From positions 1 through 53,728 of the forward strand of contig JBDRBU010000118.1 of the NCBI GenBank assembly GCA_043822305.1: 53,728 nucleotides of DNA, written 5' to 3'. Each line of letters begins with the position of its first letter. The stretch's first letter is position 1. This DNA comes from Candidatus Firestoneibacteriota bacterium (GTDB lineage: Bacteria > Oederibacteriota > D2-FULL-39-29 > JBDRBU01). Below the pieces are notes generated by a model. That model was not told where the DNA came from, did no database searches, and was given only the letters and a program-made list of their open reading frames with translations. Below are positions 1 through 53,728 of the stretch, one piece after another. The position numbers and the translations under genes are program-made.

Positions 1-277
1 AGGATAATTTAAAGGTTGCAAAAGAAGCGAGATTGATGTATTATTATGAAAAGAAAGTTGTTGTAAAACTTAAGACGGGAGAGCCAGAGCTTGTATACAA
101 CTCCTCCGCAGCTTTATGACAAAATCGAAAAATAATTCCGGAGGACGATTAATGCGAGGATAGATATTGCACAATGGTCAGAGAGGACAGCGATAGCAGT
201 TGCAAAGATACGAGGGGCATATTATTATAATGGTTTTGATGTATAAATTAGAATTGAACTAAAATTTTCAAAAAGTA

Positions 278-306
278 TTGACAAAAAGTTAAAAACATAG
301 TAAGAT
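278..306 (+). promoter_or_regulatory. Sigma70-type promoter
   Basis: TTGACA (278-283), 17-bp spacer, TAAGAT (301-306), upstream of the LysM lipoprotein gene. Confidence 0.7.
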
Positions 307-482
307 AAAATTGTAGTAAAAATCAAGACAAGGAGGTGGGTGAAAAAAATAGTAACAGGTTTAGAACTAAAGTTGGATAATAGATAAGGTTCTCTCTATC
401 ATCCACTAAAATTTCAGAAGAACCAAATTTATTGTGTGGTAGGTCAACTGTTTGTGACGCTACCAAATTCTTACTGAAGACC

Positions 483-510
483 GTCATTGCGAGCGGTAGC
501 AAAGCAATCT
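483..510 (+). repeat. GTCATTGCGAG...AAGCAATC palindromic repeat, copy 1
   Basis: gtcattgcgagcggtagcaaagcaatct; related copy at 49902-49930; ATTGC/GCAAT stem. Confidence 0.6.
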
Positions 511-542
511 GACAAGCAAAAATTTATGAGGAGGTAATAAAC

Positions 543-1532
543 ATGAAAAAGATTTTGATTTTTTTGATGAGTTGTAGTTTAATGTTTTACGGTTGTGCAG
601 AGAAGAAAGTAATAGTAAAACCTGAAGAAAGCAAAGTAATGGAAAATGCAAAAGTTGCCATAGAGGAGGCAAAGAAAGATATAGCAGATGCTAAAGAAGT
701 TGGAGCAGATAAGTATTCCAAGGAACTACTTGATTCTGCTGAATCGAAATTAGTAGTTGCCGAGGAGTCATTTGGTAAAAAAGATTATGAGGTTGCGTTA
801 AACTTTGCAAAGAAATCATCAGAAGATGCGAAACTGGCGAAGTTAAAAACATTAGCCGGAAAAGCAATAGAACAAGCAAAGAATGATATAATCTCAGCAA
901 AAGAGATTAAAGCAGACGAAATTGCCACTGATTTGATAAAAAGTGCAGAAGAAAATCTTCAAACTGCACAAGCATCTTTTGAAAATAAAGATTATGCGAA
1001 AGCACTTGAATATGCTAGTAAATCATCAGAAGATACTAATTCTGCTAAAAAATTAGTGGAATTATCAAATAAAGCAAAAAGTTTAATTGAACAGGCGGAA
1101 TTAGATGTTGGAGAAGCTAAAAAAATTGGTGCAGAAAAAAGCGTACAAGAGTTAGTAGATACCGCCATAGATAATTTAAAAAAAGCGTTAAAAAGTTATG
1201 AAGAAAAGATTTTTCTTAAAGCAATAGAGTACGCATTAAAAGCATCAGATGAGGCAAAAGCGGCCAAAGCAGCCTGTGAAGCAAAAAAAGCACAAGAGCA
1301 GATATATACCGTAATTAAAGGAGATTGTTTATGGAATATTTCTAAAGATGGGAAAAATTATGGTGACCCATTTATGTGGCCATTGATTTACAAAGCGAAT
1401 AAAGATAAGATAAAAGATCCTGATTTAATTTATCCAAACCAGGAATTTAATGTTCCGGCTAATTATGATGAGAAAGACAAAAATGAATCTAAAGATGCTG
1501 CCAAAAAAGCACCTTATAAAAAGAAAAAATAA
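543..1532 (+). CDS. Lipoprotein with Ala-rich helical repeats (DUF4398-like) and C-terminal LysM peptidoglycan-binding domain
   Basis: Lipobox FYGC; three repeats of ~AKxAIEQAxxDIxxAKxxGA; LysM motif YTVIKGDCLWNIS...WPLIYKANKDKIKDPDLIYPNQ; RBS gaggaggt. Confidence 0.85.
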   Translation: MKKILIFLMSCSLMFYGCAEKKVIVKPEESKVMENAKVAIEEAKKDIADAKEVGADKYSKELLDSAESKLVVAEESFGKKDYEVALNFAKKSSEDAKLAKLKTLAGKAIEQAKNDIISAKEIKADEIATDLIKSAEENLQTAQASFENKDYAKALEYASKSSEDTNSAKKLVELSNKAKSLIEQAELDVGEAKKIGAEKSVQELVDTAIDNLKKALKSYEEKIFLKAIEYALKASDEAKAAKAACEAKKAQEQIYTVIKGDCLWNISKDGKNYGDPFMWPLIYKANKDKIKDPDLIYPNQEFNVPANYDEKDKNESKDAAKKAPYKKKK

Positions 1533-1567
1533 AAGGGGTCAGAGTCAAAATGGGAGGTAAAATTTTT

Positions 1568-3505
1568 ATGGCAAAATTTGATAAGTTCTTAAATAAGTTT
1601 AGTTTTGGACTAATAGTTATTTTTGTTAGTTCCTTGCTTTCCTGTGTTCCATCTTCTTATTTTAAAAGTATAACTAATGAAAATTTAAACGAAATTTTGA
1701 AAAAATCTCCCAAGCAGGAAGATTATCCAAATGCAGAAGCAATTCTTCTTAATAACTATTCCTATATGGAAATGTTTGAAGATGGAACAAGTGTCGTCAG
1801 GGAATTGTCAAGATATAAAATACTTAATGAAAGAGGATATGATTTTGCATCTCAGTCGATTGGTTACAGGGAAGGATATCAGGAAGTTAAGATATTTTTT
1901 GCAAATACAATAAAAGCAGATGGAAGTGTAGTCCGATTAGAAGAGAAGGATATAAAAGATTTTGCTCCATATGCTGAAGTTGAGTTTTATACAGATATAA
2001 AACAGAAAAAGTTTACGATGCCAGCCATTGAGCCAGGTTGTATAATTGAATATTCATATGAGGTTAAAAATATTAAACCATTGCTTCCATATGATATTTA
2101 TTCTTTATTCAGGTGTAAAACTAGAATACCCATAAAAGAAGATATATTGGAAGTTGTGGTCCCTAAAAATAAAAGTTTAAAGTATAAGATGTTTGTCACA
2201 GATATTTTACCCGAAATAGACGAGAAAGATAATAAGAAAAGATACATTTTTAAAAGTTTAAATCAAAATGAAATAATTCGCGAACCAAGGATGCCATCTG
2301 TATATGATAAAGAAACATTTCCACAATTTTATGCCTGGACTCTTGATAGTTGGGATACTATTTCAAAGTGGTATATAAATTTAGTTAAAGAACAAATGCA
2401 GGTTGATGATGAACTTAAAAATTTTACAGAAGCACTTATTAAGGACAAGAAAACAAATGAGGAGAAAATCAAAGAAATGTTTTATTTTGTTTCCCAAAAA
2501 GTCAGATATGTGGCCGTAGAGTTAGGCCCTTATACACACAAGCCTCATTCTGCCGTTGAAGTTTTTAAGAAAAAATATGGAGATTGCAAAGATAAAACAA
2601 CTCTTTTACTTACTATGTTAAAAATAGCAAGCATAGAAGGTTTCCCTACTTTAGTGCCAGCCAATATGGAAATTTTAGATGAAGGTGTTCCAACTATGAA
2701 TGTTTTTAATCATGTTATCGCCATTATTCCTAAAGGTAATAATGAGTATTACTATCTTGATGCGACTAATGAAGTAGGTAGTTTTGATTCTATCCCATTT
2801 GGTATGCCCATCAAAGTTTTTGTTATAGACTATAATGGAAATGGTAAGTTTATTACGACACCGGAGGCTAAAGATGATAAAGATTATTATTATAGTCTAT
2901 TTACTTACAATATAGATGAAAATGGAGATGCAGATTTAGAATATAATTATAAATATTATGGAAAAGCAGCAGAAGGTTATAGATATATGTTTAAGTATAC
3001 TTCTCCTGAAGAAAGAAAAAAATATTTTGAAAAGCAAGGGATAGAAGTAAAGGATTTGAAATTTTCTAACATAGACAATGTAGAAGAACCTTTTTCTTAT
3101 ACTTTAAAAGGAAATGTTAAAAATTTAGCTCAGAAAGTAGATGAGAATATAATGATATTATCGGATATTGTTTCAATAGATTCGTATAGGGATATTACAA
3201 CTACTCAGGATAGAAAATTCCCAATAAGCTTTCAACTATCAATGTTAAGTAAATCAAAAGTGGTTTATAATCTTCCAAAAGGTTATAAAATAAAAAATAT
3301 TCCAAAAGAATATATTAGAGATGACCCGTATAAGAAAGGTTTTATGAAGTTTGAATTTAAAGATAATGCTTTTGAAACATATAGTGAAACGAAGAATTAT
3401 AAATATAAAATTTTACTATCAGAATTCGAAAATTTCAAAAGTCATGCCTTAGAAATTCAGAAATACGAATCAAATGTAAAAAGTATAATTTTTGAAAAGA
3501 AGTAA
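1568..3505 (+). CDS. DUF3857/transglutaminase-like domain lipoprotein
   Basis: Start moved to ATG 1568 (RBS ggaggt); lipobox LLSC; catalytic triad motifs GDCKDK, FNHVI, YLDAT; FTMPAIEPGCIIEYSY typical of DUF3857. Confidence 0.8.
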   Translation: MAKFDKFLNKFSFGLIVIFVSSLLSCVPSSYFKSITNENLNEILKKSPKQEDYPNAEAILLNNYSYMEMFEDGTSVVRELSRYKILNERGYDFASQSIGYREGYQEVKIFFANTIKADGSVVRLEEKDIKDFAPYAEVEFYTDIKQKKFTMPAIEPGCIIEYSYEVKNIKPLLPYDIYSLFRCKTRIPIKEDILEVVVPKNKSLKYKMFVTDILPEIDEKDNKKRYIFKSLNQNEIIREPRMPSVYDKETFPQFYAWTLDSWDTISKWYINLVKEQMQVDDELKNFTEALIKDKKTNEEKIKEMFYFVSQKVRYVAVELGPYTHKPHSAVEVFKKKYGDCKDKTTLLLTMLKIASIEGFPTLVPANMEILDEGVPTMNVFNHVIAIIPKGNNEYYYLDATNEVGSFDSIPFGMPIKVFVIDYNGNGKFITTPEAKDDKDYYYSLFTYNIDENGDADLEYNYKYYGKAAEGYRYMFKYTSPEERKKYFEKQGIEVKDLKFSNIDNVEEPFSYTLKGNVKNLAQKVDENIMILSDIVSIDSYRDITTTQDRKFPISFQLSMLSKSKVVYNLPKGYKIKNIPKEYIRDDPYKKGFMKFEFKDNAFETYSETKNYKYKILLSEFENFKSHALEIQKYESNVKSIIFEKK

Positions 3506-3508
3506 GTA

Positions 3509-6241
3509 ATGAAAAAAATATTTATCTTTCCTTTTAGAATATTAAAGGATAAAATCCCTGCGGAATTAGTGCTTCATTTTGCTCTGAAAAATTTTCCTAA
3601 TCCCAAAGGGAAAATTTGTTATATTGCTCCTACCCAAAGGAAAGTCAATGAAACAAAAGGAATTTTTAAGACCTCCAATAATATAGATTTTTATAATCCT
3701 GATAGTTTTACTGGTGAGATTTATAATGAATATTCCAGCAGAAGAGTTATAGATGAAAAAACCAAATTACTTTTAATCTTAGATATTTTAAGTTCTACTG
3801 AAAAGTTTAAAAAAATATTTGGTAACTCCACAGGAACTATTTCTTTGATTTTTGAATTTATTAATAACTTAAAATTTTGTCTTTATCAAAATGAAATTCC
3901 TTTATTAAGAAAAAAGGTTGAAAAACTCTTAAATGGTTATGATCTAGTTAAGGAACAAGGGTTACTGGCCATAGATATTTTTGAAACTTATGAAAATGTT
4001 ATTAAAGGGAAAAACATAATAGATGAAATAGATAAAAAGTTAGAAGTAGCGAATATTATAGAAAAAAATAAGATTAATTTTGATATATGTGTCTTTGATG
4101 GATTTTATGATTTGCCAAAAGTAGAAGAAATTTTATTTGAGAAAATTATAAACAATAGTAAAAATGTGCTGGCTATTGTTTATCATGATAAAAGAATAGA
4201 TGAAATTCAGAACCTGGAAAATGATTTTTTAATTTTTTTAAACAAATTTAAAGATTTTGAGATTTCAGAGGAGAAGCCAAATTATAAGATAAGAATTAAA
4301 AATGGAGAAGATGTAATAAAGGCGATATCAATAGAAGATGAAGTAACCAGTGTGGCCAGAGCCATAAGATATTTGGGTGAAGAAGAAAAAATAAAGGAAG
4401 AAGATATTATAGTAACTTTCCCTTCTATGTATGCTTACATACCATACATTGAAAGAATTTTCAAAAAGTATAATATAAATTTTACGACATCAGTAGAAAA
4501 ATCATTTAGTTCTTTCCCGCAAGTTATCCCAGTGATAACACTTTTAGAATGTATCTTAGAAAATTACCCACGAAGAAAAATAATAGATATTGTTACATCA
4601 AATTATTTTAATAGATTTTCAAGTAAGGTCAAGGATTTGATTTCTATTGTTTCAAGAAAAGCAGGGATAGTTTGCGGTCTAGGAGAATGGCTGGAAATTG
4701 ATATAAGGATAAAAGACAATGATAAAAAGTTTTATGAAAAGTATCAAAAAGATATAGAATTAATTAAAAAAGAACTTGAAGAATTTTTTAAATTAACGAA
4801 GATAAACAAAAAAATTTCTTTATCTGAATTTGTATTGTTCTTAAAAAATCTTCTCGATGGTTTACGAGCTGAAATAACCAATGAAGAGGTAAAAAAAGTA
4901 TTTAATGAAATATTGGATTCATTTATATCCCATACTAAAATTTTTGGTGAAAAACACTATGATTTTGTTGATATTTGTTTAATGTTCAAAAATATTTTAG
5001 CCAGAACAAATTTCGAAAAAGAGTATTTTCATAATGGTGTAAAAGTATTAGGTATTCTTGAGACAAGAGGTTTATATGCGAAATATATTTTCTTTGGTGG
5101 TCTTGGTGATGGAGATTATCCATTAAAACCAAAGCAAGAAATGATATTGCCTGATAAAGTAAGGAAAGAATTTGGTTTAATGTATTTTGAAAGAAGAATA
5201 AACATACAAAGATTGCATTTCTATAGACTTATAGAATCTTCTGAAATAGATACATTTCTTTCTTATCCCATGCAAGAAAAAGATAAAGTAATTCTACCAT
5301 CAAATTTTTTACCACAAATTATAAATAATGTTAAACATCACCATTTTAACCTTGAAAATGTGCATTTTAATGAAGAAGAAAGACAAAGACATAATGGCGG
5401 ATTAACGAGAAAAGAATTTGAAGGTTTTAAGAAAATTGAATTTATGAACCCGGATGAGATGAGGAAAATTATAGGTAAGTTTTATGGCGAAGATAAATAT
5501 ATAAGTGTTACTGTCTTAGATAAATATATAAAATGTCCTTTTATTTTTTATATAGAAGAAGTTCTTAAAATCCTGCCTTTTAAAGAACCAACATATGAAT
5601 TAGACAATGCTACTTTTGGTAAAATAGTGCATTCAGTAATGAAAGATACATTTAAGGAAGGGGAAAAGAATATTGATAATATTAGGAAAAGCGTTTATAT
5701 CTCTTTAGATGATATTTTAAATAAAGAAAGATTAAAACCTTTCTGGAAGGATTTTATTAAAAATAAAATTGATTTTATTGTTGATAATATTGTAAAAGAA
5801 GAAACAAAACTAATGAATGTTTTTCCTAATATTTTATATTTAGAGAAATATGTTAAAGCAGAAATAATACCTAATAAATTAAGACTTAAGGGTAAAATAG
5901 ATAGAGTAGATATAAATGGAGATAATTTTCTTGTAATAGATTATAAAACAGGTAGCGGTATCTCTGGTTTTATTACTGATACAAATAAAATAAGAAGTTT
6001 ACAGTTAGCCTTATACGCTAAAATAGTTATGGTAGAAAATTCAAGATTAAGTTTAGGTGGGTTAGGCGTGTATAATTTAAGAGAAGGCAGAATAAAATTT
6101 ATTGGAGAGAAAATATTAAATAATTTAATTGAAGAAGCAGTAAAGAAAGCAGAAGAAATAGTACATAATATAAGAAACACTAATTTCACAAAAATTGAAG
6201 AAAAAAATTGTTGGAGATGTAGATATAAAGGAGTATGTTAA
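3509..6241 (+). CDS. AddB/RexB-like protein: degenerate helicase scaffold plus C-terminal PD-(D/E)XK nuclease with Fe-S cysteines
   Basis: FDGFYD, KCPF, GKIVH, LKGKIDRVD...IDYKTG, LQLALY, C-terminal CWRCRYKGVC (CxxCx5C). Confidence 0.8.
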   Translation: MKKIFIFPFRILKDKIPAELVLHFALKNFPNPKGKICYIAPTQRKVNETKGIFKTSNNIDFYNPDSFTGEIYNEYSSRRVIDEKTKLLLILDILSSTEKFKKIFGNSTGTISLIFEFINNLKFCLYQNEIPLLRKKVEKLLNGYDLVKEQGLLAIDIFETYENVIKGKNIIDEIDKKLEVANIIEKNKINFDICVFDGFYDLPKVEEILFEKIINNSKNVLAIVYHDKRIDEIQNLENDFLIFLNKFKDFEISEEKPNYKIRIKNGEDVIKAISIEDEVTSVARAIRYLGEEEKIKEEDIIVTFPSMYAYIPYIERIFKKYNINFTTSVEKSFSSFPQVIPVITLLECILENYPRRKIIDIVTSNYFNRFSSKVKDLISIVSRKAGIVCGLGEWLEIDIRIKDNDKKFYEKYQKDIELIKKELEEFFKLTKINKKISLSEFVLFLKNLLDGLRAEITNEEVKKVFNEILDSFISHTKIFGEKHYDFVDICLMFKNILARTNFEKEYFHNGVKVLGILETRGLYAKYIFFGGLGDGDYPLKPKQEMILPDKVRKEFGLMYFERRINIQRLHFYRLIESSEIDTFLSYPMQEKDKVILPSNFLPQIINNVKHHHFNLENVHFNEEERQRHNGGLTRKEFEGFKKIEFMNPDEMRKIIGKFYGEDKYISVTVLDKYIKCPFIFYIEEVLKILPFKEPTYELDNATFGKIVHSVMKDTFKEGEKNIDNIRKSVYISLDDILNKERLKPFWKDFIKNKIDFIVDNIVKEETKLMNVFPNILYLEKYVKAEIIPNKLRLKGKIDRVDINGDNFLVIDYKTGSGISGFITDTNKIRSLQLALYAKIVMVENSRLSLGGLGVYNLREGRIKFIGEKILNNLIEEAVKKAEEIVHNIRNTNFTKIEEKNCWRCRYKGVC

Positions 6242-6266
6242 AAACAGGGACACATCCTGTTTTTTT
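6241..6266 (+). terminator. Probable intrinsic terminator formed around a GGGACACATCC repeat
   Basis: aaaacagg-gacacat-cctgtttt stem-loop followed by a T run, directly after the AddB-like stop codon. Confidence 0.55.
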
Positions 6267-6288
6267 AGTAGATAAAGATGATAAAAAA

Positions 6289-6297
6289 TGATATAAT
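6289..6297 (+). promoter_or_regulatory. Extended -10 promoter element for glnA
   Basis: TGaTATAAT; the same motif in an A-rich context recurs upstream of the first PPIase gene and rpsB. Confidence 0.55.
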
Positions 6298-6330
6298 TTA
6301 TTCATGAAAAGAATTTTAAAAGGAGGGAAG

Positions 6331-7698
6331 ATGCAGAACAAGATTAATAATAAAAATACATTGAAAGGGGTAAAAGCAAGAGATGCAAAAGATGTGATAA
6401 AACTTTGTAAGGAATATGATATAAAATTTGTAAGGTTATGGTTTTCTGATATTTTAGGGGTTTTAAAAGGATTCGCCATAACCATAGAAGAATTAGAAGG
6501 GGCTTTGTCCGAAGGTATGGGTTTTGATGGAAGTAGTATTGAAGGATTTGCAAGAATAGACGAGAGTGATATGATCGCCTTACCCGACCCATCAACTTTC
6601 CAGATTTTACCCTGGAGACCATCTGAGAATGCTGTCGGTAGGATGCATTGTGATATTAAACAACCAGATGGGAGTTCATATGAAGGGGACCCCAGATATG
6701 TTTTAAGAAGAATATTAAAAAAAGCATCTAATTTAGGATACACTTTTAATGTTGGTCCCGAATTAGAATATTTTTATTTTAAAGATTCAACAAATACTAC
6801 TGTTCTTGACCAGGGAGGATATTTTGATTTAACTCCACTTGATATGGGAACAGATATGAGAAGGGAAACTATATCTTATTTGGAAGCATTAGGGATTAAA
6901 GTAGAATATAGCCATCATGAAGTAGCACCATCTCAACATGAAATAGACTTAAGATATGCTGATGCTTTAACTATGGCCGATAATGTTATGACTTATAGAC
7001 TTGTCGTAAAAGAAGTTGCACAAAAAAATGGTGTCTATGCTACTTTTATGCCAAAACCTATGTTTGGGCATAATGGAAGCGGAATGCATGTTCATCAGAG
7101 TTTATTTAAAGGAAATACGAATGCATTCTTTGAATTAAAAGATAAATATCATCTTTCTAAAATTGCAAAATGTTATATAGCCGGATTGTTAAAACATGCT
7201 AAAGAAATAACGGCTATAACAAGTCAATGGGTTAACTCTTACAAAAGGTTAGTTCCTGGTTATGAGGCACCAGTTTATATTTCATGGGCAAGAAGGAACA
7301 GGTCGGATTTAATAAGAATACCAATGTATAAACCAGGGAAGGAAAAGGCGACAAGAGTTGAGTATCGTTCGCCGGATCCTGCTTGTAATCCTTACTTAGC
7401 CTTTGCGGTGATGCTGGCTGCTGGTTTAAAAGGGATTGAAGAAAATTATCCTTTATCAGAACCTGTTGAGAGGAATGTTTATGAGATGAGCGAAGAAGAG
7501 AGAATGAAATTTGGTATTGGTTCTCTTCCTGGTAGTTTAATTGAAGCAGTTGAAATAACAGAAAAAAGTAAATTAATAAAAGAAACATTAGGAACCCATG
7601 TATTTGAGAACTTCATCAAGAATAAGAAAATAGAATGGGATAACTATAGAATTCAAATTACATCATGGGAAAAAGAGAAGTACTTACCAATATTATAA
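6331..7698 (+). CDS. glnA: Glutamine synthetase type I
   Basis: FDGSSIEGF, HHEVAPSQHEI, ATFMPKP, NGSGMHVHQS, YKRLVPGYEAP, RVEYRSPDPACNPYL; RBS aggaggg before ATG 6331. Confidence 0.97.
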   Translation: MQNKINNKNTLKGVKARDAKDVIKLCKEYDIKFVRLWFSDILGVLKGFAITIEELEGALSEGMGFDGSSIEGFARIDESDMIALPDPSTFQILPWRPSENAVGRMHCDIKQPDGSSYEGDPRYVLRRILKKASNLGYTFNVGPELEYFYFKDSTNTTVLDQGGYFDLTPLDMGTDMRRETISYLEALGIKVEYSHHEVAPSQHEIDLRYADALTMADNVMTYRLVVKEVAQKNGVYATFMPKPMFGHNGSGMHVHQSLFKGNTNAFFELKDKYHLSKIAKCYIAGLLKHAKEITAITSQWVNSYKRLVPGYEAPVYISWARRNRSDLIRIPMYKPGKEKATRVEYRSPDPACNPYLAFAVMLAAGLKGIEENYPLSEPVERNVYEMSEEERMKFGIGSLPGSLIEAVEITEKSKLIKETLGTHVFENFIKNKKIEWDNYRIQITSWEKEKYLPIL

Positions 7699-7700
7699 TA

Positions 7701-7790
7701 AATGGGGACAGCGACTATTTAGCATATTATGTCGGGGTCAGGGACGACCCCGACTCCATTTTTATACCGCAGGCTAAAGCCGGCGACTAC
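7701..7790. repeat. Cluster of three different REP-like elements between convergent glnA and speE
   Basis: aatggggacagcgac (7701); gtcggggtc-aggg-ac-gaccccgac hairpin (7731-7754); cgcaggctaaagccggcgactac (7768-7790). Confidence 0.65.
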
Positions 7791-7792
7791 CA

Positions 7793-8701
7793 TTAACTAC
7801 TTTTATCTAACACATATTTTTTTAACTTTTTAAATTTGTCAAAAGGGTTTTTATCTGTAGATACTCTGCCAAATTTTTCAATAATTTTAATTTCTTCAGG
7901 AGTCGCTTTTATCAAATAACTCGTTGGAGTAAATTGGTCAAGAATATATCCTTTATGATTTAAAGATTTTAAATTTTTGTATATGCGATTATAAGATATG
8001 GGTTTTTTTGAGGCAATTCTATATGTCCATCCCATGGCAAAACAAGGCATATCAATTCTGGCTGTAAGTATGTATGGATAAACCGATTTTAAAGTTTTAT
8101 ATATTGTTGAGTATGATTCTGGAAATATAACATAATTATCAGTGTGAATACTTAAGACCCCATTTTTATTTAATCTTTGAGTAGTTAATTTATAGAATTC
8201 TTTTGTGTAAAGCATTTTTGATGGACCATGTGGTTCTGTTAAATCTATGACTATTACATCAAACTTTTCTGGATTATCTTCAAGGTATTTTCTGGCATCC
8301 AAATAGACAATTTCTACTCTTTTATCTTTTAAAACTTTTTTAATTACAGGATAATGTTTTAAACAAAAATCCACAACTCCTTTATCAATCTCTACCATCA
8401 GTATTCTTTTTAATGACGAATGCTTTATGGCTTCTTCAAGAGCAAAGCAGTCACCACCACCAACTATACAAATGCTTTTTGGATTGTTATGTGCCAAAAG
8501 TGGTGCATCAACAAGATATTGGTGATATCTGTTTTCGTCTCTTTCCGAAATTTGAATTTTACCATCCAGAAAGAGTATCGTGCCAAAAGTTTTGTTTTTA
8601 AATATCTCCATAGTTTGAAAAGGTGTTTTACCGTAGTAAAGTCTTTTCCCGGTGTATATATGTCCAAATTCGTTTGTTGTCCATTCTGCTTTTTTTTGCA
8701 T
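7793..8701 (-). CDS. speE: Spermidine synthase / aminopropyltransferase family
   Basis: LFLDGKIQ, VGGGD, VEIDKGVV, FDVIVIDLTEPHGPS, LYTKEFY; start moved to ATG 8701 behind RBS ggaggt. Confidence 0.85.
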   Translation of the reverse strand: MQKKAEWTTNEFGHIYTGKRLYYGKTPFQTMEIFKNKTFGTILFLDGKIQISERDENRYHQYLVDAPLLAHNNPKSICIVGGGDCFALEEAIKHSSLKRILMVEIDKGVVDFCLKHYPVIKKVLKDKRVEIVYLDARKYLEDNPEKFDVIVIDLTEPHGPSKMLYTKEFYKLTTQRLNKNGVLSIHTDNYVIFPESYSTIYKTLKSVYPYILTARIDMPCFAMGWTYRIASKKPISYNRIYKNLKSLNHKGYILDQFTPTSYLIKATPEEIKIIEKFGRVSTDKNPFDKFKKLKKYVLDKSS

Positions 8702-8868
8702 TTTTACCTCCACAAGATAATAGGATTGAAATTCATATACTTGATTATACCAGAACTAATCAATGAAGTGAAGAATTATTTTCATTGAATTATTTTAAAA
8801 TTAAATGTATAATAAACATAATATGTAAGTCGTTAAAATATCGAAAATAATGTGTCCTGTATAAAACA

Positions 8869-8891
8869 CGCAGGCTAAAGCCTGCGGCTAC
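8869..8891 (-). repeat. GTAG-family REP (GTAGCCGCAGGCTTTAGCCTGCG on the minus strand)
   Basis: cgcaggctaaagcctgcggctac with a perfect CGCAGGC/GCCTGCG stem; 2 mismatches to the copy at 7768-7790. Confidence 0.7.
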
Positions 8892-8911
8892 AAATTACGA
8901 GGAGGCAAATT

Positions 8912-10027
8912 ATGGATGTAACTGTTAAACCGGTAAGGAGTGATAAAGAACTTAAAGATTTTATTGATTTACCCTGGAAAGTGTATAAAGATTTTCCTCA
9001 TTGGATTCCACCCTTAAAGAAAGAAGTAAAAGAGATGCTTGATGCTAAAATTTATCCTTTTTGGCAGCATGCTGAGAGAGAATTATTTGTAGCCTATCAA
9101 GGAGATGAACCAGTGGGAAGGATTTCGGCCATAATAGATGAGAACCATAATAAATTTCAAGAAGAAAAGGCAGGGTTTTTTGGTTTTTTTGAATGTTGGC
9201 CAGATTATAATGTTGCTGAAAAGTTATTTGCCGTGGCGAAAGAATGGTGTCAGAAGAAAGGAGCATCTTTTTTAAGAGGTCCAGCAAGTCCAAGCCTTAA
9301 TGATGAATGTGGATTTTTGTTAGAAGGTTTTGATGAAGACCCGGCCATAATGATGCCTTATACACCGCCATATTATTTAGAGTTTTCTGAAAAATTTGGG
9401 TTTAAGAAGATAAAAGATTTATATGCTTTTTTGAAGACAGCTGAAACGGGCATACCTGAAAGAATAGAAAAAATGATGAAAAGAATTTCAAGAAACAGTA
9501 ATATAAAGGTGAGAAAATTTGATATTAAAAATTTTGATAGAGATGTCCAAATCATTAAAGATGTTTATAATTCAGCCTGGGAAAAGAATTGGGGATTCGT
9601 TCCTATGACTTCTGCGGAATTTGATCTTTCTGCTAAAAAGATGAGGGATTTTTTTGACCCAAGACTTATTTTAATAGCAGAAGTAAATGGTGAAGTTGCC
9701 GGAGTTACTATTACCTTACCTAATATAAATGAAGTATTAAAAAAAATAAATGGCAAACTTGGTCCAATTGAAATAATGAAATTTCTTTATTATAAGAGAA
9801 AAATCAAAGGTTGCAGAACTTTAGTTGGCGGTGTTAAAAAAGAGCATAGAACAACAGGAGTAATTGCTGTTTTATTTTATGAAAATGGAATAAGAGCAAT
9901 AGAAGCCGGATATAAGTGGTGCGAATTAGGTTGGAATTTAGAGGATAATGATTTAATAAACCGTTTTGATGTTGAAGTAGGTGGAGTGTTGTATAAAAAG
10001 TACAGACTTTACCAGATGCCGTTATAG
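8912..10027 (+). CDS. YghO-like double-GNAT N-acyltransferase
   Basis: FIDLPWKVY...WIPPL, VGRISAI, GFFGFFE, LRGPASPSLNDECG, NWGFVPMT, ELGWNLEDN, YKKYRLY. Confidence 0.75.
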   Translation: MDVTVKPVRSDKELKDFIDLPWKVYKDFPHWIPPLKKEVKEMLDAKIYPFWQHAERELFVAYQGDEPVGRISAIIDENHNKFQEEKAGFFGFFECWPDYNVAEKLFAVAKEWCQKKGASFLRGPASPSLNDECGFLLEGFDEDPAIMMPYTPPYYLEFSEKFGFKKIKDLYAFLKTAETGIPERIEKMMKRISRNSNIKVRKFDIKNFDRDVQIIKDVYNSAWEKNWGFVPMTSAEFDLSAKKMRDFFDPRLILIAEVNGEVAGVTITLPNINEVLKKINGKLGPIEIMKFLYYKRKIKGCRTLVGGVKKEHRTTGVIAVLFYENGIRAIEAGYKWCELGWNLEDNDLINRFDVEVGGVLYKKYRLYQMPL

Positions 10028-10053
10028 GCATCATAGACTAAAGTCTAAATTGT

Positions 10054-11025
10054 ATGCTTTTAGATAATTATAATAGAAAAATAGAATATTTACGAGTTTC
10101 AGTTACTGATAGATGTAATTTAAGATGTATATATTGCATGCCCAAAGATGGAATTCGTTTAAAACTCAGCAAAGAAATACTTAGTTTTGAAGAGATTGAA
10201 AAAATAATTAAAATTTTTATTAAATTAGGAGTAAAAAAAGTAAAAATTACTGGTGGTGAACCATTAGTTAGAAAAGGGATTATTGAATTGTTAAAAAAAC
10301 TTTCGGTTTTGGAAAATTTAAAAGATATATCATTAACAACAAACGGAGTATTTTTAGAAGAACATTCGGAGCAAATTAAAAATTCTGGTATAAATAAAAT
10401 AAATGTTAGTCTTGATACGCTTAATGAAGATAAATTTAATTTAATAACAGGTGGTAATTGTTTGCCTAAGATTTTAAGTGGTTTAAGAAAAGCGAAAGAG
10501 ACAGGAATTTCTTTAATAAAGATAAATGTAGTAATTTTAAAAGGAATAAATGATGATGAGATTTTGGATTTTGTAAAATTTAGTGAAGAAAATAATTATA
10601 TAATAAGATTTATTGAGTATATGCCTTTAAATAAAGCATTTGCGAATTTTAGATTTATTTCTAACAACGAAATTAAAGAAATAATTTCCAAGTATTTTGG
10701 AGAACTTAAACCCGCTGAAGTTGTATTAGGAAATGGGCCTGCTAAATATTATGTAACTAACGATAATACTATTATTGGTTTTATAAGCCCACTTTCAGAA
10801 TGTTTTTGTGACTCTTGTCATAGAATAAGACTTACTTGTGACGGGAAAGTAAAAGCATGTTTATTTTCGGATTGTATGTTGGATATTAAAGAGATGATAA
10901 GAAAAGATATGGATGAAAGTAATATTGTAAAAGCGATTAAGGAGTTGGTTATGGAGAAACCTCTAAGGTATAAATCTGAGTATTTAAATTCCGAGAAGAC
11001 TTTTATGAGTCAAATTGGAGGGTGA
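10054..11025 (+). CDS. moaA: GTP 3',8-cyclase (radical SAM)
   Basis: LRVSVTDRCNLRCIYCMP, TGGEPL, C-terminal CDSCHRIRLTCDGKVKAC and terminal IGG. Confidence 0.95.
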   Translation: MLLDNYNRKIEYLRVSVTDRCNLRCIYCMPKDGIRLKLSKEILSFEEIEKIIKIFIKLGVKKVKITGGEPLVRKGIIELLKKLSVLENLKDISLTTNGVFLEEHSEQIKNSGINKINVSLDTLNEDKFNLITGGNCLPKILSGLRKAKETGISLIKINVVILKGINDDEILDFVKFSEENNYIIRFIEYMPLNKAFANFRFISNNEIKEIISKYFGELKPAEVVLGNGPAKYYVTNDNTIIGFISPLSECFCDSCHRIRLTCDGKVKACLFSDCMLDIKEMIRKDMDESNIVKAIKELVMEKPLRYKSEYLNSEKTFMSQIGG

Positions 11026-11460
11026 GTGGAAGGAAAAGTTATTGCTGTTTGTCTAAGCGAGAAAAAAGGCACTTCCAAAAAGAATGTAGGAAAAGGCGAG
11101 ATAAAAGAAAATTTTGGAATAATAGGTGATGCTCATGCCGGTGATAAAGAAAGGCAGGTTAGTTTACTTGCAAAAGAAAGTATAGATAAAGTTGTAAAAA
11201 GAGGTATTGATATAAAGCCCGGTGACTTTGCTGAAAACATAACGACAGAGGGTATTGATTTATTAAAATTAAACATAAGAGATAAGGTTTTTATAGGTGA
11301 TAAAATAATTCTTGAAGTAACAAAAATAGGTAAAGAATGCGTAAGTCCATGTGCAATTTACCATACTCTGGGAGAGTGTATAATGCCCAGAGAAGGTATA
11401 TTTACAAAAGTAATATCAGGAGGAATAGTTAAAATAGAGGATAGGGTTGTTATTAAATAG
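11026..11460 (+). CDS. MOSC domain protein
   Basis: GDAHAG...RQVSLL, PGDFAENITTEG, GKECxxxC, CIMPREGIF. Confidence 0.9.
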   Translation: MEGKVIAVCLSEKKGTSKKNVGKGEIKENFGIIGDAHAGDKERQVSLLAKESIDKVVKRGIDIKPGDFAENITTEGIDLLKLNIRDKVFIGDKIILEVTKIGKECVSPCAIYHTLGECIMPREGIFTKVISGGIVKIEDRVVIK

Positions 11461-11486
11461 GATGTGTCCCCATTTAGGAGGTATTT

Positions 11487-12794
11487 ATGTTAGATCCAAA
11501 AATATTTGTAGGATATGAAGGTATTGATAAAGAAAATTATATAATTGGTCTTTATCTTTTTGAGGGAGAATCAGAAGATATACTAAAAAAGGTTGAAGCC
11601 ATTGCGCTTGAACAATCTACTGGAACCTGGATGGATGTTCCTAAGGAAACAGAAGAAATTAGAGAGAAATGTGTGGCCAGAGTTCTTGGTGTTTATGAAA
11701 TACCGCAATATGAAGATGCTCTTCCAAAAGATGTAAAAGAAAGGAAGATACTATTTTTAATAGGATTTCCTAAGGATAATATAAATGGACAGATACCTCA
11801 GATGCTTACTGCATTATATGGCAACATATCCATGGCCGGAAAATTAAAATTATTAGATGTGTTTTTGCCAGAATCTTTTGCGAAGAAATTTAAAGGTCCA
11901 AAATTTGGTATTGAAGGAATAAGAAAGATACTAAATGTTTATGATCGGCCGATATTAATCGCGATGTTTAAACCATGTGTTGGCCTGGACCCGAAAACAC
12001 TTGGTAATCTTTTATACGAATTGGGTGTTGGTGGAGTTGATATTATCAAAGACGATGAATTATTGGCTGACCCTGAGTTTTGCAAGGTAGAAGAAAGATT
12101 AGAGGAATGTTTAAAAGCATGTGAAAAAGTTTATAAAAAGACAGGTAGGAAAGTTTTATATTCAATAAATATTACTGATAATTTTGATAAGATGTTTAAA
12201 AAGGCGAAAAATGCTGTAAAAAATGGAGCAAACTGTTTAATGGTAAATGTTTATACGGTTAGTTTTTCAGCATTAAGTGTCTTAGCCGAAGATTCTGAAA
12301 TAAATGTTCCTATCTTAGCCCATCCGGACTTCGCTGGTGCATTTTTTGGTTCTCCACAATATGGACTGAGTTCAAATCTCGTTTTAGGAAAATTAGTCCG
12401 ACTTTCTGGAGCTGATATGGTTATTTATCCAAGTTATTTTGGTAAAGTTCCTATGGTAAAAGAAAGAGTAATTAGAATTGCACAGGAATTAACTTCTCCA
12501 TTTTACCATTTAAAGAGAGTATTCCCCGGTCCTTCTGCTGGAATGCATCCTGGTTTGGTGCCTCAAACCATAAAAGATTTTGGTCATGATGTTATTCTAG
12601 GAGCAGGTGGTGGAATTCATGCTCATCCCCTGGGTGCTATTTCTGGAGCAAAGGCATTTCATCAGGCTATGGATGCTGTGAAGAAAAATATTCCTTTAAA
12701 AGAATATGCTAAAAAACATAAAGAGTTAAAGATAGCGATAGAGAAATGGGGAATGTATGAAGATAAATCGAATATTTATACTTTAACTAAATGA
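11487..12794 (+). CDS. RuBisCO-like protein (form IV RLP)
   Basis: EQSTGTW, GPKFGIEGIR, FKPCVGL, GVDIIKDDE (carbamylation motif), AHPDFAG, PSAGMHPG, GAGGGIHAHP; lacks carboxylase K177 and R295 equivalents. Confidence 0.93.
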   Translation: MLDPKIFVGYEGIDKENYIIGLYLFEGESEDILKKVEAIALEQSTGTWMDVPKETEEIREKCVARVLGVYEIPQYEDALPKDVKERKILFLIGFPKDNINGQIPQMLTALYGNISMAGKLKLLDVFLPESFAKKFKGPKFGIEGIRKILNVYDRPILIAMFKPCVGLDPKTLGNLLYELGVGGVDIIKDDELLADPEFCKVEERLEECLKACEKVYKKTGRKVLYSINITDNFDKMFKKAKNAVKNGANCLMVNVYTVSFSALSVLAEDSEINVPILAHPDFAGAFFGSPQYGLSSNLVLGKLVRLSGADMVIYPSYFGKVPMVKERVIRIAQELTSPFYHLKRVFPGPSAGMHPGLVPQTIKDFGHDVILGAGGGIHAHPLGAISGAKAFHQAMDAVKKNIPLKEYAKKHKELKIAIEKWGMYEDKSNIYTLTK

Positions 12795-12797
12795 GGG

Positions 12798-12833
12798 ACA
12801 ACCCCCTAACCCCCTTTATTAAGGGGGAATTAA
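12798..12833 (+). repeat. 36-bp CCCCCT...AAGGGGG hairpin repeat, copy 1
   Basis: acaaccccctaaccccctttattaagggggaattaa; 35/36 identical to 15948-15983. Confidence 0.85.
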
Positions 12834-12847
12834 AAATAGAGGAAAAT

Positions 12848-14242
12848 ATGATAAAATTTAAAGAACCATTAGATAAGTTAATAAACCAACCGAAAAAGTT
12901 CACGAAACATTTAAAGTTTCCAAAGCCAGGTAAAATTAAAATTTATGATGATACTTTAAGAGATGGGGAGCAGATGCCAGGCGTAGCCTTTAGTCCAGAA
13001 CAAAAACTTAAATTAGCAAAACTTTTAAGTGATATGGGTGTGCATGTCATGGATGTTGCCTTTCCTGTTAATGGTGAGTCGGATTGTAAAGGATTACAAC
13101 TCATAGTTCAGGCACAAAAAAAAGGCGAAATAAAAAAAGAGATAGAAATTCTTGCTATGTGCCGGAGTAATTCATCCGATGTTGATATAGTGATTAAGAC
13201 ACTGGCTGAAATAGGTGCAGAACCAGATGATGTCAGTATTTTAATATTATCTACAATATCTGATTTACATATAAAATATAAATTAGGCAGGACATTATTA
13301 AAAAGGGAAGGAAAATCGGCTGATAAATGGATTTCTACTCCGCTGGAGTTTTTTAGACAGGCAAATACGAATATGGTCTGTGATACAATTAGATATGCCA
13401 AATCAAAGGGGATAAGCAGGATAGAGTTTGCTTCAGAAGATGCTTCCAGAGGAAATATAGAGTATGGTGTGAAATGGGCAAAGGCATGCATAAAAGCAGG
13501 TGGCACCAGGATGTGTTTTTCAGATACCTGCGGTGTCTTTACTCCGGAGTCAGTTGATTACTACATTCCCAGAATGATAAAAGCATTAGATGGAATTCCG
13601 ATGACTGCTCATTTTCATAATGATTTTGGTCTGGGCGCATTAAATACTGTTAGAGCCGTAAAACATGGTGCTACTTACATGGGAGTTACAGCAAATGCTA
13701 TAGGTGAAAGAGCGGGTAATACATCTATACATCAGGTAGTAATGATTTTAAAGGAATTATATGGTGTAGAAATTCCAGGATTTAAGTATCATCTGCTTCA
13801 TCATCTAAGAAGAGAAGTTGAAAAATATTCTGGTATTCCCATACAGCCACATGAACCTATAATTGGTGAAGGAGTTTTTGCTCATGAATCAGGAATTCAT
13901 ACGGCCGGTATTTTAATCCATCCAGCCATCTATCAGTTTATAAGAGAAGAAACTGTAGGCGGTAAACAAAAGTTTGTATTTGGAAAGCATAGTGGTGCTG
14001 GTGCCGTCGAAAGTGTATTAAAGAAAAACGAGGATATACTTAAGAAAAAAGGAATAGAAATTACTCCAGAGTTGATTTCTAAATTACTTAACAAAGTAAA
14101 ACAAATAAGAGAAAAACAAATTAGAAATTATGAAGATTATATTGAGAATTATTATAAAAACTATAATAGTTTGGGTATTTCCGAGGAACAACTTATGGAG
14201 ATAGCGATGTCTATAAGTAAAGAAAGAAAAGAAAGAAACTAA
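12848..14242 (+). CDS. LeuA/homocitrate/citramalate synthase-family (DRE-TIM) enzyme without the C-terminal regulatory domain
   Basis: DDTLRDGEQMPG, EDASR, DTCG, HFHNDFG, GERAGN, FAHESGIH, FGKHSG; start moved to ATG 12848 (RBS agagga) because the 12791 start translates a repeat. Confidence 0.85.
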   Translation: MIKFKEPLDKLINQPKKFTKHLKFPKPGKIKIYDDTLRDGEQMPGVAFSPEQKLKLAKLLSDMGVHVMDVAFPVNGESDCKGLQLIVQAQKKGEIKKEIEILAMCRSNSSDVDIVIKTLAEIGAEPDDVSILILSTISDLHIKYKLGRTLLKREGKSADKWISTPLEFFRQANTNMVCDTIRYAKSKGISRIEFASEDASRGNIEYGVKWAKACIKAGGTRMCFSDTCGVFTPESVDYYIPRMIKALDGIPMTAHFHNDFGLGALNTVRAVKHGATYMGVTANAIGERAGNTSIHQVVMILKELYGVEIPGFKYHLLHHLRREVEKYSGIPIQPHEPIIGEGVFAHESGIHTAGILIHPAIYQFIREETVGGKQKFVFGKHSGAGAVESVLKKNEDILKKKGIEITPELISKLLNKVKQIREKQIRNYEDYIENYYKNYNSLGISEEQLMEIAMSISKERKERN

Positions 14243-14244
14243 AG

Positions 14245-15063
14245 ATGGAAAATATAATATTAGGTAGAACTTTATATGAGGATGATTTTAAAACAGACGA
14301 ACCAGAAGATGCGGGGTGTACCCACGCACCACTAGAGGATGCGGGGTGTACTTTTTTAAAGGAAATTTATTTATCTGGTGAATTTAACCATTTGGAATTA
14401 TTTTCAGAAGCATATAATAAGATTAAATTAGATGACTACTACAAAATAAAAAATTTTCTAATAGAAAAGAAAGTAAGTTTATCTTATCATCCGTGGCTTG
14501 ATATTTCTACATTTACTTTCTCGGATAAAGTTATAAACTTAAAGCAAATAATAAGAGATTGCGAAAAAATTGGCATGAAATACTGTGTCTTGCATCTGGG
14601 TTCTTTTGAAGGTGACAAATATGAATGTTTGCAGAATTTAGTAGAAGTTTTTGGTGAAATTTTAGATAATTTCTCTACGGTAAAAGTGTGTCTTGAAAAT
14701 GTCCCACTTATCTGTGAATGGGATGATAAGACGATGCTTGGATCGGCTATTGAAGATTTTGATTATATATTTAGTAAGATAAACAGTGAAAATTTAGGAA
14801 TGAATATAGATGTTGGACACTGTAATCTAACTTCAAATAATTTTTCTGATTTGGTTGGTAATTTTTCTGAAAAGATTTTTTCGGCCCATTTATCCGATAA
14901 TAATGGAATAAAAGATGAACATATTGCTTTAGGTAAGGGCAATATAAAGTGGGAAGAAATATTTAAGGTGTTTAAAGATATGAACTTTAAAGGTCCGTTT
15001 GTTTTGGAACTCAAAGAAGAGTATATTAAAGAAAGTTATAATTTTTTGAAACAATTTATATAA
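14245..15063 (+). CDS. Sugar phosphate isomerase/epimerase (AP endonuclease 2 / xylose isomerase-like TIM barrel)
   Basis: VLHLG, CLENV, NIDVGH, HLSDNNG..DEHIALGKG, FVLE metal-binding pattern. Confidence 0.85.
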   Translation: MENIILGRTLYEDDFKTDEPEDAGCTHAPLEDAGCTFLKEIYLSGEFNHLELFSEAYNKIKLDDYYKIKNFLIEKKVSLSYHPWLDISTFTFSDKVINLKQIIRDCEKIGMKYCVLHLGSFEGDKYECLQNLVEVFGEILDNFSTVKVCLENVPLICEWDDKTMLGSAIEDFDYIFSKINSENLGMNIDVGHCNLTSNNFSDLVGNFSEKIFSAHLSDNNGIKDEHIALGKGNIKWEEIFKVFKDMNFKGPFVLELKEEYIKESYNFLKQFI

Positions 15064-15077
15064 GGAGGAGGAGAGAT

Positions 15078-15947
15078 ATGTATAAATTAGCAGCGTTCAC
15101 GGATGAGATTTCTCAGGATTTAGATGTGGTCATAAGTGTAGCCAAGAAGTATGAATTAGAGGGATTAGAGATAAGAAGCGTGAATAATAAGGGACCTCAT
15201 AATTTTACTAAAGACGAAATTAAGGTTATAAAAAGCAAGATAGGAGATTCGGGTTTAAAAGTTTGCTCCATTGCAAGTCCTTTCTTTAAATGCGACATAA
15301 ATAGCGAAAAAGGATACAATGAGCATTTGGATATATTAAAAAATTGTATTAACTTAGCTCATATACTTGGCACTAATATAGTAAGAGGATTTACTTTCTG
15401 GAGAACAGGGGATACGGATAGATATTTTGACAGGATAGTAGATAAGTTTACTAAGCCTATAGAGATAGTTAAAAAAGAAGGGATTATTCTTGGTATAGAG
15501 AATGAATCTGCAACATTTGTGGGAACAGGAAAATATTTAGCCCGATTTTTGAAAGCAGTAAATTCGGATGTAATAAAAGCAATATGGGACCCTGCAAATG
15601 AGGTTCATGATTTAACATATGGAGAGTCACCATTTCCGACAGGATATAACTGGGTGAAAGATAAGATAGTGCATGTTCATCTAAAAGATGCAATTAAAGT
15701 TGGAGAGTCGGGTAAGCCAGAGTCAGTTCCAGTGGGTGAAGGAGATGTTAACTACTGGGGACAGTTGAGGGCATTAAAAGAAGATGGATATGATGGATAC
15801 ATCTCATTAGAAACACATTGGAGGAAGAAAACTAAACTTACAGAAGATCAAGTAAATAGACCCGGCGGAAGTGATTATTCTGCCTTTGCAAAAGAATCAA
15901 GTGAATATTGTTTGGAAAATATACACAAGATAATTAATAGTATATAA
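15078..15947 (+). CDS. Sugar phosphate isomerase/epimerase (xylose isomerase-like TIM barrel)
   Basis: AFTDEIS, GIENE, WDPAN, HVHLKD, VGEGDV, GYDGYISLETH. Confidence 0.88.
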   Translation: MYKLAAFTDEISQDLDVVISVAKKYELEGLEIRSVNNKGPHNFTKDEIKVIKSKIGDSGLKVCSIASPFFKCDINSEKGYNEHLDILKNCINLAHILGTNIVRGFTFWRTGDTDRYFDRIVDKFTKPIEIVKKEGIILGIENESATFVGTGKYLARFLKAVNSDVIKAIWDPANEVHDLTYGESPFPTGYNWVKDKIVHVHLKDAIKVGESGKPESVPVGEGDVNYWGQLRALKEDGYDGYISLETHWRKKTKLTEDQVNRPGGSDYSAFAKESSEYCLENIHKIINSI

Positions 15948-15983
15948 ACAACCCCCTAACCCCCTTTGTTAAGGGGGAATTAA
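15948..15983 (+). repeat. 36-bp CCCCCT...AAGGGGG hairpin repeat, copy 2
   Basis: acaaccccctaaccccctttgttaagggggaattaa directly after the stop codon. Confidence 0.85.
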
Positions 15984-16005
15984 GGGAAATTAAAGTGGAG
16001 GGGTT

Positions 16006-16974
16006 ATGAATAAAAAATTGTTTATAGTGGAAAGGTTTTTATTTGGTTTGTTGATTATGTTTTTATTTATTGGAAATTGTTATTCAACTCCGATAGTTGC
16101 TGAACCAGTGATGCCTATAACAGAAGGCAAAAGTGATCTAAAAATTAAATTCAGTTATTTTGAGGCTAATGGATTTTATAATGACAGTACAAATTTTTCC
16201 GAGTTTCAAGTTGGCGAATCAAGAAATGGATATGAGGTTATGGTTGGTTTAAAATATGGCTCTGGTAAAGACAGCGAGATGGAGTTGAAAGTTCCATATA
16301 TTTATAAAAATCATATAAAACCTGGCGATAACAAACTTTCTTGTTCGGGATTTGGAGATGTATATCTTATTGGTAAAAATAAAGTTATTGATAATAAAAT
16401 TTCACAAAGTTTTATGGCTATTAGTCTGGGGGCAAAATTCCCTACGGGAAAAAGTATTTACAATGTTAATAAAAATGTTTTACCAACCGGGTCCGGTACC
16501 TGGGATATAATAGGTGGAATTTATCTTCAGGAAAAAAGAGAAAATTTTATAATTTACGGGGATATTTCATATATATATAGATTTGGTTTAGTGTCTTCTG
16601 GTTTTGCTGGTTATGGGATATCAGAGATAAATTCTGCTGAAACTGAAGTAAAAATCACTCCAGGTGGTTCTCTTAATCTTAATCTTGCAGCAGAATATCC
16701 ACTATTTAAGTTGATTTCGGTTATTACGGAACTTAACTGGGTGTTTAATTATGAAAGCAGGGTGGAATATGTAAAGTCTGGAGTAGATGCATTATCTGAT
16801 CTTACTTTAAAGTCTCCTGAATTACAAAAGTCAAATACTTTTAAATCGACTTCGGGCGTGAAGATATATCTTGGGAATAATATTTCTTTTGGTGTTGGTG
16901 TTGGAGTTCCAATGTCGATGGTTAATAGTTATGGTGGATTAACTTATTTTGTAAACGCGGAAGCAATTTTTTGA
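16006..16974 (+). CDS. Putative outer-membrane beta-barrel (MetA-pathway/COG4313-like channel)
   Basis: Signal peptide; [22 protein letters not shown] motifs; alternating beta-strand pattern; C-terminal YFVNAEAIF beta-signal. Confidence 0.65.
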
Positions 16975-16984
16975 GAGGTGGATT

Positions 16985-19603
16985 ATGTGGGATTTATTAA
17001 AATCAATATTTGGCACTAAGAATGAGCGTGAAATAAAAAGATTTCAACCTTTAGTTGATAAGATTAATTCTTTAGAGCCGGGAATTCAAAAGTTAAGTGA
17101 TAATGAACTAAAGGATAAGACAAATGAGTTTAAAGAGCGACTGGCTAAAGGCGAGACATTAGATGATTTATTACCAGAGGCATATGCTGTTGTAAGAGAA
17201 ACAGCAAAAAGAACTATAGGGCAAAGGCATTTTGATGTCCAACTTATAGGTGGAATTGTTTTACATCAGGGAAGAATTGCGGAAATGAAAACAGGTGAAG
17301 GAAAGACGCTTGTTTCAACACTTCCAGTGTATCTTAACGCATTAACAGGTAAAGGCGTGCATATTATTACTGTAAATGATTATTTAGCTGAAAGAGACAG
17401 TTTTGGAAAGGGTAATTTCAAAGGGATGGGGAATATATACGGATTTTTAGGTTTAACATTTGGTTGTATAAGACATGACTCAACTCCAGATGAAAGAAAA
17501 GCTGCATATGGGTCAGATATTACATATGGCACAAATAATGAATTTGGTTTTGATTATTTAAGGGATAATATGGTTAGTTCTATTAATGATATTGTTCAAG
17601 GAGAATTAAACTATGCTATTGTTGATGAAGTTGATAGTATCTTAATAGATGAAGCCAGGACTCCGTTAATAATTTCAGGACCCGCTGAAGAATCTACAGA
17701 CAAATATTATAAAATGAATAGACTTGCACCATCTTTTGAAAAAGAAGTTGACTTTAAGATAGACGAAAAAACTAAAACAGTTTCCATTACAGAAGCAGGT
17801 GTGGCTAAGGCCGAGAAACTTACCGCGATTCCTAATCTTTTTGATGGACTTCACCTTGATTGGATACATCATTTAATCAATGCTTTAAGAGCACATATAT
17901 TTTTTAAAAGAGATGTTGATTACATGATTAAAGATGGTGAGGTTTTAATAGTTGATGAATTCACCGGAAGACTCATGCCGGGTAGACGATGGAGTGATGG
18001 ATTACATCAAGCCATTGAAGCCAAAGAAGGAGTTGAGATAAGAAGGGAAAATCAAACTCTGGCCACTATTACATTTCAAAATTATTTTAGAATGTATAAG
18101 AAATTATCTGGTATGACTGGAACGGCTGAGACGGAAGCAGTAGAGTTTATGCATATATACAAACTTGATGTAGTAATTGTTCCAACAAATAAACCAATGA
18201 TAAGAGTAGATTATCCTGATGTTGTTTATAAGACCAGAAAAGAAAAATTAAAAGCAATTGTTGAAGAAATAATTGAATTAAATAAAATAGGTAGACCTGT
18301 CTTAGTTGGAACAACTTCTATAGAGAGAAATGAGGAATTATCGCTTTTATTAAATAAAAGAGGTGTTAAACACCAACTTTTAAATGCAAAATTTCATGAG
18401 AAGGAAGCAGAAATTATATCATCAGCTGGACAAAGAGGTACTGTAACTGTTGCGACAAATATGGCTGGAAGAGGTACGGATATAGTCTTAGGCGAAGGAG
18501 TTGCTGTGATTGGCGGTTTGCATGTACTTGGAACTGAAAGACATGAGGCCAGAAGAATAGATAATCAACTTCGTGGTAGATGTGGAAGACAGGGTGACCT
18601 TGGTTCGTCAAGATTTTATTTAACTTTAGAAGATGATTTAATGAGAATATTTGGTGGGGAGAAAATTTTTGCTATTATGGATAGATTTGGGATGGAAGAA
18701 GACACCCAGATTACGCATCCCTGGATTTCAAGAACTATTGAGGGTGCACAAAAAAAGGTGGAAAATTATAACTTTGAAATTAGAAAACATTTACTTGAGT
18801 ACGATGATGTTATGAATAAGCAAAGAGAAGTAGTTTATAGCGAGAGAAAATTAACATTAGAAGGTAAGGATTTAAGGGGCCATATATTAAGATGGATAAG
18901 TGATAATGTGGAAATTCTAATTGATACATATGCTCCGGAAAAGGCTTCTCCATATGAATGGGATTTAGATGAAATTAAATCTCGTGTAGGAGACTTATTT
19001 ACTATTGATTTATATTTAAAAAAAGAAGAAATTCTTAAAATGAGAAGAGAAGCTTTAAAGGCGAATATTGAAGAAGATATTAAGAAAAAGTATGAAACTA
19101 AAGTTGAATCAATAGGTTCTGAACTGTTTAATCAGGTTGAAAAAATGGTTATGCTTCAAGTGGTGGATTCAAAATGGAAAGACCATTTATATAATATGGA
19201 CCAATTGAAAGAGGGTATTGGACTTAGAGGATATGCCGGTAAAGACCCTTTAATTGAATATAAAAGAGAAGGTTATGAAATGTTTATGGATATGATCTCG
19301 AGGATAAAAGAAGAGGTAGTTAAATATTTATTCAGAATTCAAATAAAGTCAGAAGAAAGACCATCTTTTGGGGTAACAGCTGATAAGAGACTAACCAATG
19401 TGCAATATCAACATAAAGAGGTTGAACAGTTTAATGTTGTTGCTGAAAGAGCGCGAAGGCATTCGCCTACGAGAGAAATGGAAGCAGAACCAGAGCATAA
19501 ACTCCTGCCTGTAAAAAGAACCAGCCCTAAAGTTGGAAGAAACGACCCTTGTCCTTGCGGGAGTGGAAAAAAATACAAAAAATGCTGCGGTAATAAATTA
19601 TGA
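16985..19603 (+). CDS. secA: Preprotein translocase subunit SecA
   Basis: [39 protein letters not shown]-terminal [23 protein letters not shown]. Confidence 0.99.
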
Positions 19604-21135
19604 AAATTAAAAATATATTTTTAGCCATACTTTCTGGTTTTCTTTTAATTTTAAGTTTTCCGAATTTTTTTAGTCTCTCTTTAAGTAAATGGCCTGGTTT
19701 TATGGCCTGGATTGCTTTAATTCCTTTGTTTTGTGCTAATTACAACAAAGATTTTAAGGATTCTTTTAAATTAGGTTTTATATGTGGGTTTGTATTTTTT
19801 GCAGGAACATTATACTGGATTACATTTATAAAAGAAATGGGCTCCCTTGCATATTTATCGTGGATTTTATTAAGTTTATATCTTGGACTTTATGTTGGTG
19901 TTTTTTGTTCCTTGCTTAGTTTTACAAATCTTCTCTTTGCCCCCTTTTTATGGGTTACTTTTGAATTTGCCAGAGCGCATTTTCTTTCTGGTTTTCCTTG
20001 GGTGCTCATAGGATATTCTCAGTTTGGAAATATACCCTTAATTCAAATATCTTCATTTACTGGAGTATATGGGATCTCATTCTTAGTTGTTTTAATTAAT
20101 GCGGGTATCGCTTACTTTTTTTTAAATGTTTTTAAAGGCAGTAGAGTATTTCTTGTCCTTACAGTTACTATAATTATTTTTATAATCTGTTATGCATATG
20201 GACTTATGATGATTGCTGGTTATGTTACAAAGGATGAATACGAAAAAAGTTCGAAATTAGCAGAAGATATTGATAGAAGAATTAAAGTTTCAGTTCTGCA
20301 AGGTAATATTGAGCAAGATCAGAAATGGAGTGAAGAGTATGCAGATAAGACATTTAATATTTATGAAGGGTTAACCAAGGAAGCAAGTAAAGATAGCCCT
20401 GAACTTATAATCTGGCCTGAAACAGCGGCGCCGATTTATTTAAAATATGATAAGAAAAATTTTAAAAAGGTTAAAAAAATTGTTGAATCGGGTAATACAT
20501 ATTCATTAATTGGAGCGCCTGATGCTTTTATTGATAAAGACTATAATATTAAAGAGTCTTTTAATTCGGCATTTCTTGTATCTAAAGAAGGCAGGATTTT
20601 AAGCAAGTATGATAAAATTCACTTAGTGCCTTTTGGTGAGTATGTCCCGTATAAGGATGTTTTTCCTTTTATACAGAAATTAACCAAAGGTACGAGTGAT
20701 TTTAGTTCGGGCGGTATGTATACGGTTTTTAATGGTCCTGATAAATTTTCGGTTTTAATTTGCTGGGAAGTTATATTTCCGGAACCTGCCAGAAAATTTG
20801 TAAAAAATGGAGCAAATTTTTTGGTTACAATTTCTAACGATGCCTGGTATAGAAAATCAGCTGCCCCATATCAACATTTCATTACTTTGCCATTTAGAGC
20901 AGTAGAAAACAAGGTAAATATAATAAGAGCAGCCAATACAGGGGTAAGCGGATTTGTTGATTATAAAGGTGAAATTTTAGATTATTTAGATATATTTAAA
21001 AAGGGTAAATTAACTTCTTCAATTGTGATGAGGAATGAAGTAACCTTTTACAATAAATTTGGTGATTGGTTTGTAAAAATCTGCGCCATAATTGCAGCCA
21101 TAGGTGTAATATTTATTAAAAAATACAGGGAATAA
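19600..21135 (+). CDS. lnt: Apolipoprotein N-acyltransferase
   Basis: N-terminal TM segments; [49 protein letters not shown]. Confidence 0.95.
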
Positions 21136-21161
21136 AGATAACATTACGGATTAATAAAAAT

Positions 21162-22619
21162 ATGAATAAAAATCTTAAAATACTTTTTGTGTCTTCTGAG
21201 GTTGTTCCATATGCAAAAACAGGTGGGCTTGCATATGTTGCGGAATCTTTACCAAAAACGATATCTCAACTTGGACATGATATAAGAATTGTTTTACCAA
21301 AGTATAAATCAGTTGATGATAAGAAATTTAGTTTATCATATGTTTGTGAATTAAATAAAAGCGGCTCATTAAAAGTTGCTAATTTACCCGAGACTAATAT
21401 AAAAGTTTATTTTATACAAAATGATAAATATTACAATAGGGACAGGTTATATGGTACAGAAAAAGGTGATTATCCTGATAATGCTGAAAGGTTTATTTAT
21501 TTTTGTAAATCCACCCTTGAGTTCTTAAAAAAAATAGACTGGAAACCGGACTGTATTCATTTGAATGATTGGCCGTGTGGACTGGTACCGGTTTACCTTG
21601 AATTATTAGCAGAAAAAGATAATTTTTATAAAAATATGGCCACAGTTTGGACAATCCATAATCTTGCATATCAGGGAATCTTTTCCAAGGAGATAATGAA
21701 AATAGCAGAACTACCGTTGAGTTTATTTACATTAGATAAATTAGAATTCTGGGGTATGATTAATTTTATGAAGGCGGGTCTAATTTTTTCTGATTTAATA
21801 AGCACAGTTAGTGAGGCATATAGTAAGGAAATTCAAAACGGGGACGAGTTTGGTATGGGATTAGAAGGGGTTTTAAAGGAGAGGAGTAAAGACCTTTATG
21901 GTATAATTAATGGTATTGACTATAATCAATGGAATCCAGAGACTGATAAAAATTTGCCACTAACTTATAATATTGCAAGTATAAGTAAGAAATTAGAAAT
22001 AAAGAAACATCTGTTAAATAAGTTTAACATTCCATTTAATATTAATACGGCTACTATTGGTCTGGTAACTAGATTGGATAATCAAAAAGGTATTGATATA
22101 TTTATAGAGTCAATAGACGATTTGATGAAGTTAAATGTTCGGTTTATAATTCTGGGAAGTGGTGAAAGAAAATATCATGAGTCACTCAAAATGTTAAGTA
22201 AAAAATATCCGGAAAAAATTTGCATTAGTTTAAAATTTGATGAAAAGCTGGCTCATATAATTTATTCAGGTTCGGATTTTATTTTAATGCCGTCTAAATT
22301 TGAACCGTGTGGTCTGGCCCAACTTATAAGTTTCAGATACGGAACAGTTCCAATCGTAAGGGCAGTTGGTGGACTGGCTGATACTGTTAAAAACTTTGAT
22401 ATAAATCGAAAAACTGGCTCAGGGTTTACATTTTCAGATTACTCATCAAAAGCATTAATAGGTGCTGTAAAGAATGCACTAGAAGTTTATAATGATAAAA
22501 AGATATGGTCAAAGTTGATCGTCAAAAATATGAAATTAGATTTTTCATGGAAAAAATCAGCAGAAAAATACATTGAATTGTATGGAAAAGCAATAAGAAA
22601 AAATACATTTAAAATGTGA
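21162..22619 (+). CDS. glgA: Glycogen synthase (GT5)
   Basis: SSEVVPYAKTGGL, TIHNLAYQG, GIINGID, MPSKFEPCGLAQL, GGLADTV. Confidence 0.92.
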   Translation: MNKNLKILFVSSEVVPYAKTGGLAYVAESLPKTISQLGHDIRIVLPKYKSVDDKKFSLSYVCELNKSGSLKVANLPETNIKVYFIQNDKYYNRDRLYGTEKGDYPDNAERFIYFCKSTLEFLKKIDWKPDCIHLNDWPCGLVPVYLELLAEKDNFYKNMATVWTIHNLAYQGIFSKEIMKIAELPLSLFTLDKLEFWGMINFMKAGLIFSDLISTVSEAYSKEIQNGDEFGMGLEGVLKERSKDLYGIINGIDYNQWNPETDKNLPLTYNIASISKKLEIKKHLLNKFNIPFNINTATIGLVTRLDNQKGIDIFIESIDDLMKLNVRFIILGSGERKYHESLKMLSKKYPEKICISLKFDEKLAHIIYSGSDFILMPSKFEPCGLAQLISFRYGTVPIVRAVGGLADTVKNFDINRKTGSGFTFSDYSSKALIGAVKNALEVYNDKKIWSKLIVKNMKLDFSWKKSAEKYIELYGKAIRKNTFKM

Positions 22620-22644
22620 CAAAACTATTTTTTTATGATATACT
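22616..22644 (+). promoter_or_regulatory. Promoter of the toxin-antitoxin pair
   Basis: GTGACA, 17 bp, TATACT with a TG extension. Confidence 0.55.
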
Positions 22645-22680
22645 ATATATAAAGAAATTGTATAAAAAGGGAGGAAGGTT

Positions 22681-22935
22681 ATGAAAGTTAGAAGTTTATT
22701 TTATATAGATGAAAAGTATAAAAAGGATATAAAGGAGATTCATAAAACATACCACAAAAGTTTAAGTGAACTTGTAGAAGAAGGGCTTAAAGTTATAATT
22801 CCAAAATATACAAATAAGCCAATAACATTAAAAGAATCAATTACAGCTACATATGGTGCTAGTACAACTATCAAAAATATGCGGGACGAGTCTAACAAAG
22901 ATTTCGTTAAACGTGCAAAAAGGTTAGGGCTATAA
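22681..22935 (+). CDS. Putative antitoxin (RHH-like) of a VapBC pair
   Basis: 84 aa, beta-strand then helices (KSLSELVEEGL); stop overlaps the start of the PIN gene. Confidence 0.65.
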   Translation: MKVRSLFYIDEKYKKDIKEIHKTYHKSLSELVEEGLKVIIPKYTNKPITLKESITATYGASTTIKNMRDESNKDFVKRAKRLGL

Positions 22936-23381
22936 TGGAAGAACAGACGAAATATGGTCAGGCGAAATATGGTATAGAAAGGACAAAGTATCTTATAGAT
23001 ACTGATGTTTTAATTAATCATATAAACAAAAAAAAAGATACTCTTATTAAACTTTCAGAAAGAGAAAATATTATTCTTTCTTTAAGTGTGTTAAATAAAT
23101 TTGAATTATATCGAGGTGCTAGAACAATAAAAGACAAAGATATTATAAATGATATTGTGAGATTTTTTGATGTAATTATTGTTGATGATCAGATAGCAGA
23201 AAAAGCCGCCGAACTATCACAATTAGGTAATTTATATTCTCTGGGTATAATGGATCTTATTATAGCCGCAACCTGTATATTACACAACTTAATTTTAGTA
23301 ACAGAAAACAAAAAACATTTTAAGTTAATCCCGGAAATTGAAATATACGAAAAAGAGAAATACGAGGAGGCGATAAAATGA
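22935..23381 (+). CDS. vapC: PIN-domain VapC toxin
   Basis: YLIDTDVLI, FELYRG, MDLIIAAT, LVTENKKHF. Confidence 0.88.
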   Translation: MEEQTKYGQAKYGIERTKYLIDTDVLINHINKKKDTLIKLSERENIILSLSVLNKFELYRGARTIKDKDIINDIVRFFDVIIVDDQIAEKAAELSQLGNLYSLGIMDLIIAATCILHNLILVTENKKHFKLIPEIEIYEKEKYEEAIK

Positions 23382-23572
23382 AAAAAATGATTATTGTTAC
23401 CACGGTAATATGTTTTATTTTTTCCCCTGTTATTGGTTTAGGAGAAATAATACAATTAAAAGATGGACAAGAGGTTAGAGGTGAAATTACTTCTTCAGAT
23501 AAGGATAAAGTAAAAGTTAAAACTATTTATGGAGAGATTCAAATAGATAAATCGCAGACACAAGCAAAATGA
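23378..23572 (+). CDS. Small secreted protein, possibly the truncated 5' remnant of a larger gene
   Basis: RBS gaggagg; signal peptide; IIQLKDGQEVRGEI...VKTIYGEIQIDKS small beta-domain that ends abruptly. Confidence 0.5.
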   Translation: MKKMIIVTTVICFIFSPVIGLGEIIQLKDGQEVRGEITSSDKDKVKVKTIYGEIQIDKSQTQAK

Positions 23573-24462
23573 CAAACAAAAACATGAAAAAGAAAGAACA
23601 AATACTTGCGTATATTTTTTTAATTCCTGCGGGAGTAATAATTCTTGTTTTTTATATATTTCCAACATTTTACTCGTGGTGGATAAGTTTATTTAACTGG
23701 GACCTCATATTAAAGATCAAAGAATTCACAGGAATTAAAAATTATGTTAATCTTTTTTCTGATTTTGAATTTTGGAAATCATTATTTAACACATTTTATT
23801 TTGCTCTAGGAACAATCCCGGCCAGTATAATTATCTCTTTAATTATAGCTATATGTTTAAATTCTAAAATAAGGGGATTGTCTTTTTATAGAACTGTTTA
23901 TTTTCTGCCAGTAATAACTTCTATAAATGCAGTGGCCATGATATGGCTTTATATTTATCATCCTGATACAGGATTACTGAATTATTTACTTAGTTTATTT
24001 AATATTTCATCACAAAAATGGTTGCTTGATCCGGTTTTAGCCATGCCAGCCGTAATTTTAATGAGTATCTGGAAGAATTTGGGCTATGATATAATAATTT
24101 TCTTAGTAGGACTTCAAAGTATACCCAAAGAATACTATGAAGCAGCCCAGATAGATGGTGCAAATACATTTAAAGCATTTAAGTATATTACGCTTCCACT
24201 TCTTATGCCCACATTGTTTTTTGTGGCCATTGTATCCTTAATAAGTTCTTTCCATACTTTTACTCAGGTATTTATGCTGACCAGAGATGGTGGACCTCTT
24301 CATTCAACATCAGTAATTGTATATTATTTATATGAGAATGCATTTGTGTTTCAAAAGATGAGTTATGCTTGCACAGTATCTGTTGTAATATTTATTATTG
24401 TTTTTAGTTTAACTTTAATTCAATATAAATTTTGGGGAGAAAAAGTACACTACGAAGTATGA
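23569..24462 (+). CDS. Carbohydrate ABC transporter permease (UgpA/MalF-like)
   Basis: Six TM segments; EAA loop LQSIPKEYYEAAQIDGA. Confidence 0.93.
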   Translation: MTNKNMKKKEQILAYIFLIPAGVIILVFYIFPTFYSWWISLFNWDLILKIKEFTGIKNYVNLFSDFEFWKSLFNTFYFALGTIPASIIISLIIAICLNSKIRGLSFYRTVYFLPVITSINAVAMIWLYIYHPDTGLLNYLLSLFNISSQKWLLDPVLAMPAVILMSIWKNLGYDIIIFLVGLQSIPKEYYEAAQIDGANTFKAFKYITLPLLMPTLFFVAIVSLISSFHTFTQVFMLTRDGGPLHSTSVIVYYLYENAFVFQKMSYACTVSVVIFIIVFSLTLIQYKFWGEKVHYEV

Positions 24463-25265
24463 AAAAAATTTTAGTATATTTTATTTTAACTATGGGTGCG
24501 CTCATTATGATCGGTCCGTTTTTATGGATGATTTTAACTTCATTGAAATCTCAATCAGAAGTTCTTATGATGCCTCCCAGATTGATACCATCAAGATTAA
24601 ATTTTGAAAATTATCTGGAATCCTTCACGGCGGCACCATTTGCTAGATACTTTTTTAATAGTATATTTGTGACTGTGGCCAATACAGTACTTACGGTCTT
24701 TACTTCGGCTTTAGCCGGTTATGCGTTTGCTATATTAAGTTTTAAGGGCAGGAATATTTTGTTTTTAATATTTCTGGGGACAATGATGATTCCCATGGAA
24801 ATAATCTTAATTCCTAATTATTTTATATTAAAAAATTTAGGATGGCTTGATACTTATTTTGCCTTAATTATTCCCTGGTCAGCATCTGTCTTTGGTATAT
24901 TTCTAATGAGACAATTCTTTAGAACTTTACCCAAAGAATTATTTGAGTCAGCCAGTATAGATGGCTGTAGTCACTGGCAGATACTATGGAAGATAGTTTT
25001 CCCAATATCAAAGCCAGTCTTCATAAGTGTAGGGCTTTTTTCAATGATAGGAAGTTGGAATGCATTTCTTTGGCCGTTAATTATGACCAGTAGTGAAGGG
25101 ATGAGGACGATACCAGTAGGATTATCAACTTTCACATCAGAATTTGGTACCAGATTTCATTTAATGATGGCCGCGGCAACATTTACAACAGTTCCAGTAA
25201 TTGTAGTTTATTTATTTGCCCAAAGATATTTTATGGAAGGTATTTCTACGAGTGGAATAAAATAA
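24459..25265 (+). CDS. Carbohydrate ABC transporter permease (UgpE/MalG-like)
   Basis: FFRTLPKELFESASIDGC, WNAFLWPL; start at the ATGA overlap 24459. Confidence 0.93.
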   Translation: MKKILVYFILTMGALIMIGPFLWMILTSLKSQSEVLMMPPRLIPSRLNFENYLESFTAAPFARYFFNSIFVTVANTVLTVFTSALAGYAFAILSFKGRNILFLIFLGTMMIPMEIILIPNYFILKNLGWLDTYFALIIPWSASVFGIFLMRQFFRTLPKELFESASIDGCSHWQILWKIVFPISKPVFISVGLFSMIGSWNAFLWPLIMTSSEGMRTIPVGLSTFTSEFGTRFHLMMAAATFTTVPVIVVYLFAQRYFMEGISTSGIK

Positions 25266-25282
25266 AAAAAGGAGGAATTATT

Positions 25283-26575
25283 ATGTTGCAAAATAAAGTT
25301 ATTAAAACTTGTGTGACTTTTTTTACTTTAGTTACTTCTTTTACTGTTGTTTTTTTGGTCGGATGTTCTAATGTTGACAAGAAAGTAGTGATAACATTCT
25401 GGCATTCAATGGCAGATCCTAAAGATAAAGTTTTAACTTCTTTAATAAATGATTTTGAAAAGAGCCATCCTAATATAAAGATAAAATCTCAATATGTGGG
25501 CACATATGATGAATTGCTTTTAAAACTTTCTGCGGGTATAGCTGCGGGTAATCCGCCCGATATATCTCAGGTTTATGAAAACTGGACAACAAGATTTAAA
25601 GAAGCATCGGCCATAATACCCATAGATAATTTAATAAAAGAGTATGGGGGATTAACAAAAGAAGATTTAAATGATGTTTATCCAATATTTATTAAAAACA
25701 ATAGTTACGATAATACTCTTTGGACATTCCCTTTTAATAAAAGTATATATATGTTTTATTATAATGCTTCAATATTTAGAAAAAGTAATGTTTCTTCTCC
25801 AAAAAATATTAATGAATTTTTAGAAGTATGTAAGAAATTAACTAAAAAAGATACGAAAGGTAAAATCATTCAATATGGATTTGGATTTAGAGCTAATGTT
25901 GATATTTTCGCAATTTTATATTATTTAAATAATGGTAAGTTTTTTAATGAGAAAGAAACCAGAGCGATATTTAATAACGAAACCGGCAAGGAAGTTTTAC
26001 AGTTTATAGTCGATTTAGTAAATAAATATAAAGTTGCTTATTATACAAAAGATTATCTTGATAATGATTTTGCTTCCGGCAGGATGGTATCTTTTATTGC
26101 AACTAATCCTCACCGGACATATCTACAACCATTACTTTCTTTTCCATTGGGAGTTGCTCCGCTTCCTTTGTGGAAGATTCGAACTGCTCCTATAGCCGGA
26201 ACAAATTTGGCTGTTTTTTCCAAAAAAGGTAATGGTCTAAAGATTAAGCAAAGAGCATGCTGGGAGTTTATAAAGTATCTAACGGCAACTGAGAATACTG
26301 TTAAGTGGGCTATAGGAACTTCTTACCTGCCGGTGCGTAAATCCGCTTTGAAAAATGAAATCATGAAAGAACACTTACAGAAGCAACCTCTTGATCTGGT
26401 GGCTATAAAACAACTTGATAATGCTATTTGTGATCCAAGGGTTAAAGTCTGGCAGGAAGTTAGAACATATATAAGCGAAGCAGTTGAGAAAGCATTGCTG
26501 AGAAAGGGGACACCATCAGAAGCATTGGATGAAGCAGTAAAGAAAGTAAATAAATTACTTGAGGAAGCAAAATGA
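25283..26575 (+). CDS. ABC transporter substrate-binding lipoprotein (UgpB-like)
   Basis: Lipobox LVGC; ITFWHSM, AGNPPDI, PFNKS, YLPVRKSA; no ATPase gene in the cluster. Confidence 0.9.
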   Translation: MLQNKVIKTCVTFFTLVTSFTVVFLVGCSNVDKKVVITFWHSMADPKDKVLTSLINDFEKSHPNIKIKSQYVGTYDELLLKLSAGIAAGNPPDISQVYENWTTRFKEASAIIPIDNLIKEYGGLTKEDLNDVYPIFIKNNSYDNTLWTFPFNKSIYMFYYNASIFRKSNVSSPKNINEFLEVCKKLTKKDTKGKIIQYGFGFRANVDIFAILYYLNNGKFFNEKETRAIFNNETGKEVLQFIVDLVNKYKVAYYTKDYLDNDFASGRMVSFIATNPHRTYLQPLLSFPLGVAPLPLWKIRTAPIAGTNLAVFSKKGNGLKIKQRACWEFIKYLTATENTVKWAIGTSYLPVRKSALKNEIMKEHLQKQPLDLVAIKQLDNAICDPRVKVWQEVRTYISEAVEKALLRKGTPSEALDEAVKKVNKLLEEAK

Positions 26576-26623
26576 AGATCTTTTAAAATGGTGAATTATA
26601 ATAGTAAATAGTCAGTGAAGGAT

Positions 26624-26657
26624 GTAGTTGCCTGATTTAGACGTTCACTTTTTAAAG
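26624..26657 (+). repeat. Internally deleted GTAGTTGCC REP element upstream of hsdM
   Basis: gtagttgcctgattta identical to 45196-45211, followed by ttcactttttaaag resembling ttcactttaaag at 45266-45277. Confidence 0.55.
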
Positions 26658-26668
26658 AGAGGGAAGAT

Positions 26669-29074
26669 ATGGCAATAAAGAAAAGTCAATTATATAGTTC
26701 TATATGGAAAAGTTGCGATGAGCTTCGCGGCGGAATGGATGCATCACAATATAAGGATTATGTTTTGGTTTTATTGTTTGTTAAGTATGTGTCAGATAAG
26801 TATGAAGGACAACGAGATGCCTTGATAGAAGTTCCCAAGGGCGGAAGTTTTAAAGACATGGTATCTCTTAAAGGGAAAAAGGATATTGGAGACGGCATAA
26901 ATAAAATAATAGCAAAACTTGCAGAAGCTAATGAACTAGATATCGATTTGCCGGATTTCAACGATGAAGGTAAGATTGGTAGAGGTAAGGACATGCAAGA
27001 TCGTCTCTCCAATCTGGTGGCAATATTTGAGAATAAAGATTTGGATTTTAGTAAGAATAGGGCAGAAGGGGATGATATTCTTGGTGATGCATATGAATAC
27101 TTAATGAGAAACTTTGCTACAGAATCCGGAAAGAGCAAGGGGCAATTTTATACACCGGCAGAAGTATCAAGAATTATGGCAAAGGTTATTGGAATAGGAC
27201 AGGCAAAAAGACAAGATCAGACCATTTACGACCCTACGTGCGGATCAGGTTCATTGCTTTTAAAAGCGGCTGATGAAACTCCGAAAGGCGTTACCATTTA
27301 TGGGCAGGAAATGGATAACGCAACTGCTGCTTTGGCAAAAATGAATATGATTTTGCATAATAATCCTACGGCACTAATATGGCAAGACAATACACTTTCA
27401 AATCCTCATTTTTTGGAGTCAAACGGTAAACTAAAACAGTTTGATTTTGTGGTAGCAAACCCTCCATTTTCCAACAAGAATTGGATGAACGGGGTAGATC
27501 CAGTTAAAGATAAATATGAACGCTTTACTGGATACGGTATCCCGCCTAAAAAAAATGGTGACTATGCGTTTCTTCTTCACATGATTCGTTCCTTGAAAAG
27601 TAATGGCAAAGGTGCAGTTATTCTTCCTCACGGAGTTCTCTTTCGTGGTAATACGGAAGGTGACATTAGAAAAGAAATAATAAAAAGAGGATACATAAAA
27701 GGAATTATAGGTTTACCTGCAAATCTTTTTTATGGAACAGGCATTCCGGCTTGTATAATTGTGCTGGATAAGGAGAACGCGGGAAGCAGAAAAGGCATTT
27801 TCATGATTGACGCAAGCAAAGGGTTTTTGAAAGACGGCAATAAGAACCGTTTGCGTGCACAGGATATTCATAAGATCGTTGATGTTTTTACCAAGCAAAT
27901 AGAAACCGCAAAATATTCACGAATGATTCCTTATGCCGAAATTGAAAAGAACGAATATAATCTAAACATTCCTCGCTATATAGACAGCCATGAATCTGAA
28001 GATATTCAGGATATTGAATCGCATCTCAAAGGCGGAATTCCCAATAGTGATATTGATGCATTAGATGCTTACTGGAGTATTTGTCCTTCGTTAAAGGGTA
28101 ATCTTTTTACAGCAAGCGAAAGGAAAGGATATAGTAAAATAAAGATTAGCCAGGAAGAAATCAGAAAAACAATATTTTCGCATTCAGAATTTACTGCTTA
28201 TACCCAAGAAATTCAGAAGAAGTATATTATCTGGCAGAAAAAGACCGTATCTATCATTGAAAATGTTGGTGTAGGTGTTAAACCCAAACAGTTAATTTCA
28301 AAGATTTCAGAAGATATATTAGAAGCATTTACAAATGCAAAATTGATTGACAAGTATGATATGTACCAGCACTTGATGAATTATTGGGCTGAAACAATGC
28401 AAGACGATCTGTATTTAATTGCATCAGAAGGTTGGAAAGTGGAATTGTCAGCAATACTGGATAAAAATGGCAAACCCAAAAAAGATGAATGGGAGTGCGA
28501 CCTGATACCAAAGAGCATTATGATTAGCCATTATTTTACAAAAGAACAAAAGACCATTCAGGAAATTGAAACTAATAGTGAAGGTGTTACGCGTCAGATT
28601 GAGGAACTTGCTGAAGAATATGGCGGTGAAGAAGGACTTCTTTCAGAAGCAATCAATAATAAAGGTAAGATTACAAAAGGAGATGTTCAAAAACGGATTA
28701 AAGAGTTATCAGATAATGCCGATGATGCCGAAGAACTTAAAATGCTGAATAAATGCTTAGAATTATTAGAAGAAGAGACAAAGTTAAATAAGGATATTAA
28801 AGAAGATTCAAGGTTATTGGACTCCCAAGTAAAATCAAAATATAAAACCTTAAATCAATCTGAAATCAAATCAATTGTTATTAAAGAAAAATGGATGTTA
28901 ACTATTGAAAAAGATGTTAAGGGTGAAATGGACCGCGTGAGTCAGCATTTGGCTCAACGGATAAAAGAACTTACGGAACGTTATACTGCGCCGTTGCCAA
29001 CACTCGTTACTGAAACCGAAACACTCACCAAAAAAGTTGATGAGCATTTGAAGAAAATGGGGTTTAGTGTATGA
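26669..29074 (+). CDS. hsdM: Type I restriction-modification methyltransferase subunit M
   Basis: LRGGMDASQY, GQFYTP, DPTCGSGSLL, NPPF (N6-adenine MTase motif IV), LPHGVLFRG. Confidence 0.97.
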   Translation: MAIKKSQLYSSIWKSCDELRGGMDASQYKDYVLVLLFVKYVSDKYEGQRDALIEVPKGGSFKDMVSLKGKKDIGDGINKIIAKLAEANELDIDLPDFNDEGKIGRGKDMQDRLSNLVAIFENKDLDFSKNRAEGDDILGDAYEYLMRNFATESGKSKGQFYTPAEVSRIMAKVIGIGQAKRQDQTIYDPTCGSGSLLLKAADETPKGVTIYGQEMDNATAALAKMNMILHNNPTALIWQDNTLSNPHFLESNGKLKQFDFVVANPPFSNKNWMNGVDPVKDKYERFTGYGIPPKKNGDYAFLLHMIRSLKSNGKGAVILPHGVLFRGNTEGDIRKEIIKRGYIKGIIGLPANLFYGTGIPACIIVLDKENAGSRKGIFMIDASKGFLKDGNKNRLRAQDIHKIVDVFTKQIETAKYSRMIPYAEIEKNEYNLNIPRYIDSHESEDIQDIESHLKGGIPNSDIDALDAYWSICPSLKGNLFTASERKGYSKIKISQEEIRKTIFSHSEFTAYTQEIQKKYIIWQKKTVSIIENVGVGVKPKQLISKISEDILEAFTNAKLIDKYDMYQHLMNYWAETMQDDLYLIASEGWKVELSAILDKNGKPKKDEWECDLIPKSIMISHYFTKEQKTIQEIETNSEGVTRQIEELAEEYGGEEGLLSEAINNKGKITKGDVQKRIKELSDNADDAEELKMLNKCLELLEEETKLNKDIKEDSRLLDSQVKSKYKTLNQSEIKSIVIKEKWMLTIEKDVKGEMDRVSQHLAQRIKELTERYTAPLPTLVTETETLTKKVDEHLKKMGFSV

Positions 29075-29430
29075 GTAATTTGATGGCAAAAGAATATAAA
29101 TCATTTGAAGCAATAAAGCATCTTTCAGAGGATGGTCATGAATTTTGGTATGCCCGTGAGCTGGCCATGGTACTTGAATATGTGCAATGGCGTAATTTTG
29201 CTAAAGTATTAGATAGGGCAATGCTTTCTTGTAAGAACAGCGGGTATGAGATTATGGATCATTTTGCTGACCTCAGCAAAACGATAAAGATGCCCAAAAC
29301 TGCCACTAAACAAGTTGATGATTATAAACTTACTCGTTATGCCTGTTATTTGATTGTTCAAAATGGAGACCCCCGGAAAGAGGTTATTGCCTTAGGGCAA
29401 ACTTATTTTGCCATTCAAAAAAAAAATTAA
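29071..29430 (+). pseudogene. dinD: Truncated DNA damage-inducible protein D (N-terminal Bro-N-like part only)
   Basis: EFWYARELAMVLEY..WRNF, DYKLTRYACYLIVQNGDPRKEVIALGQTYFAIQ, then stop after an A10 run. Confidence 0.75.
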
Positions 29431-29458
29431 TGCTGGATGAAGGATGAGAGGTTGTAAT

Positions 29459-30523
29459 ATGCGATTAATTCAACATAATGCAAGTTATAAAAAATGGTTG
29501 TTCGAGCTAAAGCAAAAAGTTCGTAATGTTCAAATTAAAGCGGCTGTTGCGGTAAATAGCGAAATGCTACGCTTTTATTGGGAGCTTGGCGAGGACATTG
29601 TTGAAAAACAGGTTTCATCAAACTGGGGCGATGGCTTTTTAAGCCAACTTAGCCGCGATTTAACAACGGAGTTCCCGGGCATTAAAGGGTTTTCTCTCAG
29701 TAATCTGAAATATGTAAAGCAGTGGTATCTATTTTATTCTCAGACCGTTGAATTAAGCCAACAAGCTGTTGGCCAAATTGGGAAACAGGCTGTTGCCCAA
29801 TTAACCAAAATTCCTTGGGGGCACAATATTGCCATTATCTCCAGGTGTAAAAACATGGAAGAAGCTCTTTATTATGTAAGGAACACCATTGCCCACAACT
29901 GGAGCCGCAGTGTTTTAGTTCATCAGATTGAAAGCGGCCTTTATAATCGGGAAGGGAAATCTGTTGCCAATTTTGATTCAGCATTACCAAAACCTCAGTC
30001 TGATCTTGCCGTTCAGACATTAAAAGACCCTTATATTTTTGACTTTTTAAGCATGACAAAAGATTACAATGAGCTTGAGCTGGAAAAAGAGTTGATCAAT
30101 CATATTACCCAATTCTTATTAGAACTCGGAGCCGGGTTTGCTTATATCGGCAGACAGATTCCATTACAAGTCGGTGAGCGTGAGTTTTTCATTGATCTTC
30201 TTTTCTACCATACCAGCTTGCATTGTTATGTGGTAATTGAATTAAAGACTGTTGATTTTGAACCTGAACATACCGGCAAACTTAACTTTTATATAAAAGC
30301 AATAGACAGCCACTACAGGAAAGAAAATGACCAGCCTACCATCGGTATTCTCTTGTGTAAAAGCAAAGACAAAACAGTCGTCGAATATGCTTTGAGTGAC
30401 ATCCATAAACCTATGGGGATCTCAGAATATCAGCTCACTCAATCATTACCCGAAAACCTGAAATCAAGCCTGCCAAGTATTGAAGATATTGAAGCGGAAT
30501 TGATGGGAGGGAATAATGAGTAA
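29459..30523 (+). CDS. DUF1016/YhcG family PD-(D/E)XK nuclease-domain protein
   Basis: AVNSEMLRFYWELG, IPWGHN, LKDPYIFDFL, FLLELGAGF, IDLLFYH..LHCYVVIELK. Confidence 0.92.
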   Translation: MRLIQHNASYKKWLFELKQKVRNVQIKAAVAVNSEMLRFYWELGEDIVEKQVSSNWGDGFLSQLSRDLTTEFPGIKGFSLSNLKYVKQWYLFYSQTVELSQQAVGQIGKQAVAQLTKIPWGHNIAIISRCKNMEEALYYVRNTIAHNWSRSVLVHQIESGLYNREGKSVANFDSALPKPQSDLAVQTLKDPYIFDFLSMTKDYNELELEKELINHITQFLLELGAGFAYIGRQIPLQVGEREFFIDLLFYHTSLHCYVVIELKTVDFEPEHTGKLNFYIKAIDSHYRKENDQPTIGILLCKSKDKTVVEYALSDIHKPMGISEYQLTQSLPENLKSSLPSIEDIEAELMGGNNE

Positions 30524-31661
30524 TGTTCCAAAAGGATATAAACAGAGTGAGGTGGGGGTTATTCCGGAGGGGTGGGAAGTGAAGAAGTTGGGTGAGGTGG
30601 TGGGTAGAATTACTACTGGAAAATTAGACGCAAACGCTATGGTAGAAAATGGAGAATATCGATTTTATACTTGTGCAAAGAATTATTATTTTATTAATAA
30701 ATATGCTTTTGATACAGAGGCTTTACTTGTATCGGGCAATGGTGCAAATGTCGGTTATATTCATTATTATAATGGAAAGTTTAATGCATATCAGCGGACT
30801 TATGTTTTGTCTGATTTTACAGAAAATATTTTGTTCATAAAATTATTCATGGATCGAAATTTACAGGAGAGAATAAGGGTAGAAGTAAATGCAGGAAATA
30901 CGCCGTATATTACAATGGATACACTTAGTGAAATGTCCATTATGTTTCCACCAACAATTGCCGAACAAACCGCCATTGCCACTGTTCTCTCTGACACTGA
31001 CGCGTTGATTGAACACTTGGAAAAACTGATTGCCAAGAAGAAAGCCATCAAACAAGGCACAATGCAACAGCTCCTCACCGGCAAAAAAAGATTGCCGGGG
31101 TTTAGCGGGAAGTGGGAAGTGAAAACACTTGATGAAGTTATTTATTGCTTGGACAATTTGCGTGTGCCACTAAACGATTCTCAAAGATTAACGATGAAAG
31201 GCGATTATCCCTATTGTGGTGCAAATGGGATTCTCGATTTTATCAACGAATACATGATTGATGATGACATTATCTTGATAGCTGAAGACGGTGGATATTT
31301 CGATGAATATCATTTTAGACCAATAGCTTACAGAATGAAGGGTGAATGTTGGGTCAATAATCATGCACATATTTTAAAAGCAAAAGAGAGATACAATCAG
31401 GACTTCATTTTCTACTCTTTGGTTCATAAAAATATCTTGAGATTTCTCGCAAGTGGAACAAGGGCAAAGCTTAACAAATCGGAAATGTATAAAATTGAGA
31501 TAAATACACCGTCAACAAAAGAAGAACAAACCGCCATTGTCACCATCCTCTCCGACATAGACGCAGAGATTTCGCAGTTGAATCAAAAGTTAGATAAATA
31601 CAAAATGATAAAGCAAGGGATGATGCAAGAACTGCTTACCGGGAAAATTAGGCTGATATGA
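30516..31661 (+). CDS. hsdS: Type I restriction-modification specificity subunit S
   Basis: PKGYKQSEVGVIPEGWEV; two TRDs with conserved repeats EQTAIATVLSD / EQTAIVTILSD and MQQLLTGK / MQELLTGK. Confidence 0.95.
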   Translation: MSNVPKGYKQSEVGVIPEGWEVKKLGEVVGRITTGKLDANAMVENGEYRFYTCAKNYYFINKYAFDTEALLVSGNGANVGYIHYYNGKFNAYQRTYVLSDFTENILFIKLFMDRNLQERIRVEVNAGNTPYITMDTLSEMSIMFPPTIAEQTAIATVLSDTDALIEHLEKLIAKKKAIKQGTMQQLLTGKKRLPGFSGKWEVKTLDEVIYCLDNLRVPLNDSQRLTMKGDYPYCGANGILDFINEYMIDDDIILIAEDGGYFDEYHFRPIAYRMKGECWVNNHAHILKAKERYNQDFIFYSLVHKNILRFLASGTRAKLNKSEMYKIEINTPSTKEEQTAIVTILSDIDAEISQLNQKLDKYKMIKQGMMQELLTGKIRLI

Positions 31662-34600
31662 CACAAAAAGTTGGTCAGATAGAAAGAATAACTCAAAATC
31701 GTATTGTTGAACTGTTTAGTAAGCAGCTCAAATATGAATATTTGGGCAATTGGAAAGAGCGTGAAGATAATAGTAATATTGAAAAGAAGATCCTGCATAA
31801 TTACCTAAAAGGAATGAAGTATAACGAAATTGTTATTGAAAAAGCTATCTATGAAATATCCCGAATACAAACCAACATAGGCAAAAGTTTATTTGAGTTA
31901 AACAAAGAAGCATATTCACTTTTGCGTTATGGTGTTAAGGTCAAAGAAGATATTGGTGATAAGTTCCAGACAGTTTGGCTCATTGATTGGAATAACCCAG
32001 AAAAAAATAATTTTGCGTTTGCCGAAGAGGTGACGATTAGAGGTGAAAATGATAAGCGTCCAGACATTGTGTTATACATTAATGGTATTGCGATTGGTAT
32101 TTTGGAATTGAAACGCAGTACGATATCTGTTTCCGAGGGGATTCGTCAAAACCTTGATAGTCAAGATAAAAAGTTTATAATGCCATTTTTTACTACAATA
32201 CAGTTTGTAATGGCAGGGAACGACACTGAAGGATTGCGTTATGGCACAATAGAAACTCAGGAAAAGTATTATCTTCAGTGGAAAGAAAGTGGAAATGCAG
32301 AAAACAAGATTGATCAGCATTTGCTTCAATTGTGCAATAAAGAAAGAATATTAGAAATAATTCACGACTTTATAGTCTATGATTTTGGGAGAAAGAAACT
32401 TTGTCGTCATAATCAATACTTTGGTGTAAAAGAGGCCCAAAAATATATTAGAAAGCGAGAGGGCGGTATTATTTGGCATACACAGGGTAGCGGTAAAAGT
32501 CTGACTATGGTTTGGTTGGCCAAGTGGATTCGAGAAAATATGGAAGATTCCCGAGTCCTTATTATCACTGATCGTGATGAACTTGATAAGCAGATTGAGG
32601 GAGTATTTAACGGAGTTAAAGAAGAAATATACCGCACAAAGAGCGGAGCAGATCTGATAGACAAACTAAATGTTAAAGAGAAGTGGCTTCTTTGTTCGTT
32701 AATTCACAAATTTGGAAGGAAAGAAACCGCAGAAGAAGCCGATTTTGATAAATATCTTGAAGATATTAAAAATAACTTACCAAAAGGGTTTAGGGCAAAA
32801 GGTGACATTTATGTCTTTGTAGATGAATGTCATCGTACTCAATCCGGCAAACTACATAAAGCCATGAAACAGATTTTGCCAAATGTGATATTTATCGGTT
32901 TTACCGGAACCCCATTGTTAAAGGAAGATAAACAAAGAAGCATTGAAATATTTGGAAAATATATTCATGTCTATAAATACGATGAAGCCGTGGCTGACAA
33001 TATGGTTTTAGACCTGCGTTATGAAGCCCGCAATATAGATCAGAATATCACCTCACAAGAAAAGATCGACCAGTGGTTTGAGGCAAAAACAAGAGGACTT
33101 ACCGAATTTGCTAAAACAGGACTGAAAAAGCGATGGGGAACAATGAAAAAGGTCCTTAGCTCACAGTCCAGATTAGAGAAAATTGTTGCTGACATATTGC
33201 TGGATATGGAGACCAAGGACCGACTGCAGAGCGGTAGAGGCAATGCTATGTTAGTCTCCGGCAGTATTTATGAGGCCTGCAAATACTACGAACTGTTTCA
33301 GAATACCGGATTTAAGAAATGTGCGATAGTAACTTCTTATTCGCCGACAATTCAGGATATTAAAGGTGAAAGTACAGGAGAAGAAGAAGTAACTACAAAG
33401 TTAAAACAATATACAATATATCAAAAAATGCTTTCAGGGAAAACAACGGAGGAATTTGAAGAAGAAGTTAAAGAGAAGTTTGTAAAAGAACCCGGTCAAA
33501 TGAAGCTGCTGATTGTTGTTGATAAATTGCTGACAGGTTTTGATGCTCCTTCAGCAACATATCTATATCTTGATAAAAGTATGCAGGATCATGGTTTATT
33601 TCAGGCAATTTGCAGAGTAAATCGTTTGGATGGGGAAGATAAGGAGTATGGTTATATTATTGACTACAAAGACCTATTCAAAAGTTTAGAGAGTGCGATA
33701 GATGATTATACATCTGAAGCGTTTGAAGGTTTTGATGAGGAAGATATACAAGGAGTATTATCAAATAGGTTTAAAAAAGCAAAAGAAAGACTAAATAATG
33801 CGTTGGAAAGTATTAAAGCACTTTGCGAACCTGTTGCTTCGCCAAAAGATACAGTTGCTTATACCAAATATTTCTGTGGTGATACAGAGAATCCGGATGA
33901 ATTGAATGAAAGGGAACAGCAGCGCATTGCTTTGTATAAGCAGGCATCTTCTTTGATTCGTGCCTATGCAGATATTGCAAGTGAAATGGAAGAAGCGGGC
34001 TTCACAAAAGAAGAAATTGAACGAATCAAAAAAGATGTAAAGGATTTCGAGAACATTCGGGCAGAAATGAAACTGGCAAGCGGTGACTATATAGATTTGA
34101 AAATGTATGAGCCGGCGATGAGGCATCTGATTGACAGTTATATAAATGCAGAAGACAGCAAAAAGATATCTGCATTTGATGACCTTACTTTGATCCAATT
34201 GATTGTTCAGCGAGGACCAGAAGCTGTTAATACATTACCGGAGGGGATCAGGAAAAATAAAGAAGCAGTGGCGGAGACTATAGAAAATAATGTACGCAGA
34301 TTAATAATCGACGAAATGCCGACAAATCCAAAATATTATCAGGATATGTCTAAATTGCTGGATGAAATTATTAAAGAACGCAAAGCTGAGGCAAAGAGTT
34401 ATGAGGAGTATTTAAAAAAGATAGCAGATTTAACAAAAGAAATTGTTAAACCTGGTGAAAACTATCCCAAAAAAATTGATTCAAAAGCTAAAATGGCTTT
34501 GTATGATAATTTAGGTAAATACGAGGATCTTGCAGTTGATGTTCATAATTCTATTCTTTCTTCTAAACAAGATGGTTGGATAGGCCATAAGATTAAGGAA

Positions 34601-34702
34601 AAACAGATAAAAATTTCTATAAGACCACTACTTAATCACATGACTGACGAGGAATTCGCTTCCTTGTTTGAAATAATCAAAAAACAAGATGAATACAGAT
34701 AA
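31658..34702 (+). CDS. hsdR: Type I restriction endonuclease subunit R
   Basis: RPDIVLYINGIAIGILELK, WHTQGSGKS, DECHR, FTGTP, LLTGFDAP, QAICRVNR. Confidence 0.97.
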   Translation: MTQKVGQIERITQNRIVELFSKQLKYEYLGNWKEREDNSNIEKKILHNYLKGMKYNEIVIEKAIYEISRIQTNIGKSLFELNKEAYSLLRYGVKVKEDIGDKFQTVWLIDWNNPEKNNFAFAEEVTIRGENDKRPDIVLYINGIAIGILELKRSTISVSEGIRQNLDSQDKKFIMPFFTTIQFVMAGNDTEGLRYGTIETQEKYYLQWKESGNAENKIDQHLLQLCNKERILEIIHDFIVYDFGRKKLCRHNQYFGVKEAQKYIRKREGGIIWHTQGSGKSLTMVWLAKWIRENMEDSRVLIITDRDELDKQIEGVFNGVKEEIYRTKSGADLIDKLNVKEKWLLCSLIHKFGRKETAEEADFDKYLEDIKNNLPKGFRAKGDIYVFVDECHRTQSGKLHKAMKQILPNVIFIGFTGTPLLKEDKQRSIEIFGKYIHVYKYDEAVADNMVLDLRYEARNIDQNITSQEKIDQWFEAKTRGLTEFAKTGLKKRWGTMKKVLSSQSRLEKIVADILLDMETKDRLQSGRGNAMLVSGSIYEACKYYELFQNTGFKKCAIVTSYSPTIQDIKGESTGEEEVTTKLKQYTIYQKMLSGKTTEEFEEEVKEKFVKEPGQMKLLIVVDKLLTGFDAPSATYLYLDKSMQDHGLFQAICRVNRLDGEDKEYGYIIDYKDLFKSLESAIDDYTSEAFEGFDEEDIQGVLSNRFKKAKERLNNALESIKALCEPVASPKDTVAYTKYFCGDTENPDELNEREQQRIALYKQASSLIRAYADIASEMEEAGFTKEEIERIKKDVKDFENIRAEMKLASGDYIDLKMYEPAMRHLIDSYINAEDSKKISAFDDLTLIQLIVQRGPEAVNTLPEGIRKNKEAVAETIENNVRRLIIDEMPTNPKYYQDMSKLLDEIIKERKAEAKSYEEYLKKIADLTKEIVKPGENYPKKIDSKAKMALYDNLGKYEDLAVDVHNSILSSKQDGWIGHKIKEKQIKISIRPLLNHMTDEEFASLFEIIKKQDEYR

Positions 34703-35420
34703 AACTTATAAACTTCATATTTCAAATTTGACAATAGATGTTGTGAAAAAAAGCATCAAGAATATGCATCTTGGAGTATATCCTCCTGCAGGAAGAGTCA
34801 GAATAGCAGCCCCTTTTAGGATTAGTGATGAAGCAGTTCGTCTTTTTGCTGTATCAAAAATTGCGTGGATAAGAAAACAGAAAACAAAATTTGAGGATCA
34901 ACCACGGCAAGAAAAACGGGAATATGTATCAGGCGAAAGCCATTATTTTCTTGGTAAACGATATTTGCTGAATGTATTTTATCACAATGCCACTTCCAAT
35001 GTTGTCATAAAAAATAAAGAGAGAATATGTTTATATGCAAAAAAAAACAACACAATAAAACATCGTGATGCTATATTTAATGAATGGTACAGGAAGCAAT
35101 TAAAAAGACTTGTTCCGGAACGTATTCAAAAGTGGCAAAATATTACAGGTATAAAAATAAACGATTGGAAAATAAAAAGAATGAGAACTCGGTGGGGGAC
35201 ATGTAATTATAAGTCGAGACGAATTTGGCTTAATCTTGAATTGGCGAAAAAGCCTTTGCATTGTCTGGATTTTATCATTTTACATGAAATGGTGCATCTG
35301 CTTGAAAAGAATCACGGTGACAGGTTTAAATCTCTCATGGGCAAATTCATGCTGAGATGGCAACTTTACAAAGATGAGTTGAACAAGTCCATTTTAAGTC
35401 ATGAGAAATGGGTCTATTAG
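34689..35420 (+). CDS. M48/SprT-like (DUF45/YgjP) metallopeptidase-family protein
   Basis: MRTRWGTCN, ILHEMVHLLEKNH (HExxH); common neighbour downstream of hsdR. Confidence 0.88.
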   Translation: MNTDKTYKLHISNLTIDVVKKSIKNMHLGVYPPAGRVRIAAPFRISDEAVRLFAVSKIAWIRKQKTKFEDQPRQEKREYVSGESHYFLGKRYLLNVFYHNATSNVVIKNKERICLYAKKNNTIKHRDAIFNEWYRKQLKRLVPERIQKWQNITGIKINDWKIKRMRTRWGTCNYKSRRIWLNLELAKKPLHCLDFIILHEMVHLLEKNHGDRFKSLMGKFMLRWQLYKDELNKSILSHEKWVY

Positions 35421-35594
35421 GTGGGATTGAATAAAACATTTTAATATTAACAGAATAATTGAGAATGAAAACAAAAATGAATATATTGCAAAAAATCAGT
35501 AGAAATGTTAAAATAGGATTGAAATGATGAGGGTAAATGTGGACAAGATGTTGGTAAATAAAAAATGAAGGTTTGACCTCAAGGGAGGTTTATT

Positions 35595-36722
35595 ATGTTA
35601 AGATTTTTAACTGGTGGAGAATCACACGGGAAATGTTTAGTAACAATTGTTGAGGGTATGCCATCTGGATTGAAATTAAACATTGATGATATTAATGTTG
35701 ACTTGCAAAGAAGACAAAAGGGATATGGCCGGGGAGATAGAATGCTTATAGAAAAAGATTCTGCAGAGATTCTATCTGGCGTAAGAGATGGGGTAACCAT
35801 CGGTAGTCCTATAACCATTTTGATTAATAATAAAGATTGGGAAAATTGGAAAGATAAGAAAGTTCCACCAATAACTACACCAAGGCCCGGTCATGCTGAT
35901 TTATCAGGTGTAATAAAATACAATTATGAAGATGTGAGAAATGTTTTAGAGAGAGCAAGTGCAAGAGAAACAGCAGTCAGAGTAGCCGCCGGTGCTGTGG
36001 CTAAGAAACTACTTAAAGAGTTTAATATAGTGGTGGCTGGATATGTTGTAGAAATTGGAGGCATAAAAACAGATTTAAAAAATATGACAATAAAAGATTT
36101 AGCCAGAATAGAGAATTCTCTTTTAAGATGTGCTGATAAGAAAGCAGAAGAAAGGATGATAAAAAGAATTGATTTAATTAAAAAAAGAAAAGATACAATA
36201 GGGGGGATTTTTGAGATAAAAGTGATTAATGTTCCTGTTGGACTTGGAAGTTTTATGCAGTGGGATAGAAGATTAGATACCAGATTGGCTGGTGCGGTGA
36301 TGAGTATACCTGGAATTAAGGGAGTTGAAATAGGATTAGGGTTTAGAGGAGCGAGTTTATCTGGTTCTAAATATCATGATGAAATATTTTATAAAGCAAA
36401 AGAATTTTTTAGAAAAACAAATAATGCCGGAGGGATTGAAGGTGGTATAAGTAATGGAGAAGATATAATTTTAAGAGCAGTAATGAAGTCGATATCTACA
36501 TTATATAAACCATTGAATTCTATAGATATAATCACAAAGAAAAAAGCAAAAGCAACTGTTGAAAGGTCTGATATTTGTGCCGTTCCTTCGGCATGTGTTG
36601 TCGCAGAAGCAGTTGCATCAGTTGAAATAGCATCTTTGTTCTTGGAGAAGTTTGGTGGAGATAGTTTAAATGAAGTTAAGAGAAATTACAATTCTTATGT
36701 TAAGTATGTGAAAAATTTTTAA
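35595..36722 (+). CDS. aroC: Chorismate synthase
   Basis: [40 protein letters not shown]. Confidence 0.97.
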
Positions 36723-36723
36723 T

Positions 36724-37233
36724 ATGAAAAATATCATTCTTTTAGGTTTTATGGGGACAGGTAAAACTACCATTGGCAAGATTCTGGCTAAGAAATTAGA
36801 ATTTAAGTTTATAGATGTGGATGAAATCATAGAAGAAAGAATAGGTAAATCTATAAGTAAAATATTTAAAGAAGATGGAGAAAAAAAATTCAGGATTATT
36901 GAAAAAGAAGTTGTAAGAGATGTAAGTAAATTAAAAAACACTATTATATCTACTGGCGGTGGGGTAGTTTTATTAGAAAAAAATGTAAATAATTTGAGAA
37001 AAAATGGAATATTGATAAGTTTAATGTCTTCTCCCGAGAGTATTTTGAAAAGGGTTATAAAAGACAAGAAAAGACCTCTGTTGAATTATTCTAACAAGTT
37101 AAAAACGATTAAAAAACTATTAGATTTTAGATTTCCTTATTATGTGAATAATGTAGATTATATTATTGATACTTCTAATTTAAGCCCAAACAAGATTGTT
37201 AAAAAAATTTTATGTTTAAAAGAACTTACCTAA
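36724..37233 (+). CDS. aroK: Shikimate kinase
   Basis: GFMGTGKTT, GEKKFR, STGGG, RPLL. Confidence 0.95.
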   Translation: MKNIILLGFMGTGKTTIGKILAKKLEFKFIDVDEIIEERIGKSISKIFKEDGEKKFRIIEKEVVRDVSKLKNTIISTGGGVVLLEKNVNNLRKNGILISLMSSPESILKRVIKDKKRPLLNYSNKLKTIKKLLDFRFPYYVNNVDYIIDTSNLSPNKIVKKILCLKELT

Positions 37234-39578
37234 ATGTAATAATCTTAAGTATACTTACTGGTTTAATAATTTTATTTTTTTTTGATATATTATTTTTAGA
37301 TAATGTTTTCTGTTTTAGGGATATTTACAGATATTTTTATCCTTATAAGTTATATGCTTCTAATTGTATAAGAAGTGGAGAAGTCCCTTTATGGAATCCT
37401 TATATATCATCTGGTTCTCCATTTTTTGCTACATTACAATCACAGGTATTTTATCCATTAAGCATTATTCATTATATTTTACCATTTAACTATGGATTTC
37501 AATTGTTTATTATTATACATTTCTTTTTTGCTGGTCTCTTTGTTTACATTTTATGTAATGAATTAAAACTATCCCCTCTTTCTTCATTTACTTCTGCTAT
37601 AATATTTACTTTTAGTGGTTATCTGGTTTCAGTAGTTGATATGGTGAGCACCTTATCTTCCGTCATATGGCTCCCTTTAGTTTTCATGTGTTTTCATAAA
37701 GCATTGTTTGAAAACCTGGCACATAAGAAATTTTTTTATATTTTATTATTAAGTGTCTTAATTGGGATAGAATTTCTGGGGGGCGAACCTACAATTATAT
37801 ATGGTACGGTAATTTTATTGATTGTATATAATACAATTTTCATAAAGCAGAAAAATTCAGTATATATTTTACCTGTGGCCGGTATAATTAGTTTACTTCT
37901 TGTAGCGTTTCAGTTTTTACCGTTTATGGAGTTATTAAGATATTCAGATAGAATACACCTTTCAGCGAAGATAAGTTATCAAAGTAATTTATTTTGGTCT
38001 TTACCCCCGGAACACATTTTTAATTTTTTTATCCCAAAGTTGTTTGGAGATATAACTAAGAGGTATGTTGGTTCTTACGATATTTCCCAACTATGGCTAA
38101 AAAGTTTTTATATTGGAATTTTACCTTTAATTTTATCAATTTATGCATTGTTGAATTTGAGAAAAGAAAAAGAGAAGAGAAAAGTTAAAATAATGTATTT
38201 TTTTACAGGCGTGTTTATTGTCTCCATACTTCTCTCATTTGGTAGTTATAACTTTTTATACAGGATATTTTATGATTTTTTACCGGGATTTAAATTAATC
38301 CGTTATCCAGTGAAATTTTTATTTTTAGCAACTTTTTCTATTTCTATAATCGCTGGTTTTGGAATAGATTACATTTTAAATAAAAAAGACAACAAAAATT
38401 TAATAATATTCAGGAATATAATACTTTTTATTCTTGGTTTTTTTGGTTTATTAGTAGGAATGCTATATTTATTTAAAGAACCAATTCTAATTTTTTATAA
38501 GAAAAATTTCTTTCCTGATATAGAACTTTCAAATGTATATAGATTGGTGGAAGAATATAGCATTATTTTTGATTCACTTTTTCAAACAGTAATATTTTTG
38601 CTTATAGGTTTGATACTTATAATATGTATTGTGAAAAAGAAATTAAATGTAAAAATCGCAGGAGTCTTAATAGTGATGGGTTTGACTATTGATTTGTTTA
38701 TAAATGGATTTACTTTAAATCCCCGTCTTTCAAAAGAAATTTATAACAGTAAATCCGAGAGTGTTAAATTAGTAGATAAGGATAAGTCTTTTTACAGAGT
38801 AATGATTTATTTAAAAGGTCAGGAAAGATTCTTTTTGTTTGGAGAAACATTTGAAGAAACAATGAGGAATGCTAATCTTATTTTTTATCCAAATCAAAAT
38901 ATGCAATATAAAATCTATTTTACAGGTGGATATGAATCAATAAATGTAAAAAGATATAATGATTTCTTTAATGCTGTAATTAAAAAACCAAAAACAAGAT
39001 ATTTGTCGTTAATTAATGCTAAATATTTATTTACAAATAAGGATTTAGAACTTTCGTTGTTAAAATTGGTTAAAGATTTCAAGGTAGTTAAAATATACAA
39101 AAATGATGTTTTACTACCGCATTGTTATTTTACCCGGAATATAAAATTAGTAAATAATGAGAGAGATGCTTTTAGTTATATTTTTAGTGATGAATTTGAC
39201 CCAAGAAAAGAAGTGGTCATAGAGGGTCGGGGGGTTGAGGTTGTTAATAATGAAAAAAATGCCAGTCTGGCAGATAAAGATATTGTAAATATAGAGGAAT
39301 ATAAATCTAATATTGTTAAAATTAAAGCAGATATATCTCAGGATGGTATGATCGTCTTAAACGATACATATTATCCTGGCTGGAGAGTATATGTTGATGG
39401 TCAGGAGGAGAAAATTTATCCAGCGAATTATATTTATCGCGGTGTCCAGGTTAAAAAAGGTAATCATAAAATAGAGTTTATATTCAGGCCGGCTACTTTT
39501 GTCATAGGTGCTATTATTTCGTTAATTTCTTTTCTGGGAGTTTTAATAACCCTCATTTTGCTTAAAAAAAGGAGATAA
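37212..39578 (+). CDS. YfhO-family (GT-C fold) membrane glycosyltransferase, paralog 1
   Basis: FRD...PLWNPY..GSPF..FYPL, many TM segments, C-terminal DTYYPGWRVYVDG...ANYIYRGV...G.H. Confidence 0.85.
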   Translation: MFKRTYLNVIILSILTGLIILFFFDILFLDNVFCFRDIYRYFYPYKLYASNCIRSGEVPLWNPYISSGSPFFATLQSQVFYPLSIIHYILPFNYGFQLFIIIHFFFAGLFVYILCNELKLSPLSSFTSAIIFTFSGYLVSVVDMVSTLSSVIWLPLVFMCFHKALFENLAHKKFFYILLLSVLIGIEFLGGEPTIIYGTVILLIVYNTIFIKQKNSVYILPVAGIISLLLVAFQFLPFMELLRYSDRIHLSAKISYQSNLFWSLPPEHIFNFFIPKLFGDITKRYVGSYDISQLWLKSFYIGILPLILSIYALLNLRKEKEKRKVKIMYFFTGVFIVSILLSFGSYNFLYRIFYDFLPGFKLIRYPVKFLFLATFSISIIAGFGIDYILNKKDNKNLIIFRNIILFILGFFGLLVGMLYLFKEPILIFYKKNFFPDIELSNVYRLVEEYSIIFDSLFQTVIFLLIGLILIICIVKKKLNVKIAGVLIVMGLTIDLFINGFTLNPRLSKEIYNSKSESVKLVDKDKSFYRVMIYLKGQERFFLFGETFEETMRNANLIFYPNQNMQYKIYFTGGYESINVKRYNDFFNAVIKKPKTRYLSLINAKYLFTNKDLELSLLKLVKDFKVVKIYKNDVLLPHCYFTRNIKLVNNERDAFSYIFSDEFDPRKEVVIEGRGVEVVNNEKNASLADKDIVNIEEYKSNIVKIKADISQDGMIVLNDTYYPGWRVYVDGQEEKIYPANYIYRGVQVKKGNHKIEFIFRPATFVIGAIISLISFLGVLITLILLKKRR

Positions 39579-39581
39579 AAA

Positions 39582-40238
39582 ATGGAAGAAAGTATTTTAA
39601 AAGAAATAGAAGATATGAAGAGAAAATTAGAAGATGAATCGGATAGTATGCTTTTTTTGAAATTGGCAGAACTTTATCATAGAAACGGTATGAAAGAAGA
39701 AGCAATGAATGTATGTAAAAGAGGTTTAGAAATTAATCCCGAAAATTTAAATATAAGAGTTTTTCTTTCAAAAATGTTTCTTGAGAAAGATATGTTTAAA
39801 GAAGCTAAAGAGGAATTGGAGAAGATTCTTATAGTTGATCACTTAAATATTTTAGCCAAGACTATGTTAGAAACAATCTTAAGATACGAAAATAGATTTG
39901 AAGAAGCAGATAAAATTAGAGAACAGGTAAATTTGATTCAGAAAAACAATTCTAAAATTAATGATTTTAAGGATAGGTTAGAAACTCCAACAGTAGCTGA
40001 AATATGTGTTCAACAAGGACTAATTGAAGAAGCCATAAGAGTATATGAGAGAATTGTATTGTCTAATCCTTTAGATTTAAACATAAATAATAGATTAAAA
40101 GAACTAAGGAGGATAAGAGACGAGAAATATTTGGATTTTCAATTAAAAAAGCAAAAGATAAAAGATGCTCTTAATGAACTTCAAAAAAGTTTAAAACAGA
40201 TACAAGATGTGATGCAAGATTTGGAGAAAGAACTTTGA
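39582..40238 (+). CDS. Tetratricopeptide-repeat protein with C-terminal coiled coil
   Basis: LAELYHRNG..EA..VCKRGLEINP; TPTVAEICVQQG..EAIRVY. Confidence 0.75.
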   Translation: MEESILKEIEDMKRKLEDESDSMLFLKLAELYHRNGMKEEAMNVCKRGLEINPENLNIRVFLSKMFLEKDMFKEAKEELEKILIVDHLNILAKTMLETILRYENRFEEADKIREQVNLIQKNNSKINDFKDRLETPTVAEICVQQGLIEEAIRVYERIVLSNPLDLNINNRLKELRRIRDEKYLDFQLKKQKIKDALNELQKSLKQIQDVMQDLEKEL

Positions 40239-42526
40239 AAAAATCTAACTATATTCCTCTTTTCTTTTTGTTTCTTGTTTTGGTTTTATTCTGGTTTAAT
40301 ATTTTATTTACAGATAAGATACTATTTTACAGAGACACAATATTACAGTTTTACCCCTGGCAGGTATTTGCCAATGAGAGCATAAACAGTGGTTGTATCC
40401 CCTTATGGAATCCATATGTTAGTCATGGTGCTCCTTTCTTAGCCAATTTACAGTCAGCCGTATTTAATCCCTTAAAATTAATCTTTTATATCCTGCCTTA
40501 TTCATATGCTTTAAAATTTTTTATTCTAATGAATATATTTTTAGCCGGGCTGTTTTCGTTTTATTTAGCCAAAGATTTGAAATTAAGTAATTATGCATCG
40601 TTCTTAACAGGTTTGATCTTTATGTTAAATGGATATCTTTTAACACGAGTAGAATTTTTCAGCGTATTTTCTGCCTCTATCTGGATTCCATTGATATTTT
40701 TGTTTATCAAGAGATTGTTTGAAAGTTATAAAATGAAATATTTCTTTTTAGCTTCTATTTTTATGAGTTTGCCAATTTTTGCTGGTAGTGCTCAGATTTA
40801 CTTTTATAATTTTATATTTCTATTAGCCTACATATTATGGTTTTCTATAGCGTTTAAAAAGAATATAATTAAAAATATATTAATTTTTGGCGGTTTATTT
40901 ATATTTTCAATATGCTTATCCATGGTTCAAATACTACCTTTTGTTGAATATGTATTTAATTCAAATAGAGGTAGTGGTTTATCTTTTGAAACAGCGGCTC
41001 ATTGGTCCTTACTGCCTTCTCATTTGATTAATTTCATATTTCCATATTTTTTTGGAGATCCATCAACATCTAATTATCTGGGTGGATCTCAATTTTGGGT
41101 AATAAGTTTTTATATTGGTTTCCTTCCATTTGTTCTGGCTATATACGCAATTTTCTCTGTATTTAAAAAAGAAAGATTCGTTCTCTTTCTTGTCCTAACT
41201 TTTTTATTTTTTTTAATTCTTGCATTTGGAAAATATACACCAGTTTATTATTTGTTGTACAAATATGTTTTTCCATTTAAATTAATAAGATACCCGGCTA
41301 CTCTTATGTATATTAATGTGTTTATATTAAGTATTTTAGCCGGATATGGTTTTAAAAATATAGAAAAGAAAATCAAAGAAAGTTTTAGAAACATTCTCAT
41401 AGTGCTTTTTATATTTTCTGCATTAGCCCTTCTGGTATTTTATTCGTTTGGGAAACAAATTATGTCTAACTCTTTATTTCAGGCAGCAATATTTTCTGCG
41501 ATATTGATTGTTTTATGTTTTACTGTTATGTTGAAAAAAATAAGTTTAAATATTTTTAAATTTTTATTAATTCTTTTAGCAATTTTTGATTTATTTATTT
41601 TTGGTGTGAATTTGAATCCGTTAATATCTGATAAGATTTTTTTTGAAAGACCGAAAATAGTTGATTTCTTGAAATTGGACAAATCGTTTTTCAGGGTAAT
41701 TGTAACTCCAAATACGGATAGAATTTTCAATATATCTTATTTTCTTAACGAAGGCTTAAAAGAGAATAGACCATACGAATATTTTGTTTATGATGTTAAA
41801 CGAATATTATATAATAATTACAATATGATTTATAAAGTTTTTAATGCGGATGGTTATGACCCCTTGCAAACAAAAGAACAGGATAAATTTATGTTTTTGT
41901 TGAAAAAACAGAAAAACCCTTCGGCTACAAGATTTTTAGACATGTTAAATGTAAAATATGTTATAAGTTGTAATAAGGTTGAAGATAAAAATTTTAAGTT
42001 TTTAATCAAGATCGATGGTGTAAACCTGTATGAAAATATTAACTATTTACCAAGGGTTTTTTTAGTGAACAAGGTTAAAATCGCCAAGAGTAATGAAGAG
42101 GCACTTAATTTAATAAAAAATAATCAATTTATTCCTGAGAAAGAAGCAATTATAGTGAAAGAAGTGGAAAAAGTAGCGTCCCGATTTATTTGGGACGGAG
42201 TGAAAAAAGTGGAAGAAAATATAGGGACAGTGGAGATAGTTGATTATAAGAACGAAAAAGTTGTAATAAAAGCAGATATGTTTAAAGAAGGTATGCTTGT
42301 TTTTCTTGATTCGTACTATCCTGGTTGGAAAGTTTATATTGATGGTAAAGAAAACAAAATTCTTAGAGCAAATTATTTATATAGGGGTGTTTATTTAAAT
42401 AAAGGAAAACATGAAATAAAGTTTTCATATGAACCGATAACTTTTACGATAGGTTTATGTATAACGCTTATTAGTATTTTAGTTCTAATATTTAGTAGGA
42501 TGGTAATATGGAAGATAAAGATTTAA
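40235..42526 (+). CDS. YfhO-family (GT-C fold) membrane glycosyltransferase, paralog 2
   Basis: YRD...PLWNPY..GAPF..FNPL; DSYYPGWKVYIDG...ANYLYRGV...GKH; TTG start. Confidence 0.85.
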   Translation: MKKSNYIPLFFLFLVLVLFWFNILFTDKILFYRDTILQFYPWQVFANESINSGCIPLWNPYVSHGAPFLANLQSAVFNPLKLIFYILPYSYALKFFILMNIFLAGLFSFYLAKDLKLSNYASFLTGLIFMLNGYLLTRVEFFSVFSASIWIPLIFLFIKRLFESYKMKYFFLASIFMSLPIFAGSAQIYFYNFIFLLAYILWFSIAFKKNIIKNILIFGGLFIFSICLSMVQILPFVEYVFNSNRGSGLSFETAAHWSLLPSHLINFIFPYFFGDPSTSNYLGGSQFWVISFYIGFLPFVLAIYAIFSVFKKERFVLFLVLTFLFFLILAFGKYTPVYYLLYKYVFPFKLIRYPATLMYINVFILSILAGYGFKNIEKKIKESFRNILIVLFIFSALALLVFYSFGKQIMSNSLFQAAIFSAILIVLCFTVMLKKISLNIFKFLLILLAIFDLFIFGVNLNPLISDKIFFERPKIVDFLKLDKSFFRVIVTPNTDRIFNISYFLNEGLKENRPYEYFVYDVKRILYNNYNMIYKVFNADGYDPLQTKEQDKFMFLLKKQKNPSATRFLDMLNVKYVISCNKVEDKNFKFLIKIDGVNLYENINYLPRVFLVNKVKIAKSNEEALNLIKNNQFIPEKEAIIVKEVEKVASRFIWDGVKKVEENIGTVEIVDYKNEKVVIKADMFKEGMLVFLDSYYPGWKVYIDGKENKILRANYLYRGVYLNKGKHEIKFSYEPITFTIGLCITLISILVLIFSRMVIWKIKI
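42173..42197 (+). repeat. GTAG-type REP hairpin inside a CDS
   Basis: GTAG-CGTCCC-gatttattt-GGGACG, a GC-rich stem in an AT-rich gene. Confidence 0.6.
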
Positions 42527-43230
42527 CAATAGTTATTCCTGCTTACAATGAAGAAGAACGAATTGGCCAAGCAATTAATATAATAGAAAATTATCTTTCT
42601 AAGGAGAGATTTAAATTTGAAATTATAGTTGTAAATGATGGGAGTTATGATTTAACATCAAAAGTAGTAGAAGAATTAAGTTCAAAATATAAAAATATAA
42701 AATTAATTAACAATAAGGTTAATAGTGGAAAAGGGTATAGTGTGAAATGCGGTATGCTTGTTGGTGATGGCCAATATGTACTATTTGCTGATGCTGATAT
42801 GTCAACACCAATAAGTGAGATACAAAATATGCTTAAATTTTTTGAACAAGGTTATGATGTCGTTATAGGTTCACGCAGAATTCGTGGTTCTAAAATAAAA
42901 TTGTATCAGCCAATTTTAAGGAGATTCCTTGGTTGGCTATTTCATGTGGTCAGGAGAATTTTTTATTTATGGGAGATAAAAGATACACAATGTGGATTTA
43001 AATGTTTTAAGAAAGAGGTTATTAAACCAATATTTAGTAAACAAACTATAAATGGATTTGTTTTTGATGTTGAAATTTTATTTATTGCAAAAAATTTGGG
43101 ATATAAGATTAAAGAAGTTCCGGTAGTCTGGACAGATAACATTAAAAGTACACTTAACCCATTTAAACATTTAAAAGAGGTAATTAAGGATTTAATAAGA
43201 ATTAAAATGAATAAGGTTAAAAATAAGTAA
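42508..43230 (+). CDS. GT2 polyprenol-phosphate glycosyltransferase (dolichyl-phosphate glucosyl/mannosyltransferase-like)
   Basis: VIPAYNEE, VVNDGS, GKG, FADADMS, DTQCGFK, FDVE. Confidence 0.9.
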   Translation: MEDKDLTIVIPAYNEEERIGQAINIIENYLSKERFKFEIIVVNDGSYDLTSKVVEELSSKYKNIKLINNKVNSGKGYSVKCGMLVGDGQYVLFADADMSTPISEIQNMLKFFEQGYDVVIGSRRIRGSKIKLYQPILRRFLGWLFHVVRRIFYLWEIKDTQCGFKCFKKEVIKPIFSKQTINGFVFDVEILFIAKNLGYKIKEVPVVWTDNIKSTLNPFKHLKEVIKDLIRIKMNKVKNK

Positions 43231-43288
43231 AAAAAATTGAGATTGTGTAAAAAATATGATATAATTTCTATTGAAAGAAAGGAGATTT

Positions 43289-44209
43289 GTGTTTAAAAAA
43301 AAATGGTGTCTGTCCCTGGTTTTACTATTTATTATAACAGGTTGTGGTAAAACTACAAGGTTGGATATTGTAATTGCTTTAGTAAATGATGAGCCAATAT
43401 TTGAAAGGGAATTAACAATATTTGAAAAGGTTAATAAAATCTGTTTTAAGGGAATTGATGATGAAAGTCTTTCAAAAGATGAAATAATAAATAAACTAAT
43501 AGAGAGGAGAATAGTTTTACAAAAAGCAAAAAAACTAAATATTAGCATTACAGACAAAGAAATTGAAAAAAAGTTAAAAGAGATTAGTGAGCATTTTTTT
43601 ACTGAGGATTTTAAGGATGTTTTAAAGAGTAATGGCCTTACCTTTAATGAATGGAAGAAGGAAATAAAAGAGCAAACGGTATTTGAAAAGGTAATTTTGC
43701 AACAAGTTGAAAATATAGAAATAACTGATAACGAAATTAAAAAGTATTATAATAATAATTTAAATAATTTTAAATATAATGAAATGGTTCATGCTTATCA
43801 AATATTAGTAAAGACTAAGACGGAGATAATGGAAATAAAGAAAGGATTAGAAAATGGCGAGAGTTTCGAAAGGTTAGCTAAAATAAAATCTATTAGTCCG
43901 GAAGGAGAAAAGGGAGGTGATTTAGGATACTTCACAAGAGATGAAATGCCACAAGAAATTGTTAAGGTAGTCTTTAATTTACCTCCCAACAGAATAAGTG
44001 ATATTGTAAAGACAGATTATGGATATCATATATTTAAAGTTGTTGATAAAAAGAAAAAGGGAATTAAAAGTTTAAAAGAAGCAAGAGAAGACATTAAAGA
44101 GAAATTAAAATTAGAAAATAAAAATAAGTGTTTTAAAAATTGGATAAAAGAGTTAAGAAAAGAATCTAAGGTAAAGATAAATAAAAATTATGTGGAGGTG
44201 GAAGAATGA
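43289..44209 (+). CDS. PrsA/SurA-like parvulin peptidyl-prolyl isomerase lipoprotein
   Basis: GTG start behind aaggag; lipobox ITGC; SFERLAK..S....GGDLG, YGYHIF. Confidence 0.85.
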   Translation: MFKKKWCLSLVLLFIITGCGKTTRLDIVIALVNDEPIFERELTIFEKVNKICFKGIDDESLSKDEIINKLIERRIVLQKAKKLNISITDKEIEKKLKEISEHFFTEDFKDVLKSNGLTFNEWKKEIKEQTVFEKVILQQVENIEITDNEIKKYYNNNLNNFKYNEMVHAYQILVKTKTEIMEIKKGLENGESFERLAKIKSISPEGEKGGDLGYFTRDEMPQEIVKVVFNLPPNRISDIVKTDYGYHIFKVVDKKKKGIKSLKEAREDIKEKLKLENKNKCFKNWIKELRKESKVKINKNYVEVEE

Positions 44210-45195
44210 AAATAAAGAGATTTAATATTATCTGGTTATTGGTTCTTAATACTATTATTATTAATTTTTCTTATAGTGAAACTTTAGTGGATAAAATTAT
44301 TGCTGTCGTAAATGATGAAGCCATAATATTTAGCGAGTTTAATAATGTATATAAAACCTTTACAATGCAAATTAACGAGAAAATTAAACCAGAAGACGAG
44401 ATGAACATAAAAAAGAAGATATTAGAACAAATGATAGATCAAAGATTGATTGTTCAGGAGGCAAAAAGAAAAAATATTGAAGCAAGTAAAAACGAGTTAG
44501 AGACTGCGTATGAAAATGCAAAAAGTAATTTTGGGAGTGAAGAACAACTTAAAGAGTATTTAGCCAGCGAGGGGTTAACCATAGAAGAGTTTAAACAACA
44601 AAAGATAAAAGAAAACCTCATAGTACAAAAATTAATAAATGAAATGGTTAAAAAGAATATAGAAGTAAGTTTTAGTGATGTTCAGAATTATTATGATAAA
44701 AATATAGATAAGTTTAAAGCACCGGAAGAAGTGAAAATCAGGCATATATTAATAAAAATAACTGATACAGTTACAGAAGGAAAAGCAAAGGAAAAAATAG
44801 AATCAATATTAAAACAAATTAAAGAGGGTAAGGATTTTTCTGAGTTAGCCAAGATTTATTCAGATGATGAGAATACAAAAGCAAATGGCGGTGATTTAGG
44901 TTGGTTCAAAAAAGGTATTTTAAGAGAGGAACTTGACAAGATAGCCTTCTCTTTAAAAGAAGGGGAGATTAGTAGTATAATTAAAATTTCCAATGAGGTT
45001 CATTTAATGAAGTTAGATGAAAAAAAAGAAGAAAAAGTTTATAAATTATCAGATAAAATAAACATTAATAACATTGCCACGGAAATCAGAGAGGCAGTAA
45101 AAGATAAAGTTTATGAAGAAAAGTTCAGGGAAAAACTTGATGATTTTGTAAAAAAGTTAAAAGAGAAGTCTGTAATAGAAATCAAATTAAATTAA
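44206..45195 (+). CDS. SurA-like parvulin peptidyl-prolyl isomerase
   Basis: VDKIIAVVNDEAI (SurA N-terminus), RHILI, DFSELAKIYSDD...GGDLGW. Confidence 0.85.
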   Translation: MKIKRFNIIWLLVLNTIIINFSYSETLVDKIIAVVNDEAIIFSEFNNVYKTFTMQINEKIKPEDEMNIKKKILEQMIDQRLIVQEAKRKNIEASKNELETAYENAKSNFGSEEQLKEYLASEGLTIEEFKQQKIKENLIVQKLINEMVKKNIEVSFSDVQNYYDKNIDKFKAPEEVKIRHILIKITDTVTEGKAKEKIESILKQIKEGKDFSELAKIYSDDENTKANGGDLGWFKKGILREELDKIAFSLKEGEISSIIKISNEVHLMKLDEKKEEKVYKLSDKININNIATEIREAVKDKVYEEKFREKLDDFVKKLKEKSVIEIKLN

Positions 45196-45263
45196 GTAGT
45201 TGCCTGATTTATCAGGCGTCCTGATTTGCCCACCGATTGGTGCAGGGTGAATTGGGCAACTAC
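45196..45263. repeat. REPIN-like inverted doublet of GTAGTTGCC REPs
   Basis: GTAGTTGCCTGATTTATCAGGCG ... GTGAATTGGGCAACTAC (reverse complement GTAGTTGCCCAATTCAC). Confidence 0.75.
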
Positions 45264-45288
45264 AATTCACTTTAAAGGGGATAATAGA

Positions 45289-46326
45289 ATGAAATACAAA
45301 ATATCTATAGTTGGAGCAACAGGATATACGGGAATAGAATTAATAAGGATTCTTTTAAAACATCCACATATCGAAATAACTGGTTTAACATCCGAAAGTT
45401 ACTCGGGTTTAAAGTTAAACAAGATATTGCCTTTTTTTAATATTGATATTCAACTTGAAAAATTTATTCCAGATAATATTGCAAAAAAGAGTGACCTTGT
45501 ATTTCTATGTTTGCCACATACTAAATCAATGACGGCTGTTTTTAAAATGTTAAAATTTGGCAAAAAAGTTATTGATTTAAGTGGTGATTTTAGATTAAAG
45601 GATAAGGCACTGTATAAAAAATGGTATGGTGTCCAACATAAATATCCTAATTTACTTAAAAAGAGTGTCTATGGTTTACCTGAGATTTATAGAGATAAGA
45701 TTAAAAAATCAGAATTTGTTACAAATCCTGGTTGTTATCCAACAAGTGTTATACTTGGAACTATTCCTGCATTGAAAAATAAATTAGTTGATATTAACGA
45801 TATAGTTATAAATTCAATTTCAGGTATTTCCGGTGTAGGAAGAAAGATAGCAACTCAATATCATTTTTCTGAAACTTATCAGAATATTAAAGCATATAAA
45901 ATTGGAGTCCATCAGCATACTCCAGAAATAGAGCAAGAACTTTCAAATATATGTAGCCAGAAAATAAAAGTTTCATTTACGCCTCATTTAGTTTCGGTTA
46001 ATAGGGGAATATTAACGACAATAAGTATTAAATTATTAAAGAAAGTTTCAACGCAGGATTGTTTAAAAATTTATAAAGGATTTTACTTAAATGAAAAGTT
46101 CATAAGAGTTTTACCATTAAATTCTTATCCTGAAACCAAATATGTTTTTGGAACTAATCTATGTGATCTTGGCTTAAAAGTAGATGAGAGATTAAATAGA
46201 TTAATTGTAATTTCTGCTATAGATAATTTGGTTAAAGGTGCTTCCGGTCAGGCTATTCAGAATATGAATTTAATGCTAAACCTTCCAGAAGAGACTGCTT
46301 TAAAAGAAATAGGGCTCATGCCATGA
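45289..46326 (+). CDS. argC: N-acetyl-gamma-glutamyl-phosphate reductase
   Basis: GATGYTG, DLSGDFR, YGLPE, NPGCYPT, HQHTPEI, DNLVKGASGQAIQN; the 45226 start lies inside the REPIN. Confidence 0.96.
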   Translation: MKYKISIVGATGYTGIELIRILLKHPHIEITGLTSESYSGLKLNKILPFFNIDIQLEKFIPDNIAKKSDLVFLCLPHTKSMTAVFKMLKFGKKVIDLSGDFRLKDKALYKKWYGVQHKYPNLLKKSVYGLPEIYRDKIKKSEFVTNPGCYPTSVILGTIPALKNKLVDINDIVINSISGISGVGRKIATQYHFSETYQNIKAYKIGVHQHTPEIEQELSNICSQKIKVSFTPHLVSVNRGILTTISIKLLKKVSTQDCLKIYKGFYLNEKFIRVLPLNSYPETKYVFGTNLCDLGLKVDERLNRLIVISAIDNLVKGASGQAIQNMNLMLNLPEETALKEIGLMP

Positions 46327-47504
46327 AGTATAAAATAAGAGGTTTTAAAGCAGGTTCACTTCATTGTGGAATAAAAAAATATAAAAACGACCTGGCCATA
46401 ATTTATTCAGAAGTTCCTGCAGTTGCCTCGGCCGTATTCACTTTAAATAAAGTAAAAGCCGCCCCGGTTATTTTAAGTCAAAAACATATTAAAAACGGAA
46501 AAATATCAGCGATAGTTGTAAATAGCGGGAATGCTAATGCATGCACAGGTAAGATTGGATTATTACATGCAAATCTTATGGCAAAAACCAGTGCAGATGC
46601 TTTGAATATTAAAAGACAAGAAGTTCTTGTGGCTTCAACAGGTGTGATAGGTGTTATTTTACCCATTAATAAAATAATAAATGGAATTAAGAAAGTTTGC
46701 AGACATTTAAACTATGGTCACTGGCAAAAGTGTGCAGCGGCTATCATAACCACAGATACTTTCCCGAAGATTATTTTAGATTCATTTATGATAGATGGTA
46801 AAAAATGCAACATATTAGGTCTAGCCAAAGGTTCGGGTATGATTAATCCTAATCTGGCCACCATGCTTTCATTTATATTAAGTGATGTTTCTATAAATAA
46901 GAAATACCTTGATACTGCGTTTAAAGAAGTAGTTTCAGAATCATTTAACTCAATTACAGTAGATGGAGATACAAGTACGAATGATACAGTATGTATACTG
47001 GCTAATGGGTTTGCTGGGAATAAAGCTATCAATGAAAAAGACAAACATTATAATAAGTTTTTATCATCCTTAAAATATGTGATGACAAATTTAGCCAAAA
47101 TGATAGTGAAAGATGGTGAGGGTGCAGATAAGTTTATTGAAATTGAAGTTTTAGGTGCCAAAGATAAAAATCAAGCAAAATCAGCAGGTTTAAGTATCGC
47201 TAAGTCTAATTTATTTAAGACCGCTATGCATGGGGCTAACCCAAATTGGGGAAGAATCATGTCAGCCTTAGGTAATTCAGGTGTTTATTTTAGGGAAAAT
47301 AAAGTAGATATGTATTTTGATAAACTTTTAATGGCGAAAGATGGTTGTGAAGTTAAATTTAATGAAAAGGAATCTAATAGAATATTAAGTAAAAAAAATA
47401 TTAAGATTATTGTCCATTTGAATATTGGTCAAGGAAAAGCTAATGTATGGACATGTGATTTAACAGAGAAGTATATAAAAATCAATGCTCATTATAGAAC
47501 ATAA
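46323..47504 (+). CDS. argJ: Ornithine acetyltransferase / N-acetylglutamate synthase
   Basis: NSGNANACTG, STGVIG, TTDT, KGSGMINPNLATML, VDGDTSTND, DGEGA. Confidence 0.96.
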   Translation: MKYKIRGFKAGSLHCGIKKYKNDLAIIYSEVPAVASAVFTLNKVKAAPVILSQKHIKNGKISAIVVNSGNANACTGKIGLLHANLMAKTSADALNIKRQEVLVASTGVIGVILPINKIINGIKKVCRHLNYGHWQKCAAAIITTDTFPKIILDSFMIDGKKCNILGLAKGSGMINPNLATMLSFILSDVSINKKYLDTAFKEVVSESFNSITVDGDTSTNDTVCILANGFAGNKAINEKDKHYNKFLSSLKYVMTNLAKMIVKDGEGADKFIEIEVLGAKDKNQAKSAGLSIAKSNLFKTAMHGANPNWGRIMSALGNSGVYFRENKVDMYFDKLLMAKDGCEVKFNEKESNRILSKKNIKIIVHLNIGQGKANVWTCDLTEKYIKINAHYRT

Positions 47505-47534
47505 ATTATAAGTATGGATTTTTATGTAAAAAAG

Positions 47535-47543
47535 TGATATAAT
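47535..47543 (+). promoter_or_regulatory. Extended -10 promoter for rpsB-tsf-pyrH
   Basis: TGaTATAAT about 30 nt upstream of the S2 leader. Confidence 0.6.
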
Positions 47544-47572
47544 TTTTTGATAATATATTTAGTAATTAATTT

Positions 47573-47646
47573 CACACGCTTTTGACTTAAATAGGGGTTC
47601 CGCCTAAGGCGGATCTATTAAGGATGAGAAAGCGGAGGATAAAACC
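47573..47646 (+). ncRNA. rpsB (S2) ribosomal protein leader / t44-like cis-regulatory RNA
   Basis: CACACGC...hairpin (tccgcc-taa-ggcgga)...GCGGAGG-ataa-AACC directly upstream of rpsB, matching the recalled S2 leader architecture. Confidence 0.8.
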
Positions 47647-47661
47647 AAAGGAGGTTATTTT

Positions 47662-48552
47662 ATGCCAGTAATATCTATGAAGCAGTTGCTTGAGGCCGGG
47701 GTTCATTTTGGACATCAAACTAAAAGATGGAATCCAAAAATGGAAAAATATATATACGGGAAAAGAAATGGTATATATATAATTGATTTGCAAAAAACTG
47801 TAAAGAAATTAAAGGAGGCATGTGATTTTGTAAGAGATTTGGCCAGTAAAGGAAATTATGTTTTATTTGTTGGAACAAAGAAACAAGCACAAGAAATTGT
47901 TATGGAGGAAGCAAAGAGATGTAATATGTTTTATGTTGTCTGTAGATGGTTGGGTGGTATGCTTACTAATTTTAAAACAATTAGAAAATCTTTGAAAAGA
48001 TTGGAAGAATTGGAAAAGATGAAAGAAGAGTCTTTTGATAAATTGTCTAAAAAAGAAGTTGCTGGGTTAGAAAAAGAGATGGATAAACTACAAAGAGTGC
48101 TTGGTGGGGTAAGAGGAATGGATCAACTCCCGTCTTGTATTTTTATAGTTGATACTAAAAAGGAAAGAACGGCAATACTTGAAGCAAAAAAATTGGAAAT
48201 TCCTATAATAGGAATTGCTGATACTAATTCTGACCCTGATGAGGTTGATTATGTGATTCCCGGGAATGATGATGCCATAAGATCTATAAAACTTGTTTCA
48301 TCATTAATTGCTGAATCAGTCTTAGAAGGAGTTAAAGGAAAAACAGAAGTAACGATGATAGAAGAAAAGAAAGAAGATGAGATTGAAATGCCGGTAGAAG
48401 AAAAGAAAGAAGATGAGATTGAAATACCGGTAAGTACTAATGAGGAAATGGAAAAAATAATAAGTAAGTTTGAAGAAGAAGAAGAAGAGGTAGAAGGAAA
48501 AAGAAAACCAGTGGCGAAAAGAAAAACGTATAAACAGGGAGGTGGGGAATGA
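47662..48552 (+). CDS. rpsB: 30S ribosomal protein S2
   Basis: [38 protein letters not shown]; acidic C-terminal tail. Confidence 0.99.
48361..48432 (+). repeat. 36-bp tandem duplication in the S2 acidic tail
   Basis: [12 protein letters not shown] / [12 protein letters not shown], one nucleotide difference. Confidence 0.9.
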
Positions 48553-49142
48553 TTTCTACAAAAGTTATTTCTGAAATTAGAGAAAAGACTGGTGCTGGAA
48601 TAATGAATTGTAAAGAAGCATTGGAGTATTCTAAGGGTGATCTGGAAAAGGCTATTGAATATTTAAAAAGAAAGGGTATCTCTCTTGCAGAGAAGAAGGC
48701 AGGTAGGGTAGCGGGTGCAGGCACTGTCTTTTCATATATTCATATGGAAGGTAAAGTAGGTTGTCTGGTTGAGGTTAATTGTGAAACTGATTTTGTTGCC
48801 AGAACAGATGATTTCAAAGAATTAGTAAAAGATATTGCCATGCAAATCACTGCTATGAATCCATTATATGTAAAAAGAGACGATATACCAGATGATGTTA
48901 TTAAGAGAGAAATGGAAATTTACAGGAATGAAGCATTAAAGTCAGGGAAACCACAGAATGTTATAGATAAAATTGTGCAAGGTAAATTAGAAAAGTTTTA
49001 CAAAGATATATGTTTACTTGAACAACAGTTTATAAAAGATGATAAAATTTTAGTTAAAGACCTGGTGTTACAAAAGATAGCAAAAATCGGTGAAAATATA
49101 ATAATTAAAAGATTTGCTAGGTACAAATTAGGAGAGAAATAA
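48549..49142 (+). CDS. tsf: Elongation factor Ts (short form)
   Basis: [38 protein letters not shown]. Confidence 0.98.
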
Positions 49143-49143
49143 A

Positions 49144-49854
49144 ATGTATAAACCTAAATATAAAAAAGTTCTGTTAAAATTAGGTGGTGAAGCACTTTCG
49201 GGTGAAGATGAATTTGGTATAAATCCAGAAGTGTTAGAAAGATTAGCCACAGAGATAAAAGAAGCAAAAGAATCTTTGAAAATTCAAATAGCAATTGTCT
49301 TGGGTGGTGGAAATATTTTTAGAGGTAGTTTTGCTAAGGGTATGGATAGGGTTTCCGCAGATTACATTGGGATGTTAGCCACGGTAATAAATGCTTTGGC
49401 TTTACAGGATGCCTTAGAAAAGCAAGGTGTGTGGACAAGGGTTCAGACAGCCATAGAGATGCAGAAATTAGCAGAGCCATATATAAGAAGACGGGCCATA
49501 AGACATTTAGAAAAAGGAAGACTTGTAATATTTGCCGGTGGTACTGGTAATCCATATTTTACTACAGATACTGCTGCTTCTTTAAGGGCTATTGAAATTG
49601 GTTCAGAAGTTATTTTAAAAGGCACTAAGGTTGATGGTATTTTTAATGCTGACCCAAAAAAGAATAAGAAAGCTGTTAAATATAAACACATTAGTCATAT
49701 GAATTTTATAAAAAAGCGTTTGAAAATAATGGATACCACTGCGGTTTCTCTTTGTATGGAAAACAATATTCCCATTATTGTTTTTAATTTAAATAAAAGA
49801 GGAAATATTATAAAAGCAATTTGTGGTGAACAGATAGGGACGATAGTGAAATAG
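49144..49854 (+). CDS. pyrH: UMP kinase
   Basis: [32 protein letters not shown]. Confidence 0.98.
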
Positions 49855-49930
49855 GGACACCCATTTTCGAAAAAGGGGACAGCGACCTTTATTGATTTTT
49901 TGTCATTGCGAGTGATCGCGAAGCAATCTC
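49851..49930 (+). repeat. Cluster of REP-like repeats after pyrH
   Basis: atagggacacccattt, aaaaggggacagcgacc, gtcattgcgagtgatcgcgaagcaatct; each has a relative elsewhere in the window. Confidence 0.6.
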
Positions 49931-50053
49931 ATAAATTTTAAAAATGTATAGTTTTTTACAATGATGTAAAAATGTATTGCAATTTTACATTATGATTAAA
50001 CACAAATCAAACTACCTAAAAATCATTCGTTTTTTCTGTTAAAAAGGAATTAT

Positions 50054-52081
50054 ATGCCAACAATCTATGACAATATTGAAAATAATCTAGTACAAGGGTT
50101 AATAGATACTCTTAATCTCTCTAAAAGGGCTGACTTTTGTGTTGGTTATTTTAATTTGAGAGGTTGGAAAGAGGTCTCGGATTTAATTGATAAACTCCCA
50201 GGTGGTATAATTATAGAAGGACAAGAGAAAAAACAACGTTATTGCAGGCTTCTCGTCGGGATGCAAAAACTACCATTAGATATTTTAAGAGAAAGTTTTG
50301 TTTCAGATGAAGGAAAAATAATAGATCATGCAAAAGTTAATAAGATTAAGAAAAAATTAGCACAAGAATTTAAAGAGCAACTTATTATTGGGAGTCCATC
50401 TGAAATTGATGAACAAGCACTAAGAAAATTATCACGACAAATGAAAGAAAATAAAGTTGTTGTGAAACTTTATCTACGATATCAACTTCATGCAAAACTT
50501 TATCTTGCTTATAGCGATGATGTGCGGGTTCCAGTTATAGGTTTTCTTGGCAGTAGCAATCTTACTTTAGCCGGGCTTTCAAAACAAGGTGAGCTAAATA
50601 TTGATGTTTTAGATTCTGATGCTGCAAATAAATTATCCAACTGGTTTAAAGAACGTTGGGAAGACCGTTGGTGTATAGATATTACAAAAGAATTAATTGA
50701 AGTCATTGATAACAGTTGGGCAGCAGATAGATTAAGACCACCATACCATATTTATTTAAAGATGGCCTATCACCTTTCACAAGAAGCAAGAGCAGGGTTA
50801 AGTGAATTTAAACTACCAAAAGTGTTTGAAAAGGAACTACTTGAGTTTCAGAAAAAAGCAGTCTTAATTGCGGCGCATCATATAGGTAAACGAAATGGTG
50901 TGGTAATTGGTGATGTTGTTGGATTAGGAAAAACAATTACTGCAACTGCGATTGCAAAAATATTTGAGGATGACTTATTCTATGAAACCCTTATAATTTG
51001 CCCACCCAATTTATGCTCTATGTGGGAAGGATATAGACTAAAATATGGACTAAGAGCATATGTAATCTCTTTAGGTGAAGTACAAAGAAAATTACCAGGA
51101 TTGAGACGTTTTCGTTTAGTGATAATTGATGAAAGTCAAAATCTAAGGAATAGTGAAGGTAAACGTTATAGAGCCATAAAAGAATATCTTGAAGAGAATG
51201 AAAGTAAAGTAATTTTATTATCAGCAACCCCTTATAATAAGTCGTATCTTGATATTTCTAATCAATTAAGATTATTCATACCTGATGATAAAGACCTTGG
51301 TCTAAGTCCCGAACAATATATTAAAAGTATTGGTGGGCAAATTCAATTTATGGCTAAATATCCAGAAACATTTATTAGAAGTATAAAAGCTTTTGAAAAA
51401 AGTGATTTTGCTGATGATTGGCGAGAATTAATGAGACTTTATATGGTTCGTAGAACAAGAAGTTTTATTAAAAAAAATTATGCTGAAAAAGACCCAATAA
51501 ATAATCGTGAATATTTAACATTTTCAGATGGAACAAAATTTTACTTTCCACAGAGAATCCCTAAAAAGGTTGAATATGATTTTGCCCCGAATGATGAAAA
51601 CGACCAATATGCAAAATTATATTCAGAAAAAGTGGTTGACACAATAAATGGCCTAAATCTTTCACGTTATGGATTAGCCAATTACCTTGAACAAAAACCC
51701 AAGATTCAATCTAATAAAGAAGAGGAAATAATAATTGCAAATTTATCAAGAGCAGGAAAACGTTTGATGGGTTTTTGTCGTACTAATCTTTTCAAAAGAT
51801 TAGAAAGCAGTGGTTATTCATTCTTGCTTTCACTTATTGCCCTTGCCAGAGGATTAAAAAAAGAACTTGAGCCAGAATTAAGAAAACCATTAAAAGATGG
51901 ACGACTTCTTGTCCTGACACCCTTTGATAATAGTGTTACCCGTGTTACAAAAGAAACAGCAGAAATCCGTAACCGTTTGATTCTTCAACTCGCAGATGAA
52001 ATGTATATCCCTTATATTCAAAAAGATGGTATGTTAGATAAAATATTACCGAAAATTATAGAAGGTAAAAATGATTACTAA
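50054..52081 (+). CDS. PLD-like nuclease plus N-terminal half of a SNF2-type helicase, truncated and fused in frame to a DprA/SLOG-like C-terminal fragment
   Basis: DFCVGYF, LHAKLY...GSSNLT (PLD HxK); GDVVGLGKT, IDESQN, LSATP; no helicase motifs IV-VI; tail IALARGL...GRLLVLTPF...RNRLILQLAD. Confidence 0.75.
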   Translation: MPTIYDNIENNLVQGLIDTLNLSKRADFCVGYFNLRGWKEVSDLIDKLPGGIIIEGQEKKQRYCRLLVGMQKLPLDILRESFVSDEGKIIDHAKVNKIKKKLAQEFKEQLIIGSPSEIDEQALRKLSRQMKENKVVVKLYLRYQLHAKLYLAYSDDVRVPVIGFLGSSNLTLAGLSKQGELNIDVLDSDAANKLSNWFKERWEDRWCIDITKELIEVIDNSWAADRLRPPYHIYLKMAYHLSQEARAGLSEFKLPKVFEKELLEFQKKAVLIAAHHIGKRNGVVIGDVVGLGKTITATAIAKIFEDDLFYETLIICPPNLCSMWEGYRLKYGLRAYVISLGEVQRKLPGLRRFRLVIIDESQNLRNSEGKRYRAIKEYLEENESKVILLSATPYNKSYLDISNQLRLFIPDDKDLGLSPEQYIKSIGGQIQFMAKYPETFIRSIKAFEKSDFADDWRELMRLYMVRRTRSFIKKNYAEKDPINNREYLTFSDGTKFYFPQRIPKKVEYDFAPNDENDQYAKLYSEKVVDTINGLNLSRYGLANYLEQKPKIQSNKEEEIIIANLSRAGKRLMGFCRTNLFKRLESSGYSFLLSLIALARGLKKELEPELRKPLKDGRLLVLTPFDNSVTRVTKETAEIRNRLILQLADEMYIPYIQKDGMLDKILPKIIEGKNDY

Positions 52082-52916
52082 TAAACAAAAAATTGTTTTA
52101 AATCTAATAAATAAATTTGGGAATAGTCCTATTGAACGAATTAAACTTTTTAAGCTATCTTTTCTGTTAAGTTGCAAAATAAAAGGTTTTTATTCATTTA
52201 TACCATATAAATACGGACCATATTCTTTTGAATTAGAAAAAGACATTAACTTTTGGCAAAAAAATGGTATTTTACAGCAGGAGAAAAATAATAAACTAAA
52301 GTCATTAAAAGAAATAAATTTAAAATCTACCGATAACACAATAGAAAATGAAATAAATGTTATTTATAGTCAATACCAGAATAAATCTACAAAATACTTA
52401 ATTGATTTAGTTTATTCCCTATATCCTTACTATACATTAAATAGCAAGATATATAAAAATATAAAAAAATATAAATCTTCCGTATCCGATATTGCAATTT
52501 ACACCATTGGGTATGAGGGTTTTTCCATTGATGAGTTTATAAATCTTCTAATTAAAAAAGGAATAAAAACAGTTATTGATGTAAGAAATAAACCTTACTC
52601 ATATAAATATGGATTTTCTTATTACTGGTTAAAGAAATATTTGTCTGAAGTAGATTTGGAGTATATAAGTATCCCGGAACTTGGTATCCAAAAAGAATTA
52701 AGAATACAATTTTCCGGAGAAGTACTATGGGAAAAATATAAAAAAATCTTAAACCAGAATGAATCATCATTAACAGAAGCAATTAACTTAATTACTAAAA
52801 TACCATCAGTACTTATGTGTTTTGAAAAAGATTATTTTAATTGTCATCGTCATGTGCTTTCAGAAAAGATAGAAAAGATAACCGGTACTGCAGTACATCA
52901 TTACACGAGAGAATGA
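52071..52916 (+). CDS. DUF488-family protein with N-terminal Panacea/SocA-like winged-helix region
   Basis: KLFKLSFL...FIPYKYGPYS; IYTIGYEG, IDVRNKPYS..GFS, PELG, LMCFEKDYFNCHR. Confidence 0.8.
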   Translation: MITNKQKIVLNLINKFGNSPIERIKLFKLSFLLSCKIKGFYSFIPYKYGPYSFELEKDINFWQKNGILQQEKNNKLKSLKEINLKSTDNTIENEINVIYSQYQNKSTKYLIDLVYSLYPYYTLNSKIYKNIKKYKSSVSDIAIYTIGYEGFSIDEFINLLIKKGIKTVIDVRNKPYSYKYGFSYYWLKKYLSEVDLEYISIPELGIQKELRIQFSGEVLWEKYKKILNQNESSLTEAINLITKIPSVLMCFEKDYFNCHRHVLSEKIEKITGTAVHHYTRE

Positions 52917-52917
52917 T

Positions 52918-53454
52918 ATGGAAAAAGGATTAAAATTATTAATTACTGTAAAAACATATCCGACACCATCTACAAGGTATCGTGAGATTGTTTGTACAGC
53001 AGGGGTAGATGAAGATGGCAAATGGTTTCGTCTTTATCCAATAAACTATAGAGATAGAGAGTTTTCACAATGGTATAAAAAATATCAGTGGATAGAAGTT
53101 AAAACAAAAAAGCATGAAAAAGATGGCAGACCAGAAAGTTATAAACCAATTGGCGATATTAAATTAGGTTCTATTGTTGACACCCAAAATAAGTGGTATG
53201 AAAGAAAAAGAATCGTTCTAAAAAAGGGTTATAGAACAATGTGTTTTCTTAGTTTACAAAAACAAACTGATATTTCTATAAGTATAGTAAGACCTAAAAA
53301 GGTTGTTGATTTTTATTGGATAAAAACTAATAACAAATGGTCTGCAAAACAATTAGGAGTTTTAAATCAGTTACATCTTTTTGATAAAAATAAACCACTG
53401 GAAAAAATTCCATACCAATTTAAATATAAGTTTTACTGTGACATCATACTGTGA
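52918..53454 (+). CDS. Conserved hypothetical DUF488-partner protein (possibly OB-fold), probably 3'-truncated
   Basis: ITVKTYPTPS...VCTAG...WFRLYPI...YQWIEV...DGRPESY...LEKIPYQFKYKFYC, then an early stop at a 10-bp direct repeat. Confidence 0.6.
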   Translation: MEKGLKLLITVKTYPTPSTRYREIVCTAGVDEDGKWFRLYPINYRDREFSQWYKKYQWIEVKTKKHEKDGRPESYKPIGDIKLGSIVDTQNKWYERKRIVLKKGYRTMCFLSLQKQTDISISIVRPKKVVDFYWIKTNNKWSAKQLGVLNQLHLFDKNKPLEKIPYQFKYKFYCDIIL

Positions 53455-53707
53455 CAATTTATCCTTATCATTATTAAAATTAAAATTCCGATTTAATGAT
53501 TTGAATAAAGATAGTAAATTAGGTATAATAATACTACCAATATTGTTACAGATTATCTTGATTTGAGGGAAGGTGTCTGATGGACACAGGGTTCTTCAGG
53601 TTCTATTGTAGAGATGTAATAGGATAGGATGGATCTTTGAAATAGAAAGTATCTGTTAAATCCTGTATAATATAAATAAAAACATATTATACGGAGGAAA
53701 ATGACAG

Positions 53708-53728
53708 ATGCTTAACAAGGATTATGTA
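53708..53728 (+). CDS. 5' start of an unidentified gene running off the window
   Basis: TATAAT 53666, RBS ggagg 53693-53697, ATG 53708 (MLNKDYV...). Confidence 0.4.

Follow-up and report, generated by a model that had tools for sequence, protein, structure and literature searches.

A form IV RuBisCO-like protein and a LeuA-like synthase as a possible two-enzyme module of an undescribed pathway in Candidatus Firestoneibacteriota

Results

Gene organization of the locus

The window, that is, the whole 53,728-nucleotide stretch of Candidatus Firestoneibacteriota DNA analysed here, encodes a RuBisCO-like protein (RLP) followed by a LeuA/homocitrate-synthase-family enzyme, two xylose-isomerase-like TIM barrels (TIM1 and TIM2) and a probable outer-membrane beta-barrel (Table 1). 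The preliminary description of four co-oriented plus-strand genes preceding a beta-barrel is borne out by the open reading frames, whose limits are those of Table 1, except that the synthase frame spans 12791–14242. For the synthase, 12848 is a likelier start than the upstream ATG at 12791, because the database gene model has 464 residues, the orthologues align from the Met at 12848, and a repeated hairpin element fills 12797–12833. The RLP and synthase genes would consequently be separated by a 53-bp spacer rather than joined by a 4-bp overlap, the one correction to the earlier description of the locus. All annotated ORFs of at least 100 residues from position 8912 to the end of the window lie on the plus strand, and co-orientation alone is therefore uninformative on an operon. 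A promoter and terminator scan gave chance-level results. Genome-wide, 84 sites match the 18-base core of the hairpin element with at most two mismatches, including two within this cluster, and the predicted fold of the element is no better than that of shuffled sequences. As described earlier, the window is without mtn genes and sugar kinases by profile annotation; SpeE is encoded within it.

Table 1. Features of the RLP–synthase locus (window coordinates)
Feature	Length	Coordinates	Strand	Basis or location
RuBisCO-like protein (RLP), form IV	435 aa	11487..12794	+	PF00016 + PF02788
Repeated hairpin element, copy 1 (C5/G5 stem)		12797..12833	+	RLP–synthase spacer
LeuA/homocitrate-synthase-family Claisen-type synthase	464 aa	12848..14242	+	PF00682 + PF22617; 464-aa gene model
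Xylose-isomerase-like TIM barrel 1 (TIM1)	272 aa	14245..15063	+	PF01261, 101 bits (cut-off 31.1)
Xylose-isomerase-like TIM barrel 2 (TIM2), ketose 3-epimerase-like	289 aa	15078..15947	+	PF01261, 115.1 bits (cut-off 31.1)
Repeated hairpin element, copy 2		15947..15983	+	TIM2 to beta-barrel spacer
Probable outer-membrane beta-barrel (Phenol_MetA_deg-like)	322 aa	16006..16974	+	Atlas structure match

The RLP lies outside the MtnW clade

The RLP is classed by its sequence as a form IV member of the RuBisCO superfamily: the C- and N-domains are both present (RuBisCO_large, PF00016, 185.9 bits; RuBisCO_large_N, PF02788, 32.5 bits; both above cut-off) and some catalytic residues are lost. Its closest solved relative is the MtnW of G. 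kaustophilus (2oek; E 2.7e-101, end-to-end alignment). Of the two MtnW models, TIGR03332 scores it below cut-off (387.5 vs 513.6 bits) and NF007095 marginally above (435.3 vs 409). Four comparison loci show the residue pattern of MtnW, and class II aldolase and HAD genes neighbour three of them; these four reach 544–640 and 619–656 bits, respectively, leaving the window RLP about 200 bits lower on both models; other members of its own group score 310–357 and 364–400 bits. A 105-row tree (quick method, LG+G4) gathers the MtnW-type rows in a separate clade (SH-aLRT 100), and the window RLP falls outside it, in an 83-row group (SH-aLRT 83) and there inside an 18-row clade (SH-aLRT 96). By residues and tree, the RLP is placed in an 'Asn123/Cys177/Lys334' group, the sister of the MtnW (YkrW) clade. 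The subthreshold TIGR03332 score, the position outside the MtnW clade and the Asn at the MtnW Lys98 site together argue against an MtnW enolase identity for the RLP, in line with the earlier view that it is no standard methionine-salvage enzyme. The DK-MTP-1-P enolase name supplied by NF007095 is probably an over-annotation on a marginal score.

Consistent with this placement, the search for mtn genes proposed in the preliminary description recovered an incomplete set. MtnA is encoded in the genome, adjoining a purine-nucleoside-type phosphorylase, whereas neither MtnK (TIGR01767) nor ARD/MtnD (PF03079) has a match in this 96.8% complete assembly, and its sole class II aldolase scores 53.7 against a cut-off of 137 on the MtnB model TIGR03328. 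Across the phylum, MtnA is present in 93 of 99 genomes, with or without the RLP.

Active-site residues of the RLP

The RLP (spinach RuBisCO numbering throughout) retains Glu60, Asn123 and Lys334, the metal and carbamate residues and the glycines of the proximal-phosphate site. In RuBisCO, Glu60, Asn123 and Lys334 handle the carboxylated intermediate, after enolisation. With two form III RuBisCOs (L023 and L024, both passing TIGR03326), the RLP shares Glu60, Thr65, Trp66, Asn123, Lys175, Lys201, Asp203, Glu204, His294, Lys334, Ser379, Gly381 and Gly403/404. By comparison, Lys177 is replaced by an invariant Cys, Arg295 by Pro, His298 by Ala, His327 by Ile and Thr173 by Met, five positions that we take to be part of the catalytic and bisphosphate-binding residue set of RuBisCO. 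All of the 24 clade members compared share this pattern without variation, and the RLP lacks the distal-phosphate site. These replacements, together with a form III score far under cut-off (TIGR03326, 279.3 vs 497 bits), make a bisphosphate substrate unlikely, and a bona fide RuBisCO of forms I–III was rejected on the same grounds.

The window RLP and G. kaustophilus MtnW both retain Lys175, the carbamylated-Lys/Asp/Glu metal site, His294 and the proximal phosphate glycines, and Lys177, Arg295 and His327 are absent from both. The window RLP differs in the invariant Cys at 177, in a loop 6 Lys where MtnW has Ser, and in Asn113, which aligns with Lys98 of 2oek at the RuBisCO Asn123 position; this position is Lys in all four MtnW-pattern loci, and Lys98 is presumably the enolase base. 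The two also differ in partners, as the conserved neighbour of the window RLP is the LeuA-like synthase and the MtnB and MtnD partners were not found in the genome. The RLPs of the apiose pathway are a decarboxylase and a transcarboxylase/hydrolase acting on a tertiary-alcohol beta-keto acid phosphate (Carter et al. 2018, via excerpts of PMC6302742). Like the window RLP they are form IV proteins; their substrate is a monophosphorylated branched keto acid sugar, with chemistry on a carboxylated intermediate (excerpts of PMC6302742), and they set a precedent for RLP chemistry beyond proton transfer. The window RLP differs from them in that it scores 214.8 bits against a cut-off of 700 on the OiaX model (NCBIfam), has a Claisen synthase as its partner, and has no apiose-pathway kinase or oxidoisomerase nearby.

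The synthase belongs to a distinct LeuA-family subfamily

The synthase contains an HMGL-like domain (PF00682, 168.4 bits) and an HCS_D2 domain (PF22617, 49 bits), and Pfam detects no LeuA_dimer domain. All 40 aligned subfamily members have the Arg-Asp, His-x-His and catalytic-His-containing subdomain II motifs, which are also kept in the alignments to the best solved relatives, 6e1j and 6ktq; the synthase thereby retains the full set of metal and catalytic motifs of acetyl-CoA-dependent Claisen condensation. It shares the DRE-TIM barrel, the HCS_D2 subdomain and these motifs with the LeuA, CimA, homocitrate and methylthioalkylmalate synthases. By comparison, the window synthase carries a conserved family-specific insertion of 18–21 residues and differs from LeuA and CimA at positions lining their 2-oxo-acid pocket. 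It also falls under all equivalog cut-offs (LeuA TIGR00973, 223.4 vs 598.7; CimA TIGR00977, 152.7 vs 450; NifV TIGR02660, 250.4 vs 462.9; LysS TIGR02146, 229 vs 413.6). Judged by these cut-offs, the synthase belongs to no characterised specificity group, and it is assigned to a distinct subfamily. Among the matches listed, the subfamily extends at 58–80% identity across at least 120 clusters from several candidate phyla, and MAGs labelled Nitrospirae and Vicinamibacterales are among its carriers; NCBI records mostly label its members 'hypothetical protein'.

The synthase is the fourth paralogue of its family in the genome. LeuA and CimA, both exceeding their equivalog cut-offs, and a probable Re-citrate synthase (C1) are encoded elsewhere, and the window enzyme is none of these three. 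A Si-citrate synthase was not found in the genome, and some LeuA-family enzyme must therefore make citrate. C1 adjoins icd and mdh and is the better candidate for this role; it occurs in 45 of 99 phylum genomes, a distribution unlike that of the window synthase.

Conservation of the RLP–synthase pair

The synthase gene lies directly downstream of the RLP gene in seven of nine genome-contig loci (70–76% identity), and the other two loci end inside the RLP gene. The genes adjoin on one contig in eight genomes (G000, G006, G009, G011, G012, G013, G016 and G017); in G008 the RLP contig (L002) ends with the first 33 synthase residues, and in G007, G010, G014 and G015 the genes sit at contig ends in a manner compatible with adjacency. 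Adjacent or compatible arrangements thus account for the window's class in full (13 of 13 genomes) and for two of two Desantisbacteria, which both the synthase tree and the RLP tree place beside that class. In a survey of 99 phylum genomes (RLP E ≤ 1e-140, synthase E ≤ 1e-100), the RLP occurs in 21 and the synthase in 19, with both in 18, the RLP only in three and the synthase only in one. The RLP-only genomes are G008 with its cut contig, G039 (76% complete) and G033, and the synthase-only genome is G010, whose contig begins inside a gene of the RLP/synthase region. G033 is 100% complete and has no synthase at the threshold used, so the coupling is not obligate. Both genes are present but unlinked in seven genomes (G001–G005, G038 and G074), for example in a polysaccharide cluster (G074 synthase) or beside rpoN and a Kdo-transferase gene (G001 synthase). 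As the genomes are related and these counts ignore kinship, much of the co-occurrence could stem from one ancestral gain and vertical descent. Indirect support comes from seven RLP/synthase cluster pairs with a same-sized longest contig, including Omnitrophica- and Elusimicrobia-labelled ones. None of 80 metagenome loci with RLPs at 38–53% identity carries the synthase, which confines the link to one clade.

The flanks of the pair differ between lineages in at least six arrangements, so that only the RLP and the synthase are kept. In G013 and G017 the pair lies amid unrelated genes; a GFO/IDH/MocA protein and a XI-like TIM barrel lie near it in L001 and L010, a FAD oxidase and a Zn-ADH in L003 and L008, and in both Desantisbacteria the gene after the synthase encodes a GlcD-like FAD oxidase. 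None of the loci compared combines the synthase with a dedicated aconitase-type isomerase or dehydrogenase, which is unusual for 2-oxo-acid elongation.

TIM1 and TIM2 are only distantly related to solved proteins (MJ1311, 3wqo, E 1.9e-14; D-tagatose 3-epimerase 4xsl, E 1.7e-7) and reach no NCBIfam equivalog (best 51.5 and 51.8 bits, respectively, vs cut-offs of 129–200). The sole tblastn match of TIM1 in other loci covers 83 residues at 29% identity in L010, and no TIM1 orthologue stands beside the pair in any other locus compared. TIM2 orthologues occur in 12 of 99 genomes, all of one class, and families f1 and f2 alone have them next to the pair; in L004 and L005 one lies downstream of the synthase. 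TIM1 and TIM2 are lineage-specific additions and not a conserved part of the unit. The gene association proposed earlier accordingly holds for the RLP and synthase, which recur in other genomes including a second phylum, but not for the TIM barrels. The protein encoded at 16006..16974 has no Pfam family match; its ESM Atlas model superposes on Phenol_MetA_deg-type outer-membrane barrels (TM 0.77–0.80), making such a barrel probable, as a lead only. Orthologues at 33–34% identity lie between TIM2 and secA in L004 and L005, and the barrel is not tied by the present evidence to the RLP and synthase.

Discussion

Our comparison suggests, with a little less than even confidence, that the RLP and synthase form a conserved pair of enzymes, inherited together, that acts as a module in an undescribed pathway, with the TIM barrels as lineage-specific accessories. 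Functional coupling of the two enzymes is itself somewhat more probable than not; an order with the RLP first and the synthase second is held tentatively. The best reading would be a two-step module of a keto-sugar-phosphate to 2-oxo-acid pathway, and the preliminary description put forward a plausible chemistry, which leads from a sugar phosphate through a 2-oxo acid to condensation or runs the opposite way. The RLP would enolise a keto-sugar that bears a single phosphate adjacent to the carbonyl and has a short or apolar distal end. Given that the residues RuBisCO needs after enolisation are retained, it would probably add or remove a carboxyl group or cleave the enediolate, rather than merely tautomerise its substrate, and would release a D-2-hydroxy acid or a 2-oxo acid. 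This acid would be oxidised where needed, as the GlcD-like FAD oxidase of both Desantisbacteria may illustrate, and the synthase would condense the resulting acid with acetyl-CoA to a 2-substituted malate. A literature search recovered no paper that connects an RLP with a LeuA-family enzyme; the preliminary description likewise knew of no such pathway.

The opposite order of steps appears unlikely, albeit with several observations in its favour. Here the synthase would join acetyl-CoA to a 2-oxo acid derived from a sugar or phosphosugar, a variable neighbour (GFO/IDH/MocA, Zn-ADH or FAD oxidase) would oxidise the branched 2-hydroxy-2-carboxy skeleton, and the RLP would decarboxylate or hydrolytically cleave the beta-keto acid phosphate. 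The retained Glu60, Asn123 and Lys334, the bits gained on the OiaX model, the recurrence of oxidoreductases and XI-like TIM barrels near the pair (L001, L010, L003 and L008) and the apiose-pathway precedent on 3-oxo-isoapionate 4-phosphate (excerpts of PMC6302742) would all agree with it. The OiaX score is nevertheless far under its cut-off, none of the loci compared has a kinase for a branched acid close to the pair, and the accessory oxidoreductases are not conserved between lineages. Phosphonopyruvate-type cases apart, we also know of no phosphorylated 2-oxo-acid substrate for the synthase family, which counts against this order. It is improbable, too, that the genes are neighbours by descent without a common pathway, the synthase being an amino-acid- or TCA-type condensing enzyme (one for homocitrate or citrate, for example) and the RLP a sugar-phosphate isomerase unconnected with it. 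The co-directional housekeeping genes in this part of the window, the unrelated contexts of the seven unlinked genomes, the lone RLP of G033 and the need for a LeuA-family enzyme to make citrate fit such a history, but the pair alone persists while its flanks change, in a second phylum too, and co-occurrence survives unlinking, with the RLP in 18 of 19 synthase genomes. The citrate role is also better filled by C1, given its neighbours and distribution, and LeuA and CimA are already present.

The ordinary annotation, with the RLP as a methionine-salvage MtnW and the synthase as an ordinary producer of isopropylmalate, citramalate or homocitrate, is very improbable. The NF007095 score, the closeness to G. 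kaustophilus MtnW, the MtnA beside a phosphorylase and the SpeE gene would suit it, yet it is opposed by the TIGR03332 score, the far higher scores and separate clade of the MtnW-pattern loci, the exchanges at Lys98 and in loop 6, the missing MtnK and ARD, the low-scoring aldolase, an MtnA distribution irrespective of the RLP, and a synthase below every equivalog cut-off beside a separate LeuA and CimA. As a long shot, the pair might form the core of an oxygen-independent route that recovers the ribose part of 5'-methylthioadenosine and 5'-deoxyadenosine. In a RuBisCO-type reaction, the RLP would carboxylate and cleave methylthio- or 5-deoxy-ribulose 1-phosphate, the MtnA product, to 3-phosphoglycerate and either 3-methylthiolactate or D-lactate. 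This D-2-hydroxy acid would be the substrate of an oxidising dehydrogenase, and the GlcD-like FAD oxidase of Desantisbacteria would suit such a step. A one-carbon extension by the synthase, helped by the housekeeping LeuCD and LeuB, would then turn 3-methylthiopyruvate into 4-methylthio-2-oxobutanoate, from which methionine derives as its keto acid. If true, the RLP would be a carboxylase on a monophosphate, and methionine salvage would be closed without dioxygen.

To our knowledge, every RLP whose function has been worked out (methionine-salvage enolase, MTRu-1-P isomerase, apiose decarboxylase/transcarboxylase) has meant new chemistry on the RuBisCO scaffold. Most form IV RLPs are still without an assigned function, according to excerpts of PMC7325909 and PMC8307300. 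The present clade is unusual in that post-enolisation RuBisCO residues are kept while the second phosphate site is lost, and in that its partner is a dedicated acetyl-CoA condensing enzyme, itself of an unassigned subfamily. The RLP and synthase thus pose a defined two-enzyme problem, and their pairing points to an undescribed metabolic pathway. Solving the pair would annotate hundreds of genes of uncultured anaerobes that are now 'hypothetical' or mis-named ('MtnW', 'isopropylmalate synthase'), and bears on the origin or loss of carboxylation chemistry within the RuBisCO superfamily.

A RuBisCO-like protein and a LeuA-like synthase form a conserved pair

The open reading frames (ORFs) encoding the RuBisCO-like protein (RLP), the LeuA/homocitrate-synthase (HCS)-family synthase and the two xylose-isomerase-like TIM barrels are present as outlined in the preliminary description, and profile annotation likewise confirmed that the window holds neither an mtn gene nor a sugar kinase. 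The synthase directly follows the RLP after a 53-bp spacer and probably starts at 12848, since this is the start of the 464-aa database gene model and the orthologues align from the same Met. The 322-aa ORF downstream of TIM2 has no Pfam family; its Atlas model resembles outer-membrane barrels of the Phenol_MetA_deg type (TM 0.77–0.80), which we treat as a lead only.

Features discussed, with positions in the window or in the compared loci
Feature	Position	Strand	Basis or remark
ORF of 371 aa	8912–10027		upstream of moaA
RLP	11487–12794	+	ORF listing and family profiles
Hairpin repeat, copy 1	12797–12833		RLP–synthase spacer
LeuA/HCS-family synthase	12848 (probable start)–14242	+	ORF listing and family profiles
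TIM barrel 1 (TIM1)	14245–15063	+	PF01261
TIM barrel 2 (TIM2)	15078–15947	+	PF01261
Hairpin repeat, copy 2	15947–15983		between TIM2 and barrel gene
Barrel gene (322-aa ORF)	16006–16974		
hsdM, hsdS, hsdR	26669–34702		type I restriction-modification
MtnA and phosphorylase	L028:7149–9007		host contig C19
Class II aldolase locus	L029:7377–11317		host contig C77
Third LeuA/HCS paralogue	L177:5817–7268	+	host contig C1:8816–10267
Synthase orthologue cluster	L159:3140–16337		closed genome G074
FGGY kinase–RLP loci, examples	L032:19–5868; L041:4434–8509		
Two RLP genes, one contig	L083:6001–7287; L083:10935–12197		
E2, E1-alpha, E1-beta beside RLP	L017:7986–12614; L022:224–4320		

The window (contig C118 of a 2.15-Mb, 96.8% complete assembly) carries glnA, speE, moaA and a MOSC gene upstream of the cluster, and secA, lnt, glycogen synthase, a sugar ABC transporter, a type I restriction system, aroC/aroK, argC/argJ and rpsB/tsf downstream. 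Neither Pfam nor NCBIfam assigns a family to the ORF preceding moaA, and hsdM is separated from hsdS by two inserted genes, one with a BRO-N domain and one for a YhcG-type PD-(D/E)XK nuclease. Because almost all genes of the window lie on the plus strand, the co-orientation of the cluster is no evidence for an operon. Scans of 8500–17500 for promoters (43 versus 40.5 in shuffles) and terminators (6 versus 4.0) remained at chance level and gave no operon boundaries.

The nearest relatives of both the RLP and the synthase are labelled Candidatus Firestonebacteria and Desantisbacteria. Among nine loci on genome contigs with RLPs of 70–76% identity, the synthase lies directly downstream of the RLP in seven, and in the other two the contig ends inside the RLP gene. 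It is absent from all 15 more distant RLP loci, from all 80 metagenome loci with RLPs at 38–53% identity and from three genomes carrying distant RLP types. In the 99-genome phylum set, an RLP orthologue is found in 21 genomes (the next best match falls to 1e-76) and the synthase in 19, with both present in 18. The exceptions comprise a genome whose contig is cut, leaving the first 33 synthase residues visible (G008, locus L002), one whose contig begins inside the synthase gene (G010), one that is 76% complete (G039), and one carrying the RLP without the synthase though 100% complete (G033). The pair is adjacent on one contig in eight genomes of the window's class, the other five being compatible with adjacency across contig ends, and in both Desantisbacteria genomes examined; the two genes are unlinked in G001–G005, G038 and G074. 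Furthermore, the synthase and RLP trees mirror each other, both placing Desantisbacteria beside the window's class, and seven RLP/synthase cluster pairs, including Omnitrophica- and Elusimicrobia-labelled ones, have longest contigs of equal length, which is indirect evidence. The association of RLP and synthase, proposed from the window alone, thus recurs in other genomes, and by gene neighbourhood and co-occurrence the two constitute a real, conserved module.

The flanks of the pair vary by lineage

The genes around the pair differ between lineages. At L001 and L010 a GFO/IDH/MocA gene and another xylose-isomerase-like TIM barrel lie divergently upstream, and at L004 and L005 the pair is followed by TIM2, the barrel gene and secA. 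L008 carries rpe and a xylose-isomerase-like TIM barrel upstream and a GlcD-like FAD oxidase and Zn-ADHs downstream; at L003 an FAD oxidase, a DeoC-like aldolase and a Zn-ADH lie downstream, and in genomes G013 and G017 the flanking genes are unrelated. The two TIM barrels had been taken as part of the cluster. This did not hold, as none of the other loci examined showed a TIM1 orthologue next to the pair, and TIM2 orthologues occur in 12 of the 99 genomes, all of a single class, of which only families f1 and f2 have them adjoining the pair. The four-gene cluster as such is, on this comparison of loci, specific to this lineage. The host GlcD-like oxidase (contig C96) was compared with the oxidase of the Desantisbacteria cluster as a possible orthologue and set aside, being only 37% identical and uninformative.

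The synthase–TIM1–TIM2 block is flanked on both sides by copies of a hairpin repeat, which consists of a C5/G5 hairpin plus a conserved tail rich in A/T, occurs in intergenic spacers across the host genome and has 84 matches there to its 18-base core (at most two mismatches). The repeat looks REP-like; in folding, its two spacers in the window do not surpass shuffled sequences (z −0.72 and −0.34).

In the closed genome G074, the synthase orthologue lies within a polysaccharide/nucleotide-sugar cluster of GT2 glycosyltransferases, DegT aminotransferases, methyltransferases, an aldo-keto reductase and UDP-glucose dehydrogenase, and the RLP is found 1.25 Mb away, next to URO-D-like, radical SAM and FAD oxidoreductase genes.

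The RLP is distinct from MtnW

The best solved relative of the window RLP is MtnW of G. kaustophilus, the DK-MTP-1-P enolase of methionine salvage. The RLP passes one MtnW model marginally (NF007095, 435.3 versus a cut-off of 409) and fails the other (TIGR03332, 387.5 versus 513.6), and six other members of its group score 364–400 and 310–357, respectively. In the alignment, Lys98 of MtnW, which acts as the base in that enzyme, is replaced by Asn, and the loop 6 Ser of MtnW by Lys. The MtnW pattern, with Lys at 123 and Ser at 334 (spinach numbering), occurs in four of the 134 RuBisCO-family sequences compared across all loci. These four score 619–656 on NF007095 and 544–640 on TIGR03332, and three of their loci place class II aldolase and HAD genes nearby. 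A quick tree of 105 rows (29 dropped for matching a retained row at 93% identity or more; SH-aLRT support only) places the MtnW-type rows in their own clade (100) and the window RLP in an 83-row Asn/Cys/Lys group (83), within an 18-row clade (96). The failed model, the Asn and the separate clade argue that the RLP is not a standard methionine-salvage MtnW, the identity that would have undone the proposal of a new pathway, and the MtnW name is probably a mis-annotation.

The mtn genes missing from the window are in part present elsewhere in the genome. MtnA is encoded beside a purine-nucleoside-type phosphorylase, and profile searches of the 96.8% complete assembly found neither MtnK nor ARD. 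The sole class II aldolase falls below the MtnB cut-off (53.7 versus 137) and neighbours a rhamnulokinase-like gene and an aldehyde:ferredoxin oxidoreductase. As MtnA occurs in 93 of the 99 genomes, its distribution cannot discriminate an MTA-linked role of the RLP. The MtnA and aldolase loci could provide a DHAP-shunt-like outlet for MtnA products, in which the RLP is not needed.

The synthase is a separate LeuA-family paralogue

The synthase comprises an HMGL-like barrel and an HCS_D2 domain without the LeuA_dimer domain (Pfam), misses every LeuA, CimA, NifV and LysS cut-off and retains the Arg-Asp, His-x-His and subdomain-II His motifs. A basic-rich insertion of 18–21 residues is conserved throughout the subfamily, whose members also include Nitrospirae-, Vicinamibacterales- and Vulcanimicrobiota-labelled sequences. 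An ESM Atlas structure search returned only generic 'putative 2-isopropylmalate synthase' clusters. The host encodes LeuA (contig C87, with LeuC and LeuB) and CimA (C49), each above its cut-off, and both differ from the subfamily of the window synthase at positions that we take to be pocket-lining. The window synthase is accordingly a separate paralogue, as the proposal of a new pathway required, and not the ordinary LeuA or CimA.

A third divergent paralogue on contig C1 divergently adjoins icd (isocitrate dehydrogenase) and mdh (malate dehydrogenase) and occurs in 45 of the 99 genomes, a distribution unlike that of the window synthase. Given these neighbours and a host genome that has aconitase and lacks a Si-citrate synthase (PF00285), it is the better candidate and probably the Re-citrate synthase; that function was therefore rejected for the window synthase.

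Proposed chemistry of the pair

Two genuine form III sequences, L023 and L024, both of which pass TIGR03326, served to anchor the residue positions. Glu60, Thr65, Trp66, Asn123, Lys175, Lys201, Asp203, Glu204, His294, Lys334, Ser379, Gly381 and Gly403/404 are unchanged in the window RLP. By comparison, Thr173, Lys177, Arg295, His298 and His327 of form III RuBisCO are replaced by Met, Cys, Pro, Ala and Ile, respectively. None of the 24 clade members deviates at the kept residues or at Cys164 (window-protein numbering). With the proximal phosphate site intact and the distal site residues now Pro, Ala and Ile, the substrate would be a keto-sugar monophosphate whose tail is apolar or short. In RuBisCO, Glu60, Asn123 and Lys334 are required for carboxylation and dispensable for enolisation. 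All three are lost in MtnW, and Lys334 also in an RLP clade associated with E1/E2 genes, whereas the window RLP keeps them, a pattern suggesting that its chemistry involves a carboxylated or cleaved enediolate.

The RLP may act first, followed where needed by an oxidase and then by the synthase, an order that fits both the Desantisbacteria gene order and the D-2-hydroxy acids expected of RuBisCO-type cleavage. The main rival has the synthase acting before the RLP; it can be modelled on the apiose RLPs, and we regard it as rather unlikely beside an RLP-first order.

Related RLP systems

The literature searched showed no link of an RLP to a LeuA-family enzyme (isopropylmalate or homocitrate synthase) or to FGGY kinases, and nothing on 'RuBisCO-like protein' together with Firestonebacteria. 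In the accessible text, a paper naming RuBisCO-like proteins with citramalate synthase draws no connection between the two. What anaerobe RLPs do, the Moorella one among them, is stated as unknown in PMC7325909.

In the largest related clade (44–50% identity to the window RLP), an FGGY kinase lies directly upstream of the RLP in 33 metagenome loci (within L032–L090); frequent companions are a class-III aminotransferase (15 loci) and a saccharopine-dehydrogenase-like gene (12 loci). These RLPs share the Asn/Cys/Lys residue pattern of the window RLP, and the arrangement is a second uncharacterised RLP system. One metagenome contig (L083) carries two RLP genes of the same group, sharing 51% and 48% identity with the window RLP; they are separated by about 3.6 kb and lie near genes for a PTS EIIC and a sugar-binding regulator.

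Other clades adjoin PEP-hydrolase-like and UPF0261 genes, or pyruvate/acetoin-dehydrogenase-type E1/E2 genes. The latter clade (Asn123, Lys177, Ser at 334), with E2, E1-alpha and E1-beta genes beside the RLP at L017, L018, L019 and L022, is another RLP paired with an acetyl-CoA-related enzyme; at L022 a rhamnulokinase-like FGGY kinase also precedes the RLP. From these neighbourhoods, the RLP family overall looks to belong to sugar-phosphate metabolism, and its substrates are likely phosphorylated ketoses.
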